Positions 1 through 64,000 of a stretch of 64,000 nucleotides of DNA are shown in pieces. This DNA comes from a virus. Made by a program: the position numbers and the translations under genes. The notes under the pieces are model-generated. The model worked only from the letters and a program-made list of their open reading frames with translations. It did no database searches and had not been told where the DNA came from. Each line of letters starts with the position of its first letter. Position 1 is the first letter of the stretch. The DNA lies in IMG/VR virus record IMGVR_UViG_3300044680_000048, positions 32,001 to 96,000 of that record; one strand, written 5' to 3'.

Positions 1-44
1 CTACCTGATTGGCTACTTCAAAGGAGATTTGTGTTATTTTATTC

Positions 45-2372
45 TTAAGTCCCACTTGTTTTAGGTCCTACGTTGAGATAAGGAGTTACCCAGTTAATTT
101 CTGCATATCTTGCTACTTGAAGAGTTAATATTCCCGGAGGAGTAAAGCTCACTGTTTCTATTATTCCGGTAACAGTCACTTCATCAACAGTAGCGGAAGC
201 CAACATTCCAGGAACAGGCATTACGCCAAAGAAGACACAATTTATGGTCCCTTGGTAAGTTTTAACATATTGGGTTACATTAGAAGGTACTTGAACAGCC
301 GCTGCTCCACTTAAACCTTTACGGGTAACAGCAATATCAAAAGAGAAGTTTCCGGCAGCTACATCTGGGTTATTTGCTGGGAAGAACCTACTATCAATGG
401 TAATAATTGGGGTATACACATTTCCCCGCAAGACAGATGTAATATATGTATCAGCTAAAGGAACAGATTCCGCAAAGTTATACCAAAGTTCTGAATTAGT
501 TGTAACAATGCTGTAGTTGTAGGAGGCTAGGGAGTTAAAAGAAGCACTTCCGGCATTATTAGGATCAGTAATGAGAATTCGGGCATACACCTCATCATAA
601 TCAAATGGCAAGTCTATAACAACCGGTGGATCGGAAGTAGTTAATAATTTACTAATACTTCTGACCTGGGTTACGGGCTCAGATGAAGTTCCAGCCGATG
701 GAGCATTGCCGGAATTACCAGAATTGGAAGGATTGGTTACAAAAATGACATTAGCAAAATTTAATACAGGAGTAGGTATCGAATATACTCCTTGGTTAGG
801 ACTGAATGGGATAGGAGTCTCAACTCCACCAATTCCATATTCTAAGTCTTCTAATTCTTCCCAGAAGAGTCCATTAGCGGTAATAAGCTTGGCGGAAGGA
901 ATCGCAAAAGCCCCAATAGAATAGTTAGGAGAACAGACAGTATAATTAAGACCACCACTCCATCTAAGAACTCCCCCTACATATCCCGCAAGAGATTGAA
1001 GAGCAGAGAGTAAAGTCATTGTTGGTTGAATAGTAAACTGTTGGCTTAAAGCATTGTCAAAAGTGGTCCAAGTTAGATTAATTCCCACTCTTCGGGCTAA
1101 AGCAAGAGCTGTTTCTTTAACAGAGAAGTATCTAGAGCTGGTAAGAGGAACTACAACTTCTTTACCCGAGGTGTCTACTGCCAGAGCAGTTTGAGAATTA
1201 GCGAATAGTAGCCCGTATTGGGAAAAATTAGCATTTAATTGATTAAATAACACCGTATTATATAGTACATCAGCAATAGAGGTTCCACCATTAGCACCCC
1301 TACCTAGAATAAAGGAAAGTTGCTTATTTAGTAGAGGACTGCTTGCAAATATCCCCCTAGAAGCATAACCCTTGGCAGAATTTGAAACAATGTTCTCTGA
1401 TCCATTACCACCAGCAGTGATAATTGCGCTTAATCCAAATACACCAATAATGTCCCCATCATTACCAACAGTATTGAGGGAAGTTACACTCCAAGTTCCT
1501 CCTAAATAGTCTAAGCTTAAGGAGAAATTAAACATTTGTCCCCAATTGTTATTAGGAACATTGGAGTTAGGAATATCCACATAAACAGCAGTAGAAGGTG
1601 TTGCCGGAGGCACTCCTATAATAGTTGTTCCCCCAACAGCAACATTAGGACTAAAGGTGTTAGGCTGATAAACTCCATTGATAGTAGTTCCACTAGCAGC
1701 AGTAACACCTACAAGAGTAGCTACCTGTCCCCCAATGTCTACGGTGTATTTACCACCCTCTAATAGGGTTTGACCATAGACCTTAGTAGTGTATGCGGGA
1801 CATTCCAAGATTTGCCCTACTATCTTAACAGTACACTGCCGGTTAAGAATAGGAAGGGGCTCAATAAAAGACTCTTCTGTTCCTAGATTTTCATAGTAGG
1901 TTAATTTGATTATCTGGGAATAATAACTATTAACACCGCTGTTTTCAAAGGAGATATCAGGAGAAGCAGAAGCATAGTTTTCTACTAAGCCCAGATTCTC
2001 ATAATAAGTTTGAGAAACTGTTTGGGTGAAGAAATCCCCAAAACCCCCTACTTCCGTTGCTATTGCCGGAAGTTCGGAATAAACATCCTGAGTTCCTACA
2101 TTTTCATAATATGTCTGACTAACTGTCTGGGAGTAGTAATCATTGAGTCCGGCATTCTCTATTACTGTTCCGGTGGCTATATTCGCAAAGGTCAGAAGAT
2201 ACTGAAACCCGGTATTCTTAAAAGAAGTATGAGTGGAAGTACTTCCTTCAGCAATAAAGGATTGGTAAGCTTTGGCGGAAGACTGATAAGGAGAAGTTAG
2301 TCCAGTATGGGTTGAATTACTGTTCTCATTCTGGAAATTAACATGTACTGGATTGATGTCAAAGTGGGACAC
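45..2372 (-). CDS. distal tail / tail-fibre-like structural protein (775 aa)
   Basis: This is the last long ORF of the leftward tail operon, downstream of the tape measure. It is Ser/Thr/Gly/Asn-rich and has three YYEN-type motif copies near the N-terminus. TAA stop at 45-47. Function is inferred from position and composition only. Confidence 0.55.
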   Translation of the reverse strand: MSHFDINPVHVNFQNENSNSTHTGLTSPYQSSAKAYQSFIAEGSTSTHTSFKNTGFQYLLTFANIATGTVIENAGLNDYYSQTVSQTYYENVGTQDVYSELPAIATEVGGFGDFFTQTVSQTYYENLGLVENYASASPDISFENSGVNSYYSQIIKLTYYENLGTEESFIEPLPILNRQCTVKIVGQILECPAYTTKVYGQTLLEGGKYTVDIGGQVATLVGVTAASGTTINGVYQPNTFSPNVAVGGTTIIGVPPATPSTAVYVDIPNSNVPNNNWGQMFNFSLSLDYLGGTWSVTSLNTVGNDGDIIGVFGLSAIITAGGNGSENIVSNSAKGYASRGIFASSPLLNKQLSFILGRGANGGTSIADVLYNTVLFNQLNANFSQYGLLFANSQTALAVDTSGKEVVVPLTSSRYFSVKETALALARRVGINLTWTTFDNALSQQFTIQPTMTLLSALQSLAGYVGGVLRWSGGLNYTVCSPNYSIGAFAIPSAKLITANGLFWEELEDLEYGIGGVETPIPFSPNQGVYSIPTPVLNFANVIFVTNPSNSGNSGNAPSAGTSSEPVTQVRSISKLLTTSDPPVVIDLPFDYDEVYARILITDPNNAGSASFNSLASYNYSIVTTNSELWYNFAESVPLADTYITSVLRGNVYTPIITIDSRFFPANNPDVAAGNFSFDIAVTRKGLSGAAAVQVPSNVTQYVKTYQGTINCVFFGVMPVPGMLASATVDEVTVTGIIETVSFTPPGILTLQVARYAEINWVTPYLNVGPKTSGT
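1863..2141 (-). repeat. three copies of a ~16-aa [YF][YF][ST]Q..S.TYYEN[VL]G motif inside the 775-aa ORF
   Basis: Read in the translation: YYSQTVSQTYYENVG, FFTQTVSQTYYENLG and YYSQIIKLTYYENLG. Confidence 0.7.
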
Positions 2373-2381
2373 ATTCTAAAC

Positions 2382-3617
2382 CTATGTACTATACCGGCTG
2401 ACATCCCAGAGGGCATTAGCCCCATCTCCAACCTTCACAACTTCAATTATGTTTCTCCCGGTAGGAAGTCTATAATTGCCCGGAGATTGAAAGTATGTGT
2501 CCAAAAGCCTAACTGCTGTCCCAGAAGTGTCATCAAAGATCATCAAACGGGCTAGTTGATTTACTCCTGCTATTTGAACTGTAACAGTTCTCACAACAGT
2601 TGAACGGGGAACAACATTAAATACATAGATCCTTTCAGCAGTCTGCTGAACAGCAAAAGCTAAATTAGTTCCAGCACAGAAGCCTGTAGAAACTACTTTA
2701 TTAGTAGCATTAGTGTAGAAAGTTCCACTGGCTGTTATAGTCTGAACGGGAGAAGTAGTAAAGTCCACCTCTTGGACGGTATTATTTTCTGTTGACGTAA
2801 TATTATTCCAAGCTACTAAAGTTTCTCCACTGGCAGAAGCACAAAAGACTGCTGCGGGAGTATTAGCTGCCTGATTTATAGGCATTTGCCAGATCATAGT
2901 TCCAGTAGAGTAATCATATACCTGTTGCATATGCTCAGTCTCTACATATAAGAGATTTCCATCATAACTCATGCCAGATATGGTTATAATCGCCAAATTG
3001 GAAACACTAGTAGTATTAAGACTGGACATGCTTATAGGATACTGAACGTCTATGTGGTTTAGTATATTTCCATTGGAATCTATCTCATAAATCTTTCCAA
3101 ATCTTCCTCCAACTAGCCAACTTCCGGTTGATCTTAGGATAATACAAGCGGGAAGAAAGTTAGCACATCCTTGAATAGTAATATTAGAGACAGTTTGGGA
3201 AGAAGCAACTATCCTAGTTAATTGGTTAGACGTACCAGTAACATAAAAGGCAATTCCCGAGGCAGTATCTGCCGCAATTCTTTGATTATCAAATGACCCT
3301 AAGGTATTACCTCCAGAGACATTGGTTCTATATCCAGAAGAGTTTTCAATAAAATCTACCGTAGAAACACCCGTACTGGATATAACAGAAGAGGCGGAAT
3401 TAATTAAACAAACAGCACCTGGTGAAGATAGGCATGTAACACTAGACCCCACCTGAGCTAATGTAGTCAGAGAGTATTTCCTAAAGGTAGGTCCTGTAGA
3501 CTCTACAATATAGACCTGTCCATTAGAGGGGTCGGCAATTCCAGCTTGTAGTGTCGTAGAGGTGAGCTGTATAACTCCGGTATAAGAGATCATGCTGTAA
3601 ACTCCCGTATATCCCAC
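2382..3617 (-). CDS. tail-tip/baseplate-region protein, paralogue A (411 aa)
   Basis: It shares the GKI.EIDS.GN.L and Y.YSTGT.I motifs and a similar C-terminus with the adjacent 398-aa ORF. Composition is beta-rich. It overlaps the upstream ORF by 28 nt. Confidence 0.55.
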   Translation of the reverse strand: MGYTGVYSMISYTGVIQLTSTTLQAGIADPSNGQVYIVESTGPTFRKYSLTTLAQVGSSVTCLSSPGAVCLINSASSVISSTGVSTVDFIENSSGYRTNVSGGNTLGSFDNQRIAADTASGIAFYVTGTSNQLTRIVASSQTVSNITIQGCANFLPACIILRSTGSWLVGGRFGKIYEIDSNGNILNHIDVQYPISMSSLNTTSVSNLAIITISGMSYDGNLLYVETEHMQQVYDYSTGTMIWQMPINQAANTPAAVFCASASGETLVAWNNITSTENNTVQEVDFTTSPVQTITASGTFYTNATNKVVSTGFCAGTNLAFAVQQTAERIYVFNVVPRSTVVRTVTVQIAGVNQLARLMIFDDTSGTAVRLLDTYFQSPGNYRLPTGRNIIEVVKVGDGANALWDVSRYST

Positions 3618-4786
3618 TGTTCAGGACTTCCGGGAATAAGGGAAATCTCTATGTAATTTCTATTATCGGTACATATTAGAGGTTGGGAACCGGAAGGAAG
3701 TGTTTGGTCTACTTCTACTATAGACCTGCCTATTCCCTCATCTCTGATTCTTATTACTCTTGTGGAAACATCCGTCCCCAGTGGATTCTGAGATCTTGAG
3801 GCTTCAGAAGTTTTCTGTACGGAAGTGATATTGTAAAGACGTAACTCTACTCCAAAGGATGCACCACTGTTACCTGTTATTCCCCAAGCTCTTGAATTAA
3901 TAGGTTCAATTTGAGCCTGGATAAATGGGTTAACAGATTCATTCATTGTCGGAAGGAATATTAAATGCCCACTAGCTGCAAAACACTCTGTTAGTCCCGT
4001 AGTAGCATTTGATGGTTGTCCACCTCCATGTGAAATTAAAAATGTTCCAGAAGCTGAATCACTAAAGCAGGGAGTAGTTGGACTAGAGGAACCTCTATTT
4101 GTAGTCTGATTACGACTTATAAGAGTTCCAGTAGAATACTGATATGTATAAATGCTTCCATGACCCGTTACACAGGATAGAACATCTCCATAGTAAGTAA
4201 GTCCAGTGACTACAATAGTAGGAGCAGTTATATAAGTATCTGTAGGCAACGATATTGACTTTAGAGTATTGCCGGAAGAGTCTATTTCTACTATCTTTCC
4301 ATTATTAGTTCCCATAATAAATGTAGAGGTATCTGGCCGGAAGATTATAGAAGCAGCTTGAGCAGAAGTGATTCCTGTGGGACTTAACTGAGTAAGGGTG
4401 AAATTAGAATTAACCTTTAGGACTTTGCCATTTGTTCCTGAAGTAGCAATAGCAATCTTGTTTACAATGTCTCCGGCCATTAGTTGTCCCGCTGGATAAT
4501 TAAAGACATTTAAGTAATTAGTAGTTACATTGGTTTTCTGATTAGTAGCCACATCTACATACATAATCCCACCAGAATAATTAACTATTGCAGAAGCGGG
4601 GGCAAGAAGACATATAGCATAGGGAAGATTGGCTACAGCAAGTGTAGGATTAACCTGTTGCCCAGACCAATTATAAATCCTAAATTCATCGTTATTATTA
4701 GCAGCATAGATGTAATTAACATCTGAAAACGCACAATAAAATGTTCCCGTATTACAGTTTATATCATGGTAGAGACTAAGAGTCAT
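3590..4786 (-). CDS. tail-tip/baseplate-region protein, paralogue B (398 aa)
   Basis: Tandem paralogue of 2382-3617 (GKIVEIDSSGNTL, YQYSTGTLI). It lies in the tail operon and ends in TGA. Confidence 0.55.
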   Translation of the reverse strand: MTLSLYHDINCNTGTFYCAFSDVNYIYAANNNDEFRIYNWSGQQVNPTLAVANLPYAICLLAPASAIVNYSGGIMYVDVATNQKTNVTTNYLNVFNYPAGQLMAGDIVNKIAIATSGTNGKVLKVNSNFTLTQLSPTGITSAQAASIIFRPDTSTFIMGTNNGKIVEIDSSGNTLKSISLPTDTYITAPTIVVTGLTYYGDVLSCVTGHGSIYTYQYSTGTLISRNQTTNRGSSSPTTPCFSDSASGTFLISHGGGQPSNATTGLTECFAASGHLIFLPTMNESVNPFIQAQIEPINSRAWGITGNSGASFGVELRLYNITSVQKTSEASRSQNPLGTDVSTRVIRIRDEGIGRSIVEVDQTLPSGSQPLICTDNRNYIEISLIPGSPEQWDIREFTA

Positions 4787-4802
4787 AAAATCCTCCTAGT
4801 AC

Positions 4803-5429
4803 TTAAACCCTAATTATTGCAGTAACTTGGAGGATTGTAGTAGGACCAAGTGTTACCGGACTACCAAATACATACCTATCTAGATAATGACCAGAAGTTC
4901 CTGTATTAGTACCTGGGCAGGCTTTAGTATCATTGAGGGCAAATTCTTGGAAAGGTTGGTTAACATTTAGACTTACTGCCCCATTCCATTGAGCCATAAC
5001 TGCCCATTGGTAATAATAAGCATAAGGAGGAGAATAGGTGGAATCACTGAAAGAGCTTGCCGTAACAACCTTTGCGGAAGTTAAAGGAGAAGTTCCATCT
5101 GTATTAGTAAGAGCGGCACGGTTAGTATCAGCTATGAGTTCATACACTAACTGGGTCTGAGTATGCACTGCTGAGGTTGAAGAAGCTCCGGCAGCCATAA
5201 AAGCAATATTACCACTTCCGGCAAGAGCAAATAGGGTATTACCCATAAAGGCCCTACCAACATCTAAGATAACATTAAGGTTATCTTCAGTATCTATCTT
5301 AGGGTCATGCCAGAGTTCTGTATTTAGAACTTTCCCGTTTTCATCATAGTCAATTCTGTTATTAGGACCGGCATCATATAGACGACCATACCATTGTACT
5401 ATTTGACCATGATCTGCTTTAGTAGACAT
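4803..5429 (-). CDS. tail-associated hypothetical protein (208 aa)
   Basis: Co-oriented ORF in the tail operon with an AGGAA box upstream of the ATG. No recognisable motif. Confidence 0.5.
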   Translation of the reverse strand: MSTKADHGQIVQWYGRLYDAGPNNRIDYDENGKVLNTELWHDPKIDTEDNLNVILDVGRAFMGNTLFALAGSGNIAFMAAGASSTSAVHTQTQLVYELIADTNRAALTNTDGTSPLTSAKVVTASSFSDSTYSPPYAYYYQWAVMAQWNGAVSLNVNQPFQEFALNDTKACPGTNTGTSGHYLDRYVFGSPVTLGPTTILQVTAIIRV

Positions 5430-5460
5430 TATAATTCCTATTTAGACTAGTAGAATTCTA

Positions 5461-6330
5461 TCAAAACCGGGCTGCAACGGCAGCAGAGAAGCTCACGGCA
5501 AGGTTATAGAAGCTTGTGGCAACTCCTCCTAAAGTTCCTACGGGCATAGTGACCTGAGCCCAGAATTTCCGGGCTTGAACTTGTACTGTTTCCCCAATTG
5601 AATGGTTATAGTTTAACCCCGTAATGGTAAATGTACTTCCACTTATAGCCGTAACCTGGACATATTCAACTGTTGTACCCCCAGGATTTATTATTAAGTA
5701 GTCTCCGGGATAGAAGGTTCCATTAGTTCCAGAAGCTAGGTAAACCTGTATAGTTGTATTGAGGGCAGAAGCTGCGGCAGTTAGAGTTGTAGTAGCTGAG
5801 ATGGAATCTGTATAGATAGTAGCCCCAGTAGCTGCTAGGGTTCCTATAGAACCATCCACATTAGCACAGGCTAATTGTGTCCACATAAGCTGAGCACCAG
5901 CAGCAGATACCAGATTTTGAAAGAATATGGGGATTCCGGGAACACCTGGAGGGGGGAGATAGGCATTAACAGCTATATCCGCTCCATCATCTGCAAGATA
6001 GAAAGGAACTTGAATTGCATTAGCGTTGCCGGAAACACCTGCAACAGTAGTTTGGTCCCAAACAGGAAAGGGAAGACTGGCACTACTAGGAGCAATACCC
6101 TGTGATCCATTAGGAGGAGCACCAGTAAGTAATATTTGACTATTACTAGGAGTAACAAATCCACCCAAGGTTCTAATATAGTTTACTAAGTCAAATTGAA
6201 CTACACCCGCAAGAGTAGCTGCTGTATTATATTCTAGGGGAAATAACGTAGCTGAACCTGTACCTATAAACGTATCAGTCTCCCCGATTGGGGCAATAAA
6301 TGGAAAGCTAGGATAGAGGTTAAGAGACAT
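5461..6330 (-). CDS. tail-associated hypothetical protein (289 aa)
   Basis: Co-oriented ORF two genes downstream of the tape measure. Gly/Ala/Thr-rich. Confidence 0.5.
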   Translation of the reverse strand: MSLNLYPSFPFIAPIGETDTFIGTGSATLFPLEYNTAATLAGVVQFDLVNYIRTLGGFVTPSNSQILLTGAPPNGSQGIAPSSASLPFPVWDQTTVAGVSGNANAIQVPFYLADDGADIAVNAYLPPPGVPGIPIFFQNLVSAAGAQLMWTQLACANVDGSIGTLAATGATIYTDSISATTTLTAAASALNTTIQVYLASGTNGTFYPGDYLIINPGGTTVEYVQVTAISGSTFTITGLNYNHSIGETVQVQARKFWAQVTMPVGTLGGVATSFYNLAVSFSAAVAARF

Positions 6331-6352
6331 AGTAAGAGTTTACCTTTTCCCG

Positions 6353-6997
6353 CTAAGGAGTATCTGCCATATATGTGATACTGTCTAGGGTCATAGACCA
6401 ACTCTTGAGAATGAGGTTATTCCCGCCTCCTTGTGGAATATCATAATCTCCATCTACGACAAAATCCCTAATAAGTGCATTAGTAATAGTTCCGAAGGTA
6501 TTACTATAGAAGGTTAGTCCGGTAACATATAAATAACTAAAGGTCTCTGCCTGAAGACTAATTAATTCTTGATAAGAGACATTCCCGGTAGAGTACTTTT
6601 GATGAGCATCAAACCTGTCTAAGTTCTGTTTATGAAGATTGAAGAAATAATTAGCATTAGTGACATCCATATTAGTAGAAGTAGTTCCGGTCAAGGTATA
6701 TCTGTTAATTTGGAATTTTTTATAAATATTAGTAAGGTCACTATCATCTGGAGTTAGCGGACGGACACTTGTACTAACAGCTCCAGTAGAAGTTATCTGT
6801 GCCGGAACCCCATAGATCATCTGTACAATTACTGGAGCTGTTCCGGTATTCTCTAATGCCTTCTTGAGGGCTTCATGTTTAAACTCATTCCGTTCAAAGG
6901 TTTGGGTAATTATTTCTTCCTTTATATCATTGCAATAAAGGGTAGCGGCAGAACCGGAAAGGGTTAACATAACATAACTTTGCTCAGGCTTAATCAA
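6353..6997 (-). CDS. hypothetical protein in the distal-tail-protein position (214 aa)
   Basis: First ORF after the tape measure. The role is inferred from position alone. The track start is a TTG; an alternative ATG lies at 6970. Confidence 0.45.
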   Translation of the reverse strand: MIKPEQSYVMLTLSGSAATLYCNDIKEEIITQTFERNEFKHEALKKALENTGTAPVIVQMIYGVPAQITSTGAVSTSVRPLTPDDSDLTNIYKKFQINRYTLTGTTSTNMDVTNANYFFNLHKQNLDRFDAHQKYSTGNVSYQELISLQAETFSYLYVTGLTFYSNTFGTITNALIRDFVVDGDYDIPQGGGNNLILKSWSMTLDSITYMADTP

Positions 6998-7042
6998 AGT
7001 AAAGGAGTTCCGCCATTATTGACAATAGTTTAATTGTAGTCC

Positions 7043-10000
7043 TTAAGCAAATTGAGAGTTTAAACTAATAGATGCACCGGTTGATATGGCATCTACCAAG
7101 TCCGTCTTAGAGAGTTGGGAAAGGGTCTTAGAGTTAGTAGCAAGATCCTCCTTTACCCCTTTTATTGCTTCATCAAAGTCTTTCTTTTGTCTATCTTTAT
7201 ATTGGGAAGCTGATTCATTGGCTCTTTTTTCTCCGGTTTTATTAAATCGGTTAACAACTTTGTTGGCCTGTTTTTTTCTAGTATCCTCCGCTTCTTCTTC
7301 TGAGGGAAGACTAAAGTCAAATCCTGAATCTTTCAGTTGGTCTTTAATGTTATTAACTCCAGGATCAACTATTGTTTTTCGTAGAAATGCCTTAAGGGCA
7401 GGATTAGAATCCCCTAATTGAGAAGTGAATTCTTGAGCTTGCCGGAGAAAACTAAATTGTGCATTTAATCTCTCGGTAGGGATGTTAGCTTTCTCTCTTC
7501 GGTTCTTTTTCTGAGATATGTTAAATTCAGATTCAGTATCTGCGTCCTCTTCGGAGCCTCTAAGGTCACTATTCCTATTTAGGGCAGATTGATACTGCTT
7601 TTCAGCCCTATCTCTCTCAAACTGCTTACGAAAGGGATTTTCTAAACCATCTAAACCAGGAAGAAGCGTAGCAGCATTTAGCCTAGATTGGGCAGCATTA
7701 AGTCTATCTGAGAAATCAAACTGGTCTTCTGCGGACTCACCTTTAGCAAGACGACTTCCACCTTGGTCTATTCCAAGAACACCATTTAAAGCCTTCTGAG
7801 CTTCATTAATTTCCCTTTGACGGGTAATGTTATCAGCAATAGACTTATCTAGTGCCTCAAAGCTGTTTTTAGTAATATCTATAACCTTTACTAACCCTTG
7901 AAGTTCGCCAGGAAGCCCTTGGACACTTCCGCCAAGTTCAGAAACTCTATCGGCAGCTGTTAGAATATTTTCTTGTCTATTTAGATGTCTAAGTTCACGT
8001 TCATCCTTAAAATCTTCTTGGGCACGCCCAGTTCTCCTATAGGAAATATCAAGACTTTTGGTCTTATCATCTAGGTCAGCCATGGTATCTTTAAGCTTAG
8101 TAAACCCCTCAATTAGATTAAGGGTAGAACCATAAACATCTAGGGGAAGCTTTTCTTGGTCCCTTTTAAGTCCAGCAAGCTTAGTTTGTTCAGATCTAAG
8201 TTGAGCTTGGTCTTCTTCATTATTACCTGTTCCGTTTGCGACTCTTTTTTTAAGAAGTTCAATGTTAGCTTGAGCAGATTTAATTCCAGCAGCATCAGCG
8301 GCATTTCTTCCACTGAATGTGAAAGTATCAAATCCTTGGGCTCTAATGTTATTTCTCTTTATTTCTAGGTCAATGGACTCTCTAACTGTGCGGGTACCTT
8401 CTGCTATTATCTGTTTACGTTTAAGCTCAGATTCTGCGGAAGCATTGGAGACGGCATTATACTCTTCCGTACCCTTGGTAAGAGTCTTCAACCTTTCAGC
8501 TAAATTAGAAGAAATTTCAGTTTGGGTCTTTAGCCTAGCGTTAATGTCTTGTTGGGCAGCAGAATTCGCCTCTCTGGCTCCACCAATGGTACTCGTGTCA
8601 TAAAGCTTCTGATGTTCTGACTGTAGTGAGGTTTGTCCCTCTTCTATCAAATTGAGAAGAGGTGTTCTCTTGCTTAATTGTTGTTCTTTAGAGAGCCTAG
8701 TTAAACCTGCCAGTCCAGCAGTTGCAGCAGCTATCTGACTAAATGGGTTTTTGCCGGAACTGGCTATAGAGGTAGAATCAAATTTATCTAAATCTTCGGG
8801 CTTAAGTCCATAATCTGCTAATATGTTGTTAAATTTAGCTAGGGGGTTCAACCCTGATTGGAGTCCTGGAGATGTATTCTTGAGATTACCAACATTACCC
8901 CCCGCAGCTTTTAACTTAGCGAGTTGTGCAGCATTAGTTTGCAGCCTCCCGATCTGATTATCTTCTTCTATATCCGCATTGACTTTATCACCAATGCCAG
9001 GAAAAAATGTATTGAGGGCTACACTGTTTTGAACTCCTAGTCCTTTCAAAACGGGATTGTTGCGAATAGTTTCTGAAATTAAGTTCTGTGTATTGGTGTT
9101 ATTTTGTCCTGTTTGTTCAATTAATTTAATAACAACAACAGTAGCAGTGGAGCTAAGATTTCCTATTGCAGCCGCTAAATTTTGAAGATTTTTAGTAATA
9201 GAAGGGTTGGAAATGAACTCATTGAACGCCTTAAGTCCTGGAAGGAGTGCCTTATTTAAGGATTCCCCAGCGTCTGCCTGGGCTGTATTTAGCTGAAACT
9301 GGGCCTTATAAATCTCTGTTAGGGGCTGATTACCATCTTTAATGGCTTGGTAAAACCCCCTTAGAGGTTCAATAGCCTTTTGAATATCTTCGGGAGTCCC
9401 GAAAGATAAAGCATTTTGTAAATCAGGGGCTAAAGCTTGGATAGTGGGTCCAACAGTTGTAGAACTTAATCTCTGTCCAGAACCAATATCACGTAACTCT
9501 CGTGCTTCTTTAGCTTCACCTAAATTGAAAGGCTTTAGGACTGCGGTCAAAACCGGTAGAACGTCCTTAAGTTCACCTTCGGTTGCTTTACCTCGCCTCC
9601 CCTCTTGATACGCCTGTGTTAGAAGAAATTCTTCTTTCCCTCCAACGCCTAGAGGAGCTAGTGCAACTCTAGCCGTCTTCTGAAAACGTGTGGCTATTCT
9701 CTCCTGCTCTCCTAATTGCTCAGCAGGAGATACTGGCTTACCATCTCTAGTAATTTCAGTAGTAGCTTGGAGAAGCCCTACAGTTCCAGCTACCGATTTC
9801 TCAAAATCAAGAGCTACTTCAGAGGCAGATTTAAGAGTATCGAATAACTTCTCAAAAGCTGCTGTAGTAGCAGATACAATAGAAGTTCCAGCCAGAACAC
9901 CCGTTGCTCCACCAAGAGTAGTAGCACCTATTGCTCCACCAATGGCATTAGCAGGACCCCCTAAAAGTCCTGAAAAGAATACAGCCTGTGCTGCTTCTTT

Positions 10001-10690
10001 ATCTTGAGTTAGTCTCTTTATATCAAAAGCTTTCCGGGAAGCTTGAAGCCGGGAAGGATCTAGTCCTTGAGCTAACTCTTCTCTTAAGGGGTTAAAAGAA
10101 AAAGCATCGGCAAGCCCTAACTTTTTATTCGCCTTAGTATACTTAAGATCTTCTGCATCGTTAAGGTCTCTCAATTTCTGAGCAGCAAGTTGAGAACGTC
10201 TAGCTTGAACCGCCTGATTTTCTGAATCCTTACGGAGAGTTTTTTGGATCTCCCCTAAAGGTTGATCTGTAAGACCAGTAGTAGAAGAAAAAGATCGAAT
10301 TCTTTGTAGCTGACTAGCGGCTATTGCCCTAGCTTGTGCAATTAAATTATCACCAATAACAGTATAGGCGGTTTCTACAGCCCTATTTAACACCTGTGGT
10401 GCAGCAGCCACAGGAGCATTACCAACTATTGGAGCATTACCTCCTGCGGGAACTCCATTATTATTTACATTTATTCGTAAACCATTCTGTGCAATATTAA
10501 GAAGTTGTCTTAACTCATCTCCTACAAAATTTAATCTAACATCAATGGTAATTCCGGTTCTAGCAGCAGCTAGAAGTTCTGCCAGTTGAGCATTAGGAGC
10601 CAAATTGGCAGTAACAGTAAGCCCTCTAAGTTGATCTTGGAGATCTGAAAGGTTACTGATCCTGGCTGTTATATCTATCTCTTTAGCCAC
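7043..10690 (-). CDS. tail tape measure protein (1215 aa)
   Basis: Longest ORF of the tail operon, downstream of the G/GT chaperone pair. It is Ala/Gln/Leu/Lys/Glu-rich and coiled-coil-like throughout. It has a Gly-rich hydrophobic segment (FFSGLLGGPANAIGGAIGATTLGGATGVLAG). The GTG start overlaps the upstream TAG (TAGTG). Confidence 0.8.
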   Translation of the reverse strand: MAKEIDITARISNLSDLQDQLRGLTVTANLAPNAQLAELLAAARTGITIDVRLNFVGDELRQLLNIAQNGLRINVNNNGVPAGGNAPIVGNAPVAAAPQVLNRAVETAYTVIGDNLIAQARAIAASQLQRIRSFSSTTGLTDQPLGEIQKTLRKDSENQAVQARRSQLAAQKLRDLNDAEDLKYTKANKKLGLADAFSFNPLREELAQGLDPSRLQASRKAFDIKRLTQDKEAAQAVFFSGLLGGPANAIGGAIGATTLGGATGVLAGTSIVSATTAAFEKLFDTLKSASEVALDFEKSVAGTVGLLQATTEITRDGKPVSPAEQLGEQERIATRFQKTARVALAPLGVGGKEEFLLTQAYQEGRRGKATEGELKDVLPVLTAVLKPFNLGEAKEARELRDIGSGQRLSSTTVGPTIQALAPDLQNALSFGTPEDIQKAIEPLRGFYQAIKDGNQPLTEIYKAQFQLNTAQADAGESLNKALLPGLKAFNEFISNPSITKNLQNLAAAIGNLSSTATVVVIKLIEQTGQNNTNTQNLISETIRNNPVLKGLGVQNSVALNTFFPGIGDKVNADIEEDNQIGRLQTNAAQLAKLKAAGGNVGNLKNTSPGLQSGLNPLAKFNNILADYGLKPEDLDKFDSTSIASSGKNPFSQIAAATAGLAGLTRLSKEQQLSKRTPLLNLIEEGQTSLQSEHQKLYDTSTIGGAREANSAAQQDINARLKTQTEISSNLAERLKTLTKGTEEYNAVSNASAESELKRKQIIAEGTRTVRESIDLEIKRNNIRAQGFDTFTFSGRNAADAAGIKSAQANIELLKKRVANGTGNNEEDQAQLRSEQTKLAGLKRDQEKLPLDVYGSTLNLIEGFTKLKDTMADLDDKTKSLDISYRRTGRAQEDFKDERELRHLNRQENILTAADRVSELGGSVQGLPGELQGLVKVIDITKNSFEALDKSIADNITRQREINEAQKALNGVLGIDQGGSRLAKGESAEDQFDFSDRLNAAQSRLNAATLLPGLDGLENPFRKQFERDRAEKQYQSALNRNSDLRGSEEDADTESEFNISQKKNRREKANIPTERLNAQFSFLRQAQEFTSQLGDSNPALKAFLRKTIVDPGVNNIKDQLKDSGFDFSLPSEEEAEDTRKKQANKVVNRFNKTGEKRANESASQYKDRQKKDFDEAIKGVKEDLATNSKTLSQLSKTDLVDAISTGASISLNSQFA

Positions 10691-11136
10691 TAAATTGCTC
10701 CAAGGAAGTCATTCCAAGCATTATTCTGCCAGTCTTTAGTTGTATCCCCAGCACTTGAAGGGGTAAATCTTGCCACATCACTAATAGCAGATTTAGACCG
10801 CCGGAAATCCGTAGAGTCTAAATCTTGAGCAACTTCATCTAAAGTAGGTTTAGACTTCTGCCGGACTCCTCCAATAAAAGGATAAATAGTGGAGAAGTGG
10901 GTTACTTCTGGAAGGTATATAGAAACTTCAGCTCCATGAGAGCTGGAAGATAAACTTCGTTTAATATAATTCCGCAGTTCTTGAGTTCTTACCGGAACTT
11001 TAGACTGAAAGGCTTGGAGGGCAAGTTCTCCATACTCATTCCCTAACTCAATGGAGAGTTCAGCAAGAGTAGTAGGATTTAAATTCTTGGTTAAAGAGGA
11101 ATCAAAATTAATATTAATTTTTGCTAGGTCTGTCAT
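10690..11136 (-). CDS. virion protein between chaperone and tape measure (148 aa)
   Basis: ATG start at 11136. The KVPVRTQELRNYI segment weakly recalls HK97 gp10-type tail components (from memory, not verified). The position is unusual. Confidence 0.5.
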   Translation of the reverse strand: MTDLAKININFDSSLTKNLNPTTLAELSIELGNEYGELALQAFQSKVPVRTQELRNYIKRSLSSSSHGAEVSIYLPEVTHFSTIYPFIGGVRQKSKPTLDEVAQDLDSTDFRRSKSAISDVARFTPSSAGDTTKDWQNNAWNDFLGAI

Positions 11137-11154
11137 ACCTATATTGTATACAAA

Positions 11155-11939
11155 TTACTCTTCGCCACCAAAGGCTTGGAAGATCTTACCGGCAGCTGCA
11201 AGAACGCCATGTTCAGACCCACTTGTGGTTTCCCCTTCTTCCCCTTTGTGGGCTAAGAGGGTAATAATTTCCATTAGGCGCCAACGGGGAAAGGAATCAA
11301 AAGAGTCCCAAGTGTTGAAATAAAATCCAGCAATATTTAACTCAAGGAATAGCTTATTATCTGCATCAATTTCTGCAATAGGGACAGGAGCCTGTATTTG
11401 CTTGAGAAGTTCAGAAAATCCGCTAATAGAATCACGGACTTTTTTAAACTCTTCTTCTAAAGCTAGTTTAGACTCCTTGGAGGTAAAAAAAGTACACCCA
11501 ATTCACACTCATTATTAATGAGAAGTTTGGCTAGAGCAAGTTTAGTTTTATCCCAGACACCCGCATCAAACCCTTCTTGAGTGACCTTAGCAGCTTGTCC
11601 AAACTGGTGGCCAAGGACGGAAAGGCAATCAAAGGCTAATTTCATAACATAAGATTCATTGTCTTCCGGCAAGACTCCATCTACGGCAGCTTGTTTCTCT
11701 TCCAAGATAGGGGTTATCCTTTCTTCATATTCAGCCATAGACTCATCTTCCAACTTAATCAAACGGGAAGAATATTCTTTATCTATTTCCCGAAGAGCTT
11801 TCTTCTGTTCTTCAAGCTTAGCATCGTGCTTAACTCCAACTTCTTTAATAGCCGCCCGAAGTTCCCTAGCCTTAGCTACAGTGATCATATCTGACTTGAT
11901 AACGAGTCTTTGGGCACCTAGAACAAATTCTGTATCCAT
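11155..11939 (-). CDS. tail assembly chaperone, GT-like -1 frameshift product
   Basis: I translated the -1 frame by hand from the slippery site. It stays open for about 110 codons (TSKESKLALEEEFKKVRDS...GKIFQAFGGEE) and ends at a TAA at 11155-11157. It fills the otherwise ORF-free gap 11137-11462. Confidence 0.65.
11463..11939 (-). CDS. tail assembly chaperone, G-like short product (158 aa)
   Basis: Acidic helical ORF upstream of the tape measure. It ends seven codons after a T_TTT_TTA slippery heptamer. Confidence 0.7.
   Translation of the reverse strand: MDTEFVLGAQRLVIKSDMITVAKARELRAAIKEVGVKHDAKLEEQKKALREIDKEYSSRLIKLEDESMAEYEERITPILEEKQAAVDGVLPEDNESYVMKLAFDCLSVLGHQFGQAAKVTQEGFDAGVWDKTKLALAKLLINNECELGVLFLPPRSLN
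11484..11490 (-). promoter_or_regulatory. -1 programmed ribosomal frameshift slippery heptamer T_TTT_TTA
   Basis: The minus strand reads GTA CTT TTT TTA CCT. In the zero frame this gives X_XXY_YYZ = T_TTT_TTA. On the plus strand it is the A7 run at 11485-11491. Confidence 0.65.
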
Positions 11940-11977
11940 TTATCCATCCTTATTGGGTAATCTAGTAGGTAGTTTAA

Positions 11978-12511
11978 CTAAAACGGACTAATGCCGGTTT
12001 GATTCATTAGAGTTATCAATGCTGAGTTAGCTTCTTTATGGAAGAGTTGGATAGTAGCGTCCCGCTGGTTCCAGAAAAAGTTTAGGGGAATATCTGTTTG
12101 TACTTTTTTACTTCTAACAATTTGCCAATTTACAATAACTTCACATTGGGGAATGAAAATACTGCTTCCGGAAGTATTAACTCCATCCCATAACAAGAGG
12201 GAATATTGTTGCCCAGAAGGAGGAGAATCTTGTGCTGCCGTAACCCAGTTAGACATTGCCAGGCAAATTGCCTGCGGATCATCGCTAATAAAGGTAAGGG
12301 AAACCTTGATTCCGGGAAGACCTTCTTGTACTGTTCCATTAACACAAGCTTTCCACCCAGACTTAGGAAGGTTATATCCTACCGTATAATTTCCCGTCCC
12401 AATAATATTCACTTGAGTTAGGGGAACTCCGGAAGCTCCATATTGACCCACATACATTGAAGTAAAGGGACCGAAAACAAATTTAAATACTGCCAAGAAA
12501 AAAATCCCCAC
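11978..12511 (-). CDS. tail structural protein, possible tube-type (177 aa)
   Basis: It lies between the 307-aa ORF and the chaperone gene. GTG start at 12511, with an alternative ATG at 12457. The role is inferred from position only. Confidence 0.5.
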   Translation of the reverse strand: MGIFFLAVFKFVFGPFTSMYVGQYGASGVPLTQVNIIGTGNYTVGYNLPKSGWKACVNGTVQEGLPGIKVSLTFISDDPQAICLAMSNWVTAAQDSPPSGQQYSLLLWDGVNTSGSSIFIPQCEVIVNWQIVRSKKVQTDIPLNFFWNQRDATIQLFHKEANSALITLMNQTGISPF

Positions 12512-12525
12512 TTATTACAGTAGGG

Positions 12526-12534
12526 ATTCTAACT
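12526..12534 (-). promoter_or_regulatory. AGTTAGAAT promoter-like box
   Basis: The minus strand reads AAAGTTAGAATCCC, 15 nt upstream of the GTG at 12511. It belongs to the same family as the boxes at 13607, 16651, 31395 and 48509. Confidence 0.4.
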
Positions 12535-12554
12535 TTTAGATTTTACTTAATTAG

Positions 12555-13478
12555 TTACTTTCTGCTGTAAGTGAATACAGTAGCTGAGTTATTAAACAAG
12601 TAATCTGATGGAACAGTGACAAAATGGTAGGGAGTAGGAGTTTGAGCTTTCTTGCTCCAGGCTTGTGTAATACTATCCAAATTCTTAAGGAAAAGGGAAG
12701 TAAACAGAACTTGTTCACTAACACCCGTCGCGGGGTCCGGAGGAGGAGTTACGATAAAGGGTCTGTTACCTTGGACAACAATTTGAGCAGTATTGGCCGC
12801 CAAATCCGCCTGTTGATAGACATGGCCATTTGCTGTAACTTGTGTATAGTCTCCGAAAGAGGCTCTACAGAAAGTCAAAACATCATTTGCCAGAACTTGA
12901 TACTGAACTTCAGCACTTCTACTAGAAATAGCATCAAAGTCAGCAGCATTGTTAGGACTGAATGTTACCTTGCCGGAAGGGTTAAATATGACATTAACCG
13001 TTTCCGTTGTAGGAGACTGTGTAACAAATTGGAAACCTTGCGGGTTTCTATCACCTAATTCTGGGTAAGAAGAGTTGGAACTAGAAGCTTGGAGGGTAGC
13101 AATTGGAATTTGAGTATATTGGGCCATTGGTTTAGCCTTAACTGTTACTACCATATCATTAATGGCATCTACAGCTACACACTCAGCTAGTTGGAATCCA
13201 CCTGAATTGGTCTTCAACCAAACACAGACAAAGGCCGCATTAGAAAAATTACTTGGCCAAGAGGCGTTAGATAAGTAAACATTTATAACGTTCTGTGAGC
13301 CAGTCAGAACGATGTTTCCGCTGGGACTAGTAGATACAGTGCTTGAATAACCATCAGTTGTAGTATCTTGTCCCGTGAGGGTTACTGCAACTTGGTAAGT
13401 ATCCGTCCGTAAAAGAGGAGCCCTAAAACTATTATAGAAAATGTTATCAGCTACGTAGCCACTGGCAACAAATGCCAT
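12555..13478 (-). CDS. major tail protein candidate (307 aa)
   Basis: It sits two genes upstream of the chaperone pair and is preceded by a 143-bp intergenic region with a promoter-like box. No sequence motif was recognised. Confidence 0.5.
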   Translation of the reverse strand: MAFVASGYVADNIFYNSFRAPLLRTDTYQVAVTLTGQDTTTDGYSSTVSTSPSGNIVLTGSQNVINVYLSNASWPSNFSNAAFVCVWLKTNSGGFQLAECVAVDAINDMVVTVKAKPMAQYTQIPIATLQASSSNSSYPELGDRNPQGFQFVTQSPTTETVNVIFNPSGKVTFSPNNAADFDAISSRSAEVQYQVLANDVLTFCRASFGDYTQVTANGHVYQQADLAANTAQIVVQGNRPFIVTPPPDPATGVSEQVLFTSLFLKNLDSITQAWSKKAQTPTPYHFVTVPSDYLFNNSATVFTYSRK

Positions 13479-13606
13479 TCCTTCTAAAGAGGGTATTGCT
13501 GATTGATTAGGTACACCAATTGCAACTCCGGCTGGACCTGCGCGAAAGGAAATTACTGAAATGGCCCTATACCCCGTATACGAGAAAGATTTGTTTTACA
13601 AATAGA

Positions 13607-13615
13607 ATTGTAACT
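13607..13615 (-). promoter_or_regulatory. AGTTACAAT promoter-like box
   Basis: The minus strand reads GTAGTTACAATTC in the intergenic region upstream of the 307-aa ORF. The 12-mer TAGTTACAATTC is identical to the one at 31393-31404. Confidence 0.4.
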
Positions 13616-13621
13616 ACAGGT

Positions 13622-14233
13622 TTAATATTTGAGTCTCTTTACTACTAATCTCTGGTAGAAGCAGTAAAAACGAACATAAAATTCTTTAGAGTCTTTCCCG
13701 ACAAGTCCATCCCAGTATGCTTTTACGTCTGATTGTGGATCTATAGTGAGGTCTGTAACAGGGATTTCCGGAATCCCGTTAACATTAGTTCCCCAGTTAT
13801 AGTCTATTAAGGATCTTATTCTTAGTTCCGCCAAGGCACATCTATCAGCATCAGCTTGAGAGACAGTTCCCCCAATCTTTAAGTAGATGAAGACTTCCGC
13901 AAACTCTGCTCCAGTAGCATTACTCTTAGGTCCTATATCTACAGGAGAGTCACATTGGTCCATTATTCTATTAGTTTGGACATCTATAGTCCTGCTTCCC
14001 GATTGACCAACTCCAAAGGAATCAGTTACCATTCCCGCCCATTGAGTATTTGTATAGCCGGAAGAGGGAGTTCCGGAAAGCCATATATCCTTTATACAGG
14101 TATAGAGATATGTAGGAACAGCTGAAGCAGCATTAAACTGTAGAGGATAAGCAGCTACATAACTAGAAGCGAAAAGTGTAGTAACGTCATTCCGCAAGAC
14201 ATCAGCAAGGCATTTACCTATTCCGGTAGACAT
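13622..14233 (-). CDS. head-tail joining region hypothetical protein (203 aa)
   Basis: Co-oriented ORF that abuts the upstream ORF with a 1-nt overlap. Confidence 0.5.
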   Translation of the reverse strand: MSTGIGKCLADVLRNDVTTLFASSYVAAYPLQFNAASAVPTYLYTCIKDIWLSGTPSSGYTNTQWAGMVTDSFGVGQSGSRTIDVQTNRIMDQCDSPVDIGPKSNATGAEFAEVFIYLKIGGTVSQADADRCALAELRIRSLIDYNWGTNVNGIPEIPVTDLTIDPQSDVKAYWDGLVGKDSKEFYVRFYCFYQRLVVKRLKY

Positions 14234-14853
14234 TATGTTCTATCCGCCTGTTCTAGGTTGAGGATACAAATATTATCCTTATAATCTACTAGGGTAATTT
14301 GCCATACATCATTGGACCCAACTCCAGGAGTTTGGTCTATTAATTTCATCCCTTCAACTATTCCGGCACGTTTATAAATTACTGCTCTTTTAGTAGGAGT
14401 ATTGAGGGAAGTAGTTTGAGCAGGAAAAGTATCCCTTCCGGCAATGAGATTAATGGAATACTCAAATAGGACATTAGAGTATATAGTATTCTGTCCATCA
14501 GTAATACTTCCGGTTTTAGTAGTCTTAAATCCTAGAAATTGATGCATTTCTGGGACTTGTAGCATGGTCATTACCGGAAAGTCATTAGTGGTGGTTTCTT
14601 GGATTATATAACCAGGAGAGAGGGAAGTTCTATCCCCACAGACTATGAATAACTCCATATCTCTATACTTATCTTGGGCAAATTTATCATTACAAGCTTC
14701 TACATGAAGCTTTCTTCCCGTCAAGTAGGGTTGAGGAGTTCCGTCCACCCTAGTGTATATGGGGGAAGAGATATTCCAATAGTAATCCCCGCCTGCCAAT
14801 TTGGCAGTCATTATCTTATAGGTATACTCTATTCGGCTTAGGCGGTTAGACAT
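14233..14853 (-). CDS. head-tail joining region hypothetical protein (206 aa)
   Basis: Co-oriented, tightly packed ORF in the tail operon. Confidence 0.5.
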   Translation of the reverse strand: MSNRLSRIEYTYKIMTAKLAGGDYYWNISSPIYTRVDGTPQPYLTGRKLHVEACNDKFAQDKYRDMELFIVCGDRTSLSPGYIIQETTTNDFPVMTMLQVPEMHQFLGFKTTKTGSITDGQNTIYSNVLFEYSINLIAGRDTFPAQTTSLNTPTKRAVIYKRAGIVEGMKLIDQTPGVGSNDVWQITLVDYKDNICILNLEQADRT

Positions 14854-14854
14854 A

Positions 14855-15862
14855 TTAGTTCAAAATAACGTATTCGGACAATTCCCCTCTAATCTGGTCA
14901 ATCAGGGGAGTATCCTTAAATGTAACTTTCCAAGAGCCATCTTGGAGGGAAGATATTCCGGCATTGTTCTCTAAGATTGCTGACATTAATCTGTAGAGAG
15001 CAGCCTGAACTGTTACTGGGATTTTATAGTTTCCGCCAACATAAGAAATCTTAATTTCATTACCAAAGCTAGAGGGCTCATACGAGTAATAAGCATTCTG
15101 GGAAGGTATGTATTGTAATTCTCCGGTTCTTCTAATATAGTTCCACATAACACTGGCGGAACCCCCTAAGAAAATACCAAAGAGGGAAAAGGTATAAGGG
15201 CGTTTAGCCCATACTCCATCAAACCAGAGGCCGGGAATAGATTCCCTAAGGAAGAATGACCGCTGCCAATAGCCCGCCTCTTCATGGACCCTACATGTCA
15301 TTACTATGCGGTTATTGAGCATTGATATAAGTCTTGAGGAAGCAATTTCAATCAAACTTATAATCTGAGTATTAGTTAGAGGGGTACCATTAACATCAGT
15401 TAAGACTAATCCATTAATAGGACCTTCATTTTGGGCTTCCGCTAACGTACATAAAAGAGGAGTTTCGGAAATCTTATAAAGGATTCCGGTTGAATCATTA
15501 ATGAGGGAAATCTCATAGTCACATTCACTAAAGAAGGTGAGGACATTCTCTGAGATGTTTACTCTCCAGAGGGCTAAACCCAACTGAGAGCTGAAGACGG
15601 GGAATCCATTAGGATCAATTGTACTGTTGCTAGTAAATTGCGGTTGCCCCGTAAATAAAAATCCATACTGCTGTAACTGTATAGTCAGCTGGGTTTGAGC
15701 GGCAAAAGCCACAGCGTTTTCGTTCATAGAAGTCACAATTCCAGTTACAGGTAAATTAAATAGAACTTGATTAAACGCAGCATCAATACTTTGAAATTGG
15801 ATTGAAAAACCACCAGAAGAGGCCGCACTTTGACAAATGCTAAGTGAAATTAATCTTTCCAA
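14855..15862 (-). CDS. first gene of the tail operon, hypothetical structural protein (335 aa)
   Basis: TTG start with an in-frame TAG just upstream. A palindromic AGTATACT -10-like box lies at 15885-15892. Confidence 0.5.
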   Translation of the reverse strand: MERLISLSICQSAASSGGFSIQFQSIDAAFNQVLFNLPVTGIVTSMNENAVAFAAQTQLTIQLQQYGFLFTGQPQFTSNSTIDPNGFPVFSSQLGLALWRVNISENVLTFFSECDYEISLINDSTGILYKISETPLLCTLAEAQNEGPINGLVLTDVNGTPLTNTQIISLIEIASSRLISMLNNRIVMTCRVHEEAGYWQRSFFLRESIPGLWFDGVWAKRPYTFSLFGIFLGGSASVMWNYIRRTGELQYIPSQNAYYSYEPSSFGNEIKISYVGGNYKIPVTVQAALYRLMSAILENNAGISSLQDGSWKVTFKDTPLIDQIRGELSEYVILN

Positions 15863-16104
15863 CCTTGGTTTTCCTAAACATTGTAGTATACTATTGATTG
15901 TAGTCTAACAGGAGCTTAACAGAGATTGGTACAAGAAAGAGAAAATTTAATAGGAGTATGCTAAAACTGGTTCTTATACTGCCTCCTTAGAAGACGTTAA
16001 GAAACATATTCAAAAGCATGGTGGGAAAGTAGAAATTTACTGCTAATGGGTAGTACTCTTCCCATTAAGCCCCGTTTTAAGAGTTAATGGGTACACATTA
16101 ACAG

Positions 16105-16126
16105 AAAAACCTCCCTCAGGGGAGGC
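16105..16126 (-). terminator. intrinsic terminator on the minus strand
   Basis: The minus strand reads CCTCCC-CTGA-GGGAGG followed by TTTTT. No annotated minus-strand gene lies upstream of it. Confidence 0.5.
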
Positions 16127-16643
16127 TACTACTAATGTTATTTTAGTATCTGCGGCAGTCTTACGACTACCCACCACCAACTTTCGTCGATGGGGCCTAA
16201 GAGCAAGTCTTAGGGTGGATTTCCTTCTACGTTATTCCGGCTAGTTACTTAAAACTCTCCATCGGTATACCCCAAGGGACCAAGAATAACGGCTTATGAA
16301 GGAAGTTAAATGAAGAAGGGGTTCGAACCTTTAGTTTCCCTTAAAGAAACTCCTTAATCATTTAATTACTCTTCCGGCAAGATTTTACTTGCATCTTCCT
16401 CTGTACAATCGAGGGCTTTAATTAAGCGACGGAAGTTAGATTGTCTTCCACGGTGGTCACGATCATTACCTACCCTGAAGACTTTGTAGGTTATCAACCT
16501 ACAACTTAAAGTTGATTTCCGAAATAAGAACGTCATATCAACTTAATAGCTAGATATTTTAGTACTACTATTTAGCTATCTTGGGGGGAAGAAGTACGCA
16601 GAATTCTGTTCCCTCTTCCTTGTATATTTATTTTACCATACCT

Positions 16644-16659
16644 TTCCGGAAGTTACAAT
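16644..16659 (+). promoter_or_regulatory. TTCCGGAAGTTACAAT promoter-like box
   Basis: It lies 32 nt upstream of the ATG at 16691. It is nearly identical to TTCCGGAAGTTAGAAT at 48502-48517. Confidence 0.45.
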
Positions 16660-16690
16660 CTCAAAAGTGTTAAATTTTTAGGAGAAGAAG

Positions 16691-17071
16691 ATGAAACGAC
16701 CGGAAGGTTACTTTGGAAAACTACTAACAGTAGATTTTCTAGGTATAAGATCTGAACTCCTAGTAGATAAAGAGTTAATGGCTGAGGTTTCCCGTCAAGT
16801 TATTAGTCTTGCGGCAATGACCATAATACAAGGTCCAGACATTTTCTATTATGAGCACCCAACAGACCCATTAGAGAGTGGACTTACCGGATGTACTATC
16901 CTCTCAGAAAGTCACTTCACATTTCACTCGTTCCAGAGAAGCGGGTTCCTAACCCTAGATCTGTATAGCTGTTCAGATTTTATTCCGGAAACAATTATAA
17001 GTTACCTAAAGGGTGTATTTAACCCAACTTCAATGGAAACTAATGTTCACCTTAGAGGGAAGGGATACTAG
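16691..17071 (+). CDS. speD: S-adenosylmethionine decarboxylase proenzyme, small pyruvoyl class (126 aa)
   Basis: The LSESHFTFHSF segment matches the ESH self-cleavage site. The downstream LDLYSC segment and the ~125-aa size fit bacterial class 1b AdoMetDC. A GGAG box precedes the ATG. Its TAG shares a CTAG with the convergent gene. Confidence 0.65.
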   Translation: MKRPEGYFGKLLTVDFLGIRSELLVDKELMAEVSRQVISLAAMTIIQGPDIFYYEHPTDPLESGLTGCTILSESHFTFHSFQRSGFLTLDLYSCSDFIPETIISYLKGVFNPTSMETNVHLRGKGY

Positions 17072-17493
17072 GGTTTAATAACTCCTGCTTCTAGTTCGTC
17101 TCTTGTATATTCTATTTGTTCATCAATAAGTCCTGGGTCATAATAAGGTTCCGGAAAGTTAATTAATTTAACTGTTTGAGAATATGTATTGTAGATGCCT
17201 ACAGCTATTCCCGTAGGAATATGTAGAGTACCACCAGTAGCTAAAACGTACTCTTTGGGTCCTGGTATACCTGGTTTGAAGAGAGTTACCTTTGCTGTTC
17301 CTTCTACACAGACATAATTAGAAGCTCTAATCTTATGTAGGTGAAACCCCTTGAAACAGTAGGGCTTAACGGTAGTCAAATAGGCTACTGTATGCTCCCC
17401 GTCTTTCTTTAATTCCATTAACTCACCATTAGTGAGATAGCCGGAAGAGTAGGTAATAACCTGCTTAGCCCAGCCAAGTTTTCCAAATTCCAT
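17068..17493 (-). CDS. cupin-fold sugar-nucleotide epimerase/isomerase-like protein (141 aa)
   Basis: It has the size and a FKGFHLHK...VEGTAKV...IPTGIAVG pattern typical of RmlC or FdtA/QdtA-type cupins. This is a motif-level call only. Confidence 0.4.
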   Translation of the reverse strand: MEFGKLGWAKQVITYSSGYLTNGELMELKKDGEHTVAYLTTVKPYCFKGFHLHKIRASNYVCVEGTAKVTLFKPGIPGPKEYVLATGGTLHIPTGIAVGIYNTYSQTVKLINFPEPYYDPGLIDEQIEYTRDELEAGVIKP

Positions 17494-17495
17494 AA

Positions 17496-17762
17496 TTATC
17501 TAACCTCTTGAAGCATACGTGCTAGACGGGGATGGCAATAATAACCTTCCTTTTCTAGTAAAACTTTAACAGCAAGAAGGGCGTCATGTCCATTCATTAG
17601 ACGCTTATACTTCTCTAAAGGCATATATCTTACTTTACCCTTAATCTTGCCGGAAGTATTTCTTTTCTTGCTATTAAAGTTATTCCGGCACCTAATAGTG
17701 CAGTAGATATGAGCCGGATGTTTCATCTCAAACTGCCTTCCGCAATTGTCACAGATATCCAT
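17496..17762 (-). CDS. zinc-ribbon protein (88 aa)
   Basis: It has CDNC...CTIRC cysteine pairs and is basic. Confidence 0.5.
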   Translation of the reverse strand: MDICDNCGRQFEMKHPAHIYCTIRCRNNFNSKKRNTSGKIKGKVRYMPLEKYKRLMNGHDALLAVKVLLEKEGYYCHPRLARMLQEVR

Positions 17763-17774
17763 GAAAAATTCCTC

Positions 17775-18077
17775 CTAATTGTTACCTAACTTTTTTAACT
17801 TGAAGAACTTTATAATCCGTTTAAGTGTTTTTGGTATATCATAACCTTCGGTTATATCTTCCATATATGAAACAGTCTCTCTATAACCTATATGTAAGTC
17901 TATGTAAGCCTCATTATCAATTAAAGATATATCTGCCCGAAGGTTCTTCCGGACCCAGGAGAAATAAATACAGTTACTATCTACTATCTTAAAATAGTCC
18001 TTATTTAATTTGGGTTCCATTGACTCTAGCCAAACTTCTAGAGCCTTGGATCGATTTTCACATAAATTGGTTCTCAT
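17775..18077 (-). CDS. hypothetical protein (100 aa)
   Basis: Co-oriented ORF. Its ATG overlaps the stop of the small upstream ORF (ATGA). Confidence 0.5.
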   Translation of the reverse strand: MRTNLCENRSKALEVWLESMEPKLNKDYFKIVDSNCIYFSWVRKNLRADISLIDNEAYIDLHIGYRETVSYMEDITEGYDIPKTLKRIIKFFKLKKLGNN

Positions 18078-18193
18078 ACATTTAATACCATGCTTAGTTC
18101 AAGAAGAAGAAGTCCACGTTCTAGGGGGTCTTTCTCTTCCAGAAACCTTTTAAGAATTTGAGAAGCTAACCTCACCACATCACCGCTTTCCAT
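18074..18193 (-). CDS. small hypothetical protein (39 aa, below the track cutoff)
   Basis: Hand translation gives MESGDVVRLASQILKRFLEEKDPLERGLLLLELSMVLNV. An AGGAG box lies 8 nt upstream. An ATGA overlap couples it to the next gene. Confidence 0.4.
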   Translation of the reverse strand: MESGDVVRLASQILKRFLEEKDPLERGLLLLELSMVLNV

Positions 18194-18256
18194 AGATGAA
18201 CTCCTGTTGGTTTACAGAAATCAATATACAACAACCGGAATCTATTGTCAATACAG

Positions 18257-18280
18257 AAAAACCTCCCATTTCTGGTAGGT
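18257..18280 (-). terminator. imperfect intrinsic terminator on the minus strand
   Basis: A hairpin ACCTACC-AGAAAT-GGGAGGT with one mismatch is followed by TTTTT, just downstream of ORF 18316-18834. Confidence 0.35.
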
Positions 18281-18315
18281 CTTTAAGTTCATAATCGAGA
18301 CAGTAATATTTTAAC

Positions 18316-18834
18316 TTACTTGACTTTTGGTTCTTTGACAGAAGTGTTAAGTTTTTCTTCCTTTTTCAAATCAAGAGCAGTCTTACGGGTCTTAAGCTTA
18401 GCTTTTTCGGTCAATTCGACTTCCATCTCTTTGAGGATATCTCTTGGGGAAGTTTTATCCAACATAGAGGTATAGAGATTCATATACTTCTGATTCTTAA
18501 CTGAAATGGGGTCTGAATTGAAGACACCGGAACGGTAATGGCAAGAACGCATTACTCTCTTGGCAAACTCCTTATCATTAGTATCAATAATCCCGTCTTC
18601 ACTTTCCGCTACCCAAGAAGCCACAAGATGCTCTTCTGTATGAAGATGTTCTGGAATGATAGGTTGGCCGGTAGCCGTAGCCCCTAGCTTATTCTTCTTA
18701 CTAAGGATTTCTTGATATTCTTCACAGAGAGTGGGATCAAAGAATTGAGCTTCTCCGGAAATCTGCCCATCAAGGTCAATTTTTGCGCCGTCTTTAGCCG
18801 GTCTAACAGCTAGTCGATAAAATGAAAGCTTCAT
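18316..18834 (-). CDS. hypothetical protein (172 aa)
   Basis: Long ORF with a Lys/Glu-rich C-terminus. No motif recognised. Confidence 0.55.
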   Translation of the reverse strand: MKLSFYRLAVRPAKDGAKIDLDGQISGEAQFFDPTLCEEYQEILSKKNKLGATATGQPIIPEHLHTEEHLVASWVAESEDGIIDTNDKEFAKRVMRSCHYRSGVFNSDPISVKNQKYMNLYTSMLDKTSPRDILKEMEVELTEKAKLKTRKTALDLKKEEKLNTSVKEPKVK

Positions 18835-18858
18835 TTAATATTCAAATTCCTATATAGG

Positions 18859-18867
18859 TGGTATACT
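18859..18867 (+). promoter_or_regulatory. extended -10 promoter TGGTATACT
   Basis: A TGn-TATACT box lies 33 nt upstream of the ATG at 18900, at a divergent junction. Confidence 0.45.
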
Positions 18868-18899
18868 ATGTATGTTAGAAGCTAGTGGGTCAATAAGAA

Positions 18900-19220
18900 A
18901 TGGATGATAAATTTAAGCTTAAAAGAACTGGAACACCCTTATCCGAAATTTGGAGCATTTACTCTGGACCCACAGGTAGAAGCGACTACCTATTAAAAGA
19001 ATTAGAGGGTTTAGGATTTGATTCTGTGGAGAGGCTTTATAGTAGTATTATAGGGTCTCCCGAAGCTTTTCAAGTGTTTTTTAAAGTTCATGGGGAAAAC
19101 CTAAGTACCCTTATAGGGATACTTGAAGCGTATCTTCCCGTTTCTTTTATTAAAGAGGTTAAGGAGTATATAGCTCCTGAATATGGTATGGGTCTAGTCT
19201 TGCCGGAAGACTTTGGATAG
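18900..19220 (+). CDS. hypothetical protein (106 aa)
   Basis: First ORF of a rightward block of small genes. Confidence 0.5.
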   Translation: MDDKFKLKRTGTPLSEIWSIYSGPTGRSDYLLKELEGLGFDSVERLYSSIIGSPEAFQVFFKVHGENLSTLIGILEAYLPVSFIKEVKEYIAPEYGMGLVLPEDFG

Positions 19221-19555
19221 TGGGACAGCGGGGAGAATATGAAGACCTTATGGGAAAGACTTTTACTGATCTATATGTAGAGGGTCCGGCAGACTCTAGA
19301 TGGGAATCCGGAAAGGTTAAATACTACTGGACAGTAAGATGTTCCTGTGGTACTATTTTTGAGGCTAGGGGGTCAGCACTTAAGCACGGTTCCCCCCAAT
19401 CTTGTTTTCCCTGTGGAAGAAAGAGAGCCGGAAGAACTAATCACATCAGAAAATCTAAAATTATGCAGTGTATTAGAGAAACTGTTAAGGACATGTATGA
19501 TGCTGGAGTTATGTCAGAAGAAGAATTTACAAACTTTAAGGATATATTTGTATGA
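19220..19555 (+). CDS. zinc-ribbon protein (111 aa)
   Basis: It has CSC...CFPC cysteine pairs. The track start is a GTG; an alternative ATG lies at 19250. Confidence 0.5.
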   Translation: MGQRGEYEDLMGKTFTDLYVEGPADSRWESGKVKYYWTVRCSCGTIFEARGSALKHGSPQSCFPCGRKRAGRTNHIRKSKIMQCIRETVKDMYDAGVMSEEEFTNFKDIFV

Positions 19556-19767
19556 AGATTGAAAGATACGAGAACTATTATGGAGAGCAAGAGCTAACTT
19601 TCTGGTTTGGTAATAATTATTTCATGTTTGACTCCAAGGGTAACTTTGAATTCTTAGCTGCAGGTTATGGTAGTGGTTATGAAGTTGTTCCAGATATAAC
19701 TAAACGGGACACACTTAGCAAAGAAGAACGGGAAATCCTTATTAAATTCCTTCAGGAGATTGAATGA
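19552..19767 (+). CDS. hypothetical protein (71 aa)
   Basis: It overlaps both neighbouring genes by 4 nt, as expected for a translationally coupled operon. Confidence 0.5.
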   Translation: MKIERYENYYGEQELTFWFGNNYFMFDSKGNFEFLAAGYGSGYEVVPDITKRDTLSKEEREILIKFLQEIE

Positions 19768-20246
19768 AAGGACAGAAGCAAGTATTCTCTAGTACATATC
19801 AAAATTGGGAGACTCCTAAACCTTTATTTAATAGGTTACATGAAAGATTTAATTTTACTATAGATCTTGCCGCAAGCCCTGATAACCATCTATTACCTAG
19901 ATTCTATACAGAAGAAGATAATTCCCTAATTCAATCTTGGGTAGATGAACGGGGGTTCACTAACCCTCCTTATAATATAGCTCCAGAATTCATTGAAAAG
20001 TCCTATATGGAAGTAGCTTATGGGTGTATGGAGTTGAATCTTTTATTGGTTCCGGCAAGAACTAGTAACAAAGAGTGGGAAGAATTTGTATTCCCTCATG
20101 CGGAGGAGTTGATTTTTATCAATGGACGTGTTAAGTTTGGTAATAGTCCAACCGGTGCTCCTTTTCCTTCTGTTTGTATACTCTTCCGGGAAGACAATTG
20201 CGGGAAAGGTCCTAAAGTCAGTTGGATATCAGTAAGAGGTGAATAA
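19764..20246 (+). CDS. DNA N6-adenine methyltransferase, phage Dam family (160 aa)
   Basis: It has WETPKPLF, FTIDLAA and the catalytic NPPY motif (FTNPPYN), in the order typical of the small phage Dam family. Confidence 0.7.
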   Translation: MKGQKQVFSSTYQNWETPKPLFNRLHERFNFTIDLAASPDNHLLPRFYTEEDNSLIQSWVDERGFTNPPYNIAPEFIEKSYMEVAYGCMELNLLLVPARTSNKEWEEFVFPHAEELIFINGRVKFGNSPTGAPFPSVCILFREDNCGKGPKVSWISVRGE

Positions 20247-20317
20247 TGGGGATAGATAGAAGCGCGGCAGTCTGTTTTGGGGCAAAGATTCCCTATAAAC
20301 TTATGCAGGAAAGTTAG

Positions 20318-20578
20318 ATGAAACGGGAAGATTTTAAAATTGGAGAACAGTTTTATACAGGTTCCGGAAGATGGATATGTACAGATAAAGGTACTAAGAA
20401 TATACTAGCAATAAAGACGGAAGACCATTCCGGCAAGGCTCTTTTAAGTAATCAAGACTGGGAATGGATTAAGGGGAAACATGAAGACATGCTTCATGTT
20501 TCAATCTTCCATATTAATGATTGGGATGGATGTTCCTTAAAGAATGATTGGGCTAATAGAGTAAGGCGGGAAAGATGA
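20318..20578 (+). CDS. hypothetical protein (86 aa)
   Basis: Last ORF of the rightward block, followed by a terminator. Confidence 0.5.
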   Translation: MKREDFKIGEQFYTGSGRWICTDKGTKNILAIKTEDHSGKALLSNQDWEWIKGKHEDMLHVSIFHINDWDGCSLKNDWANRVRRER

Positions 20579-20702
20579 TTGAAATTAAAATTCCTTTTTG
20601 ATATAGGGCAAGATGTCTACCCTATTAGATTATTTGATTACGAAATCATAACCTGCCCCAATTAAACATGATGAGAGTCCTAAAAGAGAAATAACCTAAA
20701 GG

Positions 20703-20728
20703 AAAGCCTCCCAATTGGGAGGCTTTTT
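20703..20728. terminator. bidirectional intrinsic terminator
   Basis: AAAGCCTCCC-AATT-GGGAGGCTTTTT lies between the convergent 86-aa ORF and the capsid gene. T-rich tracts follow on both strands. Confidence 0.65.
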
Positions 20729-20760
20729 ATTGGTCTTATTTGGTAACTAACAGAACACGC

Positions 20761-21954
20761 CTAAGAATGCCCTGTGAGCAAACAGCGGCTCTGAGCAAGG
20801 GGGTCACATAACGATATTAAATCGAACAGAACACTCAAGTGATAGAGGTTAGTTACTGGCCTTTCCACTAAAAAACTTCCAGGCTTGCCTTGCATATGGA
20901 ACTTAGCCAGTTGAGGAAGCGAAGCACGGAAGAACATAGTAGTTCCGGTAGGCATCTGCATATCTCTGATGAAGGGGATAGCAAGTCCGTTATTGTCTTC
21001 GTAGATCATTTGGATATCGCCAGGCTCAAGTCCTAGTCCGGCAAGTCTCTTTACGAGTACTTCGTCATAGCCCATTTTTGCCAGCGGCTCATTGCCGGGG
21101 TAGCGGTTGATCATCAAGTTACGGATAACAGGGATCTGGGTGTTATTGGTTAAAGCAACAACATCATTTAGAGCGTCAAAACCGAAGAAGGCAGCTAACT
21201 GTGTGATAGCTTGAGCAATCAAAGCATCAGTGAGGTTTCCCCCGCCTACTGCAATTGGTCCTACGGTTGATCTCGTTACCATACCACCAAGAGATGGGAT
21301 ATTAGGGAGAGCTTCATCGGTATTTTCCAGAGCACTCAAGAGCAGAGGGTTCATGGTCCGTTCCATACGGATCATTGCTTTCTGGATTTGTGCTTGGAGT
21401 TCATTCCGGCGGTAAGGTGATTGAGCAGCAAGTTCTTCCGCCATAAAAGAAACGTTAATCTGTTGACCGATAGCCATCAGGGTATTAGTTCTTTCCGACA
21501 AGACTGACTGTTGAACTGCTGGGAGATTACCTTCTACGTTGAAAGCTGACAATTGGTCATTACCAATGGTTTCTTCCGGAATCCGGATCTGATAATCAGT
21601 TGCCGGGAAAGAAGGTTTCTTTTTCAGGATGTTAAGGAATTTGGCTTCCGTATTAACAATCTGAGCAATATAAGGATAGAGACTTACGATTCTTACTGGA
21701 CCAAGGTCTACTCCGGTAACGTCTTTATTAACTACCATAGTAGAGAATGCGTCCGAGGAGTCGGTATTCATTCTTACCGGCATATTCTTTAGAAGACGGC
21801 TAACCTTTTCACGGGTTTGGCTATCTTTGCACTCTTGGTACAAGATAACATCGATAGGTTGCGGATCAGCTTTCTGAATCGGAACCAGAGCTTGGTTCCC
21901 CGCACTCTTGTTTTGAAGATTAGATACCAGATCTTCTGCGCCAAATTGAGACAT
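20761..21954 (-). CDS. major capsid protein candidate (397 aa)
   Basis: It lies immediately downstream of the protease/scaffold gene. A GGAG box lies 7 nt upstream of the ATG, and a strong terminator follows. The size is typical. No fold-level evidence is available from the sequence alone. Confidence 0.55.
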   Translation of the reverse strand: MSQFGAEDLVSNLQNKSAGNQALVPIQKADPQPIDVILYQECKDSQTREKVSRLLKNMPVRMNTDSSDAFSTMVVNKDVTGVDLGPVRIVSLYPYIAQIVNTEAKFLNILKKKPSFPATDYQIRIPEETIGNDQLSAFNVEGNLPAVQQSVLSERTNTLMAIGQQINVSFMAEELAAQSPYRRNELQAQIQKAMIRMERTMNPLLLSALENTDEALPNIPSLGGMVTRSTVGPIAVGGGNLTDALIAQAITQLAAFFGFDALNDVVALTNNTQIPVIRNLMINRYPGNEPLAKMGYDEVLVKRLAGLGLEPGDIQMIYEDNNGLAIPFIRDMQMPTGTTMFFRASLPQLAKFHMQGKPGSFLVERPVTNLYHLSVLFDLISLCDPLAQSRCLLTGHS

Positions 21955-21964
21955 TAATAACTCC

Positions 21965-24139
21965 TTACTGTTGGGCCCAATTGGCCATGATGAAACTGTC
22001 TAGTGTGTTTGCCGGTTGAGTAGCTTTATTTACTTCAACAGCTTTGTTCTGGATCTCAAGAACTTTTTCTACAAGTTCTTCCGCACTGGTGGAAGCAGCG
22101 GCTTCTACAGCCTTACTAATTGATTCGACCATTTTGGCAAGCTCCCCAATCAGTTTTGATTGATCAGCCTGGATTGATTTCTGTGCTTCTACAGCAGCGA
22201 CAAGCTTGTTGACTTTTTCAACAGCTTCCTTGTTAGAAGCAACAAGAGACTTTATTGTTAGGTTGGTTTCCGGAGAGAGTGAAGCTTCTACAGATTTACC
22301 AAGCTTTACGGAAGTCGGATCTTTATCTTCCGATTTTCCTAGTTTGACGGAAGTAGGGTCACTATCTTCGTTAGTAATTTTCTTAGTGTCGTTATCACCG
22401 TCGCGGTCTTCACCGCCAACACCCTCATCACCATCAGGTTCTTTGTGGGCCTTAACACACTCATCATCTTCTTCAGACTTCATGCACTCATCTTCTTCAG
22501 CAGAAGCTTTAGTGGAAACATCTTCGTACTTAGAAGGATCAGCATCACCGGAACCCGGATTTAGCTTAACCGCATCTTTTTCTTCTTTTGCCACTGATTT
22601 ACTATCCTGTATAGTGTTAACGTTAATTATTGTAGCGGAGGATTTATTTTGTGTTAAATTATCTCTCAAAGAAGAGGCATGAACATTTAGAAGTGTCCCA
22701 AAAGCCTCATAAGAATTAACTGCCCCTTCTGGCAATTCCATATTATGTGTCCAGATGGTAGGGCGTTCAGCAGATTTAGCAGCTTCAAGACGATGATGAC
22801 CATCAATCATATAGATATCTCCATTGCGGGAGATAGTCATTCCACCATCAAAATTTCCTTCTTTAACAAATTGTGCAACTTTTTCTGCGTCTACGGCAGA
22901 CTGAGTTGGTTTAACTTGTTCCGGACGAACCTGAACAAGGGGAAGACCCTTATATAATCCTGGATTACTAATCAATGCCTTAACAACAGAAAACTCAAAT
23001 TCACTTTTAAGAAAGTCTGGATACAGGGTTTTATTGATGGATTCTGTTAAAGATTTCTGTTCAGGAGGTCCGGAAGAATCTATTTCTCTTTTCCAAGCAG
23101 CCTTAATCTTAGATTTTATATGAGAAAGTTCTTCAGAGGAGTACTCTGAAGAATTCCTTTCTTGATGAATGTAATTCCAAGCTGCTCTGATGTGCTCTTC
23201 TGTATCTATAGGATAACGAGGTTTTTTATCTTCCTGGTAACCAGGATCTGCGTATTCTACATCCCCATAAGGTTTTTTCGCTTTCATCATTGCTGCTTCA
23301 GGAGCATTATCACACTCATGAGCATTATCTTCCGGTTCATCTCTATAGGCTTCTGGATCAGTAACTCCACCACCATTAGGGGGAGAAATAGTAGCTTTAT
23401 CCTCAAGGGCTTTTTGTTGAAGAGATTTGATTGCGGTTTTCATTCGAGCGGGAACATTTACAACCGATCTTTCTAGGTAGCGGGCAACTTTATTAATAGT
23501 TACTGAAACAGGTTTGCCGGATTCATCCACCTGTCCCGGTTCATGTGGGCAGGCATAAGAATAAATAGACATGTTACAGGAACTACAAACTTTATGGTTG
23601 GGGTCTACTAAAATACCTACAGAAATAGAACGAACAGTACCGTTTTTTATTCCTTTTATAAGAGGAGCATGGTAATCCTCAAGAGGAATGCCCCATGTTT
23701 CTCTAGGACCTTCTTTAGTCATCCTAGAAGAAAGGCAGATACCTAATGGAGGGAGATTATTAAGATTATGTGAATGATCCATGAGGACGGGAGTAGCTGG
23801 TCCACCGTCTACTATGTCCTGTTCAGCATCTTTGGAGAACTTATCTCCTTGTACATCAACCTCATTTCCAAGGCCTAGAACGTTAATATTACGTAAAACC
23901 ATCCACTGGTGGGCTTCTTGGGGCACAACAGAAAATTCATTAATGAGTTTCATTTCTTCCATAGAAGGAGATAAACTTTGATTCTCCTCTACCATTGTCT
24001 TAGCAGCTTTAAGAGTTCCGGTACTTCCCATACTCTTATACATAACTAAGCCGGTCTCTTCTTCAGGTTCCGGCAAAGACTTCTTGATAGAAACTGCTCT
24101 TACTTCTTCCGGAAGGACTTTTTTAAATTCTTCTACCAC
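21965..24139 (-). CDS. prohead protease - ParB/Srx-like domain - scaffold fusion protein (724 aa)
   Basis: The N-terminal part has HK97-type prohead protease-like segments (PVLMDHSHNLNNLPPLG, SISVGIL). A YADPGY...YPIDTEEHIRAAWNYI motif follows. The ParB N-terminal-type motif is VKPTQSAVD...MIDGHHRLEAA, with DGHHR at 22790-22804. An acidic tract and an Ala/Glu/Lys coiled-coil C-terminus complete it. GTG start. Confidence 0.6.
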   Translation of the reverse strand: MVEEFKKVLPEEVRAVSIKKSLPEPEEETGLVMYKSMGSTGTLKAAKTMVEENQSLSPSMEEMKLINEFSVVPQEAHQWMVLRNINVLGLGNEVDVQGDKFSKDAEQDIVDGGPATPVLMDHSHNLNNLPPLGICLSSRMTKEGPRETWGIPLEDYHAPLIKGIKNGTVRSISVGILVDPNHKVCSSCNMSIYSYACPHEPGQVDESGKPVSVTINKVARYLERSVVNVPARMKTAIKSLQQKALEDKATISPPNGGGVTDPEAYRDEPEDNAHECDNAPEAAMMKAKKPYGDVEYADPGYQEDKKPRYPIDTEEHIRAAWNYIHQERNSSEYSSEELSHIKSKIKAAWKREIDSSGPPEQKSLTESINKTLYPDFLKSEFEFSVVKALISNPGLYKGLPLVQVRPEQVKPTQSAVDAEKVAQFVKEGNFDGGMTISRNGDIYMIDGHHRLEAAKSAERPTIWTHNMELPEGAVNSYEAFGTLLNVHASSLRDNLTQNKSSATIINVNTIQDSKSVAKEEKDAVKLNPGSGDADPSKYEDVSTKASAEEDECMKSEEDDECVKAHKEPDGDEGVGGEDRDGDNDTKKITNEDSDPTSVKLGKSEDKDPTSVKLGKSVEASLSPETNLTIKSLVASNKEAVEKVNKLVAAVEAQKSIQADQSKLIGELAKMVESISKAVEAAASTSAEELVEKVLEIQNKAVEVNKATQPANTLDSFIMANWAQQ
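22289..22360 (-). repeat. tandem duplication DPTSVKLGKSEDK / DPTSVKLGKSVE inside the scaffold region
   Basis: Read in the translation at aa 594-617. The underlying unit is an imperfect 39-nt DNA repeat. Confidence 0.7.
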
Positions 24140-24188
24140 TAAATTTGCCTATTATAAAGATAACAGTCTAAATTTTAGCTGTTACTTC

Positions 24189-24197
24189 TGGTATAAT
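24189..24197 (+). promoter_or_regulatory. extended -10 promoter TGGTATAAT for the tRNA
   Basis: The box ends 6 nt before the first tRNA nucleotide. Confidence 0.5.
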
Positions 24198-24203
24198 AAA
24201 ATT

Positions 24204-24282
24204 AGTAGGGTAGGGGAGTCTGGTCGTCCCCGCAAGGCTCATAACCTTGAGATCGTGAGTTCAAATCTCACCCTTGCAACCA
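24204..24282 (+). tRNA. tRNA with CAU anticodon (Met, or Ile2 if lysidine-modified), CCA encoded
   Basis: I folded the cloverleaf by hand. The D stem is GGGG/CCCC with a GG-containing loop. The anticodon arm is CAAGG-CTCATAA-CCTTG. The variable loop is AGATC. The T arm is GTGAG-TTCAAAT-CTCAC. The acceptor stem AGTAGGG/CCTTGCA has an A1-A72 mismatch and two G-U pairs, followed by ACCA. Confidence 0.75.
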
Positions 24283-24284
24283 AT

Positions 24285-24608
24285 TTAGATAAAAGAACTA
24301 TCATGCCTATCTATTAGGGACATAATTTCTTCTTGGGTGGCATCTGGATGATGGGGGATAGAGGTTTCCCGTCTCCATACTTCCGGATGATTAGGGTCAA
24401 TGGGATTAACTCCATTCCCATAAACCACTATTACATGATTATCTAGGTTAGGGTGTTTACTAACACTCATTATTTGGGCTTTCTTTTGCCCTCTATATTG
24501 AGGAGTAGAAGTTCTTTCTATGACTCTTGTGGCAATCAAATCTATATCATCATCGGTTAATTCATACCGGAAGAGATTCCATAACCACTCTTTCACTTTT
24601 TTAAACAT
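24285..24608 (-). CDS. hypothetical protein (107 aa)
   Basis: Co-oriented ORF in the head operon. It ends 3 nt from the tRNA 3' end on the opposite strand. Confidence 0.5.
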   Translation of the reverse strand: MFKKVKEWLWNLFRYELTDDDIDLIATRVIERTSTPQYRGQKKAQIMSVSKHPNLDNHVIVVYGNGVNPIDPNHPEVWRRETSIPHHPDATQEEIMSLIDRHDSSFI

Positions 24609-24610
24609 AT

Positions 24611-25033
24611 TTAGAGGGCATCTCCCAATAAGGTTACTGTTGATGCCGTAGTAGCATCAGCACTTCTAAGAGTAACCTTGATCCACCCACCTGTCTGAGC
24701 TAGGTTAACATTGAAGACAGTATTAACTGTTTGAGGACTTCCATCATTAGCTACTATAGGATTAAGGACAACAGTTTGTCCAACACTGTCATAGGCAGGA
24801 GTTATGGGATTCCCGCCATTAACATAAAATCCAGGTTGTCCATTAGGGACCGCCGGTCCAAAACCATTAGTAACATTACAGGTAAAACCCGTAATAGAAG
24901 AAGTGGAAGCAAAGGTTATAGAAGTTTCTACCTGAAGTTCATTGAAGACAGTGGCATCTATTTCTATAATAAGAGTTCCGGAAGCAGCTACTGAATAGGT
25001 TCCATAATTCGTGTAATTAGAATGCGAAGCCAT
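24611..25033 (-). CDS. small Gly/Ser/Thr/Val-rich virion-type protein, family member 1 (140 aa)
   Basis: It has almost no charged residues and carries an AASGT motif near the N-terminus. It resembles ORFs 30840-31244 and 33022-33519. Confidence 0.5.
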   Translation of the reverse strand: MASHSNYTNYGTYSVAASGTLIIEIDATVFNELQVETSITFASTSSITGFTCNVTNGFGPAVPNGQPGFYVNGGNPITPAYDSVGQTVVLNPIVANDGSPQTVNTVFNVNLAQTGGWIKVTLRSADATTASTVTLLGDAL

Positions 25034-25179
25034 TAATAACTCCCTACATAGAAGGCAGTTGTTTGGGAACCAAAGCCTAAACTATACCTTTCTCCGGAAA
25101 CATCCATATTTCCCGCTCCGTCATCTACCCATTGAACAGTTTGACTATCAGAAGAACCACCGGAAAGAAATACCAACAT
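25033..25179 (-). CDS. small hypothetical protein (48 aa, below the track cutoff)
   Basis: Hand translation gives MLVFLSGGSSDSQTVQWVDDGAGNMDVSGERYSLGFGSQTTAFYVGSY. A GAGG box lies upstream, and a TAATG overlap joins it to the next gene. Confidence 0.3.
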   Translation of the reverse strand: MLVFLSGGSSDSQTVQWVDDGAGNMDVSGERYSLGFGSQTTAFYVGSY

Positions 25180-25221
25180 ATTAAACCTCAAATCTTAAAC
25201 TATGTAGAATTTTAGCTTTAG

Positions 25222-26061
25222 CTAAAAGCTGCCCCTTAAGGTTTCATAGGCTAACTCATATCCATGGTTTATTAGGGACTTCCGGTCCTTCTTATAGTTA
25301 AAGTCTATTAAATTACGCTGAATATTACTCTCTGCCTTTACTACTATAACTTTAACCTCTCTAAACCGAGAGTTGGTAGATACTATGGAGTTGATTGTCT
25401 CAACAAATTTAAGTTCTTTCGATATGGAGATATAAGACGGTAATGATAAACCAGCCTGCATTACATCTAAAATACTGTTTATCTTGTAACAAGTCTCCGG
25501 CACTTGAGGTTGAAACAAGACAACAACATCGGCGCCCATTTCTACTGCCTGAGAAACCGAGAAGTTATTACTTAGCCCACCATCTAGGTATTGTTGACCA
25601 TTAAGAGAAACAGGCTCAAATAAAACTGGAGGTGAAGCAGATGCTCGTAAGAACGCCGGCAAGTCTTCTCCTAACTCATGAACGTCTTTAGTAACACCGC
25701 TCCAATCTGTAAAATTAGTAACGTTAATTAAGAATTTCTTAGGGTTTCCGGCAACTTTACCATTATCTATATATTTCTTTAATGTTCTTTCCAGAGGAGA
25801 AGAGTCGTATAAACAGAACTTACCGGAAAGAAAGTTACCAAATGGGTTTAAACTATAAACATCCGGATTCTTAATATTCATCCACAGATCTAGCATTTCA
25901 TCTATTCTATTTTGATGAAGAAAAAGACCATTCAGGCTACCAACGGAAGTTCCATGAAGAACGTCATAAGTAAGTCCTAATTCATGCCAAGCTTTAATCA
26001 TCCCGGCTTGTAGGATGCCCATTGAACCGCCGCCGGAAAGACATAGGTGGATATTAGACAT
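25222..26061 (-). CDS. patatin-like phospholipase (279 aa)
   Basis: It has the oxyanion-hole motif SGGGSMG, the GxSxG nucleophile GTSVGS and the catalytic Asp motif YLDGGLSNN. The Ser-Asp dyad is therefore intact. Confidence 0.8.
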   Translation of the reverse strand: MSNIHLCLSGGGSMGILQAGMIKAWHELGLTYDVLHGTSVGSLNGLFLHQNRIDEMLDLWMNIKNPDVYSLNPFGNFLSGKFCLYDSSPLERTLKKYIDNGKVAGNPKKFLINVTNFTDWSGVTKDVHELGEDLPAFLRASASPPVLFEPVSLNGQQYLDGGLSNNFSVSQAVEMGADVVVLFQPQVPETCYKINSILDVMQAGLSLPSYISISKELKFVETINSIVSTNSRFREVKVIVVKAESNIQRNLIDFNYKKDRKSLINHGYELAYETLRGSF

Positions 26062-26494
26062 TGATTAGAGGAATGTTGTATTGCACAGCAAGTGATTCCG
26101 CCATGGTTATTACTGTAGGAGTCAACCAAGTGGGATTGGTTGCTTTTAGCCCCGTCCAATACTGAGAAATTGCTAGTGGATAGGTCGTAATAAATTTGTC
26201 TACTAGCGGGAAGGCTTGAGAGAGATTTATAGCGGCTTCGGTTAGTCCTTGAGCCAGCAATCCCTGAAATAAAGATCCCTGGAACATGTCGGGATTTGGG
26301 ACGGCGACGTTAGTCGGAATGTAGATCAGCACTCCATTCACGATTTTGTAATTCGTGATATTCTGGTCGCCGTTATACGACATGAACGGCGCCCAAGTGT
26401 CTTCCGCTGATGGCGTATCAACACCAGGCACGATGGTTGCTTGGTTGTTTGTGCCGGTGCAATTTGTTTGTCCGGCGAATTGAATTACGTTCAT
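26054..26494 (-). CDS. hypothetical protein in the tail-fibre-chaperone position (146 aa)
   Basis: It lies immediately downstream of the fibre gene and belongs to the same GC-rich island as the fibre C-terminal domain. Confidence 0.5.
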   Translation of the reverse strand: MNVIQFAGQTNCTGTNNQATIVPGVDTPSAEDTWAPFMSYNGDQNITNYKIVNGVLIYIPTNVAVPNPDMFQGSLFQGLLAQGLTEAAINLSQAFPLVDKFITTYPLAISQYWTGLKATNPTWLTPTVITMAESLAVQYNIPLINV

Positions 26495-27304
26495 TATTTA
26501 CTCCGCATCCATAAAGACTGACTTTGTAGCTATGTTGACAGCCGTTGTGCTTAGTGTGGTGATCGTCTCGACATTGCACGCAACACCTGATATCGGGACA
26601 TCTGTCGTTGTAGACGCAGCTAGTACTGACGCACCGCCGTTAGTACTGATGTAGAAACTTACTGTGCCAGGTATAGAGCAATCAACCGCCATTGTGTATA
26701 CGGTGTTGTAATTTATTGGGACCGTCGTAGTGATCACGTTTTGCGCTGAGCCTGTGCCAGTTACACAACGCCAGTACTGAGTAGCATCTACTGCGGGCGA
26801 GTAGCGAAATGCGGCCACGCTAACTGCGGTCCCAGGTGTATTCGTTCCTGTGCAATATGCAGCACCACCGCCTAGCATCCCCACCCAGATCCGGCAATTC
26901 TGAATGTCTGTAGAACTTGATCCGGTCCTAATAGTCGCTATATATCTCGGTCCTGGGTACGTATTATTGAATACTCCCCAGTTTGCATTTGCTTGCGAAG
27001 AGCTACCGGCGTAGGTGCCCGAGGTAGTTGAAGTAGCAAAGTTGACTGCGAAATCTAATCCAGCAGTACCCCACAGCGTCGTAGCAGTGCCCGAATTTGT
27101 GGGACTAACTGTGTTCAAACCTCCCGAAAAATATACAGAAGTCGTTGCGACTGCTGGATAACTATAGGTTCCCCATCGCCGCGGACGAGCGCAGGTGATT
27201 GACGGGAACATATAACTATTAACCCACGCACCCGTCCCAGATCCAGTATTTTGAATTGTCTGCCCGATGTTGCCACCGGATGGTAAGCCGCCTCCACCTC
27301 CACC
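26090..27304. other. GC-rich compositional island (fibre C-terminal domain plus downstream ORF)
   Basis: Sampled 60-nt lines here are 48-57% G+C, against 35-40% in the flanks. The CCGG sites here are never in TTCCGG or CCGGAA context. The right edge coincides with a Gly6 linker at 27287-27304. Confidence 0.6.
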
Positions 27305-30300
27305 AGAGGCTGTAGAGGCAATAGTTATTGTGCTATTAGTAGAATTAAGAGTTAATGTAGTATTGGACCCGGCAACTAATGCATTAGTTAAAGCTGAGTA
27401 TATATCAGTAGCTACAGGTGCTCTAAAAGTAGGCTTGTTTGCAGCTCCTGTTGTAGGTCCAAATAACCCTGTTCCTGAAGCTTGATTAATTAGAGAAAGT
27501 TGAAGAGTTCCGTTAGCTGTAAGAGGAGAATTTGTTGCTGGAGAGGTAAAAATTACATTATCTGTAGTTAATCCAACAGAGGTTAAAGCCCCAGAAGCAT
27601 AATTACTTAAGGTTATAGAATTAGCCGCATTACTAACTGTAATTCCTACACCAGTTATATTAGCCGGACTATAAGATCCTCCAGAAGTAGATCCTATAGG
27701 TATTTGACCATCTGTAGGGACAGTAGAAACTCCAGTTCCACCTGAGTAGACACTGGCTATCTGAGGCTTGATAGTTCTCCAACCACTAATTCCATCACTT
27801 ATAACGCCCATGACTTGGAATTTCAGCATGGTTTTGGATGTAGAACCGCCATCAAAGGTATCGGTTCCATTAGTAGTTACAGTACAAGCATTAGTCCCAG
27901 TAACAGTATTATTATTAAAATAAAATACTTCTGCTACAACACTTGAAGCAGCCGGGAGAATCAAGGTTACAGGAGCAGTTGAGGCATCCATATTCTGGTA
28001 GCCCGGAGAAGTATTGGTTAAAGTTGCACTAACTGTAGCTGAAGCGAATCCTTGGAATAAATTAACATAAGCCGGGAGTCCATTAACTACTCCTATTGCT
28101 TGAGAAGTTAAACCAACTCCTAAAGCAGACTCTACATTGGCATTTGTGAAGTAAGGAATATCTCCCATAGTTCCTACTGCCGAAAGATTAATCTGTGGAG
28201 TTGAAGTTGAATTGGTTACATTAACTGCAATTGAAGGAATAGAACTACTGGCAGATACAGAACTTACTGTGCCGGAACCTCCTCCTGAAGCAGTAGAGGC
28301 AATAGTAATAACACTTCCATTATTAGTTAGAGTAATATTATTTCCGGCAGCTAGGGCTCCAGTAAGATCACTACCCGTAAGGTTCCTAAATGTAGGAGCT
28401 GCATTACCACCACTTGCTGGACCGGCAAAGATAAGTCCTGAGGCTTGATTTACAAAAGTTCCTGTTAAAGTTCCAGAATTTATAACAGGAGAGCCTGAAA
28501 CAGTAAATATGGTATTAGGGAGACTTAATGCTACAGAGGTAACTGTCCCATTGGTATTTGAGCTTCCGGCATTAGAAATAATGTTTAAAGTATTTCCATT
28601 GTTTGTTAATGAAAGGTTACTTCCACTAACTGTAATTGCATTAGTTAGGTCACTTCCTACTATATTGCGATAAATTGGAGAATTTGGACTTCCAGAAGCT
28701 GGACCACTTAAGAAAGTACCAGAGGCTGCACTTGATAGATTAAAACTTAAAGTTGGCGTAGTATTTGAAGTGCTAACTGATGTTGTAAAAATTGGATTGG
28801 CAGTGCCCGCTGAAAAAGAAGTTACTGTCCCACTAGTATTAGAAGAACCAGCAGCGCTGATAATAACATTAGAACCATTGTTATTGACTGTAACATTAGT
28901 TCCGGCTTGAATAATTGATCCTAAATCATATCCAACTAAATTCCTGTAAGAAGGACTTCCCACAGCCCCACTTGCAGGTCCAGATAAAATTTGACCAGAA
29001 GCTGTATTGGATAGACTAAAACTTAAAACTGGAGTAGTAGTTGAATTAGCAACTGAAGTTGTGAACACGGGATTAGCCGAACCAGCCGAAAAGTTTGTAA
29101 CGGTTCCTGAACTAGAGCCACTTCCAGCTACTGCTGAAATAGTTAGAACTCCTCCACTATTATTAAAGTTTATATTAGCCCCAGCAGCAAGACTTCCAAT
29201 TAAATCATTACTATTTAATGTCCTATAAGTAGGAGCAGTAGAACTACCTGAAGTTGGACCAGCTAAAAAGGTTGCCGAAGCTGCATTGGAAATAGTATAA
29301 GAAATGGAAGGTGCAGTAGTAGGGTTAGAAACCGCACTTGTAAATATAGGAGCTAGGTTTCCAGAAGAGACAGAAGTGACTGAACCATTCCCGCTCGATG
29401 TTGAAGATATTATTATATTTCCATCGGAATTTCCAATGTTTATATTACTTCCAGCAGTTAAGCTATTAGGAACCCAACCTGTGGCAGATCCTATTAACAG
29501 TTGTCCAGGACTATTACCTTGAGGAAGATCTGTTAAGACCATTGCTCGAAAATTAGGAGTTCCAGAAGTGGAACTTGGTGAAGCAAATATCTGTCCAGAA
29601 GATTGTGAAGATAAGGTGTGAGAAATTACGGGAGTAGTAGTAGGGTTAGTTGTACTAGAAGTAAACAGTCCGGTAAGTCCTGAGTCACTTACGGAAGTTA
29701 CTGAACCTGAAGCATTATTAGTAGCAGTAATTGTTATCTGAGAACCATTATTGCTTAAACTGATCCCAGAACCATTATTGAAGTTTCCGAAAATATCATT
29801 ACTGATAATTCCCCGATAACTTGGGGCTCCAGCAGTGCCAGAAGCAGGTCCGGCAAGAAATTGTCCTGAGGCTTGATTTGTTAGAGAAAAAGTAGTACTA
29901 GGTGTTGTAGTTGAAGTAGCTGTGGTGGAAGTAAAGATAGGAGAAAGGTTGCCAACAGCGACACTTGTTACTGACCCACTAGCTAAACCAGTTGCGGAAA
30001 TAGTTCCACCAGAAGATATGTTTATATTACTTCCAGCAGTTAAAGTAGGAACTACATCAGAAGCTGTTAATGGTCTAAATCCAGGAGTGGCATTTCCACC
30101 AGAGATTGGTCCAGCATACACCTGCCCTGAAGCTTGACTAGTAACAGTAAAGGTTAAATTAGGTGTGCTGGTGGGTGTAGCTACGGATGTAGTAAAAAGC
30201 CCACCAGCATTTCCAGAAGTGAAACTACTTACTGTTCCACTACCACCAGAAGAGGCAATGACTAGGCTACTTCCCACTAAGGTTAGAGTAATATTTGAAC

Positions 30301-30838
30301 CCGCAGAGAGGGCAGAAATTAAATCTGAACCAACATGTAATCTATAGTATGGAGTTGCCGCAGACCCTGTTACAGGTCCTGCTAAAAACTGACCAGAAGG
30401 AGCAGAAGATAAGAGAAAACTTAATGCTGGTGTGGAAGTGGGATTGGAAACTGAAGTGGTGAATATAGGATTTGCTATTCCAGCCGAAAAGTTTGTTACT
30501 GTTCCTAATCCAGCTCCAGAAGACCCAATAGTTAATGTATTGGTCCCAGCAGTTAGAGAGATTCCGGCACCTGCTACTAACTTGAAAGAATTAGGAAGGT
30601 TGGACGTTTCATTAGCTTGAGTTACATAGGTGCCGGAAGGATAACCTCCACCAGCAGCCGAGACTGTTAAATTTCCACCTGAGAAGGTTAACGTGATATT
30701 ACTTCCGGCAGCAATAACACTTGCTCCGGTAAGAGTAGAGTTAGAAGAAGTTAATAGATAAGGAGCATTCGTAGGCGCTCCACCAGAGCTTCCTCCGGTA
30801 GATGAACTAAAGAATATTGGGGGAAAGAAAAACTTCAC
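26498..30838 (-). CDS. giant repeat-containing fibre protein (1446 aa)
   Basis: It has about ten repeats of 85-100 aa, an internal non-repeat domain, a Gly6 linker and a 262-aa C-terminal domain. It has almost no charged residues. Confidence 0.7.
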   Translation of the reverse strand: MKFFFPPIFFSSSTGGSSGGAPTNAPYLLTSSNSTLTGASVIAAGSNITLTFSGGNLTVSAAGGGYPSGTYVTQANETSNLPNSFKLVAGAGISLTAGTNTLTIGSSGAGLGTVTNFSAGIANPIFTTSVSNPTSTPALSFLLSSAPSGQFLAGPVTGSAATPYYRLHVGSDLISALSAGSNITLTLVGSSLVIASSGGSGTVSSFTSGNAGGLFTTSVATPTSTPNLTFTVTSQASGQVYAGPISGGNATPGFRPLTASDVVPTLTAGSNINISSGGTISATGLASGSVTSVAVGNLSPIFTSTTATSTTTPSTTFSLTNQASGQFLAGPASGTAGAPSYRGIISNDIFGNFNNGSGISLSNNGSQITITATNNASGSVTSVSDSGLTGLFTSSTTNPTTTPVISHTLSSQSSGQIFASPSSTSGTPNFRAMVLTDLPQGNSPGQLLIGSATGWVPNSLTAGSNINIGNSDGNIIISSTSSGNGSVTSVSSGNLAPIFTSAVSNPTTAPSISYTISNAASATFLAGPTSGSSTAPTYRTLNSNDLIGSLAAGANINFNNSGGVLTISAVAGSGSSSGTVTNFSAGSANPVFTTSVANSTTTPVLSFSLSNTASGQILSGPASGAVGSPSYRNLVGYDLGSIIQAGTNVTVNNNGSNVIISAAGSSNTSGTVTSFSAGTANPIFTTSVSTSNTTPTLSFNLSSAASGTFLSGPASGSPNSPIYRNIVGSDLTNAITVSGSNLSLTNNGNTLNIISNAGSSNTNGTVTSVALSLPNTIFTVSGSPVINSGTLTGTFVNQASGLIFAGPASGGNAAPTFRNLTGSDLTGALAAGNNITLTNNGSVITIASTASGGGSGTVSSVSASSSIPSIAVNVTNSTSTPQINLSAVGTMGDIPYFTNANVESALGVGLTSQAIGVVNGLPAYVNLFQGFASATVSATLTNTSPGYQNMDASTAPVTLILPAASSVVAEVFYFNNNTVTGTNACTVTTNGTDTFDGGSTSKTMLKFQVMGVISDGISGWRTIKPQIASVYSGGTGVSTVPTDGQIPIGSTSGGSYSPANITGVGITVSNAANSITLSNYASGALTSVGLTTDNVIFTSPATNSPLTANGTLQLSLINQASGTGLFGPTTGAANKPTFRAPVATDIYSALTNALVAGSNTTLTLNSTNSTITIASTASGGGGGGLPSGGNIGQTIQNTGSGTGAWVNSYMFPSITCARPRRWGTYSYPAVATTSVYFSGGLNTVSPTNSGTATTLWGTAGLDFAVNFATSTTSGTYAGSSSQANANWGVFNNTYPGPRYIATIRTGSSSTDIQNCRIWVGMLGGGAAYCTGTNTPGTAVSVAAFRYSPAVDATQYWRCVTGTGSAQNVITTTVPINYNTVYTMAVDCSIPGTVSFYISTNGGASVLAASTTTDVPISGVACNVETITTLSTTAVNIATKSVFMDAE
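27305..30505 (-). repeat. ~270-300-bp coding repeats of the fibre (about 10 units, interrupted around aa 860-1040)
   Basis: The repeat unit reads G[ST]VT[SN][VF]S.G...P[IV]FT[ST]SV.N.T.TP.LSF.LS..ASGQ.LAGPASG....P.YR.L...DL. The similar antisense shadow ORFs at 27267, 28212, 29007, 29304, 29922, 30165 and 30432 reflect this periodicity. Confidence 0.75.
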
Positions 30839-30839
30839 C

Positions 30840-31244
30840 TTACGGAATATCTCCTACTACTTTTATTGTGGCAGGGTTTGCCGGATCAGGATTAGAAATT
30901 ACAAATCTTACCCACCTAGGAACCATGTAACAAAGTACTTCAATAAAGTCTGTATTGGTTAAACTAGAGCCGGAAGAAAGTTGATAAGTAGTTGCGCCTG
31001 TCTCATATATAGGTACGTTACTTCCTCCTATTACTATAGGAAGGGTTCCATTAGCGGTTGGGTCACTATTGCCGCAACCTGCATAACAATTTACTACCAG
31101 ACCAGAAGCCAGAAGAGAGGCATAGGTAGCACTTACGCCAATTGTTACTGGACTATTTTGGAAATTAAAAGTGTCTACATCGAAAGTATAACTGCCGCTA
31201 GCTGCGAGAGTTGAAACAGGAACAATTATCTGAAAATTGGACAT
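30840..31244 (-). CDS. small Gly/Ser/Thr/Val-rich virion-type protein, family member 2 (134 aa)
   Basis: It has AASGSYTFDVDT near the N-terminus and ends in IKVVGDIP, compared with TLLGDAL in member 1. It lies immediately upstream of the fibre gene. Confidence 0.5.
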   Translation of the reverse strand: MSNFQIIVPVSTLAASGSYTFDVDTFNFQNSPVTIGVSATYASLLASGLVVNCYAGCGNSDPTANGTLPIVIGGSNVPIYETGATTYQLSSGSSLTNTDFIEVLCYMVPRWVRFVISNPDPANPATIKVVGDIP

Positions 31245-31370
31245 TTATTGTCCCTTTTTCTTCTTTTTTTTCTTTTCCGATTTAGGTTTATCAAGCCCTT
31301 TAGCAAGGAAAATCAGTTCCGTAGATTCTGACTTCTGCACTTCAGCAACTTTTTTATCAGTATTAATCAT
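31245..31370 (-). CDS. small Lys-tailed hypothetical protein (41 aa, below the track cutoff)
   Basis: Hand translation gives MINTDKKVAEVQKSESTELIFLAKGLDKPKSEKKKKKKKGQ. An AAGGA box lies upstream, and the stop abuts the next ATG. Confidence 0.3.
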   Translation of the reverse strand: MINTDKKVAEVQKSESTELIFLAKGLDKPKSEKKKKKKKGQ

Positions 31371-31394
31371 TATATATCCTTAAGAGACACCTGA

Positions 31395-31403
31395 ATTGTA
31401 ACT
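31395..31403 (-). promoter_or_regulatory. AGTTACAAT promoter-like box
   Basis: The minus strand reads ATATCTAGTTACAATTC, overlapping the portal stop and 25 nt upstream of the ATG at 31370. Confidence 0.4.
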
Positions 31404-32916
31404 AGATATCTTGGTATGGAAGAGTATCAATTACAGCTTCTTCCCCTACTGGTAGTTTCATAGGAGTTGCCGGAGGTACTACTTCAGAAGCAACTGAGAT
31501 ATTGGGAAGAACCCTTAGAGGTTTCTTACCAGCAGTTCCACCTAGAGGAGGAAGTTTAGCTATTTCAGTTCTGGCTTCATCAACAGACATAAATCCATCC
31601 AATTTACCAATATCAACTAAGGACTTAGCCATATTCATAGTAAAGGAATTGAATCTATCCCTTGCCCGAATCTGTACGTCTTTTATTCCGGCTCTGGGAA
31701 GGATTTCAGAATTAATGAAATTATCAACTATCTTAACTACTTGATAGATAGCTTTATCAAAGATATCAGCAGCTTCATCAGCAAGAGAAGCAGCATGGTA
31801 TTGCTGATTAGCATTAGTAATAATTCCTAAACGTTCATGGGGGACACCCATTACATGAGCAACCTGTTTAGCAGCTTTATCAGAAGTTTTGTGGAAGGCT
31901 CCATCTAAGTCAGCCAGATTATTCATCTGTTTAATATCACGGGCACCCGTAAGGACTACAGTATCAAATCCGGCTCTGGCTCCAGAATGGTTTGCCCGAA
32001 GTTCATTTTCCATTTGACGGGCAAGAGCCATACTATTAGCCCCGGGAATTCCCGTAGTAGACTTATTATTATCCATAAGGATAGCCATGCCAATAAGACC
32101 GCCTTTCTGGAAGACCATATTGTTATACATAGAAGCCTGAAGATCTGCTTCTAAATCAGTCAAGAGAGTAGCCAATGGGGCATTTCCTAAATCATAATGT
32201 CTCATTGACCGGCGGTAGACACAATGCTTAAGTTGGTCCACTTCAAATATATAAGCTACAAATCCCACATAATAAATCCATTGGACAACTCTTTGTCCAT
32301 CAGGACTAAATCTTGGTTCAAGGTATTGCGGAAGAAGGATTTTAAGATCCTTAAGTCCACCCAACATATTATTTCTGGGCCAAACCCAAAAGTTACCATA
32401 AATCTTAAGGTGATCTACAAGCTCTAGACGGAGTTCATCTATCCGGAATTCCTTACAAACTCTCTTAGCTTTCTCAAAATTCTTCTCATTACCTACTAAG
32501 TAGTAACCATCAGAAGCAATTTCCCTAGAGAACTCTTCCCGGCAACACCATACAGCCCAATGGTTCTCAGCCAAGAAGGCGAAAATCCCAAAAGGGTTAG
32601 GGAATAACTGCCAGAAATTAGATCCTTGTGCCCGGAATCCATATAAATCTCCAAGCCCAAACATCCCAAAATACTTATTCTGTTGCTGTAACCCCTTACT
32701 CTCTACATAAGTCTTAGTAAAAGAAGCAGCTTCACTCTTAAATTGATTAATTAATTTAAAGGCAGTTTGTGGATCTTTATAAGTAGAGAGGGAAGAAAGT
32801 TGAGTAACTAATCCATTAATTCTACCAATAGCCGCTTTCTCTACTGGATCTGAAATTACAAGAGCTTCGGCAGCCTTCTTTAGGGCTTTCTCTTTCTTCT
32901 TTTTCTTCTTACTCAA
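31402..32916 (-). CDS. portal protein candidate (504 aa)
   Basis: The size and its position one gene downstream of the large terminase support the call. TTG start gives a poly-Lys N-terminus (MSKKKKKKEK). No motif-level confirmation is possible here. Confidence 0.5.
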   Translation of the reverse strand: MSKKKKKKEKALKKAAEALVISDPVEKAAIGRINGLVTQLSSLSTYKDPQTAFKLINQFKSEAASFTKTYVESKGLQQQNKYFGMFGLGDLYGFRAQGSNFWQLFPNPFGIFAFLAENHWAVWCCREEFSREIASDGYYLVGNEKNFEKAKRVCKEFRIDELRLELVDHLKIYGNFWVWPRNNMLGGLKDLKILLPQYLEPRFSPDGQRVVQWIYYVGFVAYIFEVDQLKHCVYRRSMRHYDLGNAPLATLLTDLEADLQASMYNNMVFQKGGLIGMAILMDNNKSTTGIPGANSMALARQMENELRANHSGARAGFDTVVLTGARDIKQMNNLADLDGAFHKTSDKAAKQVAHVMGVPHERLGIITNANQQYHAASLADEAADIFDKAIYQVVKIVDNFINSEILPRAGIKDVQIRARDRFNSFTMNMAKSLVDIGKLDGFMSVDEARTEIAKLPPLGGTAGKKPLRVLPNISVASEVVPPATPMKLPVGEEAVIDTLPYQDI

Positions 32917-32972
32917 GGCTATCCCAAATTTTAGAAACTATTTATGAGTTTAGCTTTAGGTGGCTCAATAAG

Positions 32973-32997
32973 AAAAAGCCTCCAGAAATGGAGGCTT
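32973..32997 (-). terminator. intrinsic terminator on the minus strand
   Basis: The minus strand reads AGCCTCC-ATTTCT-GGAGGCT followed by TTTTT, downstream of ORF 33022-33519. Confidence 0.55.
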
Positions 32998-33021
32998 AGT
33001 TCTTGAGATGTTCGGACTAAA

Positions 33022-33519
33022 CTACTGAACTACAAACTGAGAGGTACTGGTGTAACCTTGTCCATCACCCCGGAGTTTACTAGCCGTAGCTAAATAACCC
33101 GCACTAACAGTGTGCCAGTTCTCACCTGCCGTACAGACGTACAGGCAAAGGACAGTGAATACACCTTGAGTGCTTGTGAAGGTTGAACCTGTTCCTGAAT
33201 CTTGCATCAAGACGCCTACCCAAGAGGCAGCAGAAGTTGTATAGAAGATTAGGTCTTGGATCGTGGTCGTATTGAAGGTTGCACTAGCAGCTCCAGCATA
33301 GGTGATAGCACCTGAAGAAGCAGCAGCAGCTACTTTAACAACATTGGACCCAGAGGCGGTTTGTCCAATTACCATTACTACACCAGGAACACCCATATGG
33401 AAAGTTCCGGAAGCACTGGAGTTAGACGGATAGATTGAGGGGAGTCCCAGATCAGCTACTGGGAGAACTTGGGAACCAGCGAGTTTAAATGCTTGTCCAC
33501 CAGCTTCAGGTAATGCCAT
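33022..33519 (-). CDS. small Gly/Ala/Ser/Thr-rich virion-type protein, family member 3 (165 aa)
   Basis: It carries a SASGTFHM motif and has a composition similar to members 1 and 2. It lies between the terminase and portal genes. Confidence 0.5.
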   Translation of the reverse strand: MALPEAGGQAFKLAGSQVLPVADLGLPSIYPSNSSASGTFHMGVPGVVMVIGQTASGSNVVKVAAAASSGAITYAGAASATFNTTTIQDLIFYTTSAASWVGVLMQDSGTGSTFTSTQGVFTVLCLYVCTAGENWHTVSAGYLATASKLRGDGQGYTSTSQFVVQ

Positions 33520-33648
33520 TTATTTAAATGTCCTTTTTTATAGAGGGGTAAAAATCATCCCGTTCCCATTTAAGGTATCAAAGATAACATTAATTATTTT
33601 AGCTGGTAAACCTAAAGTTTAGGTTTATGTTTACAAGGATCGGCCAAA

Positions 33649-36573
33649 TTACCAGAGACGGAAGCCCAGTCCACCTAAGAACTCCTTAAAGGATTGATTT
33701 TCCTTTCGGTCTATCTCATCTTGGATTTGTTGTTGAGCGGATCTTTGATGGCGGGAAGATTCTGTTTCATGTCCTTCATTAGTTCCCATTTGAGGAGTTT
33801 TATCTTTTCTTTCCGGCACATCCTTATATATAGTTTCTATTTCACCAGAAGGTTTTTGTTCAACTGAAACTTTATCTACAATAACAAGACCGGCGGAATC
33901 CTTCATATCCTTCAATATATTATATTGATGGTAGATGACATAGGAGAGAGCATCAGTAGGGTGAGTCATACAGTAAATTCTGTCTCTGCGGGTAGCCCGC
34001 TTAGCATTAGCATCCCCATTAGGGTCCAGTTGATCCCTGAGGGATTTATCCTTCCACTTAAGTTCTTCCAGAGATTTAATAGTATTTTCACAATTGGGGG
34101 AGATTAGAAGAAATCCATCCTCACATGCGTGGTTCATGGTATCCGTTCTTTCTTTAATGGGCATAGTATTGGTATCTGTGACCATTTCACAGAAGAAACC
34201 ATTACCTTCAAGGATTCTAATAATCTGTGCCGGACGAGTAAGTTCACGGGAAGTCTGTCCTCCCCATCCATGAGGATCACAGAAGATGAAAACTGTCTGA
34301 CCTAAATAGTCTGGCTTATATCTCCGGACAAATTCATTAGCTACGTCTACAACATTAGCTCCCCCATATGGATTATCCATAGTAGGACCAAACATTACTA
34401 TTTCATCTTTAACGGTAAATTTTCCATCTTCATATTGTCCAATGATAGAGCATTGAGGTTTAAGGTTAAAATCTAAAGCCCAGAAGTAATCCTTGGTGGG
34501 ATCAATATCCGATTTTTCTTCTAAAACATTACCTAGAAGGGTGAATTTATTGTATACATAATCGTCCCGGATATCCATGTTGGTCTTACCCTGAACATAG
34601 ATTTTAAACATAGTCTCATCATAGGTATCTAACATTCCCTGAAAGTAGTCTGCGGGAAGATGTTTATTATGCATTGACTCGGATTTGATTACCCGAGTAT
34701 ATTGTTGATCTCCGGGACAGAAGAATCTTTCTCCTTTCCACGTCCAATAGTCCTTAGAAGACTTACAGCTGGGACACTTGTAATCTAATCCATCCTTTTC
34801 CCAAGTAACCCTTTTCTGATAGGAAAGAAGACATTTAATACAAATCTGACATTGACAAGGTTTTCCTACTGATATTTCTACGGGGTGTTCAGAAGTGTCA
34901 ACTCCATCGAAGCGTTTAAATTCAAACTCTTGATTCATCCAACCGTCACGGGTTTTTTCTGGATTTGTACAAAGAATAATCTGCCTAACTTCTGGAATAT
35001 TTAAACGCAGACGGGAAAGCAAAGTATAATAAGAGTCCGCATTAGGTAGAAGGTGAGGTTCTTCTACTCCAATGATTCCTGCGTTAGCTCCAACTATTTT
35101 AATGAAATTAGTTAAATTGACTAAAGTTAAATCCGAACCATTTGCAAATCTTAAATTATTCTGTTGATCCGAGAGTCTATTAAGGATTGCCGGATGATCC
35201 CATTCCTCATCAATAGTGAACATTGTCTTAAGGGTGGGTATCAGGTTTCTTTTCAATAGAGGAGCATCCATCCCGCCAATGATAGATTTACATCCAGGAT
35301 TGCTACAAAGTGCATCGACGATGCAAGCGTCCATTCCAAAACTGTTATGAACAACAGTGAAGTCATCTAGAAGAAAAAGAGAATCTCCATCAACAGTAAA
35401 TCCATAATAGTTACCCACGCCTAGTTTTTTAATAGTAACCCCAGTAACTAAAGGATCTTTCTTTAATGGGGAAAACCTAATCTTTTTTCTTTCAATTTTC
35501 GTAGGTATTCTATAAACATCTCCATAAATACAAACTTCATAACAAGTATGTACTGCTCCAGTAGAGATATTACCAGAAGCCCTTTTTTCTACTCTGTCTC
35601 TTTTACGAAAGGTAACTCCCAGTCCTAAACTTTTTGCAAGAAACTCAATTTGTTTGGCAATTAATTCATTTTTTTGAGTTATTGTAAAAGAAGCTTTACC
35701 ACCTTTATCATTTTTAGAGACTGTTCCATCACTATCTATTAAGCCAGCCAAAAACTGTAATCTATCACTTTCGGAACTTGTTAGGTAATCATGAGGTATG
35801 TGTTTATTATTTAAAACATTAAGTTCTCTTAAGTTATTTAAAAAAGTATTACACCCTTTGGACCTTGAATTAATAGAAGTGGTTGAATAATGTAAATTGT
35901 CGCCATGATCTGTTAGTTTTAATCCTAATTTTAAGGCATACTCTTCAAAATAATTAACTACCTCAAAATCTGGACTGGTTATTCTAGTATTATTAGAATT
36001 TCCATTTCCAACCCAATAGGATAATATATAAGGATCTATTAATAATTCTTTAGTGTTAGGGAAATTAATTAGGCTACTTCGATAAATCCTATGTCTTTTT
36101 TGGTCATGTTTAGATAAGGATAAATATTCCTTTACTGATAAATTTTTTATAGTTCCATTAGGTACCTTATAAAGGTCAGTAGTTTTCAAAGAAAGAATAT
36201 GGGATTCATTACAAATAAAAGATGAACCCTTATTGGGAATTACCTTGTATAACATATCCTCTCCTTTAGCTAAAGAAAGGACATTTCTAGGCTTAGAGTC
36301 AGGTCCCATTACCTGATCTCCCTCTACCACATCTTGAACCATTTTAATGGTCCCATCATACATTAATATGGGGGTATCAATCCCAAAACACTTACCTGAA
36401 CTTTTTTAGCCGAAGCCACCCACAGAAATTAATGCATCACTGGTATGCCAGTGAGGGCGTTTATTTGGCGGCATCTTCGAAATAAAGTAGCGCTTTTGTA
36501 ATTCATTAGGACCAGGTTCAGCAGATTTAGAACCGGTAGTCCAGAGATTCACAGGTGGAATAGGCTTCGACAT
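33649..36573 (-). CDS. terL: terminase large subunit, interrupted by a P-loop intein and carrying an in-frame TAA at 36406-36408
   Basis: An AGGAGG box lies 8 nt upstream of the ATG at 36573. The N-extein MSKPIPPVNLW...ALISVGGFG-stop-KSSGK is in frame with the 904-aa track ORF. Splicing gives G-x-K-S-S-G-K-S, which matches Walker A GxxxxGK[ST]. Walker B is GIIGVEE, and LCTNP is the coupling motif. Confidence 0.75.
35344..36390 (-). mobile_element. intein with LAGLIDADG homing endonuclease (349 aa) inserted in the terL P-loop
   Basis: It starts at Cys (CFGIDTPILMYDGT). Block B is CNESHILSL. The LAGLIDADG motifs are YWVGNGNS and LAGLIDSDGTV. The C-terminal splice junction is FTVVHN followed by Ser. 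Confidence 0.85.
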
Positions 36574-36587
36574 ATATCACCTCCTAA

Positions 36588-37157
36588 TTATTCATCGTCA
36601 TCATCAAAATACTGATGATTATCAGTAGTAATCCTCTTAGGATCTACAACTTCTGTCACTTCTAAATGATTTCCAGAACCTGCTAGGTCTGTATTACCAG
36701 AAGTCATCTGAACTTGTTTAAGTCTTTCCGATTGAACTACTATCTGTAATAGACGGAGTTCATTCTGGATGACCATATTGGTTTCTTCCCGCGCTTGTTT
36801 ATTTGCATCAATAGCCGCTTTAAGGTCAACCTTATATATAGGATTACCTAAGGCATCTGCTCCACTAGGAACTCCTTCTTCCGCCATCTTAGCTATTCGT
36901 TTATAATTATCTAACCGGACTCTAGGGGAAGACATTTCATGAGATTCTAAATCCTCTCGGGCAAACTTCCTTAAAATATTTATATCAGATTTGTATTGAC
37001 GGGAGATTTGCCCTATAATAGACTCAATAGATTCTTCGGAAGAAGTTTCCCGGAAGACTCTTCGATATTTGTCCTTAACTGCATAAATATTGTCAGTTCT
37101 GGCCATTTCAGTAATGAGCCAAACTTTCTTATAAAAGGGGAACTCTTCATCTATCAT
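36588..37157 (-). CDS. putative terminase small subunit (189 aa)
   Basis: The call rests on position only: it lies immediately upstream of terL and is the first gene of the leftward operon. It is helical with an acidic C-terminus. Confidence 0.35.
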   Translation of the reverse strand: MIDEEFPFYKKVWLITEMARTDNIYAVKDKYRRVFRETSSEESIESIIGQISRQYKSDINILRKFAREDLESHEMSSPRVRLDNYKRIAKMAEEGVPSGADALGNPIYKVDLKAAIDANKQAREETNMVIQNELRLLQIVVQSERLKQVQMTSGNTDLAGSGNHLEVTEVVDPKRITTDNHQYFDDDDE

Positions 37158-37165
37158 GCTTAGGA

Positions 37166-37633
37166 GTGTATAAAATAGTGGGTCAAGAAGAAAAAAGAAT
37201 TACGGAAACCCTATTAAAGACGGCTAAACCCCTAAGATTGAAAGAGGAGATTAAGCTTCGTCCCGCCTTCGTAGATGAATATCTAGAAGCAGATAAGAAT
37301 GAAAAAATCTGGAAGAAGAAGAAAGATGAGATAAAAATTGAACTTCTTCCTTTCTTGCGGGAAAACCCTCTTCTAGAAGATATTTATATAGCTAGACCCA
37401 AGGGAAAGCCTAAGTATGATCCAGATAAGTTATATGAATGGGTGGTTTCCCAAAACCTTCCGCCGGAAGTCCTTGAGGAAATTACTATAAAGACCATTGA
37501 CACAGATAAGCTCTCTGAGATATACAAGAGGAATCTGATAGGTCTTCCCCCAGAAGATTGTTATGAAGTTAAAGAAGATTCAGAACGGTTAGAGATCCCA
37601 GCTAATAGGCGTAGGAAGAAAGATGAAAGTTAG
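37166..37633 (+). CDS. hypothetical protein (155 aa)
   Basis: First rightward ORF after the divergence point. GTG start. Lys/Glu-rich. Confidence 0.45.
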   Translation: MYKIVGQEEKRITETLLKTAKPLRLKEEIKLRPAFVDEYLEADKNEKIWKKKKDEIKIELLPFLRENPLLEDIYIARPKGKPKYDPDKLYEWVVSQNLPPEVLEEITIKTIDTDKLSEIYKRNLIGLPPEDCYEVKEDSERLEIPANRRRKKDES

Positions 37634-37805
37634 AACTGTGGCCTATTTACATGGTGATAAATATTCTATGAGAGATTTAGGAAGTGAGCTGGGTTTAACA
37701 GAAGATGCTATAGATCGTTTTAGGTATGCACTTTATGAGGTAGAGATAACTCTAGAAGTAGATACTGAAACTGGGGAATACACTATTATTTCCGTAAAAG
37801 AATAA
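37623..37805 (+). CDS. hypothetical protein (60 aa)
   Basis: Tightly packed co-oriented ORF. Confidence 0.45.
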   Translation: MKVRTVAYLHGDKYSMRDLGSELGLTEDAIDRFRYALYEVEITLEVDTETGEYTIISVKE

Positions 37806-37806
37806 A

Positions 37807-40647
37807 TTGTCCAACCTTTCCACTATCCTTAAATACCTTCCGGCTTTTAAGAAGAAATTTATACTTTCTTCTACAACTAAGTACGGTCAACAGTGGTTGG
37901 CTGTAGATAAACACAAAGATCCTCTTCCTAACTGGAAGGCTCAGTATGATGACCAAAGAAGAAAAGGAATTCCGATAACTAAGGAAGTCCTGATTAACCA
38001 TTTCAATGCTCAACCTAAGTACTCTAAGAAGATCCTTTCCCAAAAGATGGGAGGTGGAGTAGTTGATGCTGTATGGGGAATGTGGGGTGTCTGTCTTAAT
38101 TTCGATGGTTTTGTCAGTCCTATTATTATAGATGCTGATAGTGATGAACTTATTGACCTCTTTGAGGAGAAACTTCGCCCTCAACTAATAAAGCATGACA
38201 TTGAGTATATTGAAGAATACAGAGGTGTAGATAATGAAAGACGCCATTATATTCTCTTTGCCGATGACCTTGAAACTAAGTGGACTAATGCCCTTTTAAA
38301 TCAATTCCGGTTAGATGCTGGAGTAGATAAAAAAGAATGGTTTCCAGAAATCTACCCTTATCTAGATAGAGATCAGGCTCTATGTAGTATGCCTTTCGGT
38401 CTCTATCTAAAGACTATGAGTGTTAAATGGGGGAGATTTGGTAAGAGTGAAATTACCAATCTAGAAGAAGGAATGCAGTCTGTAATTGATTGTAAGCCTA
38501 TTACTCTAGATAAGCTTCAATCTCTTCTAAAAGCAACTCCTAAAGAAGAGAAGAAGATCTATAAGATTCCAGAAAAGGTTATTATAAAACCTACTTCTGA
38601 CCTTCCCGTTCCCTTAGATGTTCCGGAATACATTGCTGAAGTAGGAAAACGCTGTCAGGCTATTAATAGACTCCTCCACAATATCCAAGATCCTAATGCA
38701 GTAGAAGACCATGAAGTTGGATTAGGTCTTGCCGCAATGGCTACTCTCAATGACAATATCCACAAGGACCAAGAGGGAAAAGATTGGATGGGAACTCTCC
38801 CTCTGGGAGTAAACTCACCGGAACAAAATCTCCTTTACTATTACCCCAAACGGGGAGGAACTCCTACTTGTGCTACTTGGGAAAGATTATTAGATGCTTG
38901 TGAAGGTTGTCCCTTTAAAGGGCACATTACGACTCCTAAGCAGCTTTATAAAGCAGAAACTATTGAACGGGAAAAAATAGGAGAAATCCGTATTGCCTCT
39001 AAAGAAGAGATTAGAGCAGAAGTCTTCCCGCAAGTAGATAAATTAATCGATAATGCTCTAGATAGTAATCAGAGAGTAGATATCCTACTAGAGTCAGTCC
39101 AGGATTCCGGGAAGTCTTATTACGTAGATCAGCTTGCAGTTCGGCTTTCAAGAGAAGGAAAAAAGGTCTGTATCTCTTGTAACAGTACTGATGTGGCTTT
39201 AGAGCATAAGAGCAGAATAGAATTCAGCCAAGACGGAAGTCCTACTGGAGCCAAGGCTTTCATTATGGCTTCCTACAATGCTATCTTTGAGAAATTCTCT
39301 AACGGAATTACTTGTCCCAAGTCTGAAGAAATCCAAGACCTAATTAGCTTGGGGGTAGATTCCTCCTACTTCAAAGAACGGTACTGTAAGAAGTGTCCAT
39401 ACTATGACACTTGTAATTACCCGAAACAGTATTCTCAGGTTCAAGAAGAGAAATATGATATTGTAATTATCCAACATGCCCATATGGCATGTACTGAGGT
39501 TATCCGGCAACTCTTTGCTAAAGAATTTGATATCTTAATTATTGATGAGACTTTTATAGACCAGATTACCACTCAACTAAAACCTACTGAAGCTGAGTTG
39601 GAACTATTTGAAGATATTCCGGAACCCCCTAATTGGATTAAACACCTTCGGAAGTGGCTTAAGGGTGGAAACTATCCAGGACCTAAATTAAAACCTTCCA
39701 GAGACGATTTAAAACCTCTCCTAGCTCTTCATAAGGATAAAGGTATTCCCTATAGAGTAGATCAGTTTATCCGCCTCTATAACGATGATGAGTGGCTAGA
39801 TGAAGCAGTAGGAGTAATGAAGTTTGTTCCTTTGCCGGAACCTACTGTAAGACTCCTTACAGATGCTACTCCTTCAATAGAAGAACTTCGAATAGTTCTA
39901 GATAATCCAGATATTATTAGAGTGGGAGGAGGGATAGTTATTGATCCCTCTTGCTATCATGAGAGAAGTAAGAATTATCAGATTCTAGATTCTAAAGCTT
40001 CTAAACAGCAGATGCTTAAAAATGAGAAACTCTATGAGTATCTAGAGTGGGTTGGGGATCTTATGCGGGGTAAGTATAAAGATCTTACTGCCTTAATTAC
40101 TGTACATATGGAAGCAGAACAAGATGCCTGGGATTGGTTAATCCGGAATTATCCGGAAACTATTTCCCGAATACAAATTAATCACATGAGTGTAGGAAGT
40201 AATGAATGGGCTAAGTTCAATGTCCAATTTATTCTTGCTTCCCCCTACATTGACTATAAAACAGTGCGGGAACAAGTTTATAAGTTGAAGTTCATTAAGA
40301 ACTACTTCTTGAGAATGAAGGAGCTTCCCTCTGAACCTAATAGGTATCCAGGATTCCTTACTAGTAATTCAAAGCCAGAAAAGCCTTTATGGAAACCGGT
40401 TAGACGGAACCATAGAGACGGGATATACAATTATCCCCAGTTCGTCTATGCAGTCCCTTGTGATAAAGATGAACAACTAGTTTCCCGAAGACTTATCGGG
40501 AAGACTCAACAAGCGGGAAGAATTAGACATAGTGCCGGAAAAGTCAATATTATTTACTTTCTTGACAGTAGCCCTATGGACGGAATGTTAATAGATGAAG
40601 TCTTTACAGAAGCAGAAATCCTGAACCCTATAAGAATTCAGGAATAA
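37807..40647 (+). CDS. replication protein, primase-polymerase / helicase-like (946 aa)
   Basis: The N-terminal part has an acidic IIIDADSDE segment. A Cys cluster (CATWERLLDACEGCPF) follows. The P-loop-like motif is QDSGKSY, and the Walker B-like motif is ILIIDETF. The domain call is tentative. Confidence 0.45.
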   Translation: MSNLSTILKYLPAFKKKFILSSTTKYGQQWLAVDKHKDPLPNWKAQYDDQRRKGIPITKEVLINHFNAQPKYSKKILSQKMGGGVVDAVWGMWGVCLNFDGFVSPIIIDADSDELIDLFEEKLRPQLIKHDIEYIEEYRGVDNERRHYILFADDLETKWTNALLNQFRLDAGVDKKEWFPEIYPYLDRDQALCSMPFGLYLKTMSVKWGRFGKSEITNLEEGMQSVIDCKPITLDKLQSLLKATPKEEKKIYKIPEKVIIKPTSDLPVPLDVPEYIAEVGKRCQAINRLLHNIQDPNAVEDHEVGLGLAAMATLNDNIHKDQEGKDWMGTLPLGVNSPEQNLLYYYPKRGGTPTCATWERLLDACEGCPFKGHITTPKQLYKAETIEREKIGEIRIASKEEIRAEVFPQVDKLIDNALDSNQRVDILLESVQDSGKSYYVDQLAVRLSREGKKVCISCNSTDVALEHKSRIEFSQDGSPTGAKAFIMASYNAIFEKFSNGITCPKSEEIQDLISLGVDSSYFKERYCKKCPYYDTCNYPKQYSQVQEEKYDIVIIQHAHMACTEVIRQLFAKEFDILIIDETFIDQITTQLKPTEAELELFEDIPEPPNWIKHLRKWLKGGNYPGPKLKPSRDDLKPLLALHKDKGIPYRVDQFIRLYNDDEWLDEAVGVMKFVPLPEPTVRLLTDATPSIEELRIVLDNPDIIRVGGGIVIDPSCYHERSKNYQILDSKASKQQMLKNEKLYEYLEWVGDLMRGKYKDLTALITVHMEAEQDAWDWLIRNYPETISRIQINHMSVGSNEWAKFNVQFILASPYIDYKTVREQVYKLKFIKNYFLRMKELPSEPNRYPGFLTSNSKPEKPLWKPVRRNHRDGIYNYPQFVYAVPCDKDEQLVSRRLIGKTQQAGRIRHSAGKVNIIYFLDSSPMDGMLIDEVFTEAEILNPIRIQE

Positions 40648-40651
40648 CTGA

Positions 40652-40837
40652 TTACGCATCTTGCGTTACGCTTAAAACGTAATTACATTTCTCACACTGA
40701 CAAGTTCTCGTACCCTTCAATAATTTTATATTGACACAGCAGGAAGAACACAGTTGACAATCTACTGCTTTAGTTCCACCACAGCACTTGTTGCCGGAAT
40801 CTTCTTCATGACACTCATGACACCACCATTCAGTCAT
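40652..40837 (-). CDS. cysteine-rich small protein (61 aa, 13 Cys)
   Basis: MTEWWCHECHEEDSGNKCCGGTKAVDCQLCSSCCVNIKLLKGTRTCQCEKCNY. It overlaps the upstream gene by 4 nt. Confidence 0.45.
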   Translation of the reverse strand: MTEWWCHECHEEDSGNKCCGGTKAVDCQLCSSCCVNIKLLKGTRTCQCEKCNYVLSVTQDA

Positions 40838-41192
40838 AGAAGTTTTAAATCTCCAGTAAAAGGGGCTAAGACAGAAGAGTAATCAGGACCTAGCGCAGCG
40901 CATGTAAAAGTAGGAACTCCATGAAACTCCATAGCTCCATTATCAACTATTCGGGAAACTCTTATTCCGGCTTCTTCTGCTAAATCACAAAGGCTAGAAA
41001 GTTTCTCCTCTGAGAGACAGTAGGGGAAAAACCACAACAGTCTGGATTTCCACACCCAGAATAGTTCATTACAGGCTTAAGAGAATCTGTGAGAAACTTC
41101 ATAGAAGCGTGAGAAACTTGAGACGAAGTTTTTCCTATAGACATTTTAAGGTCTTTTCTGACAACTATGACTTGTTTAATTTTGTCTTCCAT
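40834..41192 (-). pseudogene. PTH2-type peptidyl-tRNA hydrolase-like gene, split by frameshift(s)
   Basis: The N-terminal ORF reads KQVIVVRKDLKMSIGKTSSQVSHAS. The C-terminal ORF, in another frame, reads SEEKLSSLCDLAEEAGI...DNGAMEF...AALGP...FTGDLKLL. Together they cover the PTH2 consensus as I recall it. The frames change near the G4A5 run at 41023-41031. Confidence 0.55.
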
Positions 41193-41534
41193 TTATCCTC
41201 CTATAGAATCTGGAACATCATCTAGATTCAAACCTTTCAGTTCTTCTATGTCAGTAGAAGGAGGAGAACCCCCAATGGTTACTACGGCAGTAAGTTCCTT
41301 ACCTATCTTTCCGGAATGGTTTGGTAGGAACTCTAAGGTAAACTTATTACCACCTTCCCATTTAATAATCCCCCCGGCACGGCTAATAACCTTCAGGAGG
41401 GTAAGACTCTCATAATCCTTAACTAACTTATTAGTAACATTAATGAAAGTACTTAGTAGAAGCTCATCTGGATTACTCCCTTTATTGTACTGCTCTATAT
41501 AGGCCTTAAGCAAATCAAATTCTTCTTTATTCAT
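41193..41534 (-). CDS. hypothetical protein (113 aa)
   Basis: Co-oriented ORF. Its stop abuts the next ATG. Confidence 0.5.
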   Translation of the reverse strand: MNKEEFDLLKAYIEQYNKGSNPDELLLSTFINVTNKLVKDYESLTLLKVISRAGGIIKWEGGNKFTLEFLPNHSGKIGKELTAVVTIGGSPPSTDIEELKGLNLDDVPDSIGG

Positions 41535-41761
41535 TTTCCGTCCACCGAGTATTCATTTTCATCTAAGCTTGACTCTTCCAATAAGGTATTAAATCCATTA
41601 ATTGACATACCAACAACTTCTTCAAAAGATAGTCTTTCCCAATCCTTTATTAACTTTTCACTAATTTCAACAAGAAGAGAAATATCTTCTGTCTCTAAAA
41701 CAAACTCACTTTTAAGAAGATTTAATAGACTTCTTAATTTAAATATCTCTAACTGAGTCAT
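41531..41761 (-). CDS. hypothetical protein (76 aa)
   Basis: I prefer the ATG at 41761, which has an AAGGAG box 8 nt upstream, over the GTG at 41770 used by the track. Confidence 0.5.
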   Translation of the reverse strand: MTQLEIFKLRSLLNLLKSEFVLETEDISLLVEISEKLIKDWERLSFEEVVGMSINGFNTLLEESSLDENEYSVDGK

Positions 41762-41829
41762 TACCGGCACTCCTTACATCCACAAGTTTTCAGTCCAATC
41801 TTTAAGTTTTTTGTAATCTTTCGGTTCCA

Positions 41830-42042
41830 TTAGAATTCCACTTCTCCAAATACTGATTCTAGAAATTCATGAATATCTGCTGACCAATCTACACACTCAT
41901 AAGAGTAGTAGGAATACATGAATTCAATAAATTTGTCTACTTGTTCTCCGGTTAGATTCATTATATTTTCCTTAAACCCTACGCTAGCTGTATACGTTCT
42001 CTCATCTTTCTTTATTTTCCCTCTTAAAAAAGAAGTCCACAC
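41830..42042 (-). CDS. hypothetical protein (70 aa)
   Basis: First ORF of the leftward block at a divergent junction. Confidence 0.45.
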   Translation of the reverse strand: MWTSFLRGKIKKDERTYTASVGFKENIMNLTGEQVDKFIEFMYSYYSYECVDWSADIHEFLESVFGEVEF

Positions 42043-42276
42043 TGCTTACTATCTAGTTACATGTTATCTAAGATAACTACTGTCATATAGTTATATAGGT
42101 AATTACTATAAAGTAGTAACATACTTAAAACAGTATTCACGCTCCCTTCGGTCGCTGAGTCATGATAGCATAGATTTGGGCGTTTACAACATTAAGTTTT
42201 TTTCTTTTTGGGAATATCTTCGAACAATTACGAAAAGCTAAAATTAAAGATGACAACCGTTTCCACCGGAAACATC

Positions 42277-42285
42277 TGTTATACT
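42277..42285 (+). promoter_or_regulatory. extended -10 promoter TGTTATACT
   Basis: It lies 29 nt upstream of the ATG at 42314, in a 271-bp divergent intergenic region that also holds the palindromes GTTATC-TAA-GATAAC and TTACTA-TAAAG-TAGTAA. Confidence 0.45.
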
Positions 42286-42313
42286 AAATTCAATACTAAT
42301 AAAGGAGTACCTT

Positions 42314-43219
42314 ATGGTACAAAACGCAGTCAACAGTTTCTTAGAAACAAGTGAGAAAGTAGAAGTAGTTAAGAATACCCGAAGCGGTGGCTTCGACTAT
42401 GATCTATATTATCCGAAACTTATCCTTCAAGAAGATACACCCTCTCATATCTCTTTTTTAACAGATTTTATTAGAGGGGTCAAGTTTAAGGTACATTGGA
42501 ATGATGAGAAGCGAGGCTTCGATCTATGTAATGATCATTACAAATTACCATGTAAATCATGTGAGGAGTCTAAAAAGGCTCAATCTAAAGCAGATAAAGC
42601 TGCCGGAAAGAAAAGAAGTTACCCTTCTGAAATGAGACTAATGTTCACCTACTGTTATGATAAAGTAGGTGTTACTAAAGAGTCTACTAGTGGAGTAGAG
42701 TATCAGGAAGAACCTGTCTGCATAGCAGAAATCCGTAAAGGGGAAGGTGGAGTTAACTTCAAGACTCTTCAAGAAGCTAATGGAGAACATCCAGACTTCA
42801 TGGACCTTTATGATTTCTACGAGATTGTAGAAGAAAATGGAGTAGAAGTCTATAGACTTAAAAAAGAATCTCTCAAGAATAACTATCTTATGTATGAAGA
42901 CAATGGCGAAGCCAAAATTTGGCAACTCCGAAAAACTAAATCAGGAGAAGGTAAGAACGCTAAAACCACTTACAATGAACCTAAGTACATCACACATAAT
43001 AAGGCTAGACAAAACTTTGGTAAGGACACTAAGTTTACTGTTCCTAAAGAAGTTAGAGAGTACTTTGATAATAAGTCCGCAGCAGAGCTGCTTCCATTCT
43101 TCTTAGTCAATTTCTCTAATGTCCAGTGGGATCTACTGGGTATGGAACCTCCTAAAGAAGGGGATAAGCTAGTTCTAAGTGGAGCTACTAAAAAGGTGGA
43201 TGCCTCTAAAGAACTCTAA
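42314..43219 (+). CDS. ssDNA-binding protein, T4 gp32-like (301 aa)
   Basis: The zinc motif H-x10-C-x7-C-x2-C (VHWNDEKRGFDLCNDHYKLPCKSC) sits at the same relative position as the T4 gp32 motif H-x12-C-x9-C-x2-C. The protein is the same length as gp32 and lies immediately upstream of the DNA polymerase. An AAGGAG box precedes the ATG. Confidence 0.5.
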   Translation: MVQNAVNSFLETSEKVEVVKNTRSGGFDYDLYYPKLILQEDTPSHISFLTDFIRGVKFKVHWNDEKRGFDLCNDHYKLPCKSCEESKKAQSKADKAAGKKRSYPSEMRLMFTYCYDKVGVTKESTSGVEYQEEPVCIAEIRKGEGGVNFKTLQEANGEHPDFMDLYDFYEIVEENGVEVYRLKKESLKNNYLMYEDNGEAKIWQLRKTKSGEGKNAKTTYNEPKYITHNKARQNFGKDTKFTVPKEVREYFDNKSAAELLPFFLVNFSNVQWDLLGMEPPKEGDKLVLSGATKKVDASKEL

Positions 43220-43234
43220 ATTGATAGTAAAGGT

Positions 43235-43254
43235 GGGAGGGCAATTGCCCTCCC
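43235..43254 (+). terminator. GC-rich hairpin (weak terminator or attenuator)
   Basis: GGGAGGGC-AATT-GCCCTCCC is followed by TTCTGC, so only a short T tract follows. Confidence 0.4.
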
Positions 43255-43272
43255 TTCTGCTATAGTAAGTAA

Positions 43273-45840
43273 ATGAATAATACACTAGAAAAGACTTATA
43301 CTGTTATTGAAACTATAGAAGCCCTTGAAGTTGCTCTTCAGGAGCTTCATAAATATCTAGATAAAACTGAAGAAAACGGACAAAAACCCCGTCTAGCCTT
43401 AGATACAGAAACTTATACCTGTAAGGAGTCTAGGGATAGATATGACTTAGAATACTCCCTTACCCGGCTCAGAAGAGGAGATAAGGTTTGGGCTAAGCAA
43501 ATTCAGGGTCTTCTAGACAGTTGCATGAGTATGAATGAAATTAAGGCTTCTGATATTTGGCAGGAGATGCCGGAAGCTTTTGAATTAAGGCAAAACCCTG
43601 ATCCGGAAGAAAGATACCCAATTCCTGAACCCATTCTTAATAAATGGGGATTCCATGATGCTAGAGTACGTTTAATTCAGATTGGAATAAATCCTGCCCA
43701 CATTAATCTTCAATATATATTTGACTTAGATAAGATTAGACTAGATAACTGCTATGGTTCTGAGAAAAATTATAATCAAGATCATGTTTTTCCTTTTTAT
43801 GCAGAAATAGGGAGGATGTTTAAACCCCTTCTAGACCGAGTTACTATTGTTGGACAGAACCTTAAGTACGAATATAAATTCTTCTGGGCTTACTTCAAGA
43901 TAAGACTTAAGTTGATGAGGGATACATACCTTATCAATCAGGTTATCTATACCGGAGATAAGATTAGCCACTCTTTGGGAAACCTTTACCGGCAACATAT
44001 TCCTAAAGCTAAGTTCAGTGCCCTTATAGGTTATGTTCCAGAGATAGTAGAAGATGAAGAAGGGAACCAAACTGAAATAGATGATCCCTCTGGTTGGTAT
44101 GACAAGTTCAAGAAGGAAGAACAATTATCTCCTTGGTATGCTGAAAACCTTTCTCCTAAACAGTATGTATATGGATCTCATGACGTATTCCTAATCTGGC
44201 CAGTATTTGAAAGACAGTTAGAAATAGCTTCTGATTGGGCTAATAAGCATGATACAGGAGTTCCGGGAACCGGAATCCTTGAGATTATAAAGTTAGAATG
44301 TGAGCTTATTAAGGCAATCTCTAAAGCAGAGGTTGTAGGCTTCCCTCTTGACTTAGATTATTACGAGAATGAATTACGCCCCGCTTTAGAAAAAGAGATT
44401 CAGGAAGCTCAGGAAGAGGCGGATAAGCTCTTTAAGAAGACAGTTACTAGAGAGAAGAAAGTTACTACTGTAAAAGGGAAAAAAGATAAGAAGATTGAAT
44501 TTGTTACTGAGGTAACGGAAGAATCCTATAATTTAAATTCTCCAGACCAAATCAGAGTAATTCTGGGACCAGAACTTTGTGCTCTACTTCCTAAAACAGA
44601 TAAGGGAAAACCTTCTACAGCCGCTGATGAACTGTTTATCATTCAAGATAAGCATCCTATCATCCCTCTTGCTTTAAGAGTCAAGAGAGCCCTTAAAACC
44701 ATCTCCTCCTTTGAGGGAGAGCGGGGCTATAAGAATAATATGGACAGTAATGGAGTAATACACCATACAATTCATCAATTAGGTAGAGAAGAAAGTGGAA
44801 TCAGCACAGGACGTATGGCTGGAGCCAAACCTAATCTGATGCAGGTAGACAATGATCCTAAAGTTCGTAGAGCTTTTGTTCCGGAAAGTAAAGAAGATAA
44901 ACGAGAAGGGAAGAAAAAGAAGATTATTATTTGGGACTACTCCCAAATTGAACCAAGACTTCAGGGAGAAGATGCCTTAGATGATTTCCTAATTGGTTGT
45001 TTTAGAGACGGAAGAGATCTCCATGCTGAAACTGCTAAGAATATCTTCCATCTAGACTTCTTGCCGGATAAACATAAACCGGAAGATAAACCTTGGAGAG
45101 ATAGAGGTAAAGAAATTAGACTTGCCCGAACATACCTTATGGGTATTGATAAAGGTATTAAGAAAGTCTATGTAGAGTCCAAGGGAAAACTTGACTATAT
45201 CCTTAGAGGAGATGAGGGAAGACAGGCTTTTATTGAGGATTTAAATACCTTCGATAACCTTACTCCACAACTCAAAGAACTAAAAGAGAATATGGAGAAT
45301 GAGGTTAAAGCCTTAGCAATACAGAAGAAAGGATTAGCCTTTGCTGCTGATGGTAGACCTTTCTATGTAGCTAAGAGTATGATGGGGAGAACTAGAAGAT
45401 TCTGCCTCTCTCCGGAAGACCGTAGGGATGCTATGAAGAATCCGGAAGATTGGGATTTCCATAAGAAGGTTTACTATACCAGGACCGGAAATACTAGTAG
45501 TTGGTCTAATAAGTGTAACTCTGAATTAAGAGATGCGGCAAGAGAAGCCGGAAATAATAGATTCCAAATGTCTGCTGCGGATATCTTCAAGTCTGCAATT
45601 GTTAAAGCAAACTTAAAACTTGAGGAATTTGAAGAAGAGTGGGCAAATATGGGATATACTGCTTATATGGTAAATTTCGTACACGATGAAATTATTGCCA
45701 TTGCTAGTGAAGAAGTTGCGGAAATAGTAAGCAAGATAATCCATGATAGTATGGTAGAGGCCGCTAAACCTTTCTTCAAAGTAGTACCTGTTTTAGTAGA
45801 AGGTGGAATTGCTCCTAATGATAGCTGGGCAGATAAATAA
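43273..45840 (+). CDS. family A DNA polymerase with 3'-5' exonuclease domain (855 aa)
   Basis: Exo I is LALDTETY. Motif A is WDYSQIEPRL. Motif B is RDRGKEIRLARTYLMG. Motif C is VNFVHDEII. Confidence 0.85.
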   Translation: MNNTLEKTYTVIETIEALEVALQELHKYLDKTEENGQKPRLALDTETYTCKESRDRYDLEYSLTRLRRGDKVWAKQIQGLLDSCMSMNEIKASDIWQEMPEAFELRQNPDPEERYPIPEPILNKWGFHDARVRLIQIGINPAHINLQYIFDLDKIRLDNCYGSEKNYNQDHVFPFYAEIGRMFKPLLDRVTIVGQNLKYEYKFFWAYFKIRLKLMRDTYLINQVIYTGDKISHSLGNLYRQHIPKAKFSALIGYVPEIVEDEEGNQTEIDDPSGWYDKFKKEEQLSPWYAENLSPKQYVYGSHDVFLIWPVFERQLEIASDWANKHDTGVPGTGILEIIKLECELIKAISKAEVVGFPLDLDYYENELRPALEKEIQEAQEEADKLFKKTVTREKKVTTVKGKKDKKIEFVTEVTEESYNLNSPDQIRVILGPELCALLPKTDKGKPSTAADELFIIQDKHPIIPLALRVKRALKTISSFEGERGYKNNMDSNGVIHHTIHQLGREESGISTGRMAGAKPNLMQVDNDPKVRRAFVPESKEDKREGKKKKIIIWDYSQIEPRLQGEDALDDFLIGCFRDGRDLHAETAKNIFHLDFLPDKHKPEDKPWRDRGKEIRLARTYLMGIDKGIKKVYVESKGKLDYILRGDEGRQAFIEDLNTFDNLTPQLKELKENMENEVKALAIQKKGLAFAADGRPFYVAKSMMGRTRRFCLSPEDRRDAMKNPEDWDFHKKVYYTRTGNTSSWSNKCNSELRDAAREAGNNRFQMSAADIFKSAIVKANLKLEEFEEEWANMGYTAYMVNFVHDEIIAIASEEVAEIVSKIIHDSMVEAAKPFFKVVPVLVEGGIAPNDSWADK

Positions 45841-45848
45841 AGGATAAT

Positions 45849-46622
45849 ATGGAAGAACTAAACTTACTGATAATTCCCGATCCACATACTAGAAAAGGGG
45901 AAGATAATATTTCCCGTTTTACTGCACTTGGGCGGAAGGTTGTTTCAGAACAACCAGATGTAATTATCAATATGGGAGACCATTTCGATTTTCCCTCTTT
46001 ATCTGCTTGGGATGAAGGAACGGAAGCAATGTGGGGACAGTTCTTAGATGAGGACATCGCTGCAGGACATGAAGCTCTAGATGCCTTCCATGCTGAAATA
46101 GATGCCTATAATAAGGGAAGACGGAATAAGTATACCCCTAGACTTGAATTCCTTGAAGGGAACCATGAATGGAGAATGGAGAGATTCCTAATTAAAAATC
46201 CAAAATTTAGAGGAACCTTCGGTTTTGAAAAGTTAGGGCTAGAAGAAAGAGGCTGGAATACTACCAGATATAAGAAGAGATTAGTTATTCAAGATATTGT
46301 ATTTATGCATCATTTTGAAAACAAAATGGGTAAACCACTGGCCAGTCTTCATCTGGGATACAACATTATCCGGAACCACAAAGTAAGCGGAATTATGGGA
46401 CATAACCACGGTTATAACCTCTACAAAGAAGGAGGAGCAGATGGTAGGAAATACTTAGCGGGCACGGTTGGGTGGTATGGAAGTTCCTCTCAGATAGAAG
46501 CCTATGCTGAATCCACTATGTATAACTGGTTCAATGGTATAACCGAAATCAAAAATGCCAAAGAGGGCTTTGGGGATGACTCTTTTACTAGTCAAGAAAC
46601 TTTACTAAAGGAATATCTATGA
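45849..46622 (+). CDS. calcineurin-like metallophosphoesterase (257 aa)
   Basis: The motifs appear in canonical order: IPDPH, GDHFD, GNHE and GHNH. Confidence 0.7.
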   Translation: MEELNLLIIPDPHTRKGEDNISRFTALGRKVVSEQPDVIINMGDHFDFPSLSAWDEGTEAMWGQFLDEDIAAGHEALDAFHAEIDAYNKGRRNKYTPRLEFLEGNHEWRMERFLIKNPKFRGTFGFEKLGLEERGWNTTRYKKRLVIQDIVFMHHFENKMGKPLASLHLGYNIIRNHKVSGIMGHNHGYNLYKEGGADGRKYLAGTVGWYGSSSQIEAYAESTMYNWFNGITEIKNAKEGFGDDSFTSQETLLKEYL

Positions 46623-46945
46623 TAACAAGAGCTGCTGTACTCAAAACACTTAAAGATAAAGAAAAAAAGAAGAAAGAACTGTCTTCTAAACAATTTGAAG
46701 GGGCTTTGGCTAGGATTGAGTCTGGGGTTAATGACGGAAAACTTATTTTTATGAATATAGGAAATGACCCTAAACTTCATGAATTTATTACTAAAACTTT
46801 AAAGAAGGAGGGACTCAAAGCAGAATTTACTATTGTTGAAACTCCCGTAGCTCCTTTTATCTCAAAGAGTAAAAATGGAAAGCCAACTAAAACAAGGGCA
46901 TATTTAAACAAAACTACTATTTTGAGGATTAGTATAGATGAGTAA
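46619..46945 (+). CDS. hypothetical protein (108 aa)
   Basis: 4-nt overlap with the upstream gene. Lys-rich. Confidence 0.5.
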   Translation: MITRAAVLKTLKDKEKKKKELSSKQFEGALARIESGVNDGKLIFMNIGNDPKLHEFITKTLKKEGLKAEFTIVETPVAPFISKSKNGKPTKTRAYLNKTTILRISIDE

Positions 46946-47402
46946 TCCTAAACATAACCCATATAGTTGGGGAACTGGATATAAACCTTACTACCCTACT
47001 CATAATGGAGTAGTAGGAAATAGGGTTCCGGAAAGAGAGATTGATCTTAAGAAGATTGCCGGACTTCCTCTTGGAGCTACTGAGTTCCTAATGGAACTAG
47101 GGGATGAGGGAATACAGTATTCTGCTCTTGGATCTATTGTTGCCGGAACTCTTACTAAGGAAGAAGAAGTAACAAATTTAAAGTTTGATATGAAAGGTAA
47201 TCATATTACTCATGATTTCCGCTATGGAAGACAAGGTAAGGATATAGAGATTTGTAGACTTGTCCGGAAAGACAAAGACGGAAATCATAAAGAAGCCCAA
47301 AAGGGCTTGCTAAAACTCCTCATCTCTGATAAGCTTATAAAGCTGCGGGAAGAAGATTATGACCTAGCAGAAGAGATGGAAATTGTAGAGGATAATATCT
47401 AA
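46938..47402 (+). CDS. hypothetical protein (154 aa)
   Basis: Co-oriented, overlapping ORF. Confidence 0.5.
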   Translation: MSNPKHNPYSWGTGYKPYYPTHNGVVGNRVPEREIDLKKIAGLPLGATEFLMELGDEGIQYSALGSIVAGTLTKEEEVTNLKFDMKGNHITHDFRYGRQGKDIEICRLVRKDKDGNHKEAQKGLLKLLISDKLIKLREEDYDLAEEMEIVEDNI

Positions 47403-47809
47403 TGAAATTTGACATGAAAAAGTTTTTGAGTTCACCCTTAAATGATGGTTCAACTTATTGGAACTATGATGATGGATGTGGGTGTGTTAAGTCCGTGTTT
47501 AATGAGTCATTGGAGGAGCCCCTAGTATATAGAAGTAAACTCTCGCTAACAGAGACTGCTGACCCTGGACCTTTTATGGCAGTTTATGGCTCTCCAACTT
47601 GTTATGTAGGCCAACCTATTGGTGGAGAGGTTATAAAAAATATAAATAAAAAACTTAAAGAAGTATTGGATGTAGGAGAGCACATCCTTATAAAAGGATA
47701 CCCCCAAAAGGCAAAACTCTATGTAGCTCACATGCTTGAGAAGTTCAATCTGGTTGAGCTTATTAACACAGAAGTAGAGGTTAAGGAATGCCAGACCAGT
47801 CAGATCTAG
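47402..47809 (+). CDS. hypothetical protein (135 aa)
   Basis: Co-oriented ORF with a 1-nt overlap on the upstream stop. Confidence 0.5.
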   Translation: MKFDMKKFLSSPLNDGSTYWNYDDGCGCVKSVFNESLEEPLVYRSKLSLTETADPGPFMAVYGSPTCYVGQPIGGEVIKNINKKLKEVLDVGEHILIKGYPQKAKLYVAHMLEKFNLVELINTEVEVKECQTSQI

Positions 47810-48084
47810 ATAAGTTCATTAAACAAGCCCAAATAGATTCTCAGATGTTAGTGAGGGCGGAACTTCTCCGCCCTCTATTTCCTGGAGCTACTGATGAGCA
47901 GTTAGCAGATGAAGTGCTTTCAACACTATGGTGGACAAAGAGCCGGAAGAAAGTTAGCCGGAAATACATAGGTTCTTTAGTAAAAGAATACCAACAGAGA
48001 CTCAATGAGGCAAATCTTGAAAGTTCTGAAACTCAAACAGATACAGGAAGCTTGCCCCTCGAAGTGGATAGCCTACCTGGATAA
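47788..48084 (+). CDS. hypothetical protein (98 aa)
   Basis: Co-oriented ORF. It contains two CGG-AA Arg contexts (SRKKVSRK). Confidence 0.45.
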   Translation: MPDQSDLDKFIKQAQIDSQMLVRAELLRPLFPGATDEQLADEVLSTLWWTKSRKKVSRKYIGSLVKEYQQRLNEANLESSETQTDTGSLPLEVDSLPG

Positions 48085-48334
48085 TGGGGAAGAGAAACTA
48101 ATCTATCATAGACTTAGTTACCCATTTAATGAAGATAGTAAATGGTACTTAAGGATCTATCGAGAATACCCAGAAATAGAAATAGAATTTGAAGATGTAG
48201 CCCCAGATGACTTGACGGCAATATTTGAAACATTTACCCTTTTAGGGTACAGTCTAGAGGAAACGGAAATAGACCCAATACTTTATGAGCTACTAGAAGA
48301 TTTTTACAACGGGGACTTCTTTTATGAATCTTAA
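48005..48334 (+). CDS. hypothetical protein (109 aa)
   Basis: It overlaps the previous ORF by 80 nt, so the start is uncertain. Confidence 0.4.
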   Translation: MRQILKVLKLKQIQEACPSKWIAYLDNGEEKLIYHRLSYPFNEDSKWYLRIYREYPEIEIEFEDVAPDDLTAIFETFTLLGYSLEETEIDPILYELLEDFYNGDFFYES

Positions 48335-48488
48335 TGAACAGAAAGCTTACTATGAATGGTTGAAGATGAGACTTTGGAAGGCAGTCTTTGCTGGAAAAGA
48401 TAATAAAAAGACTTGGAAGGATCTAGACTACTGTACGGAAGCCTTAGAAAAAATTAGACAATCTTCTAATCCAAGACGCCCAAAGTAG
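48324..48488 (+). CDS. small hypothetical protein (54 aa, below the track cutoff)
   Basis: Hand translation gives MNLNEQKAYYEWLKMRLWKAVFAGKDNKKTWKDLDYCTEALEKIRQSSNPRRPK. Confidence 0.35.
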   Translation: MNLNEQKAYYEWLKMRLWKAVFAGKDNKKTWKDLDYCTEALEKIRQSSNPRRPK

Positions 48489-48501
48489 GTTAAAAAAGAA
48501 C

Positions 48502-48517
48502 TTCCGGAAGTTAGAAT
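48502..48517 (+). promoter_or_regulatory. TTCCGGAAGTTAGAAT promoter-like box
   Basis: It lies upstream of nrdA and matches the box at 16644-16659 at 15 of 16 positions. A second AGTTAGACAAT lies at 48528-48538. Confidence 0.45.
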
Positions 48518-48594
48518 AAGATTACAAAGTTAGACAATTTATTTGCTTTTGAGCCAAGACTGCATTGGCTCTTAGCTTTTCATGGGGTATTTTA

Positions 48595-50331
48595 ATGGTA
48601 CAGATAGACTATTCTAGGGATTCTTTATTGACCCGGTTTGCACTAGAGACTCTAAAGGATAGGTATCTATTACCAGGAGAAACACCTCAAGATGGGTTTG
48701 CTAGAGCAGCTTCAGCATATGCTGATGATGAAGACCACGCTCAGAGACTTTATGATTACGCTTCTAATTTGTGGTTTATGTTCTCTACGCCTATTTTGTC
48801 TAATGGTGGAACAGAAAGGGGATTAGGGATATCTTGTTATTTAAACCACATAGATGATTCCCGCAATGGAATAATTGAACATTGGAAGGAAAATACCTTT
48901 TTAGCCTCATTAGGTGGAGGTGTTGGAGCCTGTTGGGGGGATATAAGGTCTGATGGAACCGGAACAAGTAGTGGATCAGTTTCTACAGGTAGTATCCCCT
49001 TCCTCAAGACTGTAGATTCTCAATTCTTGGCAGTAGCACAGGGTAAGACCCGTAGAGGTTCCTACGCTGCTTACCAAAATATTGACCACCCAGAGATAGA
49101 AGAATTCATTACTATTAGAAAGACTACCGGTGGGGACTCTAATAGAAAGTGCCCTAATATCCATAATGCTGTAAATATCACAGATGAATTCATGGAATCA
49201 GTCATTGCGGGAAGAGATTGGAATTTAATTGATCCACATTCTAAGAAAGTAACTAAGACCTTAAAAGCCCGAGACTTATTCCGTCTTATCCTAGAAACTA
49301 GGATCTCTAAAGGGGAACCTTACATACACTTTATAGATACGGCTAATAAACACTTACCAGAGTCCCTTAAAGTATTAGGATTGAGGATAAATACTAGCAA
49401 CTTATGTCAAGAAGTTGAGCTTCCTACAAGTAAGGATCGTACAGCTGTATGTTGCCTCTCTTCTGTAAATCTAGAGAAGTATGATGAGTGGAAGGACCAT
49501 CTAACCTTTATTTCTGACTTGATAAAGATGCTGGATAATGTTATTGAAAATTTTATTCAAACTGCTCCACCAGAACTGTGGAGGGCAGTAGCCTCAGCCA
49601 AAGGAGAAAGGTCTTTAGGATTAGGAGCTATGGGGTTTCACTCTTATCTTCAGAAGTTAAATATTCCATTTGAGGGACCCCTGGCTTCGGGGATAAATAG
49701 AAAGATCTTTTCCCAATTGAAAGCCCAAGCAACAGAAGCTTCTAAAGAGTTGTATAATAAAAAAGGTCCGGCTGGTGATCTAAGAAATGAGAGAAATGCA
49801 CACCTTATGGCAATAGCCCCTAATGCTTCCAGCTCTATTATCTGTGGAGAAGCTAGCCCTTCTATTGAACCTTTCCGGGCTAATGCCTATACCCATAAGA
49901 CTCTTAGTGGTAGCTTCTACATTAAGAATAAGTATCTTCAACAAAGATTAGAAGAATTGGGGAAGAACACAGATGAGACTTGGACTTCAATTATAGGTAA
50001 TGGCGGAAGTGTCACCCATTTAGAGTTTTTATCTGATTGGGATAAAGAAGTATTTAAGACAGCTATTGAGATAGACCAGCATTGGATAATTCAACATGCT
50101 GCTGATAGGCAGGAGTATATATGTCAAGGCCAGTCTATTAATCTCTTTTTCTTAGCAAACACTAATGTTCAATATTTATATGATGTTCATATTGCAGCGT
50201 ATAAAAAGGGCATTAAGGGATTATACTACTTGAAGAGTGAGTCAATACAAAGACCAGACTTAATTTCTCAGCAGATTGAAAGGATTACTAGGAAAGAGAC
50301 GGAAGAAGATTGTTTTAGTTGCCAGGGGTAA
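48595..50331 (+). CDS. nrdA: ribonucleotide reductase class I alpha subunit, no ATP cone (578 aa from the ATG)
   Basis: The active-site motif is NTSNLCQEVELP. The Tyr pair is GLYYLKS. The C-terminal redox pair is CFSC. I prefer the ATG at 48595 over the TTG at 48565 used by the track. Confidence 0.85.
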   Translation: MVQIDYSRDSLLTRFALETLKDRYLLPGETPQDGFARAASAYADDEDHAQRLYDYASNLWFMFSTPILSNGGTERGLGISCYLNHIDDSRNGIIEHWKENTFLASLGGGVGACWGDIRSDGTGTSSGSVSTGSIPFLKTVDSQFLAVAQGKTRRGSYAAYQNIDHPEIEEFITIRKTTGGDSNRKCPNIHNAVNITDEFMESVIAGRDWNLIDPHSKKVTKTLKARDLFRLILETRISKGEPYIHFIDTANKHLPESLKVLGLRINTSNLCQEVELPTSKDRTAVCCLSSVNLEKYDEWKDHLTFISDLIKMLDNVIENFIQTAPPELWRAVASAKGERSLGLGAMGFHSYLQKLNIPFEGPLASGINRKIFSQLKAQATEASKELYNKKGPAGDLRNERNAHLMAIAPNASSSIICGEASPSIEPFRANAYTHKTLSGSFYIKNKYLQQRLEELGKNTDETWTSIIGNGGSVTHLEFLSDWDKEVFKTAIEIDQHWIIQHAADRQEYICQGQSINLFFLANTNVQYLYDVHIAAYKKGIKGLYYLKSESIQRPDLISQQIERITRKETEEDCFSCQG

Positions 50332-50334
50332 TAG

Positions 50335-51297
50335 ATGTCCTTATTAGAAACCCGTTCATATTTTAAACCATTCCAATATAATTGGGCTTTTGAAGCCTAC
50401 AATAAACAACAACAGATACATTGGCTGCCGGATGAAGTCCCTCTGGGTTCTGATATTTCAGATTGGAATACCGGAAAGTTGAGTAACTCAGAAAAAAACT
50501 TATTAACGCAACTATTTAGATTCTTTACCCAAGCTGATGTTAGTATTGCTGAAGGGTATATAGATAAATATTTACCAATATTTAGACCTCCAGAAGTTCG
50601 TATGATGCTTACTGCCTTTGCTAATATGGAATCCATACATATGCACGCCTACAGTAGACTTTTAGATTCCGTAGGAATGCCGGAAGTTGAGTATAGTAAG
50701 TTCCAAGAATATGAGGATATGAAGGCCAAACATGACTACTTGGATACCATTAAACCTTCTTCTTTAGAAGAGATAGCTGAGACCCTGGCTATTTATTCTG
50801 CTTTTGGGGAAGGGCTTCAATTATTCTCTTCTTTTGCCATTCTTTTAAACTTTTCTAGATTTAACAAAATGAAGGGAATGTCCCAGATAGTAACATATTC
50901 TGTACGTGATGAGACACTACATGTGGACTCTATGATTAAACTTTTCCACATCTTCTTAGATGAAAATCCTAAAATTTGGAAAAGTAATTTAAAGAAAAAG
51001 ATATATTTGGCCTGTCAGGATATGGTATTATTAGAGGATAAGTTTATTGATCTTGCTTTTGAACAAGGAGGAATTGAAGGCTTAGATAAGGAAGGCGTTA
51101 AAACGTACATTAGGTTTATTGCCGATAGGCGGTGTTTACAATTGGGACTTAAACCTGTGTATAAACAAAAGAAAAACCCGCTAGGTTGGCTGGACAATAT
51201 ACTAAATGCAGTAGAGTTAGCTAATTTCTTTGAAACAACATCATCGGAATACTCATCTGGAGCCTTAACAGGTTCATGGGAAGAACTTAAATGGTAA
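50335..51297 (+). CDS. nrdB: ribonucleotide reductase class I beta subunit (320 aa)
   Basis: The ferritin-like diiron ligand motifs MESIHMHAYS and RDETLHV are present. It lies directly after nrdA. Confidence 0.85.
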   Translation: MSLLETRSYFKPFQYNWAFEAYNKQQQIHWLPDEVPLGSDISDWNTGKLSNSEKNLLTQLFRFFTQADVSIAEGYIDKYLPIFRPPEVRMMLTAFANMESIHMHAYSRLLDSVGMPEVEYSKFQEYEDMKAKHDYLDTIKPSSLEEIAETLAIYSAFGEGLQLFSSFAILLNFSRFNKMKGMSQIVTYSVRDETLHVDSMIKLFHIFLDENPKIWKSNLKKKIYLACQDMVLLEDKFIDLAFEQGGIEGLDKEGVKTYIRFIADRRCLQLGLKPVYKQKKNPLGWLDNILNAVELANFFETTSSEYSSGALTGSWEELKW

Positions 51298-51833
51298 ATT
51301 TTTATAGTGAAATGAAAGAGTTGTATCCAGAACTCTATCAGAATGTCTATTGTGGATTCTCTTGCCCCAAAGGGTGGGAGAGTCTTATTAGAGACCTTTC
51401 CGCTAAGATTGCTTCACTTAATGCAGTTAGAGTGGCTCAAGTAAAAGAGAAATTTGGCTTCCTCCGGTACTACTTTGATCCATTAAGTGATGCCGGAATC
51501 CCCTTAGACAAGAGAACAACTTTATGGAAGAACTATAATAAAGCCAAAGAGTTAATTAAGGAAGCCGAGGAGGCTTCCCAAACTACGTGTCAAGAATGTG
51601 GAGAATATGGGGAACCTAGAAAGAGTTCTTGGGTATCAACTCTCTGTAATGACCACGCTAATGGTATGCCTAGTCATTGGGGACCAAGAGCTAAATGTAA
51701 ACTTTGTCAAACCGTAATCCAGAGTAAGTTTCAACATGACTTTAAGTACTGTGAATGCGGAGCCATTTTTGTAGATGGTGGAGGATCTTATACCAGATAT
51801 GGAGGGGAAATGGTGAATATAGAATGGCTTTAG
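51291..51833 (+). CDS. zinc-ribbon-containing hypothetical protein (180 aa)
   Basis: It has a KEKFGFLRYY segment, then CQECG...CNDH and CKLC...CECG cysteine pairs. Confidence 0.5.
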   Translation: MVNFYSEMKELYPELYQNVYCGFSCPKGWESLIRDLSAKIASLNAVRVAQVKEKFGFLRYYFDPLSDAGIPLDKRTTLWKNYNKAKELIKEAEEASQTTCQECGEYGEPRKSSWVSTLCNDHANGMPSHWGPRAKCKLCQTVIQSKFQHDFKYCECGAIFVDGGGSYTRYGGEMVNIEWL

Positions 51834-52321
51834 ATTTCCAAGCAGTGAGGTATAACACTGATCTAGTAAATACCTTCAACAAGGCGGCCTGTGAAATTGA
51901 CTCACTAGGAGCGTTAGCTTCCCTTTGCAATGATTATGATTTTGTAGAAGAAATGATGGATCAGGCAAAGAGTATATTAATGGGTGTGATGGAATCAACG
52001 ATTATTACTGATCCTGAAGAGAATGAGGGAGAAGAACAACAAATAGCTCCTGATGAGATAGTAGAAAAATCTCCAATTAGTATACTACCCACCCAGATAG
52101 AAGTTGATGGAGAAGATAATCAACTTCGGGCCATCATGTATAATGATGGAGTTCCTTGGGCTTTAACGGAATGGGTTCCCTTTGAGCCTAATATAGATGT
52201 TACTTATTCTATTTCCTCTGCTCTTAGACTAATGGCGGAAGTCCTAGAAAGAAAATACGACCTTTCTCAATTACCAAAGGCAGAAGATAATGCTCAAGAC
52301 CCTGATCCGAATTGTAATTAA
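51824..52321 (+). CDS. acidic hypothetical protein (165 aa from the ATG at 51824)
   Basis: I chose the internal ATG because it minimises overlap with the upstream gene. Confidence 0.45.
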   Translation: MALDFQAVRYNTDLVNTFNKAACEIDSLGALASLCNDYDFVEEMMDQAKSILMGVMESTIITDPEENEGEEQQIAPDEIVEKSPISILPTQIEVDGEDNQLRAIMYNDGVPWALTEWVPFEPNIDVTYSISSALRLMAEVLERKYDLSQLPKAEDNAQDPDPNCN

Positions 52322-52379
52322 GATATTTGTTCAAGTAGTAGCTAATATTATAGTAGGCCTAAGTTTAGAAATGATATAA

Positions 52380-52655
52380 GTGGGAAAGCCTAAGAAGAAA
52401 CCACCTCCAACTAAAGATCAGAAGAGGATAGACTTCTCTCAAACTTGGACTGAGTACAAGATTAAAGGCCAGTATTTTGAAAGAATCCCTGTAGGAGAGG
52501 AAACATTTAATATAGAAATAGAAGACAATAGATGTTTTCTATGTTATGCTGAGGTAACGATGCTCCACCAACTTGGTTGTGAGGCAGAGTGCTCAGCATT
52601 TTCTGGAAGAAGTGTTTGGCTAGATGAAGAAGAAGCTTATGAGGATGATGAATGA
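52380..52655 (+). CDS. hypothetical protein (91 aa)
   Basis: GTG start, a basic N-terminus and an acidic C-terminus. Confidence 0.4.
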   Translation: MGKPKKKPPPTKDQKRIDFSQTWTEYKIKGQYFERIPVGEETFNIEIEDNRCFLCYAEVTMLHQLGCEAECSAFSGRSVWLDEEEAYEDDE

Positions 52656-52867
52656 ATTTTTACCAGACAAAGTTACCGGCAGATCCCTCTGTCACTTTAT
52701 ATATTAGACAGGGCCCGAAGACTAACAGTAGATATGCTCTTGCGGCACATACTAATACACCTATTAAGGGTAAAGAGGATTCCCTCAAGCCTTGTCAAGC
52801 TTCCCTATATCTAGGATATTATGAGACCTTTGCGGAAGCCTTAGTGGAATTACGAAAATTACTGTAA
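52652..52867 (+). CDS. hypothetical protein (71 aa)
   Basis: 4-nt overlap with the upstream gene. Confidence 0.45.
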   Translation: MNFYQTKLPADPSVTLYIRQGPKTNSRYALAAHTNTPIKGKEDSLKPCQASLYLGYYETFAEALVELRKLL

Positions 52868-52882
52868 ATTGGAGATGATGAA

Positions 52883-53131
52883 ATGGGAAATAAAGGCACA
52901 GCTGATATTGGAATCAAGGGTAAGATAGAAGCAATATTCTTTAATCTATTCCCGAAAGGTAAAGTAATGAATAAGGAAGAGATTAATAAACTCGTAAACA
53001 CTAAGATTAAGGCTACTCCCAAGACTGTTAATGGAGTACTGGTTGACCTTATACAAGAGGGAAAACTCAAAGTAGCTCAACATGAATCTGGAAGAAGATT
53101 ATTTGAAGTTCTTGCCGGAGATAAGAAATGA
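52883..53131 (+). CDS. small possible winged-helix DNA-binding protein (82 aa)
   Basis: The KTVNGVLVDLIQEGKL segment resembles a recognition helix plus wing. The start may instead be the internal MNKEE. This call is weak. Confidence 0.35.
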   Translation: MGNKGTADIGIKGKIEAIFFNLFPKGKVMNKEEINKLVNTKIKATPKTVNGVLVDLIQEGKLKVAQHESGRRLFEVLAGDKK

Positions 53132-53730
53132 TAACTATCTTAGGAGCTGGGGGCTTTGCTAAAGAAGTTCTAGCTCTTCTAAAGTTCAACAACTCCTCCA
53201 TTTTTGAATACAGGATGGTAGTAGAACCTTTTGGTAATTATATGACCGATAGGTTTTATTATATGGGAGTAGGAGATCCCTACTTAAGGTACAAGTTTTA
53301 TAATCACTTTAGGGCTAAACATAGCAATTTTAACCCCTTAATCTCTAATGATTTAATCTGTGATGACGAGACAGTAAGCTTTGGGGAAGGAACTATAGTC
53401 TGCCAAAACTGTGTAATAACCACAGATGTTCAGGTAGGAAAGTTTTCTATCATCAATATTTCTAGTACTGTAGGGCATGATGCTAGGATAGGAGACTTTG
53501 TAACTATAGCTCCAGCTTGTAATATTCTTGGTTTTGCAGAAGTAGGGGACTTTACTGAACTAGGGGCTAACGTAACAGTTCTTCCTAAAGTCAGGATTGG
53601 AAAGCACTGTATGATAGGTGCTGGAACACTAGTTACAAAAGATGTTCCGGACTATTCTCTTGTATATGGAGTTCCGGGAAAAGTTATTAAAGAATATAGA
53701 AAGGATAAGAGATATGAGTCAACAAACTAA
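53128..53730 (+). CDS. hexapeptide-repeat sugar N/O-acetyltransferase, NeuD/PglD-like (200 aa)
   Basis: It has an N-terminal ILGAGGFAKEV Rossmann-like start and a C-terminal left-handed beta-helix repeat pattern (IGDFVTIAPACNILG, VGDFTELGANVTV, IGKHCMIGAGTLV). Confidence 0.7.
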   Translation: MITILGAGGFAKEVLALLKFNNSSIFEYRMVVEPFGNYMTDRFYYMGVGDPYLRYKFYNHFRAKHSNFNPLISNDLICDDETVSFGEGTIVCQNCVITTDVQVGKFSIINISSTVGHDARIGDFVTIAPACNILGFAEVGDFTELGANVTVLPKVRIGKHCMIGAGTLVTKDVPDYSLVYGVPGKVIKEYRKDKRYESTN

Positions 53731-54013
53731 TAACAATAGGGAGTTTAGAGATTTTTGTAATTTCTGGCAAAAGTATGATATTTACGCTAGAGATAAGTTG
53801 GATGCTCTATTGACTCTAGCTTTAAAGGCTGAGCAGGAAGAAGAAAAACAACTAATAGACCAATACGAGGATTATCTAGAGACTCTTTGTCCTGAAGATA
53901 AGGAACTTGCTATTTCTATAACAGAGTATAAGAACCAAGAATTTGAAATGTGTTTCAGCAATCAACAGATGGAAAATGCTTATGGGTTTCTGAGGCTTAT
54001 CCGGAATGCCTAA
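53714..54013 (+). CDS. hypothetical protein (99 aa from the ATG at 53714)
   Basis: I prefer the internal ATG. The protein is helical and acidic. Confidence 0.45.
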   Translation: MSQQTNNNREFRDFCNFWQKYDIYARDKLDALLTLALKAEQEEEKQLIDQYEDYLETLCPEDKELAISITEYKNQEFEMCFSNQQMENAYGFLRLIRNA

Positions 54014-54737
54014 ATCCATATCTGTCTGTGCCTGGACATATAATCAAGAAAACTTTGTGAAACCTATGATGGAAAGTGTACTCCATCAGAAGAGTTCAAA
54101 TTTTCATTTAATCATAGCTGATGATTGCAGTACAGATGGAACGCCTGTTCATATAGAAAATTATTCTCACATTTATAAGGGGTTATTGACTTTAGTTCAG
54201 CCCGAAAAGAATATAGGAGCAGCTTCCGATTTCTGTATCTCTAAAGCTCCTAAGGTTGATTACATAGCCTTTATGGATGGGGATGATCAATGGCTTCCGG
54301 AAAAGCTAGAAAAGTCTATTGCTTTCCTAGAAGAAAACAACTATGATATGGTATGTACTGATGTAATGAGTATTAATCCTGCCGGAGAACATTTGGGAAG
54401 AGCACTAGACTGGATGAATCTTCCCCAAACTCTTACTATAAAAGAGCTTTCAGTGGATAACAGAATCTATACCTCTACAGTAGTAGCCAAGATGGGCATT
54501 ATTCTAAAGTCTCCTGGCTTTCTTGGGTTTGGGTATAAGGTTCTCTTAGACTATCCGTTATTTCTATGGCTTGCGGCAAGATATAAAATTGGATACCTCA
54601 ATGAAGCCCTTACCTATAAGATGCAGAATACCAATTCTGTCCTTCATCATTCTAATACCAAAGATATAGGAATTTGGGAGTATGGACACCAGAAGATGAA
54701 CATGGCTCAAATAATAAGTACAACGGGAAGAAAATGA
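54006..54737 (+). CDS. family 2 glycosyltransferase (243 aa)
   Basis: ISVCAWTYNQENFV...LIIADDCSTDGT and the DxD-type FMDGDDQW are canonical GT-A/GT2 signatures. Confidence 0.75.
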   Translation: MPKSISVCAWTYNQENFVKPMMESVLHQKSSNFHLIIADDCSTDGTPVHIENYSHIYKGLLTLVQPEKNIGAASDFCISKAPKVDYIAFMDGDDQWLPEKLEKSIAFLEENNYDMVCTDVMSINPAGEHLGRALDWMNLPQTLTIKELSVDNRIYTSTVVAKMGIILKSPGFLGFGYKVLLDYPLFLWLAARYKIGYLNEALTYKMQNTNSVLHHSNTKDIGIWEYGHQKMNMAQIISTTGRK

Positions 54738-55405
54738 TCCAAATCTATGGACTAGCCTACAGAAGACCGGATTATCTTGAGAAGTGTATTGAAAGTCTTT
54801 TTATAAATAGGTCTGAGCCAGTTGAGATAAATGTAGCTGAAAGTAAAAGTCCTGTTTCCCTCAGACCTCTATTAGAAGGTTATGTTAAAGGGGGACAAAT
54901 TAAACGGGCTTGTATCTTTGAAGAGAATGTAGCTTCTTGGGGCTTACAGAAGATGATTGAGGATTTCCCTCCTCAAGATAAGTTTTTTATAATGACGGAT
55001 TTAGACCTTATTGTTCCCACAGGATGTGATTATCTTGGTATAATAAGGGAGGCTCAAGAACGAAATGTCTTAACCGGATGCACTCTTAGTCTGGAAAACT
55101 ATGTTCCGCCCAATTGGGGCTATGGGGGAGATGCTGATGGTTTTGGTGGGTGGTTGATGAGTCTCCGGACAGATATTTGGAAACAATATCCTGCTGGATG
55201 TCCTATTGCGGATGCTTGGATTATAGAGTTCTTCAAACACTTTGGACTGGTAGAGAAACTTTTAGATATCAGACTTTACCATTTAGCTTGGGATTTATGG
55301 AAGGACGATCCGGAATACCTCGAACACAAAATTCAGAACCATGCAGCAATCTTTAATAATGGAAACCGTCCAGTTAATTTAAACTATGAGTTGATAGAAA
55401 GATGA
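54734..55405 (+). CDS. GT-A-like glycosyltransferase candidate (223 aa)
   Basis: The YGLAYRRPDYLEKCIESL start and the IMTDLDLIV segment (DxD-like) support the call. ATGA overlap with the upstream gene. Confidence 0.4.
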   Translation: MIQIYGLAYRRPDYLEKCIESLFINRSEPVEINVAESKSPVSLRPLLEGYVKGGQIKRACIFEENVASWGLQKMIEDFPPQDKFFIMTDLDLIVPTGCDYLGIIREAQERNVLTGCTLSLENYVPPNWGYGGDADGFGGWLMSLRTDIWKQYPAGCPIADAWIIEFFKHFGLVEKLLDIRLYHLAWDLWKDDPEYLEHKIQNHAAIFNNGNRPVNLNYELIER

Positions 55406-56427
55406 CCTACTATGTCGGAAAACCTAATGTCTGTAATCCGGAAGGGATGATAGAGTACGTTTATAAAGTACTCCGTTCCGGAAAACTTACTAATAACGGG
55501 GAACAAGTAGAAGCTTTTGAATACGAATTTGCTAATAAGCATAAGTTTAAATATGCAGTAGCGGTATCCAATGCTACAGTAGGATTACAATTATGCCTTT
55601 CCGGATACCCTAATGGAAGAATAGGACTTCCAGCATTTAGCTTTATAGCCACATTAAATGCAGTTAAGAATAGCAAACTTCTGCCAGACTTCTATGATGT
55701 AGATGAGAACATGGCTATTAACAATTCTGAATCTAGATTGACTTTGCCAGTAAACCTATTCGGGTCCTGTGTTCCCGAAAAGTTTAACGGGAAGAATGTA
55801 GCTGTATATGATTCAGCCCATTGTACTGGAATGGATGTAACTCACCTTAAGGGTGCTCCTCATGTATTCTCCCTTCATGCAACTAAATTAGTAAATAGTT
55901 GTGAGGGAGGGATGATCTGTACTGATAATAAATTCTTAGCTGATTATTTAAAGGCTGCTAGAAACTTCGGATTTGACCCCAATTCTGAAGCTCCGGAAGG
56001 GGAAATTCTGGATATAGATGGCGGAACTAATGCCAAAATGAGTGAAGTTCATGCGGCAATAGGAAGATTTAATCTTGCCTCAGTAGGGGAAATCATTGAA
56101 TATAATAAGCAAATCTTCAAATGGTATGAAGAATTCTTACCGGAAGTTAATTTATTCATCCCACCGGAAAGTTCAAATTTTAGCTACATAGTAATGAATT
56201 TTCAGCCAGAGGTGCGGGAAAGACTTTACACCTCTCTAAGAGTAATGGGAGTAATGGTTCGTAAATACTTCGCCTACACACTTCCAAAAGTAGCTAAGAT
56301 TAAGGGGGATTTCCCCATGGCGGAAAGATTCTCCCAAACTAATCTAGCTTTTCCTACGGGAATGGAACTAAAACGGGAAGACATAGAACACATATGTAAA
56401 CTTACTAGAGGATTTATAAATGATTAA
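55402..56427 (+). CDS. DegT/DnrJ/EryC1-type PLP-dependent sugar aminotransferase (341 aa)
   Basis: FSLHATKLVNSCEGGMI contains the PLP-binding lysine in its typical context. The AVSNATVGL segment is also present. Confidence 0.7.
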   Translation: MTYYVGKPNVCNPEGMIEYVYKVLRSGKLTNNGEQVEAFEYEFANKHKFKYAVAVSNATVGLQLCLSGYPNGRIGLPAFSFIATLNAVKNSKLLPDFYDVDENMAINNSESRLTLPVNLFGSCVPEKFNGKNVAVYDSAHCTGMDVTHLKGAPHVFSLHATKLVNSCEGGMICTDNKFLADYLKAARNFGFDPNSEAPEGEILDIDGGTNAKMSEVHAAIGRFNLASVGEIIEYNKQIFKWYEEFLPEVNLFIPPESSNFSYIVMNFQPEVRERLYTSLRVMGVMVRKYFAYTLPKVAKIKGDFPMAERFSQTNLAFPTGMELKREDIEHICKLTRGFIND

Positions 56428-56980
56428 GATTAACTTGGGATGTGGACCAGATGTTAGACCGGGCTGGATTAGTGTGGATTTTCCACCAACACATGCGGGA
56501 CAAGTTCATCCAGATGTAGTACAATGGGACCTCTCTAAAGGAGTTCCAGATTCAATTGAACCAGAATCTGTAGACTTAGCTATGTCTAGTCATTTTTTAG
56601 AACATTTGGATGACAAAGACGGAAGAATATTTCTTATTAGTGTTTTGAATTCTTTAAAGAAAGGTGGAAAACTTCGTCTATGTTTGCCGGATGCCTTCAG
56701 AACCTGTAAGAATTACGTAGAGGGGAATTGGGATTTCTTCAATCCAGTCAGTGGATTTATAGGAGATCATTATCCAGAAACCAGAACTCTAATTGATTAT
56801 CTGACTCTCTGCGTTTATCAGGCAGGTGAACACAAGTCAGTCTGGGACGCCAAAAAGGCTATTAGAGTATTAGAAAATCTAGGATTTTCTAATGTTTATG
56901 AGTCACAATTTGACCCAACTATAGACTTGAATGAGCCTATCCGGATCATGTATAGTATATATGTAGAGGCTGTTAAATGA
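56420..56980 (+). CDS. class I SAM-dependent methyltransferase (186 aa)
   Basis: INLGCGPDVRPGWISVD is motif I. The protein is too small and lacks the motifs expected of a DNA C5-methyltransferase. Confidence 0.55.
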   Translation: MIKINLGCGPDVRPGWISVDFPPTHAGQVHPDVVQWDLSKGVPDSIEPESVDLAMSSHFLEHLDDKDGRIFLISVLNSLKKGGKLRLCLPDAFRTCKNYVEGNWDFFNPVSGFIGDHYPETRTLIDYLTLCVYQAGEHKSVWDAKKAIRVLENLGFSNVYESQFDPTIDLNEPIRIMYSIYVEAVK

Positions 56981-57183
56981 ACTTTGAGATCACTGAAGAA
57001 CAATTAGAGAAGCTCAGACCTTGGCTGGAAGAACAAGATGAACTTTGTAAACACCAAACCCATGGAGCTGTTGGCGGAGGTACTACTTTTGAATTTACTC
57101 CTACTAGCTTAGGGGTAATAGTAAAGGTTTTTAGTGGCTGTTCCGGAAATGTATTAGATATTACTGATTACGAAAACTGGTAG
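56977..57183 (+). CDS. hypothetical protein (68 aa)
   Basis: 4-nt overlap with the upstream gene. Confidence 0.45.
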   Translation: MNFEITEEQLEKLRPWLEEQDELCKHQTHGAVGGGTTFEFTPTSLGVIVKVFSGCSGNVLDITDYENW

Positions 57184-57187
57184 TCAA

Positions 57188-57853
57188 ATGTTATATAACA
57201 CTACTTGGAAATTTACTAAGGTTATAGACCCTCCTACACAAGAGGAGATTTATAACTGCCCTCATTACTTTGGGATGAGTTATGAACAAGTAAGAGATTC
57301 CGGTCCTCCTGAATTCCTTATGAAATTGTTAGACCAGTTCCCGTTTGATGGAAGAAAGACTATACTACAGATACGTCCTCAAGACTTCCGGAATGGTCCT
57401 ATTGGTATAGATGGTATAGAGTGGCATTCAGATTACAATGTAAGACTACTTGACGGGAAGCATTATGCTAAAGATCATGATGAATTCCACCTTATGGTTA
57501 TATCTTGGGGGTATGGACCCAAGACTGAATTTCTAACTACTCCCATGCATCTACCTAACAATTTAGTTGATTATGATAAGTGGAAATCAGAATTTGAACT
57601 TAGATGTAGATTTTCTACTCTAAATGTAGTTCAAGCTCCTAAAAACCAGATGGTGGAGTATAAGTCTTCTGATTTACATAAAGCCGGGAGCTGGAAACAT
57701 GGAGACGGTCCAGGCTTTAGATTGATGGTCGTAGGGTTTGATACCTCCTACATTGATGGAAACATTAGAATACTTCCTTCTATAAGGGAAAATGACAGAG
57801 AAGATGGAATTCCTCTTTGGAAAGAAACTGAAGAACGTAAGCCAAGCCTATAA
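57188..57853 (+). CDS. hypothetical protein with HxD...H pattern, possible Fe(II)/2OG dioxygenase (221 aa)
   Basis: EWHSD is followed about 80 aa later by DLHKAG and FRLMVV, which is compatible with a facial-triad cupin. This is a motif-spacing argument only. Confidence 0.3.
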   Translation: MLYNTTWKFTKVIDPPTQEEIYNCPHYFGMSYEQVRDSGPPEFLMKLLDQFPFDGRKTILQIRPQDFRNGPIGIDGIEWHSDYNVRLLDGKHYAKDHDEFHLMVISWGYGPKTEFLTTPMHLPNNLVDYDKWKSEFELRCRFSTLNVVQAPKNQMVEYKSSDLHKAGSWKHGDGPGFRLMVVGFDTSYIDGNIRILPSIRENDREDGIPLWKETEERKPSL

Positions 57854-57968
57854 TGCCCTAAGGAAACTCTTGCGGGAAATAGAATTAACAACCTCTTGTC
57901 CGAAGACCAAGAAAGTAATTGAAGAATACTTTAAACCTAATAGTATGAGAAAATATGATAATGAATAA
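57792..57968 (+). CDS. small hypothetical protein (58 aa, below the track cutoff)
   Basis: Hand translation gives MTEKMEFLFGKKLKNVSQAYNALRKLLREIELTTSCPKTKKVIEEYFKPNSMRKYDNE. It overlaps the upstream gene's 3' end by 62 nt. Confidence 0.25.
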   Translation: MTEKMEFLFGKKLKNVSQAYNALRKLLREIELTTSCPKTKKVIEEYFKPNSMRKYDNE

Positions 57969-57985
57969 AGGAGGGATGTTACAAA

Positions 57986-58100
57986 ATGAATATATTCTTC
58001 ACTAGTGACACACACTTTTCATCATTATAACTCTATTGAATATTGTAATCGCCCATATTCTTATGAAGAAGTGGAGGAGTTAATTAGACAAAATGTTTGA
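57986..58100 (+). pseudogene. remnant of a metallophosphoesterase gene (N-terminal ~38 codons, frameshifted and truncated)
   Basis: An AAGGAGGG box precedes the start. MNIFFTSDTHF runs into a stop after a T4 run. Shifting by +1 gives HHYNSIEYCNRPYSYEEVEELIRQNV, the typical start of DxH-type phosphoesterases. The frame then ends inside the RNA ligase start. Confidence 0.55.
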
Positions 58101-59316
58101 AATGACTTTAGACGAAATATTAAATACTACTCCAGCCTTAGCTCAAGTAGTAGAAATTAAAGACGCAATTAAAACACCAGGTTCGGATAGGTTAACCTCA
58201 TATTCTCTCAAAGGAATGGGTTGGACAGTAATATCTTCTAATATCAACCAGACAGAAGAAAATTTTGGGGAACCAAGGTATAAACCGAGCGATAAAGTTA
58301 TCTATATTGCCATTGACAGTATTCTTCCGGAAAAGCTTGAAAGGTTACTCTTCCCTGAAGGTAGTAAGATTACTCTCAGTGGAGGAAGAATTAAGACTCT
58401 CAAACTTAGAGGGGCTTACTCTCAAGGAATGTTGATAAACCTGTCTGATTTCTCTAAGGTAGTAACCGATGGAGATTATGATCTAAAGCCAGGTAGGGAT
58501 GTGACTAAGGCTTTGGGAATAACTAAATTTGAACCTCCGGTATCCTCTATTCCTAAACATATGCGTGGTCAACAGAGTAAGAAAAATCCTTTATTTAAAG
58601 AGTATACAGATGTCAGACACCTTAAATACTATACAGAATCCAATATATTTGAGTTTGGAGAGTTAGTCTATGTGACAGCTAAACTTCATGGGACTTCAGC
58701 TAGATATGCATTATTACCTACTTATTGTCCAAATCTTCCCAGACTATGTTTTGGAAATTTGAAGGAGTATGGAAGCTTAATCATAAAACATGTTAAGAAA
58801 TTCTTTGGTTTCTTACCAGAATATGAATATTGTTTTGGCTCCCGCCGTTGTCAATTACAAGATAAACCGAAAGACCATAAAACCTTTTATGAGGATAATG
58901 TCTATAGGACTGTAGGAGAAGCTTATGGATTTAAGAAAATTCTCCAACCGGGAGAAGAACTCTTTGGGGAAATAGCAGGACCTGGAATCCAGAAAGGTTA
59001 TGATTACAACTTCAAAGAACATAAATTCTTCGCTTATGATGTCATGATCAATGGTCAATTCTTAGATTCTGAGAACTTTAAGAACTGGTGTGATGCTAGA
59101 GAAGTACCAAGGGTGTCGGAACTAGGAGTAATTCCTTATGATTTAGATGAGTTGACCAAACTAGCTTCTGCTAAAACATGCCTCAACGGGCAAAAGACAA
59201 GAGAAGGAGTTGTAGTTAAAAAGGTTGTGGAACAGAATCATCCAAGTTGTGGAAGAGTTTGCTTCAAACTTATAAATCCAGAATACTTACTTAAAGACCA
59301 GTCTGATTTCCACTAA
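58093..59316 (+). CDS. ATP-dependent RNA ligase, nucleotidyltransferase superfamily with an N-terminal OB-like domain (407 aa)
   Basis: Motif I is VTAKLHGTS (KxHG). Motif III is ELFGEIAGPGIQ. Motif IV is FFAYDV. Motif V is REGVVVKK. The pattern fits DraRnl/NgrRnl-type ligases as I recall them. Confidence 0.55.
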   Translation: MFEMTLDEILNTTPALAQVVEIKDAIKTPGSDRLTSYSLKGMGWTVISSNINQTEENFGEPRYKPSDKVIYIAIDSILPEKLERLLFPEGSKITLSGGRIKTLKLRGAYSQGMLINLSDFSKVVTDGDYDLKPGRDVTKALGITKFEPPVSSIPKHMRGQQSKKNPLFKEYTDVRHLKYYTESNIFEFGELVYVTAKLHGTSARYALLPTYCPNLPRLCFGNLKEYGSLIIKHVKKFFGFLPEYEYCFGSRRCQLQDKPKDHKTFYEDNVYRTVGEAYGFKKILQPGEELFGEIAGPGIQKGYDYNFKEHKFFAYDVMINGQFLDSENFKNWCDAREVPRVSELGVIPYDLDELTKLASAKTCLNGQKTREGVVVKKVVEQNHPSCGRVCFKLINPEYLLKDQSDFH

Positions 59317-59329
59317 AAGAGAAATAATA

Positions 59330-59581
59330 ATGAATGAAGAACAAAGAGCTGGAGCTTTTGACCGTTACGGGAAACTAAGAAATTGGACCTATCGCCGTGA
59401 AGACGGTATGTTAATAGATCTCTGTTCAGCGTTACGAGAAGCTTTAGAAAAGAACCCTAGTTTGAGATTAGGGCAATTCTTAGTCAACCTCTTCCCAGAT
59501 TATGAGGGAGAAGACTTCTCTAATAGGCTTTTTAATGTTTTTGATGAAGAGTTTCTACAAAGAATCACAGAGAAATCATGA
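59330..59581 (+). CDS. hypothetical protein (83 aa)
   Basis: Co-oriented ORF after the ligase. Confidence 0.5.
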   Translation: MNEEQRAGAFDRYGKLRNWTYRREDGMLIDLCSALREALEKNPSLRLGQFLVNLFPDYEGEDFSNRLFNVFDEEFLQRITEKS

Positions 59582-59882
59582 AATATAAATTATTCTTGGC
59601 ATAGGTCACACCTTGAATTAATATGGGGTGTTTTTGCTCAAAAGTTCTTGAGTCAACTAGGTTCTTGATTTTGTAGTTCTTGTCTATCTTTTCCCCATCA
59701 GAGGTTAGATAAGTATAGATGGTTATCTTATTGACTTGTTCTTTAACATAGCCGGAACGAGTTCTAATCATATTCTTTTCTTCTATAATATGACTATCGG
59801 CAAGAGTAGTAATAACAGTTCCGGCAAAGGCCGGAGAAACCATCAAGAAAGTAGCTAGTATTGCCGGAAGAATCTTATACAT
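59565..59882 (-). CDS. secreted or membrane-anchored protein (105 aa)
   Basis: The N-terminal signal-like segment is MYKILPAILATFLMVSPAFAG. The gene has opposite orientation inside a rightward block. Confidence 0.5.
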   Translation of the reverse strand: MYKILPAILATFLMVSPAFAGTVITTLADSHIIEEKNMIRTRSGYVKEQVNKITIYTYLTSDGEKIDKNYKIKNLVDSRTFEQKHPILIQGVTYAKNNLYFMISL

Positions 59883-59937
59883 ACCAAAAAGTCTAGCAAT
59901 TACTTACTAGACTTAGAAGGCGGAGGGAGGAAAAGGA

Positions 59938-60147
59938 CTATTGGGTGAGAGTATTAATCTTACCGGTGGCATTATACGTATTTGTTACGGTTGTTTGATC
60001 ATTTTGTAAGGCTGTAATAAGATTGGAATATTGTGAATTTAGGTCAGTGTAGTTGTTGTTGAGCAAGTCACCCTTCATAACTGTCAAGATTTGCTCTACT
60101 TGAAGTTGGAGATTAGCCAAAATATTTGTTCCAGTTCCGCCTGCCAT
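59938..60147 (-). CDS. hypothetical protein (69 aa from the internal ATG)
   Basis: I truncated the track ORF to MAGGTGTNILANLQ... so that it does not overlap the rightward promoter and gene. Confidence 0.35.
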   Translation of the reverse strand: MAGGTGTNILANLQLQVEQILTVMKGDLLNNNYTDLNSQYSNLITALQNDQTTVTNTYNATGKINTLTQ

Positions 60148-60148
60148 G

Positions 60149-60157
60149 TGGTATAAT
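60149..60157 (+). promoter_or_regulatory. extended -10 promoter TGGTATAAT
   Basis: The box is identical to the one upstream of the tRNA. It lies 34 nt upstream of the ATG at 60191. Confidence 0.45.
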
Positions 60158-60190
60158 ATCCTTAGAAGTTTTACAGTAGAGATTTTAGCA

Positions 60191-60403
60191 ATGAAAGTTA
60201 TCTTTGAAAATAGTATGAAAAACCCCTTCCAGTTCAAATATCCCCTAGTAAAGGTAGTCCGGAGAGACAGTGAAGACGGAGGATTTACAGAATCCTTCTT
60301 AGTCAATCCGGAAACAGCAGATACAAGAGTTAATCACGGAACTCTTCTACATAGTAATATACTAGAATTTGCCCTATTAGAACTAACCAAAGGGAAAGAA
60401 TAA
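60191..60403 (+). CDS. hypothetical protein (70 aa from the ATG at 60191)
   Basis: I prefer the internal ATG. The stop overlaps the dcd start. Confidence 0.45.
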   Translation: MKVIFENSMKNPFQFKYPLVKVVRRDSEDGGFTESFLVNPETADTRVNHGTLLHSNILEFALLELTKGKE

Positions 60404-60954
60404 TGATCTTAACTGATTGGGAGATTAGAAAAGCCATAGAAGATGGAGATATAGGAGTTGACCCTTTTGATGAGTCCTTAATTAATCCGGCAAGCCTTGA
60501 TATAAGGCTTGGAGATATGTTTTCATTAACGGAAGCCCAGAAAACTCAAGGAAAACGTAGAGAACCCTATGTAGACCCTATGGATAAAGAGAGTTTTAAT
60601 ACCCTTACATTCAAGGTCACAAAAGATTATTACCTTCCTCCAAGACGGGCAGTTTTAGCCTCAATGATGGAGAAAACTGTCCTTTCAGATAATATTTCTG
60701 TAAAGCTTTTCGGAAAGAGTTCTCTGGCTCGTTTGGGACTGATGAATTCCCCAGACGCTTGTTGGGTAGATTGTGGCTGGGTGGGCCAACTTACCATGGA
60801 GCTGTTCAACAGTTCAGACTTTGCCATAAGACTTGTTCCGGGAATGAAAATAGGACAGCTGGTCTTTTTTAAACATAAGAGGGCAAGTAAGCCCTACAAC
60901 TTAACGGGAAGATATTCAAACCAAGTACCCGGAATGGGCTCTCTTGGAATATAA
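60403..60954 (+). CDS. dcd: dCTP deaminase (183 aa)
   Basis: MILTDWEIRKAIEDGDIGVDPFDESLINPASLDIRLG is the canonical Dcd/dUTPase-superfamily N-terminus. The size is typical. Confidence 0.8.
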   Translation: MILTDWEIRKAIEDGDIGVDPFDESLINPASLDIRLGDMFSLTEAQKTQGKRREPYVDPMDKESFNTLTFKVTKDYYLPPRRAVLASMMEKTVLSDNISVKLFGKSSLARLGLMNSPDACWVDCGWVGQLTMELFNSSDFAIRLVPGMKIGQLVFFKHKRASKPYNLTGRYSNQVPGMGSLGI

Positions 60955-60966
60955 GGAGTAAAGTAG

Positions 60967-61242
60967 ATGGAACCAAGAAATGTACCAGTTTTTCTATTTG
61001 GAGCACCTCAAATAAACCCAGAGACAGTTACTAAGATCTCAGATAATATATTCTTAGTTCCTCCGGACGGTATTGTATTTGCCTGTTTACGGGAACCCTC
61101 TGAAGAAGATATGGTAACTATCAAGAAAACAGTAGAGGGAATGATGGAAGCCCAATTCCAAACCTTAGATTCACCGGAAAAGTACATGACCCTTGATGAA
61201 GTTAAGGAGATGTTAGACCAGGAGAAGGAAAGTGGAGTTTAG
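60967..61242 (+). CDS. hypothetical protein (91 aa)
   Basis: An AAGGAG box lies upstream. Co-oriented with its neighbours. Confidence 0.5.
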   Translation: MEPRNVPVFLFGAPQINPETVTKISDNIFLVPPDGIVFACLREPSEEDMVTIKKTVEGMMEAQFQTLDSPEKYMTLDEVKEMLDQEKESGV

Positions 61243-61723
61243 ACAATCTCCTAATTACACTAAGGGAAGAGGGGGAAAGAAGCCCTCCATGATAGTAATT
61301 CATGCGATTGCCGGAAGTGCTACTTCTGCCGAAAATTGGTTCATGAATACACATGCTAAGGTCTCTGCCCACTACATTATTGACCAGACCGGAAAAATAG
61401 TTCAAATGGTTAAGGATGAGGACACAGCTTGGCATTGTTATGGCTTTAATCAAACAAGTATTGGTCTGGAACATGAAGATTTCGGAAAGTGTCTTAAAGA
61501 CCCTAATTGGGCCTCTGAGACTCTACTAGAGGCTTCCGCTAAACTTGTAGCCTCTCTTATGAAGAAGTGGAATATCCCTTTAGAGAAAGTTAAAGGACAT
61601 AATGATCCAGAAATTGTGGGGTATGCCAAGAGGCTGAAACCAGGTATGGCGCACGCTGACCCTGGACTTTTCCCTTGGGATCTCTACCGGAAACTGATTA
61701 CTAAACACTTAGGAGATAAATAA
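61232..61723 (+). CDS. N-acetylmuramoyl-L-alanine amidase (PGRP/T7-lysozyme type) endolysin (163 aa)
   Basis: The Amidase_2 pattern IVIHAIAGS...SAHYIIDQTGKIVQMV...DTAWH...NQTSIGLEHE is present. Confidence 0.8.
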   Translation: MEFRQSPNYTKGRGGKKPSMIVIHAIAGSATSAENWFMNTHAKVSAHYIIDQTGKIVQMVKDEDTAWHCYGFNQTSIGLEHEDFGKCLKDPNWASETLLEASAKLVASLMKKWNIPLEKVKGHNDPEIVGYAKRLKPGMAHADPGLFPWDLYRKLITKHLGDK

Positions 61724-62289
61724 TGAAGAACTATTTTACTGTGTATCATCAATACTTACCACAAAGTAGGAATGATTTTATAAAAGTTTCCGCAAACCGT
61801 ATAGTTGAGTATATAGAAAAGGAATGTTTGCCCTTTCGTAATGGTCCAATAGTAATATCTATTGAATCGGGCTATATACGTGCAGGAGGAAGACATTTTG
61901 GAGCCTTTAATGTTAAGGATTGCTTTGATCAGCTTGTGGAAATTTACACAACAGATAAACGGGAAGGAGTTAATGTCACTTTTGATGGAACAACCCTTAC
62001 CATATCCCTAGAAGAATCAGTAAAGTCCCCTTCAGAAAGATGGGATGTAGTTGCTAATTTTGGCTTTAAACCGGATGCAGCCAGAGTCATGGATTTACCC
62101 CAGGATACTGTTGATGTCAGTTTAATAACAACATATACTTCTTCGGGGTCCCTCAGGATGAATGGCTCTGGTGAGGTGTTTACTAAAGAAGATGGGAGCA
62201 AATTCACGATAGTAAATCTTAAAGATTTTCCTCAAGAGCCCTTTGGTACTTGGATTTTAACTGTTTCAGCAAAAAGGAAAGGATTATGA
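61723..62289 (+). CDS. hypothetical protein (188 aa)
   Basis: 1-nt overlap with the amidase stop. Confidence 0.5.
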   Translation: MKNYFTVYHQYLPQSRNDFIKVSANRIVEYIEKECLPFRNGPIVISIESGYIRAGGRHFGAFNVKDCFDQLVEIYTTDKREGVNVTFDGTTLTISLEESVKSPSERWDVVANFGFKPDAARVMDLPQDTVDVSLITTYTSSGSLRMNGSGEVFTKEDGSKFTIVNLKDFPQEPFGTWILTVSAKRKGL

Positions 62290-62567
62290 TATTTAAAGCA
62301 CTTATACCAACATTAGCATTACTGTTTTCCGCAAACTCTACTCCCGCAGTAGTAATGGATCAAGAGACAGATAACGAAAACATCCAAGAAGTTAACCTGG
62401 CTACTGCTTATAGCAGTAAGACTAAAGAGGAATTAGGGACTATCACGGTCACTAAAGGAGGATTGCGAGTAAAGATTTTGGATGCAGAGATGACCCTCTC
62501 CAGAGATGACCTCCAACAAGTTATCAGTGTTTCCCGCATGATAGAGGATCAAGATGTCTCTCACTAA
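62286..62567 (+). CDS. secreted or membrane-anchored small protein (93 aa from the ATG at 62286)
   Basis: MIFKALIPTLALLFSANSTPAVV is a signal or anchor segment. ATGA overlap with the upstream gene. Confidence 0.5.
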   Translation: MIFKALIPTLALLFSANSTPAVVMDQETDNENIQEVNLATAYSSKTKEELGTITVTKGGLRVKILDAEMTLSRDDLQQVISVSRMIEDQDVSH

Positions 62568-62925
62568 TACATTTTCAGAATTGGCAAGACTTCTTAAGAA
62601 AGTAGAAGATTTAGGAGTTGAAGTAGATTTTACTCTGGAATCTTGGGGAATCTTTATTGAATGTGGGAAAAATGGTCCGGAAATCAGGTATCAACCCAAG
62701 GATCAAAGCATTTGCTTCTTTGATTCATGTTTCCATGACAGGGAATGGACAGAAGACCAGTTCTTTGAGGCTTTGGAGGGAAACCAATCTACAAAAGTAA
62801 TTAAGGACTTACGGAAAGAGATAGAAGACCTAAAGACCAAACTCCTAATTGCTGAAATGCCGAAGATAGGTATACCATATTACCCTCCATACTACTCTGG
62901 TATTATTTTGACTACAACCCCATGA
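62554..62925 (+). CDS. hypothetical protein (123 aa)
   Basis: Co-oriented, overlapping ORF. Confidence 0.5.
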   Translation: MSLTNTFSELARLLKKVEDLGVEVDFTLESWGIFIECGKNGPEIRYQPKDQSICFFDSCFHDREWTEDQFFEALEGNQSTKVIKDLRKEIEDLKTKLLIAEMPKIGIPYYPPYYSGIILTTTP

Positions 62926-63116
62926 TTAACCTCCAAGTTTCTTTTCATTTAAAAAAAGATGGTAGACTTACCTATATGGTAGATACAGTAAGTGATGAGA
63001 TTATGAATTCTTGCCAGTCACTACTCACCCTTAAGTCTTTCTACTGTACTGAAAAGGGATATCGAAATAAGGATATAGAGAATTTCCAGATACTGGAGCC
63101 TGAAGAAGATGAGTGA
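62922..63116 (+). CDS. hypothetical protein (64 aa)
   Basis: 4-nt overlap with the upstream gene. Confidence 0.45.
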   Translation: MINLQVSFHLKKDGRLTYMVDTVSDEIMNSCQSLLTLKSFYCTEKGYRNKDIENFQILEPEEDE

Positions 63117-63282
63117 AGTTCTTGTCTTAAGGACAATATATATGGATAGGTCTAAAGATGAAATATTGAGGGAAATAGCCTATCATTATAAGATTAGTAA
63201 GGGAACATTAATTCGAATATTAGTTAACTATGGGATAGAAAATATAAAAGAAGCCTTGCCGGATGAAGAACAAGAGGATTAG
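63109..63282 (+). CDS. small ribbon-helix-helix-like protein (57 aa, below the track cutoff)
   Basis: Hand translation gives MSEVLVLRTIYMDRSKDEILREIAYHYKISKGTLIRILVNYGIENIKEALPDEEQED, which has a strand-helix-helix pattern. Confidence 0.35.
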   Translation: MSEVLVLRTIYMDRSKDEILREIAYHYKISKGTLIRILVNYGIENIKEALPDEEQED

Positions 63283-63517
63283 AGGAGAACACGCCCATCT
63301 AAATGTTTCCTTTATAGCCGAATTATTTGGAATAAGTGTAAGTAGAACCCGCCGGTATCTAAAGAAGCATAAAGTTAATACAATAGAGGACCTTGGGGAA
63401 TTAGTATGGGAGATACGGACAATTGAAAAAATCAAATTTACTGGTAGGACTTTTCACTATCTTGGCACTGACTGGATGCGATCAGAACCAGTTAAACCTA
63501 AAAGTAGAGAAGTTTGA
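63263..63517 (+). CDS. helix-turn-helix protein (84 aa)
   Basis: VSFIAELFGISVSRTRRYLKKH is HTH-like. The 3' end overlaps the lipoprotein gene by 95 nt, so its extent is uncertain. Confidence 0.4.
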   Translation: MKNKRIRGEHAHLNVSFIAELFGISVSRTRRYLKKHKVNTIEDLGELVWEIRTIEKIKFTGRTFHYLGTDWMRSEPVKPKSREV

Positions 63518-63746
63518 CGATACTATAACAAGCCACACTTACACCAAACACTATGGCACCTGCCAAGGATGGAAAGCTATCTATTGTGTTTACGGGAAGA
63601 CCCCTTCCGGAATCCCTGCTGGAGTAGCAGTAACTTTTGACCATAAGTTTTTCTTTAGTATTAAGGAATTAACAGATAAGAATCCGGAACTTCTTACCCA
63701 AGCAGTAAGTAAGGCGGAAGAAGTTCAAGAGAAGTTAGTGAGATGA
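63423..63746 (+). CDS. lipoprotein (107 aa)
   Basis: The signal peptide carries a lipobox: MKKSNLLVGLFTILALTGC. Confidence 0.6.
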   Translation: MKKSNLLVGLFTILALTGCDQNQLNLKVEKFDDTITSHTYTKHYGTCQGWKAIYCVYGKTPSGIPAGVAVTFDHKFFFSIKELTDKNPELLTQAVSKAEEVQEKLVR

Positions 63747-63916
63747 GAAGATATTGTGGGCTTTACCGGAACCCTTGGGCTAAATTTAAAGCCTATTTCC
63801 ACCAATATTTAACTTGCAAAATACTAGGATGCCATGTAAAGTTTAATAATGGGGACCCTTTTTGCCTAAAGTGTCTAATCCATACCATACAACCGAGGAG
63901 AAGTAATGGATCTTAA
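63743..63916 (+). CDS. small Cys-rich protein (57 aa, below the track cutoff)
   Basis: Hand translation gives MRRYCGLYRNPWAKFKAYFHQYLTCKILGCHVKFNNGDPFCLKCLIHTIQPRRSNGS. ATGA overlap with the upstream gene. Confidence 0.35.
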   Translation: MRRYCGLYRNPWAKFKAYFHQYLTCKILGCHVKFNNGDPFCLKCLIHTIQPRRSNGS

Positions 63917-64000
63917 AGATAAAGTATTTGATATTTGGTTTAGAGATTGGATCTACTACATAGTAGGAAATTCCCGCAAAAATGATGATAATTCAGAAAC
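63906..64000 (+). CDS. partial ORF running off the window (MDLKDKVFDIWFRDWIYYIVGN...)
   Basis: A GAGGAG box lies 6 nt upstream of the ATG. The frame is open to the window end. Confidence 0.4.
   Translation, partial: MDLKDKVFDIWFRDWIYYIVGNSRKNDDNSE

Follow-up and report, generated by a model that had tools for sequence, protein, structure and literature searches.

A gene inside the portal-to-capsid operon of a 112-kb phage genome encodes a patatin-fold enzyme with an apparently active Ser–Asp dyad, and the protein belongs to a distinct family of ~280 amino acids that has so far been found only on phage-like metagenomic contigs. Judging from where related genes lie, we tentatively favour, at somewhat under an even chance, a cytosolic enzyme that hydrolyses membrane lipids late in infection and thereby helps lysis, its gene having been relocated into a variable slot of the late operon. 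Its enzymatic activity, lipid substrate, late timing and lysis role are what we infer.

The question addressed is how the envelope's lipid layers are opened by phages in which neither spanins nor holins can be recognised. Phage-borne patatins are already known, as is the idea of a patatin lytic cassette, which was put forward for phage WO; new here are a delimited phage-only patatin family with an invariant dyad, a four-gene cassette in which the patatin has a GH73-like partner, and the proposed relocation. The conserved cassette links the family with wall-hydrolase-like proteins and with small membrane proteins, and the gene studied here would amount to a natural 'relocation experiment', with the lipase separated from its cassette and placed under late structural-gene control. 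Should the protein prove to be a lysis enzyme, a new functional class would join the endolysins, holins, spanins, LysB and disruptin-type peptides.

The IMG/VR record carries direct terminal repeats, and its completeness is put at 100%. The window, that is, the whole stretch of 64,000 nucleotides that was analysed, corresponds to bases 32001–96000 of its 111,990 bp. Against 50,697 GenBank phage records, neither megablast of a 13-kb region nor tblastn with the capsid protein and portal gave a match; patatin matches in the phage collection had just 24–31% identity, and the DNA polymerase reached ~27% at best. With matches in this collection so remote or absent, no host can be inferred for the phage. 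The patatin is small and soluble, so that it could be tested heterologously even without a known host.

An apparently active patatin-fold enzyme

All three catalytic motifs that had been claimed for the ORF can be read from its translation: the glycine loop L-S-G10-G-G12-S-M-G15 (GGGxxG), the nucleophile elbow G37-T-S39-V-G41 (GxSxG) and the catalytic-Asp motif D-G-[AG], present as D160-G-G. The match to the Pfam Patatin profile (PF01734) is far beyond chance (E = 8.5e-30; 104.8 bits, cut-off 27.7); it spans residues 6–172 and profile positions 1–190 of 191, and is the single patatin match in a six-frame search of the whole genome. The earlier wording 'catalytically intact' is valid for the Ser39/Asp160 dyad and the loop glycines, and not for every canonical residue, as Met14 occupies a loop position that is usually basic (canonical G-G-x-R/K-G; Arg or Lys in 63 of 90 family members). 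In other patatins this loop Arg or Lys helps substrate binding, and its replacement by Met suggests that the substrate may not be a phospholipid.

An AlphaFold2 model built on 16 homologues was confident (pLDDT 87, pTM 0.88). Its best solved match in Foldseek was the patatin domain of PlpD (E = 7e-16, TM 0.68–0.75), which was also the sole PDB match at the sequence level (E = 4.8e-15), followed by the CBASS lipases CapV and CapE, potato patatin, iPLA2-beta, VipD and ExoU. Patatin-fold lipases made up the entire top 30 of PDB fold matches, and the fold matches in BFVD were viral patatins.

PlpD of Pseudomonas aeruginosa (PDB 5fqu/5fya), an RssA-type bacterial patatin, has the compact patatin fold, Ser–Asp dyad and glycine loop in common with the phage protein. 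In PlpD, however, the domain is secreted as the passenger of a type Vd autotransporter and the loop Arg is retained, whereas the phage protein is free-standing, lacks an export signal and carries Met at this position. Membership of the RssA equivalog was rejected at 55 bits against a cut-off of 272. The termini of the phage protein coincide with the ends of the fold, leaving no extra N- or C-terminal segment; a check of the sequence for hydrophobic or TM segments, a signal peptide or a lipobox found none, and a search of the PHROGs gave no match.

The patatin gene lies in the portal-to-capsid operon

The portal gene (32916), the major capsid gene (20761) and everything between them lie on the minus strand, in the order portal, a small ORF of ~41 aa, 134-aa ORF, fibre, 146-aa ORF, patatin, 52-aa ORF, 140-aa ORF, 107-aa ORF, 724-aa head-assembly protein and major capsid protein (Table 1). 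Strong terminator-like hairpins on this strand are confined to two sites, one ahead of the portal and one behind the capsid gene, an arrangement that places the patatin inside a head-proximal late operon, between portal and scaffold, and not in a tail module. We found no Shine–Dalgarno-like sequence upstream of the overlap between the 146-aa ORF and the patatin gene; together with the overlap itself, this makes translational coupling to the 146-aa ORF likely. The sequence-only reading had described an apparent late gene of the morphogenesis operon that shares 8 nt with the ORF after the fibre. The overlap is confirmed in the minus-strand sequence, and co-transcription is very probable, as the genes overlap and strong terminators inside the operon are missing. 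Antisense to these genes, the operon also contains a tRNA-Met gene.

Table 1 Features of the window discussed in the text, with window coordinates
Feature	Position	Strand	Remarks
Portal, first operon gene	31402..32916	−	Terminator-like hairpin upstream (32997-32976)
134-aa ORF	30840..31244	−	Conserved after portal in relatives; paralogue of 140-aa ORF; upstream edge of variable slot
1446-aa repeat fibre	26498..30838	−	phrog_9625; shaft repeats of ~92 aa; unique C-terminal tip after Gly6 linker
GC-rich island, fibre tip and 146-aa ORF	26050..27300	.	44-51% G+C against 34-41% in flanks; ends at patatin start
146-aa ORF after fibre	26054..26494	−	Possibly fibre-assembly or chaperone-like
8-nt overlap, 146-aa ORF stop and patatin start	26054..26061	−	ATGTCTAA; minus strand ...ATC AAT GTC TAA, which contains the patatin ATG
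Patatin-like Ser-Asp lipid acyl hydrolase (predicted)	25222..26061	−	279 aa, ATG start; Gly loop 10-15, Ser39, Asp160
Doubtful 52-aa ORF	25033..25191	−	Directly downstream of patatin; 48 aa from an internal ATG with GAGG upstream
140-aa ORF	24611..25033	−	Paralogue of 134-aa ORF; 38% identity in L013; downstream edge of variable slot
107-aa ORF	24285..24608	−	Conserved in L013 (32% identity)
724-aa head-assembly protein	21965..24139	−	DUF6582 and ParB-like domain
SU10-type major capsid protein, last operon gene	20761..21954	−	Strong hairpin terminator (20726-20703)
Amidase_2-type peptidoglycan amidase homologue, candidate endolysin	61232..61723	+	40-43% identity to Amidase_2 genes of L005 and L007
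Sole lipobox (LTGC) ORF of the genome	63423..63746	+	107 aa; conserved in L002 and L007

Searches of Pfam, PHROG, NCBIfam and PADLOC returned no match for the 146-aa ORF. In the siphovirus contig L004, a 151-aa ORF has 31% identity to it; this ORF comes after a 490-aa ORF without a family match, downstream of a GpJ-like tail gene. A homologue of the 52-aa ORF was sought in the closer relatives L012 and L013, and none was found.

A phage-only family with a conserved cassette

A full scan of 1.84 billion representatives yielded 61 representative clusters at E < 1e-30, nearly all of 260–300 aa and matched over their full length. Among 90 family sequences, Ser39 and Gly41 are kept in all and Asp160 in 89 (the remaining one has a gap), and G10 and G12 are essentially invariant; one condition on which the sequence-only reading would have failed was a dyad that homologues do not conserve, and in the homologues it is conserved. 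The family forms a supported clade (99/90) apart from more remote patatins. Within it, our patatin groups with moderate support in a subclade with five cassette-type patatins, and not with the types found on contigs L003 and L004. Gene contexts were retrieved for ten family members, and all 11 contexts examined were phage-like. No relatives were confirmed in IMG/VR, whether the scan used the patatin, the portal or a three-sequence alignment. Narrow-pattern scans of GTDB genomes likewise confirmed none, which is weak evidence that the patatin family may be absent from bacterial species genomes.

In eight related large-phage contigs (L002 and L005–L011), the patatin occupies a fixed gene order: protein A, protein B, patatin, GH73-like protein, RecA. 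Protein A (~93–116 aa) has two or three moderately hydrophobic segments; protein B (85–107 aa) carries a coiled coil, an H-E/D-H-x-F motif and, at its C terminus, a hydrophobic segment. The hydrophobic segments of both are only moderate, and neither protein matched holin families or PHROGs. These contigs are distant relatives of the 112-kb phage, with syntenic genes at 25–56% identity that include a Dam-like methylase, DCD, Amidase_2, RecA, a kinase-like gene, a glycosyltransferase and a sigma factor. The cassette sits among genes for replication and nucleotide metabolism (RNR, DCD, RecA), and not in an obvious late module.

The GH73-like protein (135–189 aa) directly follows the patatin in all eight contigs, usually overlapping it, and Pfam called it Glucosaminidase (PF01832) in seven of them. 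All of these partners align as one family with a copy in the 112-kb genome, and the family profile matches FlgJ and other GH73 structures. An AlphaFold2 model of the copy from the 112-kb genome (pLDDT 80) had only GH73 enzymes (Auto, AtlA, FlgJ) as its top Foldseek matches, although these were weak (TM ~0.5, best E = 5e-3). The canonical catalytic Glu is absent from eight of nine members: the FlgJ sequence ALESGWG aligns to '..K/R/M/A-S-x-W/F-G', while an invariant Asp or Glu, which is E58 in the copy of the 112-kb genome, remains four residues, or one helical turn, upstream. The partner may thus be a non-canonical enzyme or a binding module, and may not be an active hydrolase.

A second kind of context comes from L004, an unrelated 44-kb lambda-like siphovirus contig, in which the patatin start overlaps the stop of a PHROG-7 endolysin gene (E = 2.5e-39) by 4 nt. 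The pair lies at the end of the tail genes, a classical site for lysis cassettes. This endolysin coupling, together with the GH73-like and small hydrophobic neighbours in the eight relatives, is what leads us to read the patatin, tentatively, as a lysis enzyme.

The 112-kb genome keeps the cassette as well, as A, B, GH73-like and RecA genes at genome positions 96589–99014, just beyond the end of the window and ~40 kb from the patatin; a 45-aa TM ORF occupies the patatin position. The retention of a cassette without its patatin, the native base composition of the patatin gene and its grouping with cassette-type patatins suggest, as the simplest history, that a resident patatin moved from the cassette into the late operon. 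On the same simplest history, the fibre tip and putative chaperone would have been swapped in upstream of the patatin after its move.

A proposed accessory role in lysis

Besides the Amidase_2 gene, the wall-hydrolase-type genes of the 112-kb genome comprise a lysozyme-like and the GH73-like ORF. The nearest hydrolase-type gene is ~35 kb from the patatin, beside which we found no wall-hydrolase or holin-like gene, its neighbours being the 146-aa and the doubtful 52-aa ORFs. A simple spanin search returned one lipobox ORF, with neither an adjacent TM partner nor a C-terminal TM segment, and this ORF is not an obvious spanin.

In the mechanism that we propose, the patatin would be made late from the portal-to-capsid operon, coupled translationally to the 146-aa ORF, and would stay in the cytoplasm, where it would cleave acyl chains off host membrane glycerolipids. 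The lysolipids and fatty acids released would destabilise the inner membrane from the cytoplasmic side, and after holin and wall-hydrolase action the outer membrane might be attacked too. The net effect would resemble that of mycobacteriophage LysB or of a spanin substitute, an idea with which the single, partnerless lipobox ORF is compatible, as weak evidence. With constitutive activity throughout late infection, a cytosolic lipase would be at risk of killing the host too soon, so some restraint would be needed; our analysis identified no regulator of this kind. Doubtful catalysis by the GH73-like partner, the lack of a holin-family match, the position of the cassette among replication genes and the separation of the patatin from such neighbours in the 112-kb genome all weigh against a role in lysis. 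Where the sequence-only reading had left entry, lysis and inter-phage conflict side by side, comparative context nonetheless favours lysis.

LysB is a signal-less lipolytic enzyme that is encoded beside the endolysin and breaks the last lipid layer of the envelope; its fold is that of a cutinase-like alpha/beta-hydrolase, its triad is Ser-Asp-His and its substrate is mycolyl-arabinogalactan. The likeness, seen in the endolysin–patatin coupling of L004, is a functional analogy only, and the two folds are unrelated. Membership of the spanins was rejected, the patatin having neither hydrophobic segment nor lipobox, so that this likeness too is functional only.

The closest precedent is phage WO of Wolbachia, for which a 'patatin-based lytic cassette' has been hypothesised with no experimental test (PMC9203015, PMC3173496). 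The WO patatin adjoins a small holin-like TM and coiled-coil protein, lies by the tail module with an ankyrin protein and was proposed to be a lysis or entry enzyme; it is thought to replace the endolysin in a host without detectable peptidoglycan (PMC9203015, PMC3173496). Our literature search on patatins in phage lysis found nothing beyond this proposal (PMC9203015, PMC3173496). The gene arrangement is alike in the eight relatives, in which a coiled-coil protein with a TM-like segment is encoded just upstream of the patatin, and the WO-type adjacency of patatin and holin-like gene is absent from the 112-kb genome, where the patatin is detached from the cassette. The 112-kb phage and the related phages differ from WO in having retained genes of the wall-hydrolase type (Amidase_2, lysozyme, GH73-like). 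The presence of such ORFs in the 112-kb genome led us to reject the notion that its patatin stands in for a missing endolysin.

A more far-reaching proposal, which we regard as doubtful, is that the ~280-aa patatins are a widespread class of phage 'lipid lysins', normally part of the four-gene cassette, whose GH73-like member would have a shifted active site; they would open membranes enzymatically in the role of a holin and/or spanin, and the copy studied here would have been detached into the late operon. If this were true, the detached patatin would demonstrate that a timing signal of its own is enough for the lipase to function.

A variable slot and alternative roles

Two closer relatives, L012 and L013, were found through their portals (68% and 54% identity, respectively). 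They have a backbone in common with the 112-kb phage, consisting of the portal, the small ORF, a 134-aa homologue, the repeat fibre, 107-aa and 140-aa homologues and the head-assembly protein. Both share the fibre shaft of the 112-kb phage as far as about residue 1165, but not its tip. In L013, the slot after the fibre, bracketed by the 134-aa and 140-aa paralogues, contains four ORFs (714, 64, 106 and 133 aa), and tblastn found no patatin in it; in L012, the closest relative, the contig ends inside the ORF after the fibre. As L013 has the same backbone with no patatin in the slot, the placement beside the fibre is not a conserved feature of the morphogenesis module.

The G+C content of the patatin gene (38%) matches that of the genome, against 49% in the GC-rich island. 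CCGG sites stand in the TTCCGG/CCGGAA context that is characteristic of the genome at four of eight positions in the patatin gene versus none of six in the island. A joint arrival of patatin, fibre tip and 146-aa ORF was therefore rejected, as the patatin gene has the native G+C content and CCGG-context signature.

A slot whose content differs among relatives, next to a compositionally foreign fibre tip and 146-aa ORF, invites the reading that the patatin is swappable accessory cargo with a function other than lysis: in inter-phage conflict or superinfection exclusion, in host takeover through membrane remodelling or fatty-acid release, or in interference with lipase-based immunity. We consider this unlikely. 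The patatin itself is of native composition and groups with cassette-type patatins, and the fixed synteny of the eight relatives is unlike typical shuffled defence cargo. The strictly conserved dyad argues for an enzyme and not a decoy, and a search among the neighbours for a sensor, a cyclase or an immunity-like partner recognised none.

The resemblance to CBASS, which the sequence-only reading had raised, stands at the level of the fold and does not extend to membership. CapV and CapE, the second-best structural neighbours (TM 0.66–0.70), have the patatin fold of the phage protein and are cytosolic lipases activated by cGAMP or cUA; PADLOC phospholipase-effector profiles also gave matches, although weak ones (30–34 bits), and both likenesses count in favour of the cargo reading. 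Activated CapV destroys the cell membrane from inside, which is the mode of action that we propose for the phage lipase. Unlike these effectors, which belong to host defence islands, the protein is phage-encoded, is 50–60 residues shorter and has no cyclase partner beside it. Assignment as a CapV effector was rejected, with 33.9 bits for the NCBIfam CBASS_lipase model (NF041079), far under its equivalog cut-off of 200, and no CD-NTase partner among the neighbours.

Quite improbable, in our estimate, is a lipase that is part of the virion, or is ejected from it, and acts on the envelope at adsorption or DNA entry. The gene does lie inside the portal-to-capsid operon, right after the fibre and its possible chaperone with the 8-nt overlap, and the family member of L003 comes after a beta-helix (Pel9A-like) protein and a 153-aa ORF. 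However, its position is not conserved in nine of ten other contexts, and L013 has the same backbone without a patatin in the slot. The protein consists of the patatin fold alone, with no attachment domain, targeting or signal peptide or TM segment, and matches no PHROG structural family. A virion- or fibre-associated role, as earlier drawn from operon position, is unsupported, the position being specific to the 112-kb genome and the protein having no targeting segment.

Least probable of all is an esterase acting on a substrate other than phospholipid, such as lysolipids, lipoprotein, acyl groups of LPS or teichoic acid, or an acylated sugar: Met14 in place of the loop Arg or Lys points that way, and patatin-fold enzymes such as potato patatin and the PNPLA family are known as broad acyl hydrolases, but the 27 of 90 family members without the basic residue stay in the same cassette, so that the change need not alter function, and the closest solved relatives are all phospholipases.

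A variable slot and a probably exchanged fibre tip

The variable slot of the late operon is bounded by two small ORFs of 134 and 140 aa, which are paralogues of one another (25% identity, E = 3e-5) and are both retained in L013, a relative that shares the portal–fibre backbone. Within the fibre, the shaft is common to relatives until about residue 1165 and the tip is unique. A GC-rich island covers the roughly 270 C-terminal residues of the fibre, beyond a Gly6 linker, together with the adjacent 146-aa ORF, and none of its six CCGG sites lies in the TTCCGG/CCGGAA context typical of the genome. Together, these features point to a recent exchange of the tip along with its putative chaperone, the 146-aa ORF.

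A short ORF beside the portal, about 41 aa long, probably represents a genuine late gene; it is kept in a second such relative, L012 (72% identity over 25 aa), and L013 carries a similarly sized 44-aa ORF at the equivalent position.

Features of the phage and of one relative
Feature	Location	Strand	Details
tRNA-Met (CAT)	window 24204–24282	+	ARAGORN; Rfam tRNA 49.5 bits
140-aa ORF	window 24611–25033	−	paralogue of 134-aa ORF
GC-rich island	window 26050–27300		fibre tip and 146-aa ORF; G+C about 49% versus 38–40%
134-aa ORF	window 30840–31244	−	paralogue of 140-aa ORF
~41-aa ORF	window 31245–31370	−	between portal and 134-aa ORF
Lipoprotein-signal ORF	window 63423–63746	+	signal MKKSNLLVGLFTILALTGC...
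Conserved cassette	genome 96589–99014 (window-equivalent 64589–67014)		just past window end
Intein-bearing RecA gene	L009 7045–9282		745 aa; Hom_end_hint and Hom_end domains

The RecA-side cassette and other genes

The conserved cassette encodes, in order, a 112-aa hydrophobic protein, a 98-aa coiled-coil protein bearing an HExTF motif, a 45-aa transmembrane (TM) ORF, a 162-aa GH73-like protein and RecA. In eight relatives, the site of the 45-aa ORF is held by patatin. Of the nine members of the GH73-like protein family, eight are missing the canonical catalytic Glu, but all carry an Asp/Glu at the position four residues upstream of it. RecA of the related phage L009 contains an intein, paralleling the intein in the terminase of the phage studied here.

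A lipoprotein signal is present in just one ORF of the genome. This ORF is kept in the related phages L002 and L007, and no TM partner adjoins it; it could encode a lipoprotein of the o-spanin-like or exclusion type.

The tRNA-Met gene lies antisense to the minus-strand portal-to-capsid operon, flanked by a 107-aa ORF and the head-assembly gene.

Follow-up and report, generated by a model that had tools for sequence, protein, structure and literature searches.

Eight co-directional genes on the plus strand fill positions 53128–57853 of the window, by which we mean the whole 64-kb stretch of viral DNA that was analyzed. Neighbouring genes overlap by 4–17 nt or are separated by a gap of 4 nt, and all eight ORFs of the rightward cluster proposed in a first-pass annotation were recovered at these coordinates. 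They were designated A to H:

A, 53128–53730, plus strand, 200 aa, predicted N-acetyltransferase
B, 53714–54013, plus strand, 99 aa, acidic ORF
C, 54006–54737, plus strand, 243 aa, GT2 glycosyltransferase
D, 54734–55405, plus strand, 223 aa, putative GT-A-fold glycosyltransferase
E, 55402–56427, plus strand, 341 aa, putative sugar aminotransferase
F, 56420–56980, plus strand, 186 aa, probable methyltransferase
G, 56977–57183, plus strand, 68 aa, acidic ORF
H, 57188–57853, plus strand, 221 aa, putative oxygenase-like protein

Six of the eight genes (A, C, D, E, F and H) encode enzymes; the other two are small ORFs. The cluster is flanked by ribonucleotide reductase on one side and RNA ligase on the other and thus lies in the replication/nucleotide-metabolism arm, away from the structural genes. 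Gene packing 5′ of A is as tight as within the cluster. All products are soluble and acidic (net charge −6 for H, −4 for C, −10 for D and −9 for B). A Pfam search of the eight products detected no flippase, polymerase, initiating phosphoglycosyltransferase or oligosaccharyltransferase. The earlier gene-by-gene annotation proved essentially correct, including its second GT-A-like protein and possible Fe(II)/2OG dioxygenase.

A matched Hexapep in Pfam (6e-15) and the NeuD/PglB/VioB model TIGR03570 in NCBIfam (9e-45; 152.7 bits, slightly short of the 160.8 cut-off). Its best solved relatives are VioB (7txp, 9e-25) and PerB (4ea7, 4e-19), with PglD also near. The histidine of a GHD motif in A aligns with the conserved histidine of VioB (SHG) and PerB (DHD), and by comparison with PerB and PglD we take it to be the catalytic base. 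A is predicted to be a left-handed β-helix N-acetyltransferase of the NeuD/PglD/VioB/PerB class, with an NDP-4-amino-4,6-dideoxyhexose as substrate. E matched the DegT family (PF01041, 1e-43), and its best NCBIfam model was DesI (TIGR04427, 1.6e-45), with a score of 155.9 bits, far under the equivalog cut-off of 650. Similarity to the DesI structure 2po3 extends over residues 4–336 (3e-31), PseC and LegC come next in likeness, and the match to the C3 enzyme QdtB is far weaker (3e-14). The lysine of SLHATK in E aligns with that of SFHATK in DesI and is presumably the PLP lysine. The nearest database relatives of E are only 40% identical and reside on phage contigs. E appears to be a DegT-family PLP-dependent sugar aminotransferase, most like the C4 enzymes for NDP-4-keto-6-deoxyhexoses.

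A and E each independently indicate C4 chemistry on a 4-keto-6-deoxyhexose, although at ~35% identity neither C4 versus C3 regiochemistry nor the nucleotide carrier can be fixed. The first-pass annotation had proposed an acetamido-dideoxy-sugar route of either FdtABC/QdtABC or PglDE type. Since E is nearer to C4 aminotransferases and A to 4-amino-sugar enzymes, a VioA/VioB-like or PglE/PglD-like route fits better than an FdtABC/QdtABC-like one (3e-31 to DesI versus 3e-14 to QdtB). The VioA/VioB-like or PglE/PglD-like route requires no isomerase.

A tblastn search with the dehydratases of relatives and a six-frame scan for signature motifs detected neither an SDR 4,6-dehydratase nor an RmlA-type nucleotidyltransferase in the window, in agreement with the earlier remark that the activating enzyme and the 4,6-dehydratase are missing from it. 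One further gene had been linked to the pathway:

17068–17493, minus strand, small cupin, possible FdtA/QdtA-like sugar 3,4-ketoisomerase

The cupin gene is present and carries a KGFHLH motif. Its match to Pfam FdtA is sub-threshold (0.0025; 18.1 bits versus a cut-off of 23), Cupin_2 is also matched, and its best four PDB sequence matches are all WxcM/QdtA ketoisomerases with E-values of 0.04–0.56. It lies 36 kb from the cluster on the opposite strand and has no clear homology to an RmlC-like cupin found in a related locus (L026, see below). We consider it a weak FdtA/QdtA look-alike by sequence and an uncertain pathway member.

C is a soluble GT2 (GT-A fold) glycosyltransferase (PF00535, 6e-28) in which no hydrophobic segment was found. 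Because the GT2 model starts at residue 6 of the 243-aa reading, a 223-aa call of the gene would lose the first strand. TuaG and EpsE are the closest NCBIfam models, and TarS (3e-10), TarP (1e-8) and GalT1 the closest solved relatives; identity to the GT2 proteins adjoining D homologues in L015 and L016 is 36–41%. By sequence, D matched only GT2 in Pfam (0.0038). It has an ATG start with a Shine-Dalgarno-like GGGAAG, all its homologues begin with MI(H/K/Q)xYG, and a TDLDL (DxD) motif is invariant. An AlphaFold model of D (pLDDT 71) gave 282 Foldseek matches at E ≤ 1e-3; the best 50 of these are almost all GT-A glycosyltransferases, GDP-mannose pyrophosphorylases being the exceptions, and the matches listed include PcManGT (5e-7), TarS, WrtF, RmlT, GtrB, TarP and SpsA. 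Judged from the model, D is probably a GT-A-fold glycosyltransferase, and a rare one, with only three word-sharing homologues among 5.8e9 proteins.

H has no Pfam match. Its AlphaFold model is a double-stranded β-helix (pLDDT 91.4), and residues H80-x-D82, H164 and R178 and an RPQDFR motif are invariant across 33 homologues. Foldseek matches to the PDB are weak (E about 1e-3, TM 0.3–0.46); the best 50 are nearly all 2OG oxygenases, with KdoO, HygX, PolD, KanJ and prolyl hydroxylases among those listed, while the top match, YjgK, is not one. Matches in BFVD are viral 2OG oxygenases as well as uncharacterized proteins of jumbo phages and giant viruses. The confident fold, together with the invariant HxD…H…R, suggests that H is 2OG/Fe(II)-oxygenase-like. 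H founds a small family, so far seen only on phage-like and metagenomic contigs; a search of 1.84e9 proteins gave only 31 cluster representatives at E ≤ 1e-3, and a peptide-pattern scan of 185,579 genomes of bacterial and archaeal species, which detects fairly close relatives only, found no member.

F matched Methyltransf_23, _11 and _12 at about 1e-3, assignments that agree mutually and are all under their Pfam cut-offs, and an INLGCG near its N-terminus fits motif I. It is probably a class I SAM-dependent methyltransferase and a candidate sugar O-methyltransferase. B, which has an alternative 123-aa reading from 53642 that would overlap A by 89 nt, gave no match above noise in family-profile searches; the sole match of G was phrog_26220 (function unknown, 3.5e-6). 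Neither ORF has a homologue in related loci by tblastn, and they are not conserved with the module.

As comparison with related loci revealed, the cluster is a mosaic: each of its two modules is also found in other uncultivated phages. One, the pair of acetyltransferase and oxygenase (A, H), is present in jumbo-phage sugar cassettes, which also carry several glycosyltransferases, SDR 4,6-dehydratases and a sugar C-methyltransferase. Eight jumbo-type loci were examined, and in every one an H homologue lies directly 5′ of the gene for a NeuD-like acetyltransferase, with identities to the window proteins of 62% for H and 33% for A. In L013 the H homologue is ~4 kb from a DegT gene, and in the window H forms the 3′ end of the cluster. 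The other module, composed of two glycosyltransferases, a methyltransferase, an aminotransferase and an acetyltransferase, is found in phages that share the capsid type, having an SU10-type capsid protein as here or homologues of window ORFs 12555–15862. The C–D pair is kept in L015, L016, L026 and L034, with F nearby. D often adjoins an aminotransferase or acetyltransferase gene, directly so (E and/or A) in L029, L031 and L032. L017 and L019 both carry C, D, E and F in a stretch of about 7 kb, L019 with A in addition, and L026 combines A, C, D and F with an RmlC-like dTDP-sugar epimerase (PF00908, 7e-10). F homologues accompany C/D or E genes in five loci (L015, 3e-30; L017, L019, L026 and L034). 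A PhyH-type 2OG oxygenase unrelated to H is located directly 5′ of C–D in L015 and L026; with H beside A in jumbo phages, this places an oxygenase in the module. In L017, L019 and L026 the A/C/D/E/F homologues lie between the capsid gene and homologues of window ORFs 12555–15862, which have no family annotation and, from their position, would be morphogenesis-arm genes. The genes themselves, their family and fold assignments, the alignment of conserved residues with known catalytic ones and the conservation of the modules across phages are direct observations.

The six enzymes probably synthesize an amino-deoxy-sugar bearing acetyl and methyl groups and transfer it to a target of some kind. 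DNA had been named as one target, with, speculatively, an excess of CCGG as the trace of motif-specific modification. H would then hydroxylate a base post-replication, as TET/JBP 5-methylpyrimidine dioxygenases do, and C and D would add a methylated amino-sugar glycan to the new hydroxyl, possibly at CCGG-related sites. Phage 5mYOX pathways are found together with sugar epimerases, O-methyltransferases and GT-A glycosyltransferases and include many dioxygenases without TET/JBP annotation (PMC13229309). TarP, the best PDB match of GT-A-fold phage DNA glycosyltransferases (bioRxiv 10.1101/2023.12.21.572611), is also among the best for C and D, and DNA-glycosylating phages can carry their own nucleotide-sugar genes (PMC13326640). 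The location in the DNA-metabolism arm, the 2OG oxygenase repeatedly adjoining the glycosyltransferase pair and a C5-cytosine methyltransferase 4 kb from the C/D/F genes of L015 point the same way. The CCGG excess is genuine (3.5-fold; 278 sites in the window versus 79 ± 8 expected from dinucleotide-preserving shuffles). However, across 20 related loci the enrichment does not follow the cluster, being missing in all H-bearing jumbo loci and most D-bearing loci. H has no PF12851 match, no TET/JBP protein is among its best 50 structural matches listed (PDB, BFVD), and the proteins nearest to it in structure hydroxylate small molecules, sugars and proteins. In L015 and L026 its place is taken by a PhyH-type oxygenase, and enzymes of that family are not known to act on DNA bases. 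Neither a C5-methyltransferase motif nor a motif-detectable (ThyX-type) thymidylate synthase was found in the window, neither family is among the genes with Pfam annotation between about 47 and 70 kb, and a Dam-type N6-adenine enzyme was the sole DNA methyltransferase to be detected. The acidity of all cluster proteins and the morphogenesis-arm position of the relatives' genes also argue against DNA, as does the avoidance of many 4-bp palindromes (GGCC 0.36, CGCG 0.35, TGCA 0.61, GTAC 0.64), which suggests DNA still open to restriction. DNA as a target thus finds no support and is, in our view, highly improbable.

It is unlikely, too, that the cluster decorates a lipid-linked or polymer acceptor of the host (O-antigen, capsule or teichoic acid) during infection, diverting host nucleotide sugars, a decoration that might block superinfection or keep progeny off cell debris. 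This possibility arises because soluble TuaG/EpsE/TarS-type GT2 enzymes normally use lipid-linked or teichoic-acid acceptors; TarP, a prophage enzyme, decorates wall teichoic acid. The closest characterized relatives of C (TuaG, EpsE, WcaA, TarS and TarP) work on envelope polymers, its nearest phage families are labelled 'GtrB-like O-antigen conversion' in PHROGs, TarS, RmlT, GtrB and WrtF are structural neighbours of D, and the LPS Kdo hydroxylase KdoO is among the best solved neighbours of H. Yet neither membrane proteins or transmembrane segments nor a flippase or GtrA/GtrC partners occur in the cluster, its homologues in three related phages sit within the morphogenesis arm rather than a moron/lysogeny region, no integrase was noticed among those window genes that were annotated, and the H family was not found in the bacterial and archaeal genomes covered by the peptide-pattern scan. 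Cooperation might also be limited to A, C, D and E, with H and possibly F, B and G being unrelated neighbours, H for example a host-protein oxygenase. B and G lack counterparts in related loci, L017 and L019 have no H despite C, D, E and F (and A in L019), the unequal identities of H and A to their jumbo-phage homologues imply differing histories, and the equally tight packing 5′ of A means that packing alone defines no operon. Nevertheless, linkage of H or a homologue to amino-sugar genes is seen in three different arrangements (jumbo-type loci, L013 and the window), a non-homologous 2OG oxygenase takes the place beside C–D in two further phages, and F homologues travel with the module in five loci, so we hold such a division to be quite unlikely.

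The target is most likely the phage's own particle proteins rather than its DNA, and we give an even chance to the full reading of the cluster as a glycan-tailoring and glycan-transfer module with a 4-acetamido-4,6-dideoxyhexose pathway and virion proteins as acceptor. What we infer is which sugar is made, in what order the steps occur, what H does and which acceptor is used. The precursor would be an NDP-4-keto-6-deoxyhexose, most likely dTDP-4-keto-6-deoxy-D-glucose supplied by host RmlA/RmlB or, alternatively, by phage genes in the 48 kb of genome beyond the window. E would transaminate it at C4, and A would N-acetylate the product to an NDP-4-acetamido-4,6-dideoxyhexose of Vio4NAc/Qui4NAc type. 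C and D would pass the amino sugar and a second sugar to the acceptor in the cytoplasm, direct transfer being the simplest route for soluble products without membrane export genes; D, which lies directly beside aminotransferase or acetyltransferase genes in other phages, is the better candidate for amino-sugar transfer. F may O-methylate the sugar, and H may hydroxylate the glycan or an acceptor residue.

Capsid and tail glycosylation occurs in mycobacteriophages. By analogy with it and with the 2-O-methyl-Vio4NAc of Mimivirus fibrils, the acceptor would be one or more virion proteins, a choice suggested by gene neighbourhood and analogy. The closest precedent is the Mimivirus set that decorates virion fibrils (R132 methyltransferase, L136 aminotransferase, L142 acetyltransferase-glycosyltransferase and several GT2s; PMC10117803), whose composition matches that of the cluster. 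The earlier proposal of a virion-protein target gains support from the morphogenesis-arm homologues in L017, L019 and L026 and from a mucin-like ORF in the window:

26498–30838, minus strand, 1446-aa ORF of the morphogenesis arm with mucin-like Ser/Thr repeats

Serine and threonine make up 31% of this protein overall, with repeated tracts such as TSTTATSTTTPSTT and TSSTTNPTTTP, and we speculate that it is a candidate glycan acceptor.

The first-pass annotation had described a run of eight plus-strand ORFs between 53128 and 57853, and all eight were found there. They are referred to below as A to H:

from 53128, plus strand: A, acetyltransferase
53714-54013, plus strand: B, small ORF (99 aa)
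from 54006, plus strand: C, GT2 glycosyltransferase
from 54734, plus strand: D, GT-A-like protein
between D and F, plus strand: E, aminotransferase
56420-56980, plus strand: F, methyltransferase-like protein
between F and H, plus strand: G, small ORF (68 aa)
57188-57853, plus strand: H, oxygenase-like protein (221 aa)

Neighbouring genes overlap by 4-17 nt or sit 4 nt apart. The start of B was fixed by comparison of homologues, which gave the 99-aa reading. The GT2 model aligns from residue 6 of C, which put the start of that gene at 54006, and the ATG at 54734 was chosen for D since every D homologue begins with MI(H/K/Q)xYG. Gene calls for the same eight genes are present in loci L006 and L014, which are 100% identical to the window over 47188-64000; they were therefore taken as a second assembly and not as independent evidence. 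A scan for promoters and terminators over 51-60.5 kb gave counts equal to the shuffled expectation, so operon boundaries could not be defined. The stop of a basic 82-aa ORF (52883-53131, plus strand) overlaps the start of A; this ORF has a weak winged-helix match (PF22194, 6e-4) and could encode a regulator of the downstream genes. All eight cluster products are acidic, and no hydrophobic segment was found in any of them (maximum 19-residue Kyte-Doolittle mean 1.38). B and G gave no informative matches and have no counterparts in any related locus.

The cluster lies in a plus-strand arm that also encodes a family A DNA polymerase, both ribonucleotide reductase subunits, an RNA ligase, a dCTP deaminase-like protein, an amidase and RecA. 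The minus-strand arm (45-36363) encodes an SU10-type major capsid protein, the portal and the large terminase; Pfam and PHROGs scans gave no annotation for the ORFs at 45-15862. The large terminase ORF (33649-36363, minus strand) is unusually long (904 aa), with terminase matches at 6-341 and 579-819, suggesting an insertion or an extra domain. A nucleotide search with the cluster against 50,697 phage records produced no match, nor did tblastn of H against phages, while E matched phages only at 29% identity or less and the DNA polymerase only distantly, at 28% or less. Judging by these searches, the phage is without a cultured relative.

The A product contains the hexapeptide repeats of a left-handed β-helix (PF00132, 6.3e-15, above the cut-off). 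It matched TIGR03570 at 9e-45 with 152.7 bits, under the cut-off of 160.8, with only profile positions 59-202 aligned; the match to PglD_N had an E-value of 0.016. The best solved relatives of A are VioB (9e-25), then PerB, and its segment VGHDARIG lines up with VDHDCRLG of PerB (4ea7) and with the corresponding stretch of VioB (7txp), which also contains a His. We take the aligned His to be the catalytic base in this acetyltransferase class. A is a predicted left-handed β-helix acetyltransferase of the NeuD/PglD/VioB class. E, a DegT-family PLP aminotransferase, matched PF01041 at 1e-43 (150.1 bits against a cut-off of 19.8). DesI, a C4 aminotransferase, provided both the best model (TIGR04427, 1.6e-45) and the best structure (3e-31), and SLHATK of E aligns with SFHATK of DesI, its lysine presumably being the PLP-binding one. 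Although TIGR04427 is its best-scoring model, the score of 155.9 bits is under the equivalog cut-off of 650, and by sequence E is not an orthologue of DesI or VioA. In a comparison with VioA/VioB (dTDP-viosamine synthase and its N-acetyltransferase), DesI and PglE/PglD, enzymes from the O-antigen and protein-glycosylation pathways of bacteria, E was closest to DesI and A to VioB, PerB and PglD; the PLP lysine and the His were aligned, identity was about 30-35%, and the N-terminal domain of A was shortened. We infer both the regiochemistry of E and its nucleotide carrier. A and E both indicate C4 chemistry, and the product would thus be a 4-acetamido-4,6-dideoxyhexose of the Vio4NAc or Qui4NAc type.

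The first-pass annotation had proposed an FdtABC/QdtABC-like or PglDE-like route and had pointed to a small cupin at 17068-17493 (minus strand), 36 kb from the cluster. An FdtABC/QdtABC route, which leads to a 3-acetamido-3,6-dideoxyhexose, needs a 3,4-ketoisomerase. The cupin is real, but its match to FdtA is sub-threshold (18.1 bits against 23) and those to QdtA/WxcM have E-values of 0.04-0.56. A and E fit C4 enzymes better: the C3 enzyme QdtB scored only 3e-14 against E, and QdtC 1.9e-9 against A, with C4 enzymes scoring far better. Homology of the cupin with the RmlC-like cupin of locus L026 was unconvincing (E 0.006 over 72 residues). Adjoining the cupin, and set among otherwise minus-strand morphogenesis genes, is a plus-strand gene for S-adenosylmethionine decarboxylase (16691-17071; PF02675, 1.3e-18), a polyamine-synthesis enzyme. 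The statement that the activating enzyme and the 4,6-dehydratase are missing from the window was borne out, as neither a nucleotidyltransferase nor a 4,6-dehydratase was detected there by tblastn and motif search. Since no dehydratase was seen in the window, the precursor NDP-4-keto-6-deoxyhexose would probably be drawn from the host dTDP-rhamnose pathway.

C is clearly a GT2 enzyme by its predicted sequence features: it matched PF00535 at 6e-28 (98.2 bits against a cut-off of 23.3) and, as regards the DxD motif, contains ADDCSTD and MDGDD. The nearest relatives are TuaG and EpsE by model, and TarS and TarP by solved structure. The PHROG families nearest to C are labelled as Gtr-type O-antigen seroconversion; no membrane-anchored GtrB, GtrA flippase, GtrC or membrane partner was found among the cluster proteins. 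D matched PF00535 below the cut-off (0.0038, 17.6 bits against 23.3) and had no sequence match in PDB; only three word-sharing homologues were found in 5.8e9 proteins. A Foldseek search with the AlphaFold model of D (pLDDT 71) yielded 282 matches at E<=1e-3; of the 50 listed, almost all were GT-A glycosyltransferases. The TDLDL segment, containing a DxD motif, is invariant in 6 homologues, and D is modelled as a GT-A-fold glycosyltransferase with a conserved DxD. F gave mutually consistent matches to the class I SAM methyltransferase families Methyltransf_23, _11 and _12 (18.9, 19.4 and 18.7 bits), all under the cut-offs, and none in PDB; its N-terminus contains LGCG, resembling motif I.

The H product matched no Pfam or NCBIfam family. 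Its AlphaFold model is a double-stranded β-helix (pLDDT 91.4), and the 50 PDB matches listed by Foldseek are nearly all 2OG/Fe(II) oxygenases, with E-values of about 1e-3 and TM scores of 0.3-0.46. They include KdoO, HygX, PolD, KanJ, prolyl hydroxylases and halogenases. Residues H80-x-D82, H164 and R178 are invariant in 33 sequences and lie in the model on or beside strands 84-87, 164-166 and 177-186; they correspond to the HxD/E...H metal triad and the basic 2OG-binding residue of 2OG/Fe(II) oxygenases. H shares with the sugar-acting enzymes KdoO, KanJ, HygX and PolD a predicted double-stranded β-helix with HxD...H...R and a carbohydrate-pathway setting, although TM is only 0.3-0.46, there is no sequence-level relationship, and the H family is very small. 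Among viral models (BFVD) the matches were uncharacterised proteins of jumbo phages and giant viruses and annotated viral 2OG oxygenases. No PF12851 (TET/JBP) match to H was found at E<=0.1, and no TET/JBP protein was among the 50 matches listed in PDB or BFVD. The sole match in a PDB profile search, NanoRNase C (E 0.016), was judged spurious. At E<=1e-3 the family comprises 31 cluster representatives among 1.84e9 proteins, and a pattern scan of 185,579 species genomes found no relative. Members have been seen only on phage-like and metagenomic contigs, the phage contigs spanning 51-473 kb.

Compared with related phage and metagenomic loci, the cluster appears to be a mosaic of two recurring phage modules. 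In eight jumbo-type loci (L001, L004, L007-L012) H always lies directly 5' of a NeuD-like acetyltransferase gene, in some cases overlapping it, inside a sugar cassette of 10-15 genes (at about 6-19 kb in each locus). These cassettes contain a large methyltransferase fusion, 2-5 paralogous 270-300-aa proteins, GT2 and Glyco_trans_1_2 glycosyltransferases and a DegT aminotransferase. They also have one or two SDR 4,6-dehydratase/epimerases and further methyltransferases, among them a sugar C-methyltransferase. The window has in common with them H (59-62% identity), A (33%) and, weakly, E, and nothing else; no significant match to a cassette protein emerged from phmmer searches with B, C, D, F and G. 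A ~101-aa ORF following the jumbo acetyltransferase gene shows no homology to B, so its similar position is probably coincidental. The paralogous 270-300-aa proteins belong to no Pfam family and carry GxGD near the N-terminus and QQDCLIM near the C-terminus; we suspect that they are GT9-like glycosyltransferases. A methyltransferase of these cassettes is fused to a putative GT-A-like C-terminal domain, and neighbouring genes encode, among others, Thg1, Acb5, NUDIX and DnaJ proteins.

The other module is found in further loci. C and D lie side by side in L015, L016, L026 and L034, and in all of these but L016 an F homologue is close by; in L029, L031 and L032, D directly adjoins E, A or both. 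Phage contigs of 95-140 kb carry the relatives nearest to E (40% identity); on them E-F, C-D and A are found within about 7 kb, A being detected in L019 only. Homologues of ORFs 12555-15862 flank these modules, joined in L019 by an SU10-type capsid gene. L026 is a 121-kb contig, and its capsid protein shares 38% identity with that of the window; its gene order is capsid, A, a PhyH oxygenase, C, D, an RmlC-like dTDP-sugar epimerase and F, followed by homologues of 14855-15862 and then 12555-13478. By these gene orders, the phages that compare best with this one have the module within their morphogenesis arm. A PhyH-type 2OG oxygenase gene is located directly upstream of C-D in both L015 and L026. 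H and the PhyH protein of L015 are unrelated at the sequence level (hhalign probability 0.2); as both occur beside sugar genes, an oxygenase drawn from different families appears to be a recurrent component.

In the pathway that we propose, C and D would transfer the sugars, F would methylate, and H would oxidise the glycan or the acceptor. For the acceptor, the first-pass annotation had named two targets, virion proteins and DNA. The placement of the module in the morphogenesis arm of relatives favours the former, while for DNA hypermodification no TET/JBP signal was found in H and no C5-methyltransferase motif among the window ORFs. We regard a virion protein as the acceptor with evenly divided confidence. 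It is favoured because the cluster proteins are soluble and are accompanied by no lipid-carrier, flippase or oligosaccharyltransferase machinery, because phage particles assemble in the cytoplasm, and because of the location of the module in relatives. A speculative candidate acceptor is the product of a 1446-aa ORF (26498-30838, minus strand) with 31% Ser+Thr and repeat units of roughly 85-90 aa with mucin-like tracts (TSTTATSTTTPSTT). Its sole match is phrog_9625, itself without an assigned function, and it may be a fibre or decoration protein. Just downstream of it in the morphogenesis arm is a gene for a patatin-like phospholipase (25222-26061, minus strand; PF01734, 8.5e-30).

Modification of the host envelope would fit the GT2 relatives TuaG, EpsE, TarS and TarP, which act on envelope polymers, and the presence of KdoO among the neighbours of H. 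Since the cluster is devoid of membrane partners and its genomic placement in relatives points elsewhere, we consider this unlikely. That H, F, B and G are merely unrelated neighbours, so that the cluster is not one unit, seems rather improbable, for H, and separately PhyH and F, are repeatedly associated with these sugar genes; for B and G themselves, such a status is likely. Hypermodification of DNA has recent precedents and in principle must be taken seriously. Phage 5mYOX (TET/JBP) clusters combine a 2OG oxygenase, matched in the window by the oxygenase-like H, with GT-A glycosyltransferases and sugar-tailoring genes, O-methyltransferases and sugar epimerases among those co-occurring with the dioxygenases (bioRxiv 10.1101/2023.12.21.572611; PMC13229309; PMC8256090). 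TarP, a structural neighbour of the window's glycosyltransferases, is also the best PDB match of DNA-acting GT-A enzymes (bioRxiv 10.1101/2023.12.21.572611), and DNA-glycosylating phages can carry nucleotide-sugar genes (PMC13326640). However, neither its sequence nor its ranked fold matches make H TET/JBP-like, relatives have a PhyH-type oxygenase in its stead, and the cluster proteins are acidic. No C5-methyltransferase motif was found among the window ORFs, no C5-methyltransferase or thymidylate-synthase Pfam family among annotated genes from about 47-70 kb, and no DNA-modification family among annotated genes up to about 70.1 kb to the right. The sole DNA methyltransferase detected in the window is of the Dam type (19764-20246, plus strand; N6-adenine, PF05869, 1.1e-23). 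Several 4-bp palindromes are strongly avoided, which suggests that the DNA is exposed. We consider DNA improbable as the target, and the tempting link to hypermodification is currently without support.

Next to the capsid gene (20761-21954), a 724-aa protein is encoded (21965-24139, minus strand) in which a DUF6582 domain (3.8e-17) and, weakly, a ParB-like nuclease segment were recognised. Some thymine dioxygenases of phages are activated by ParB-like proteins (PMC13229309); nothing was found that ties this one to H.

A more specific scheme, to which we assign little probability, has the oxygenase (H, or PhyH in L015 and L026) leave the sugar alone and hydroxylate the acceptor, thereby making the attachment point; C and D would then build a methylated 4-acetamido-4,6-dideoxyhexose glycan on the new hydroxyl. 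If this is true and the acceptor is a nucleobase, it would be a new DNA hypermodification, made with a dioxygenase family unrelated to TET/JBP and bearing an amino sugar as yet unreported from DNA. With a protein residue as the acceptor, it would amount to collagen-like or Skp1-like hydroxylation followed by glycosylation in a bacteriophage.

Mycobacteriophage capsid and tail-tube proteins are reportedly O-glycosylated by phage glycosyltransferases (Freeman and colleagues, 2023, as cited in PMC12619734). By analogy, soluble phage glycosyltransferases, presumed cytoplasmic, would act on virion proteins in both cases. To our knowledge, the mycobacteriophage systems have not been described with an amino-sugar tailoring pathway or an oxygenase, and a few mycobacteriophages are the only tailed phages in which experiments have demonstrated virion glycosylation. 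Where viruses are known to encode elaborate amino-sugar pathways, they are mainly giant viruses that infect eukaryotes. The Mimivirus cluster consists of the R132 methyltransferase, L136 aminotransferase, R141 4,6-dehydratase, L142 N-acetyltransferase-glycosyltransferase and GT2 enzymes L137-L140, and its product, 2-O-methyl-Vio4NAc, is put on the virion fibrils (PMC10117803). Both it and the window cluster are virus-encoded and soluble and comprise a DegT C4 aminotransferase, a β-helix N-acetyltransferase, a class I methyltransferase (a probable one in the window) and GT2-type enzymes; the Mimivirus acceptor is a virion surface protein. In contrast, no 4,6-dehydratase was found in the window, the sequences are distant, the window adds the 2OG-oxygenase-like H, and the host of this tailed phage is bacterial. 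Mimivirus uses UDP-sugars, whereas the DesI-like, dTDP affinities of the window enzymes suggest dTDP-sugars. The flagellin 'Vio island' of Pseudomonas syringae, the bacterial counterpart of the Mimivirus cluster (PMC10117803), has the same enzyme set as the window cluster.

Neither the enzymology nor the existence of glycan clusters in viruses is novel. The new elements are a compact module, putatively of Vio4NAc type, that circulates among uncultivated tailed phages, its repeated pairing with 2OG oxygenases or oxygenase-like proteins from two unrelated families, and two unannotated families, H (oxygenase-like) and D (GT-A), that are biochemically testable. Taken together, the window and roughly 30 related loci suggest that a compact set of an aminotransferase, an acetyltransferase, a methyltransferase and two GT-A enzymes circulates among uncultivated phages of about 100-470 kb. 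If the acceptor is on the virion, glycans on phage surfaces would be commoner and of greater chemical variety than is assumed, which would bear on how hosts are recognised, on particle stability and on immune recognition during phage therapy.

The first-pass annotation had also, speculatively, linked the cluster to an excess of CCGG. The excess itself is strong: 278 sites (for example 134-137 and 166-169) were counted in the window against 79 +/- 8 expected from dinucleotide shuffles, a 3.5-fold enrichment, or 2.9-fold over mononucleotide expectation. CpG as a whole occurs at half its expected frequency (observed/expected 0.50), most NCGN contexts apart from CCGG are at 0.17-0.5, and 23% of the window CpGs fall inside CCGG. 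The tetramer is at expectation (1.07) once the counts of the trinucleotides CCG and CGG are taken into account. CCGG sites are present in all three codon frames, and 23 of the 29 CCG proline codons in plus-strand genes are followed by G (in-frame CCGG), which argues for a constraint at the DNA level. Enrichment was 2.9 in the window, 6.5 in L016 and 2.2 in L019; it was absent (0-1.2) from L020-L029, including L026, from L031 and from all H-bearing jumbo loci. The excess is thus missing from most loci with cluster genes, and because it does not track the cluster the proposed link was rejected. The CCGG signal is therefore a lineage or host feature not tied to the cluster; it merits its own study.

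Further genes were noted in the related loci. A C5-cytosine DNA methyltransferase gene (L015 6769-7452; motifs FSGIG, PCQDIS and ENVPAL) lies on a short contig 4 kb from PhyH-D-C-F, and a probable ThyX N-terminus (L016 4396-4596) is at the end of another short contig. Genes of the fatty-acid desaturase family PF00487 (L017 2218-2961, L019 1-64) are located about 7-9 kb from the sugar genes.
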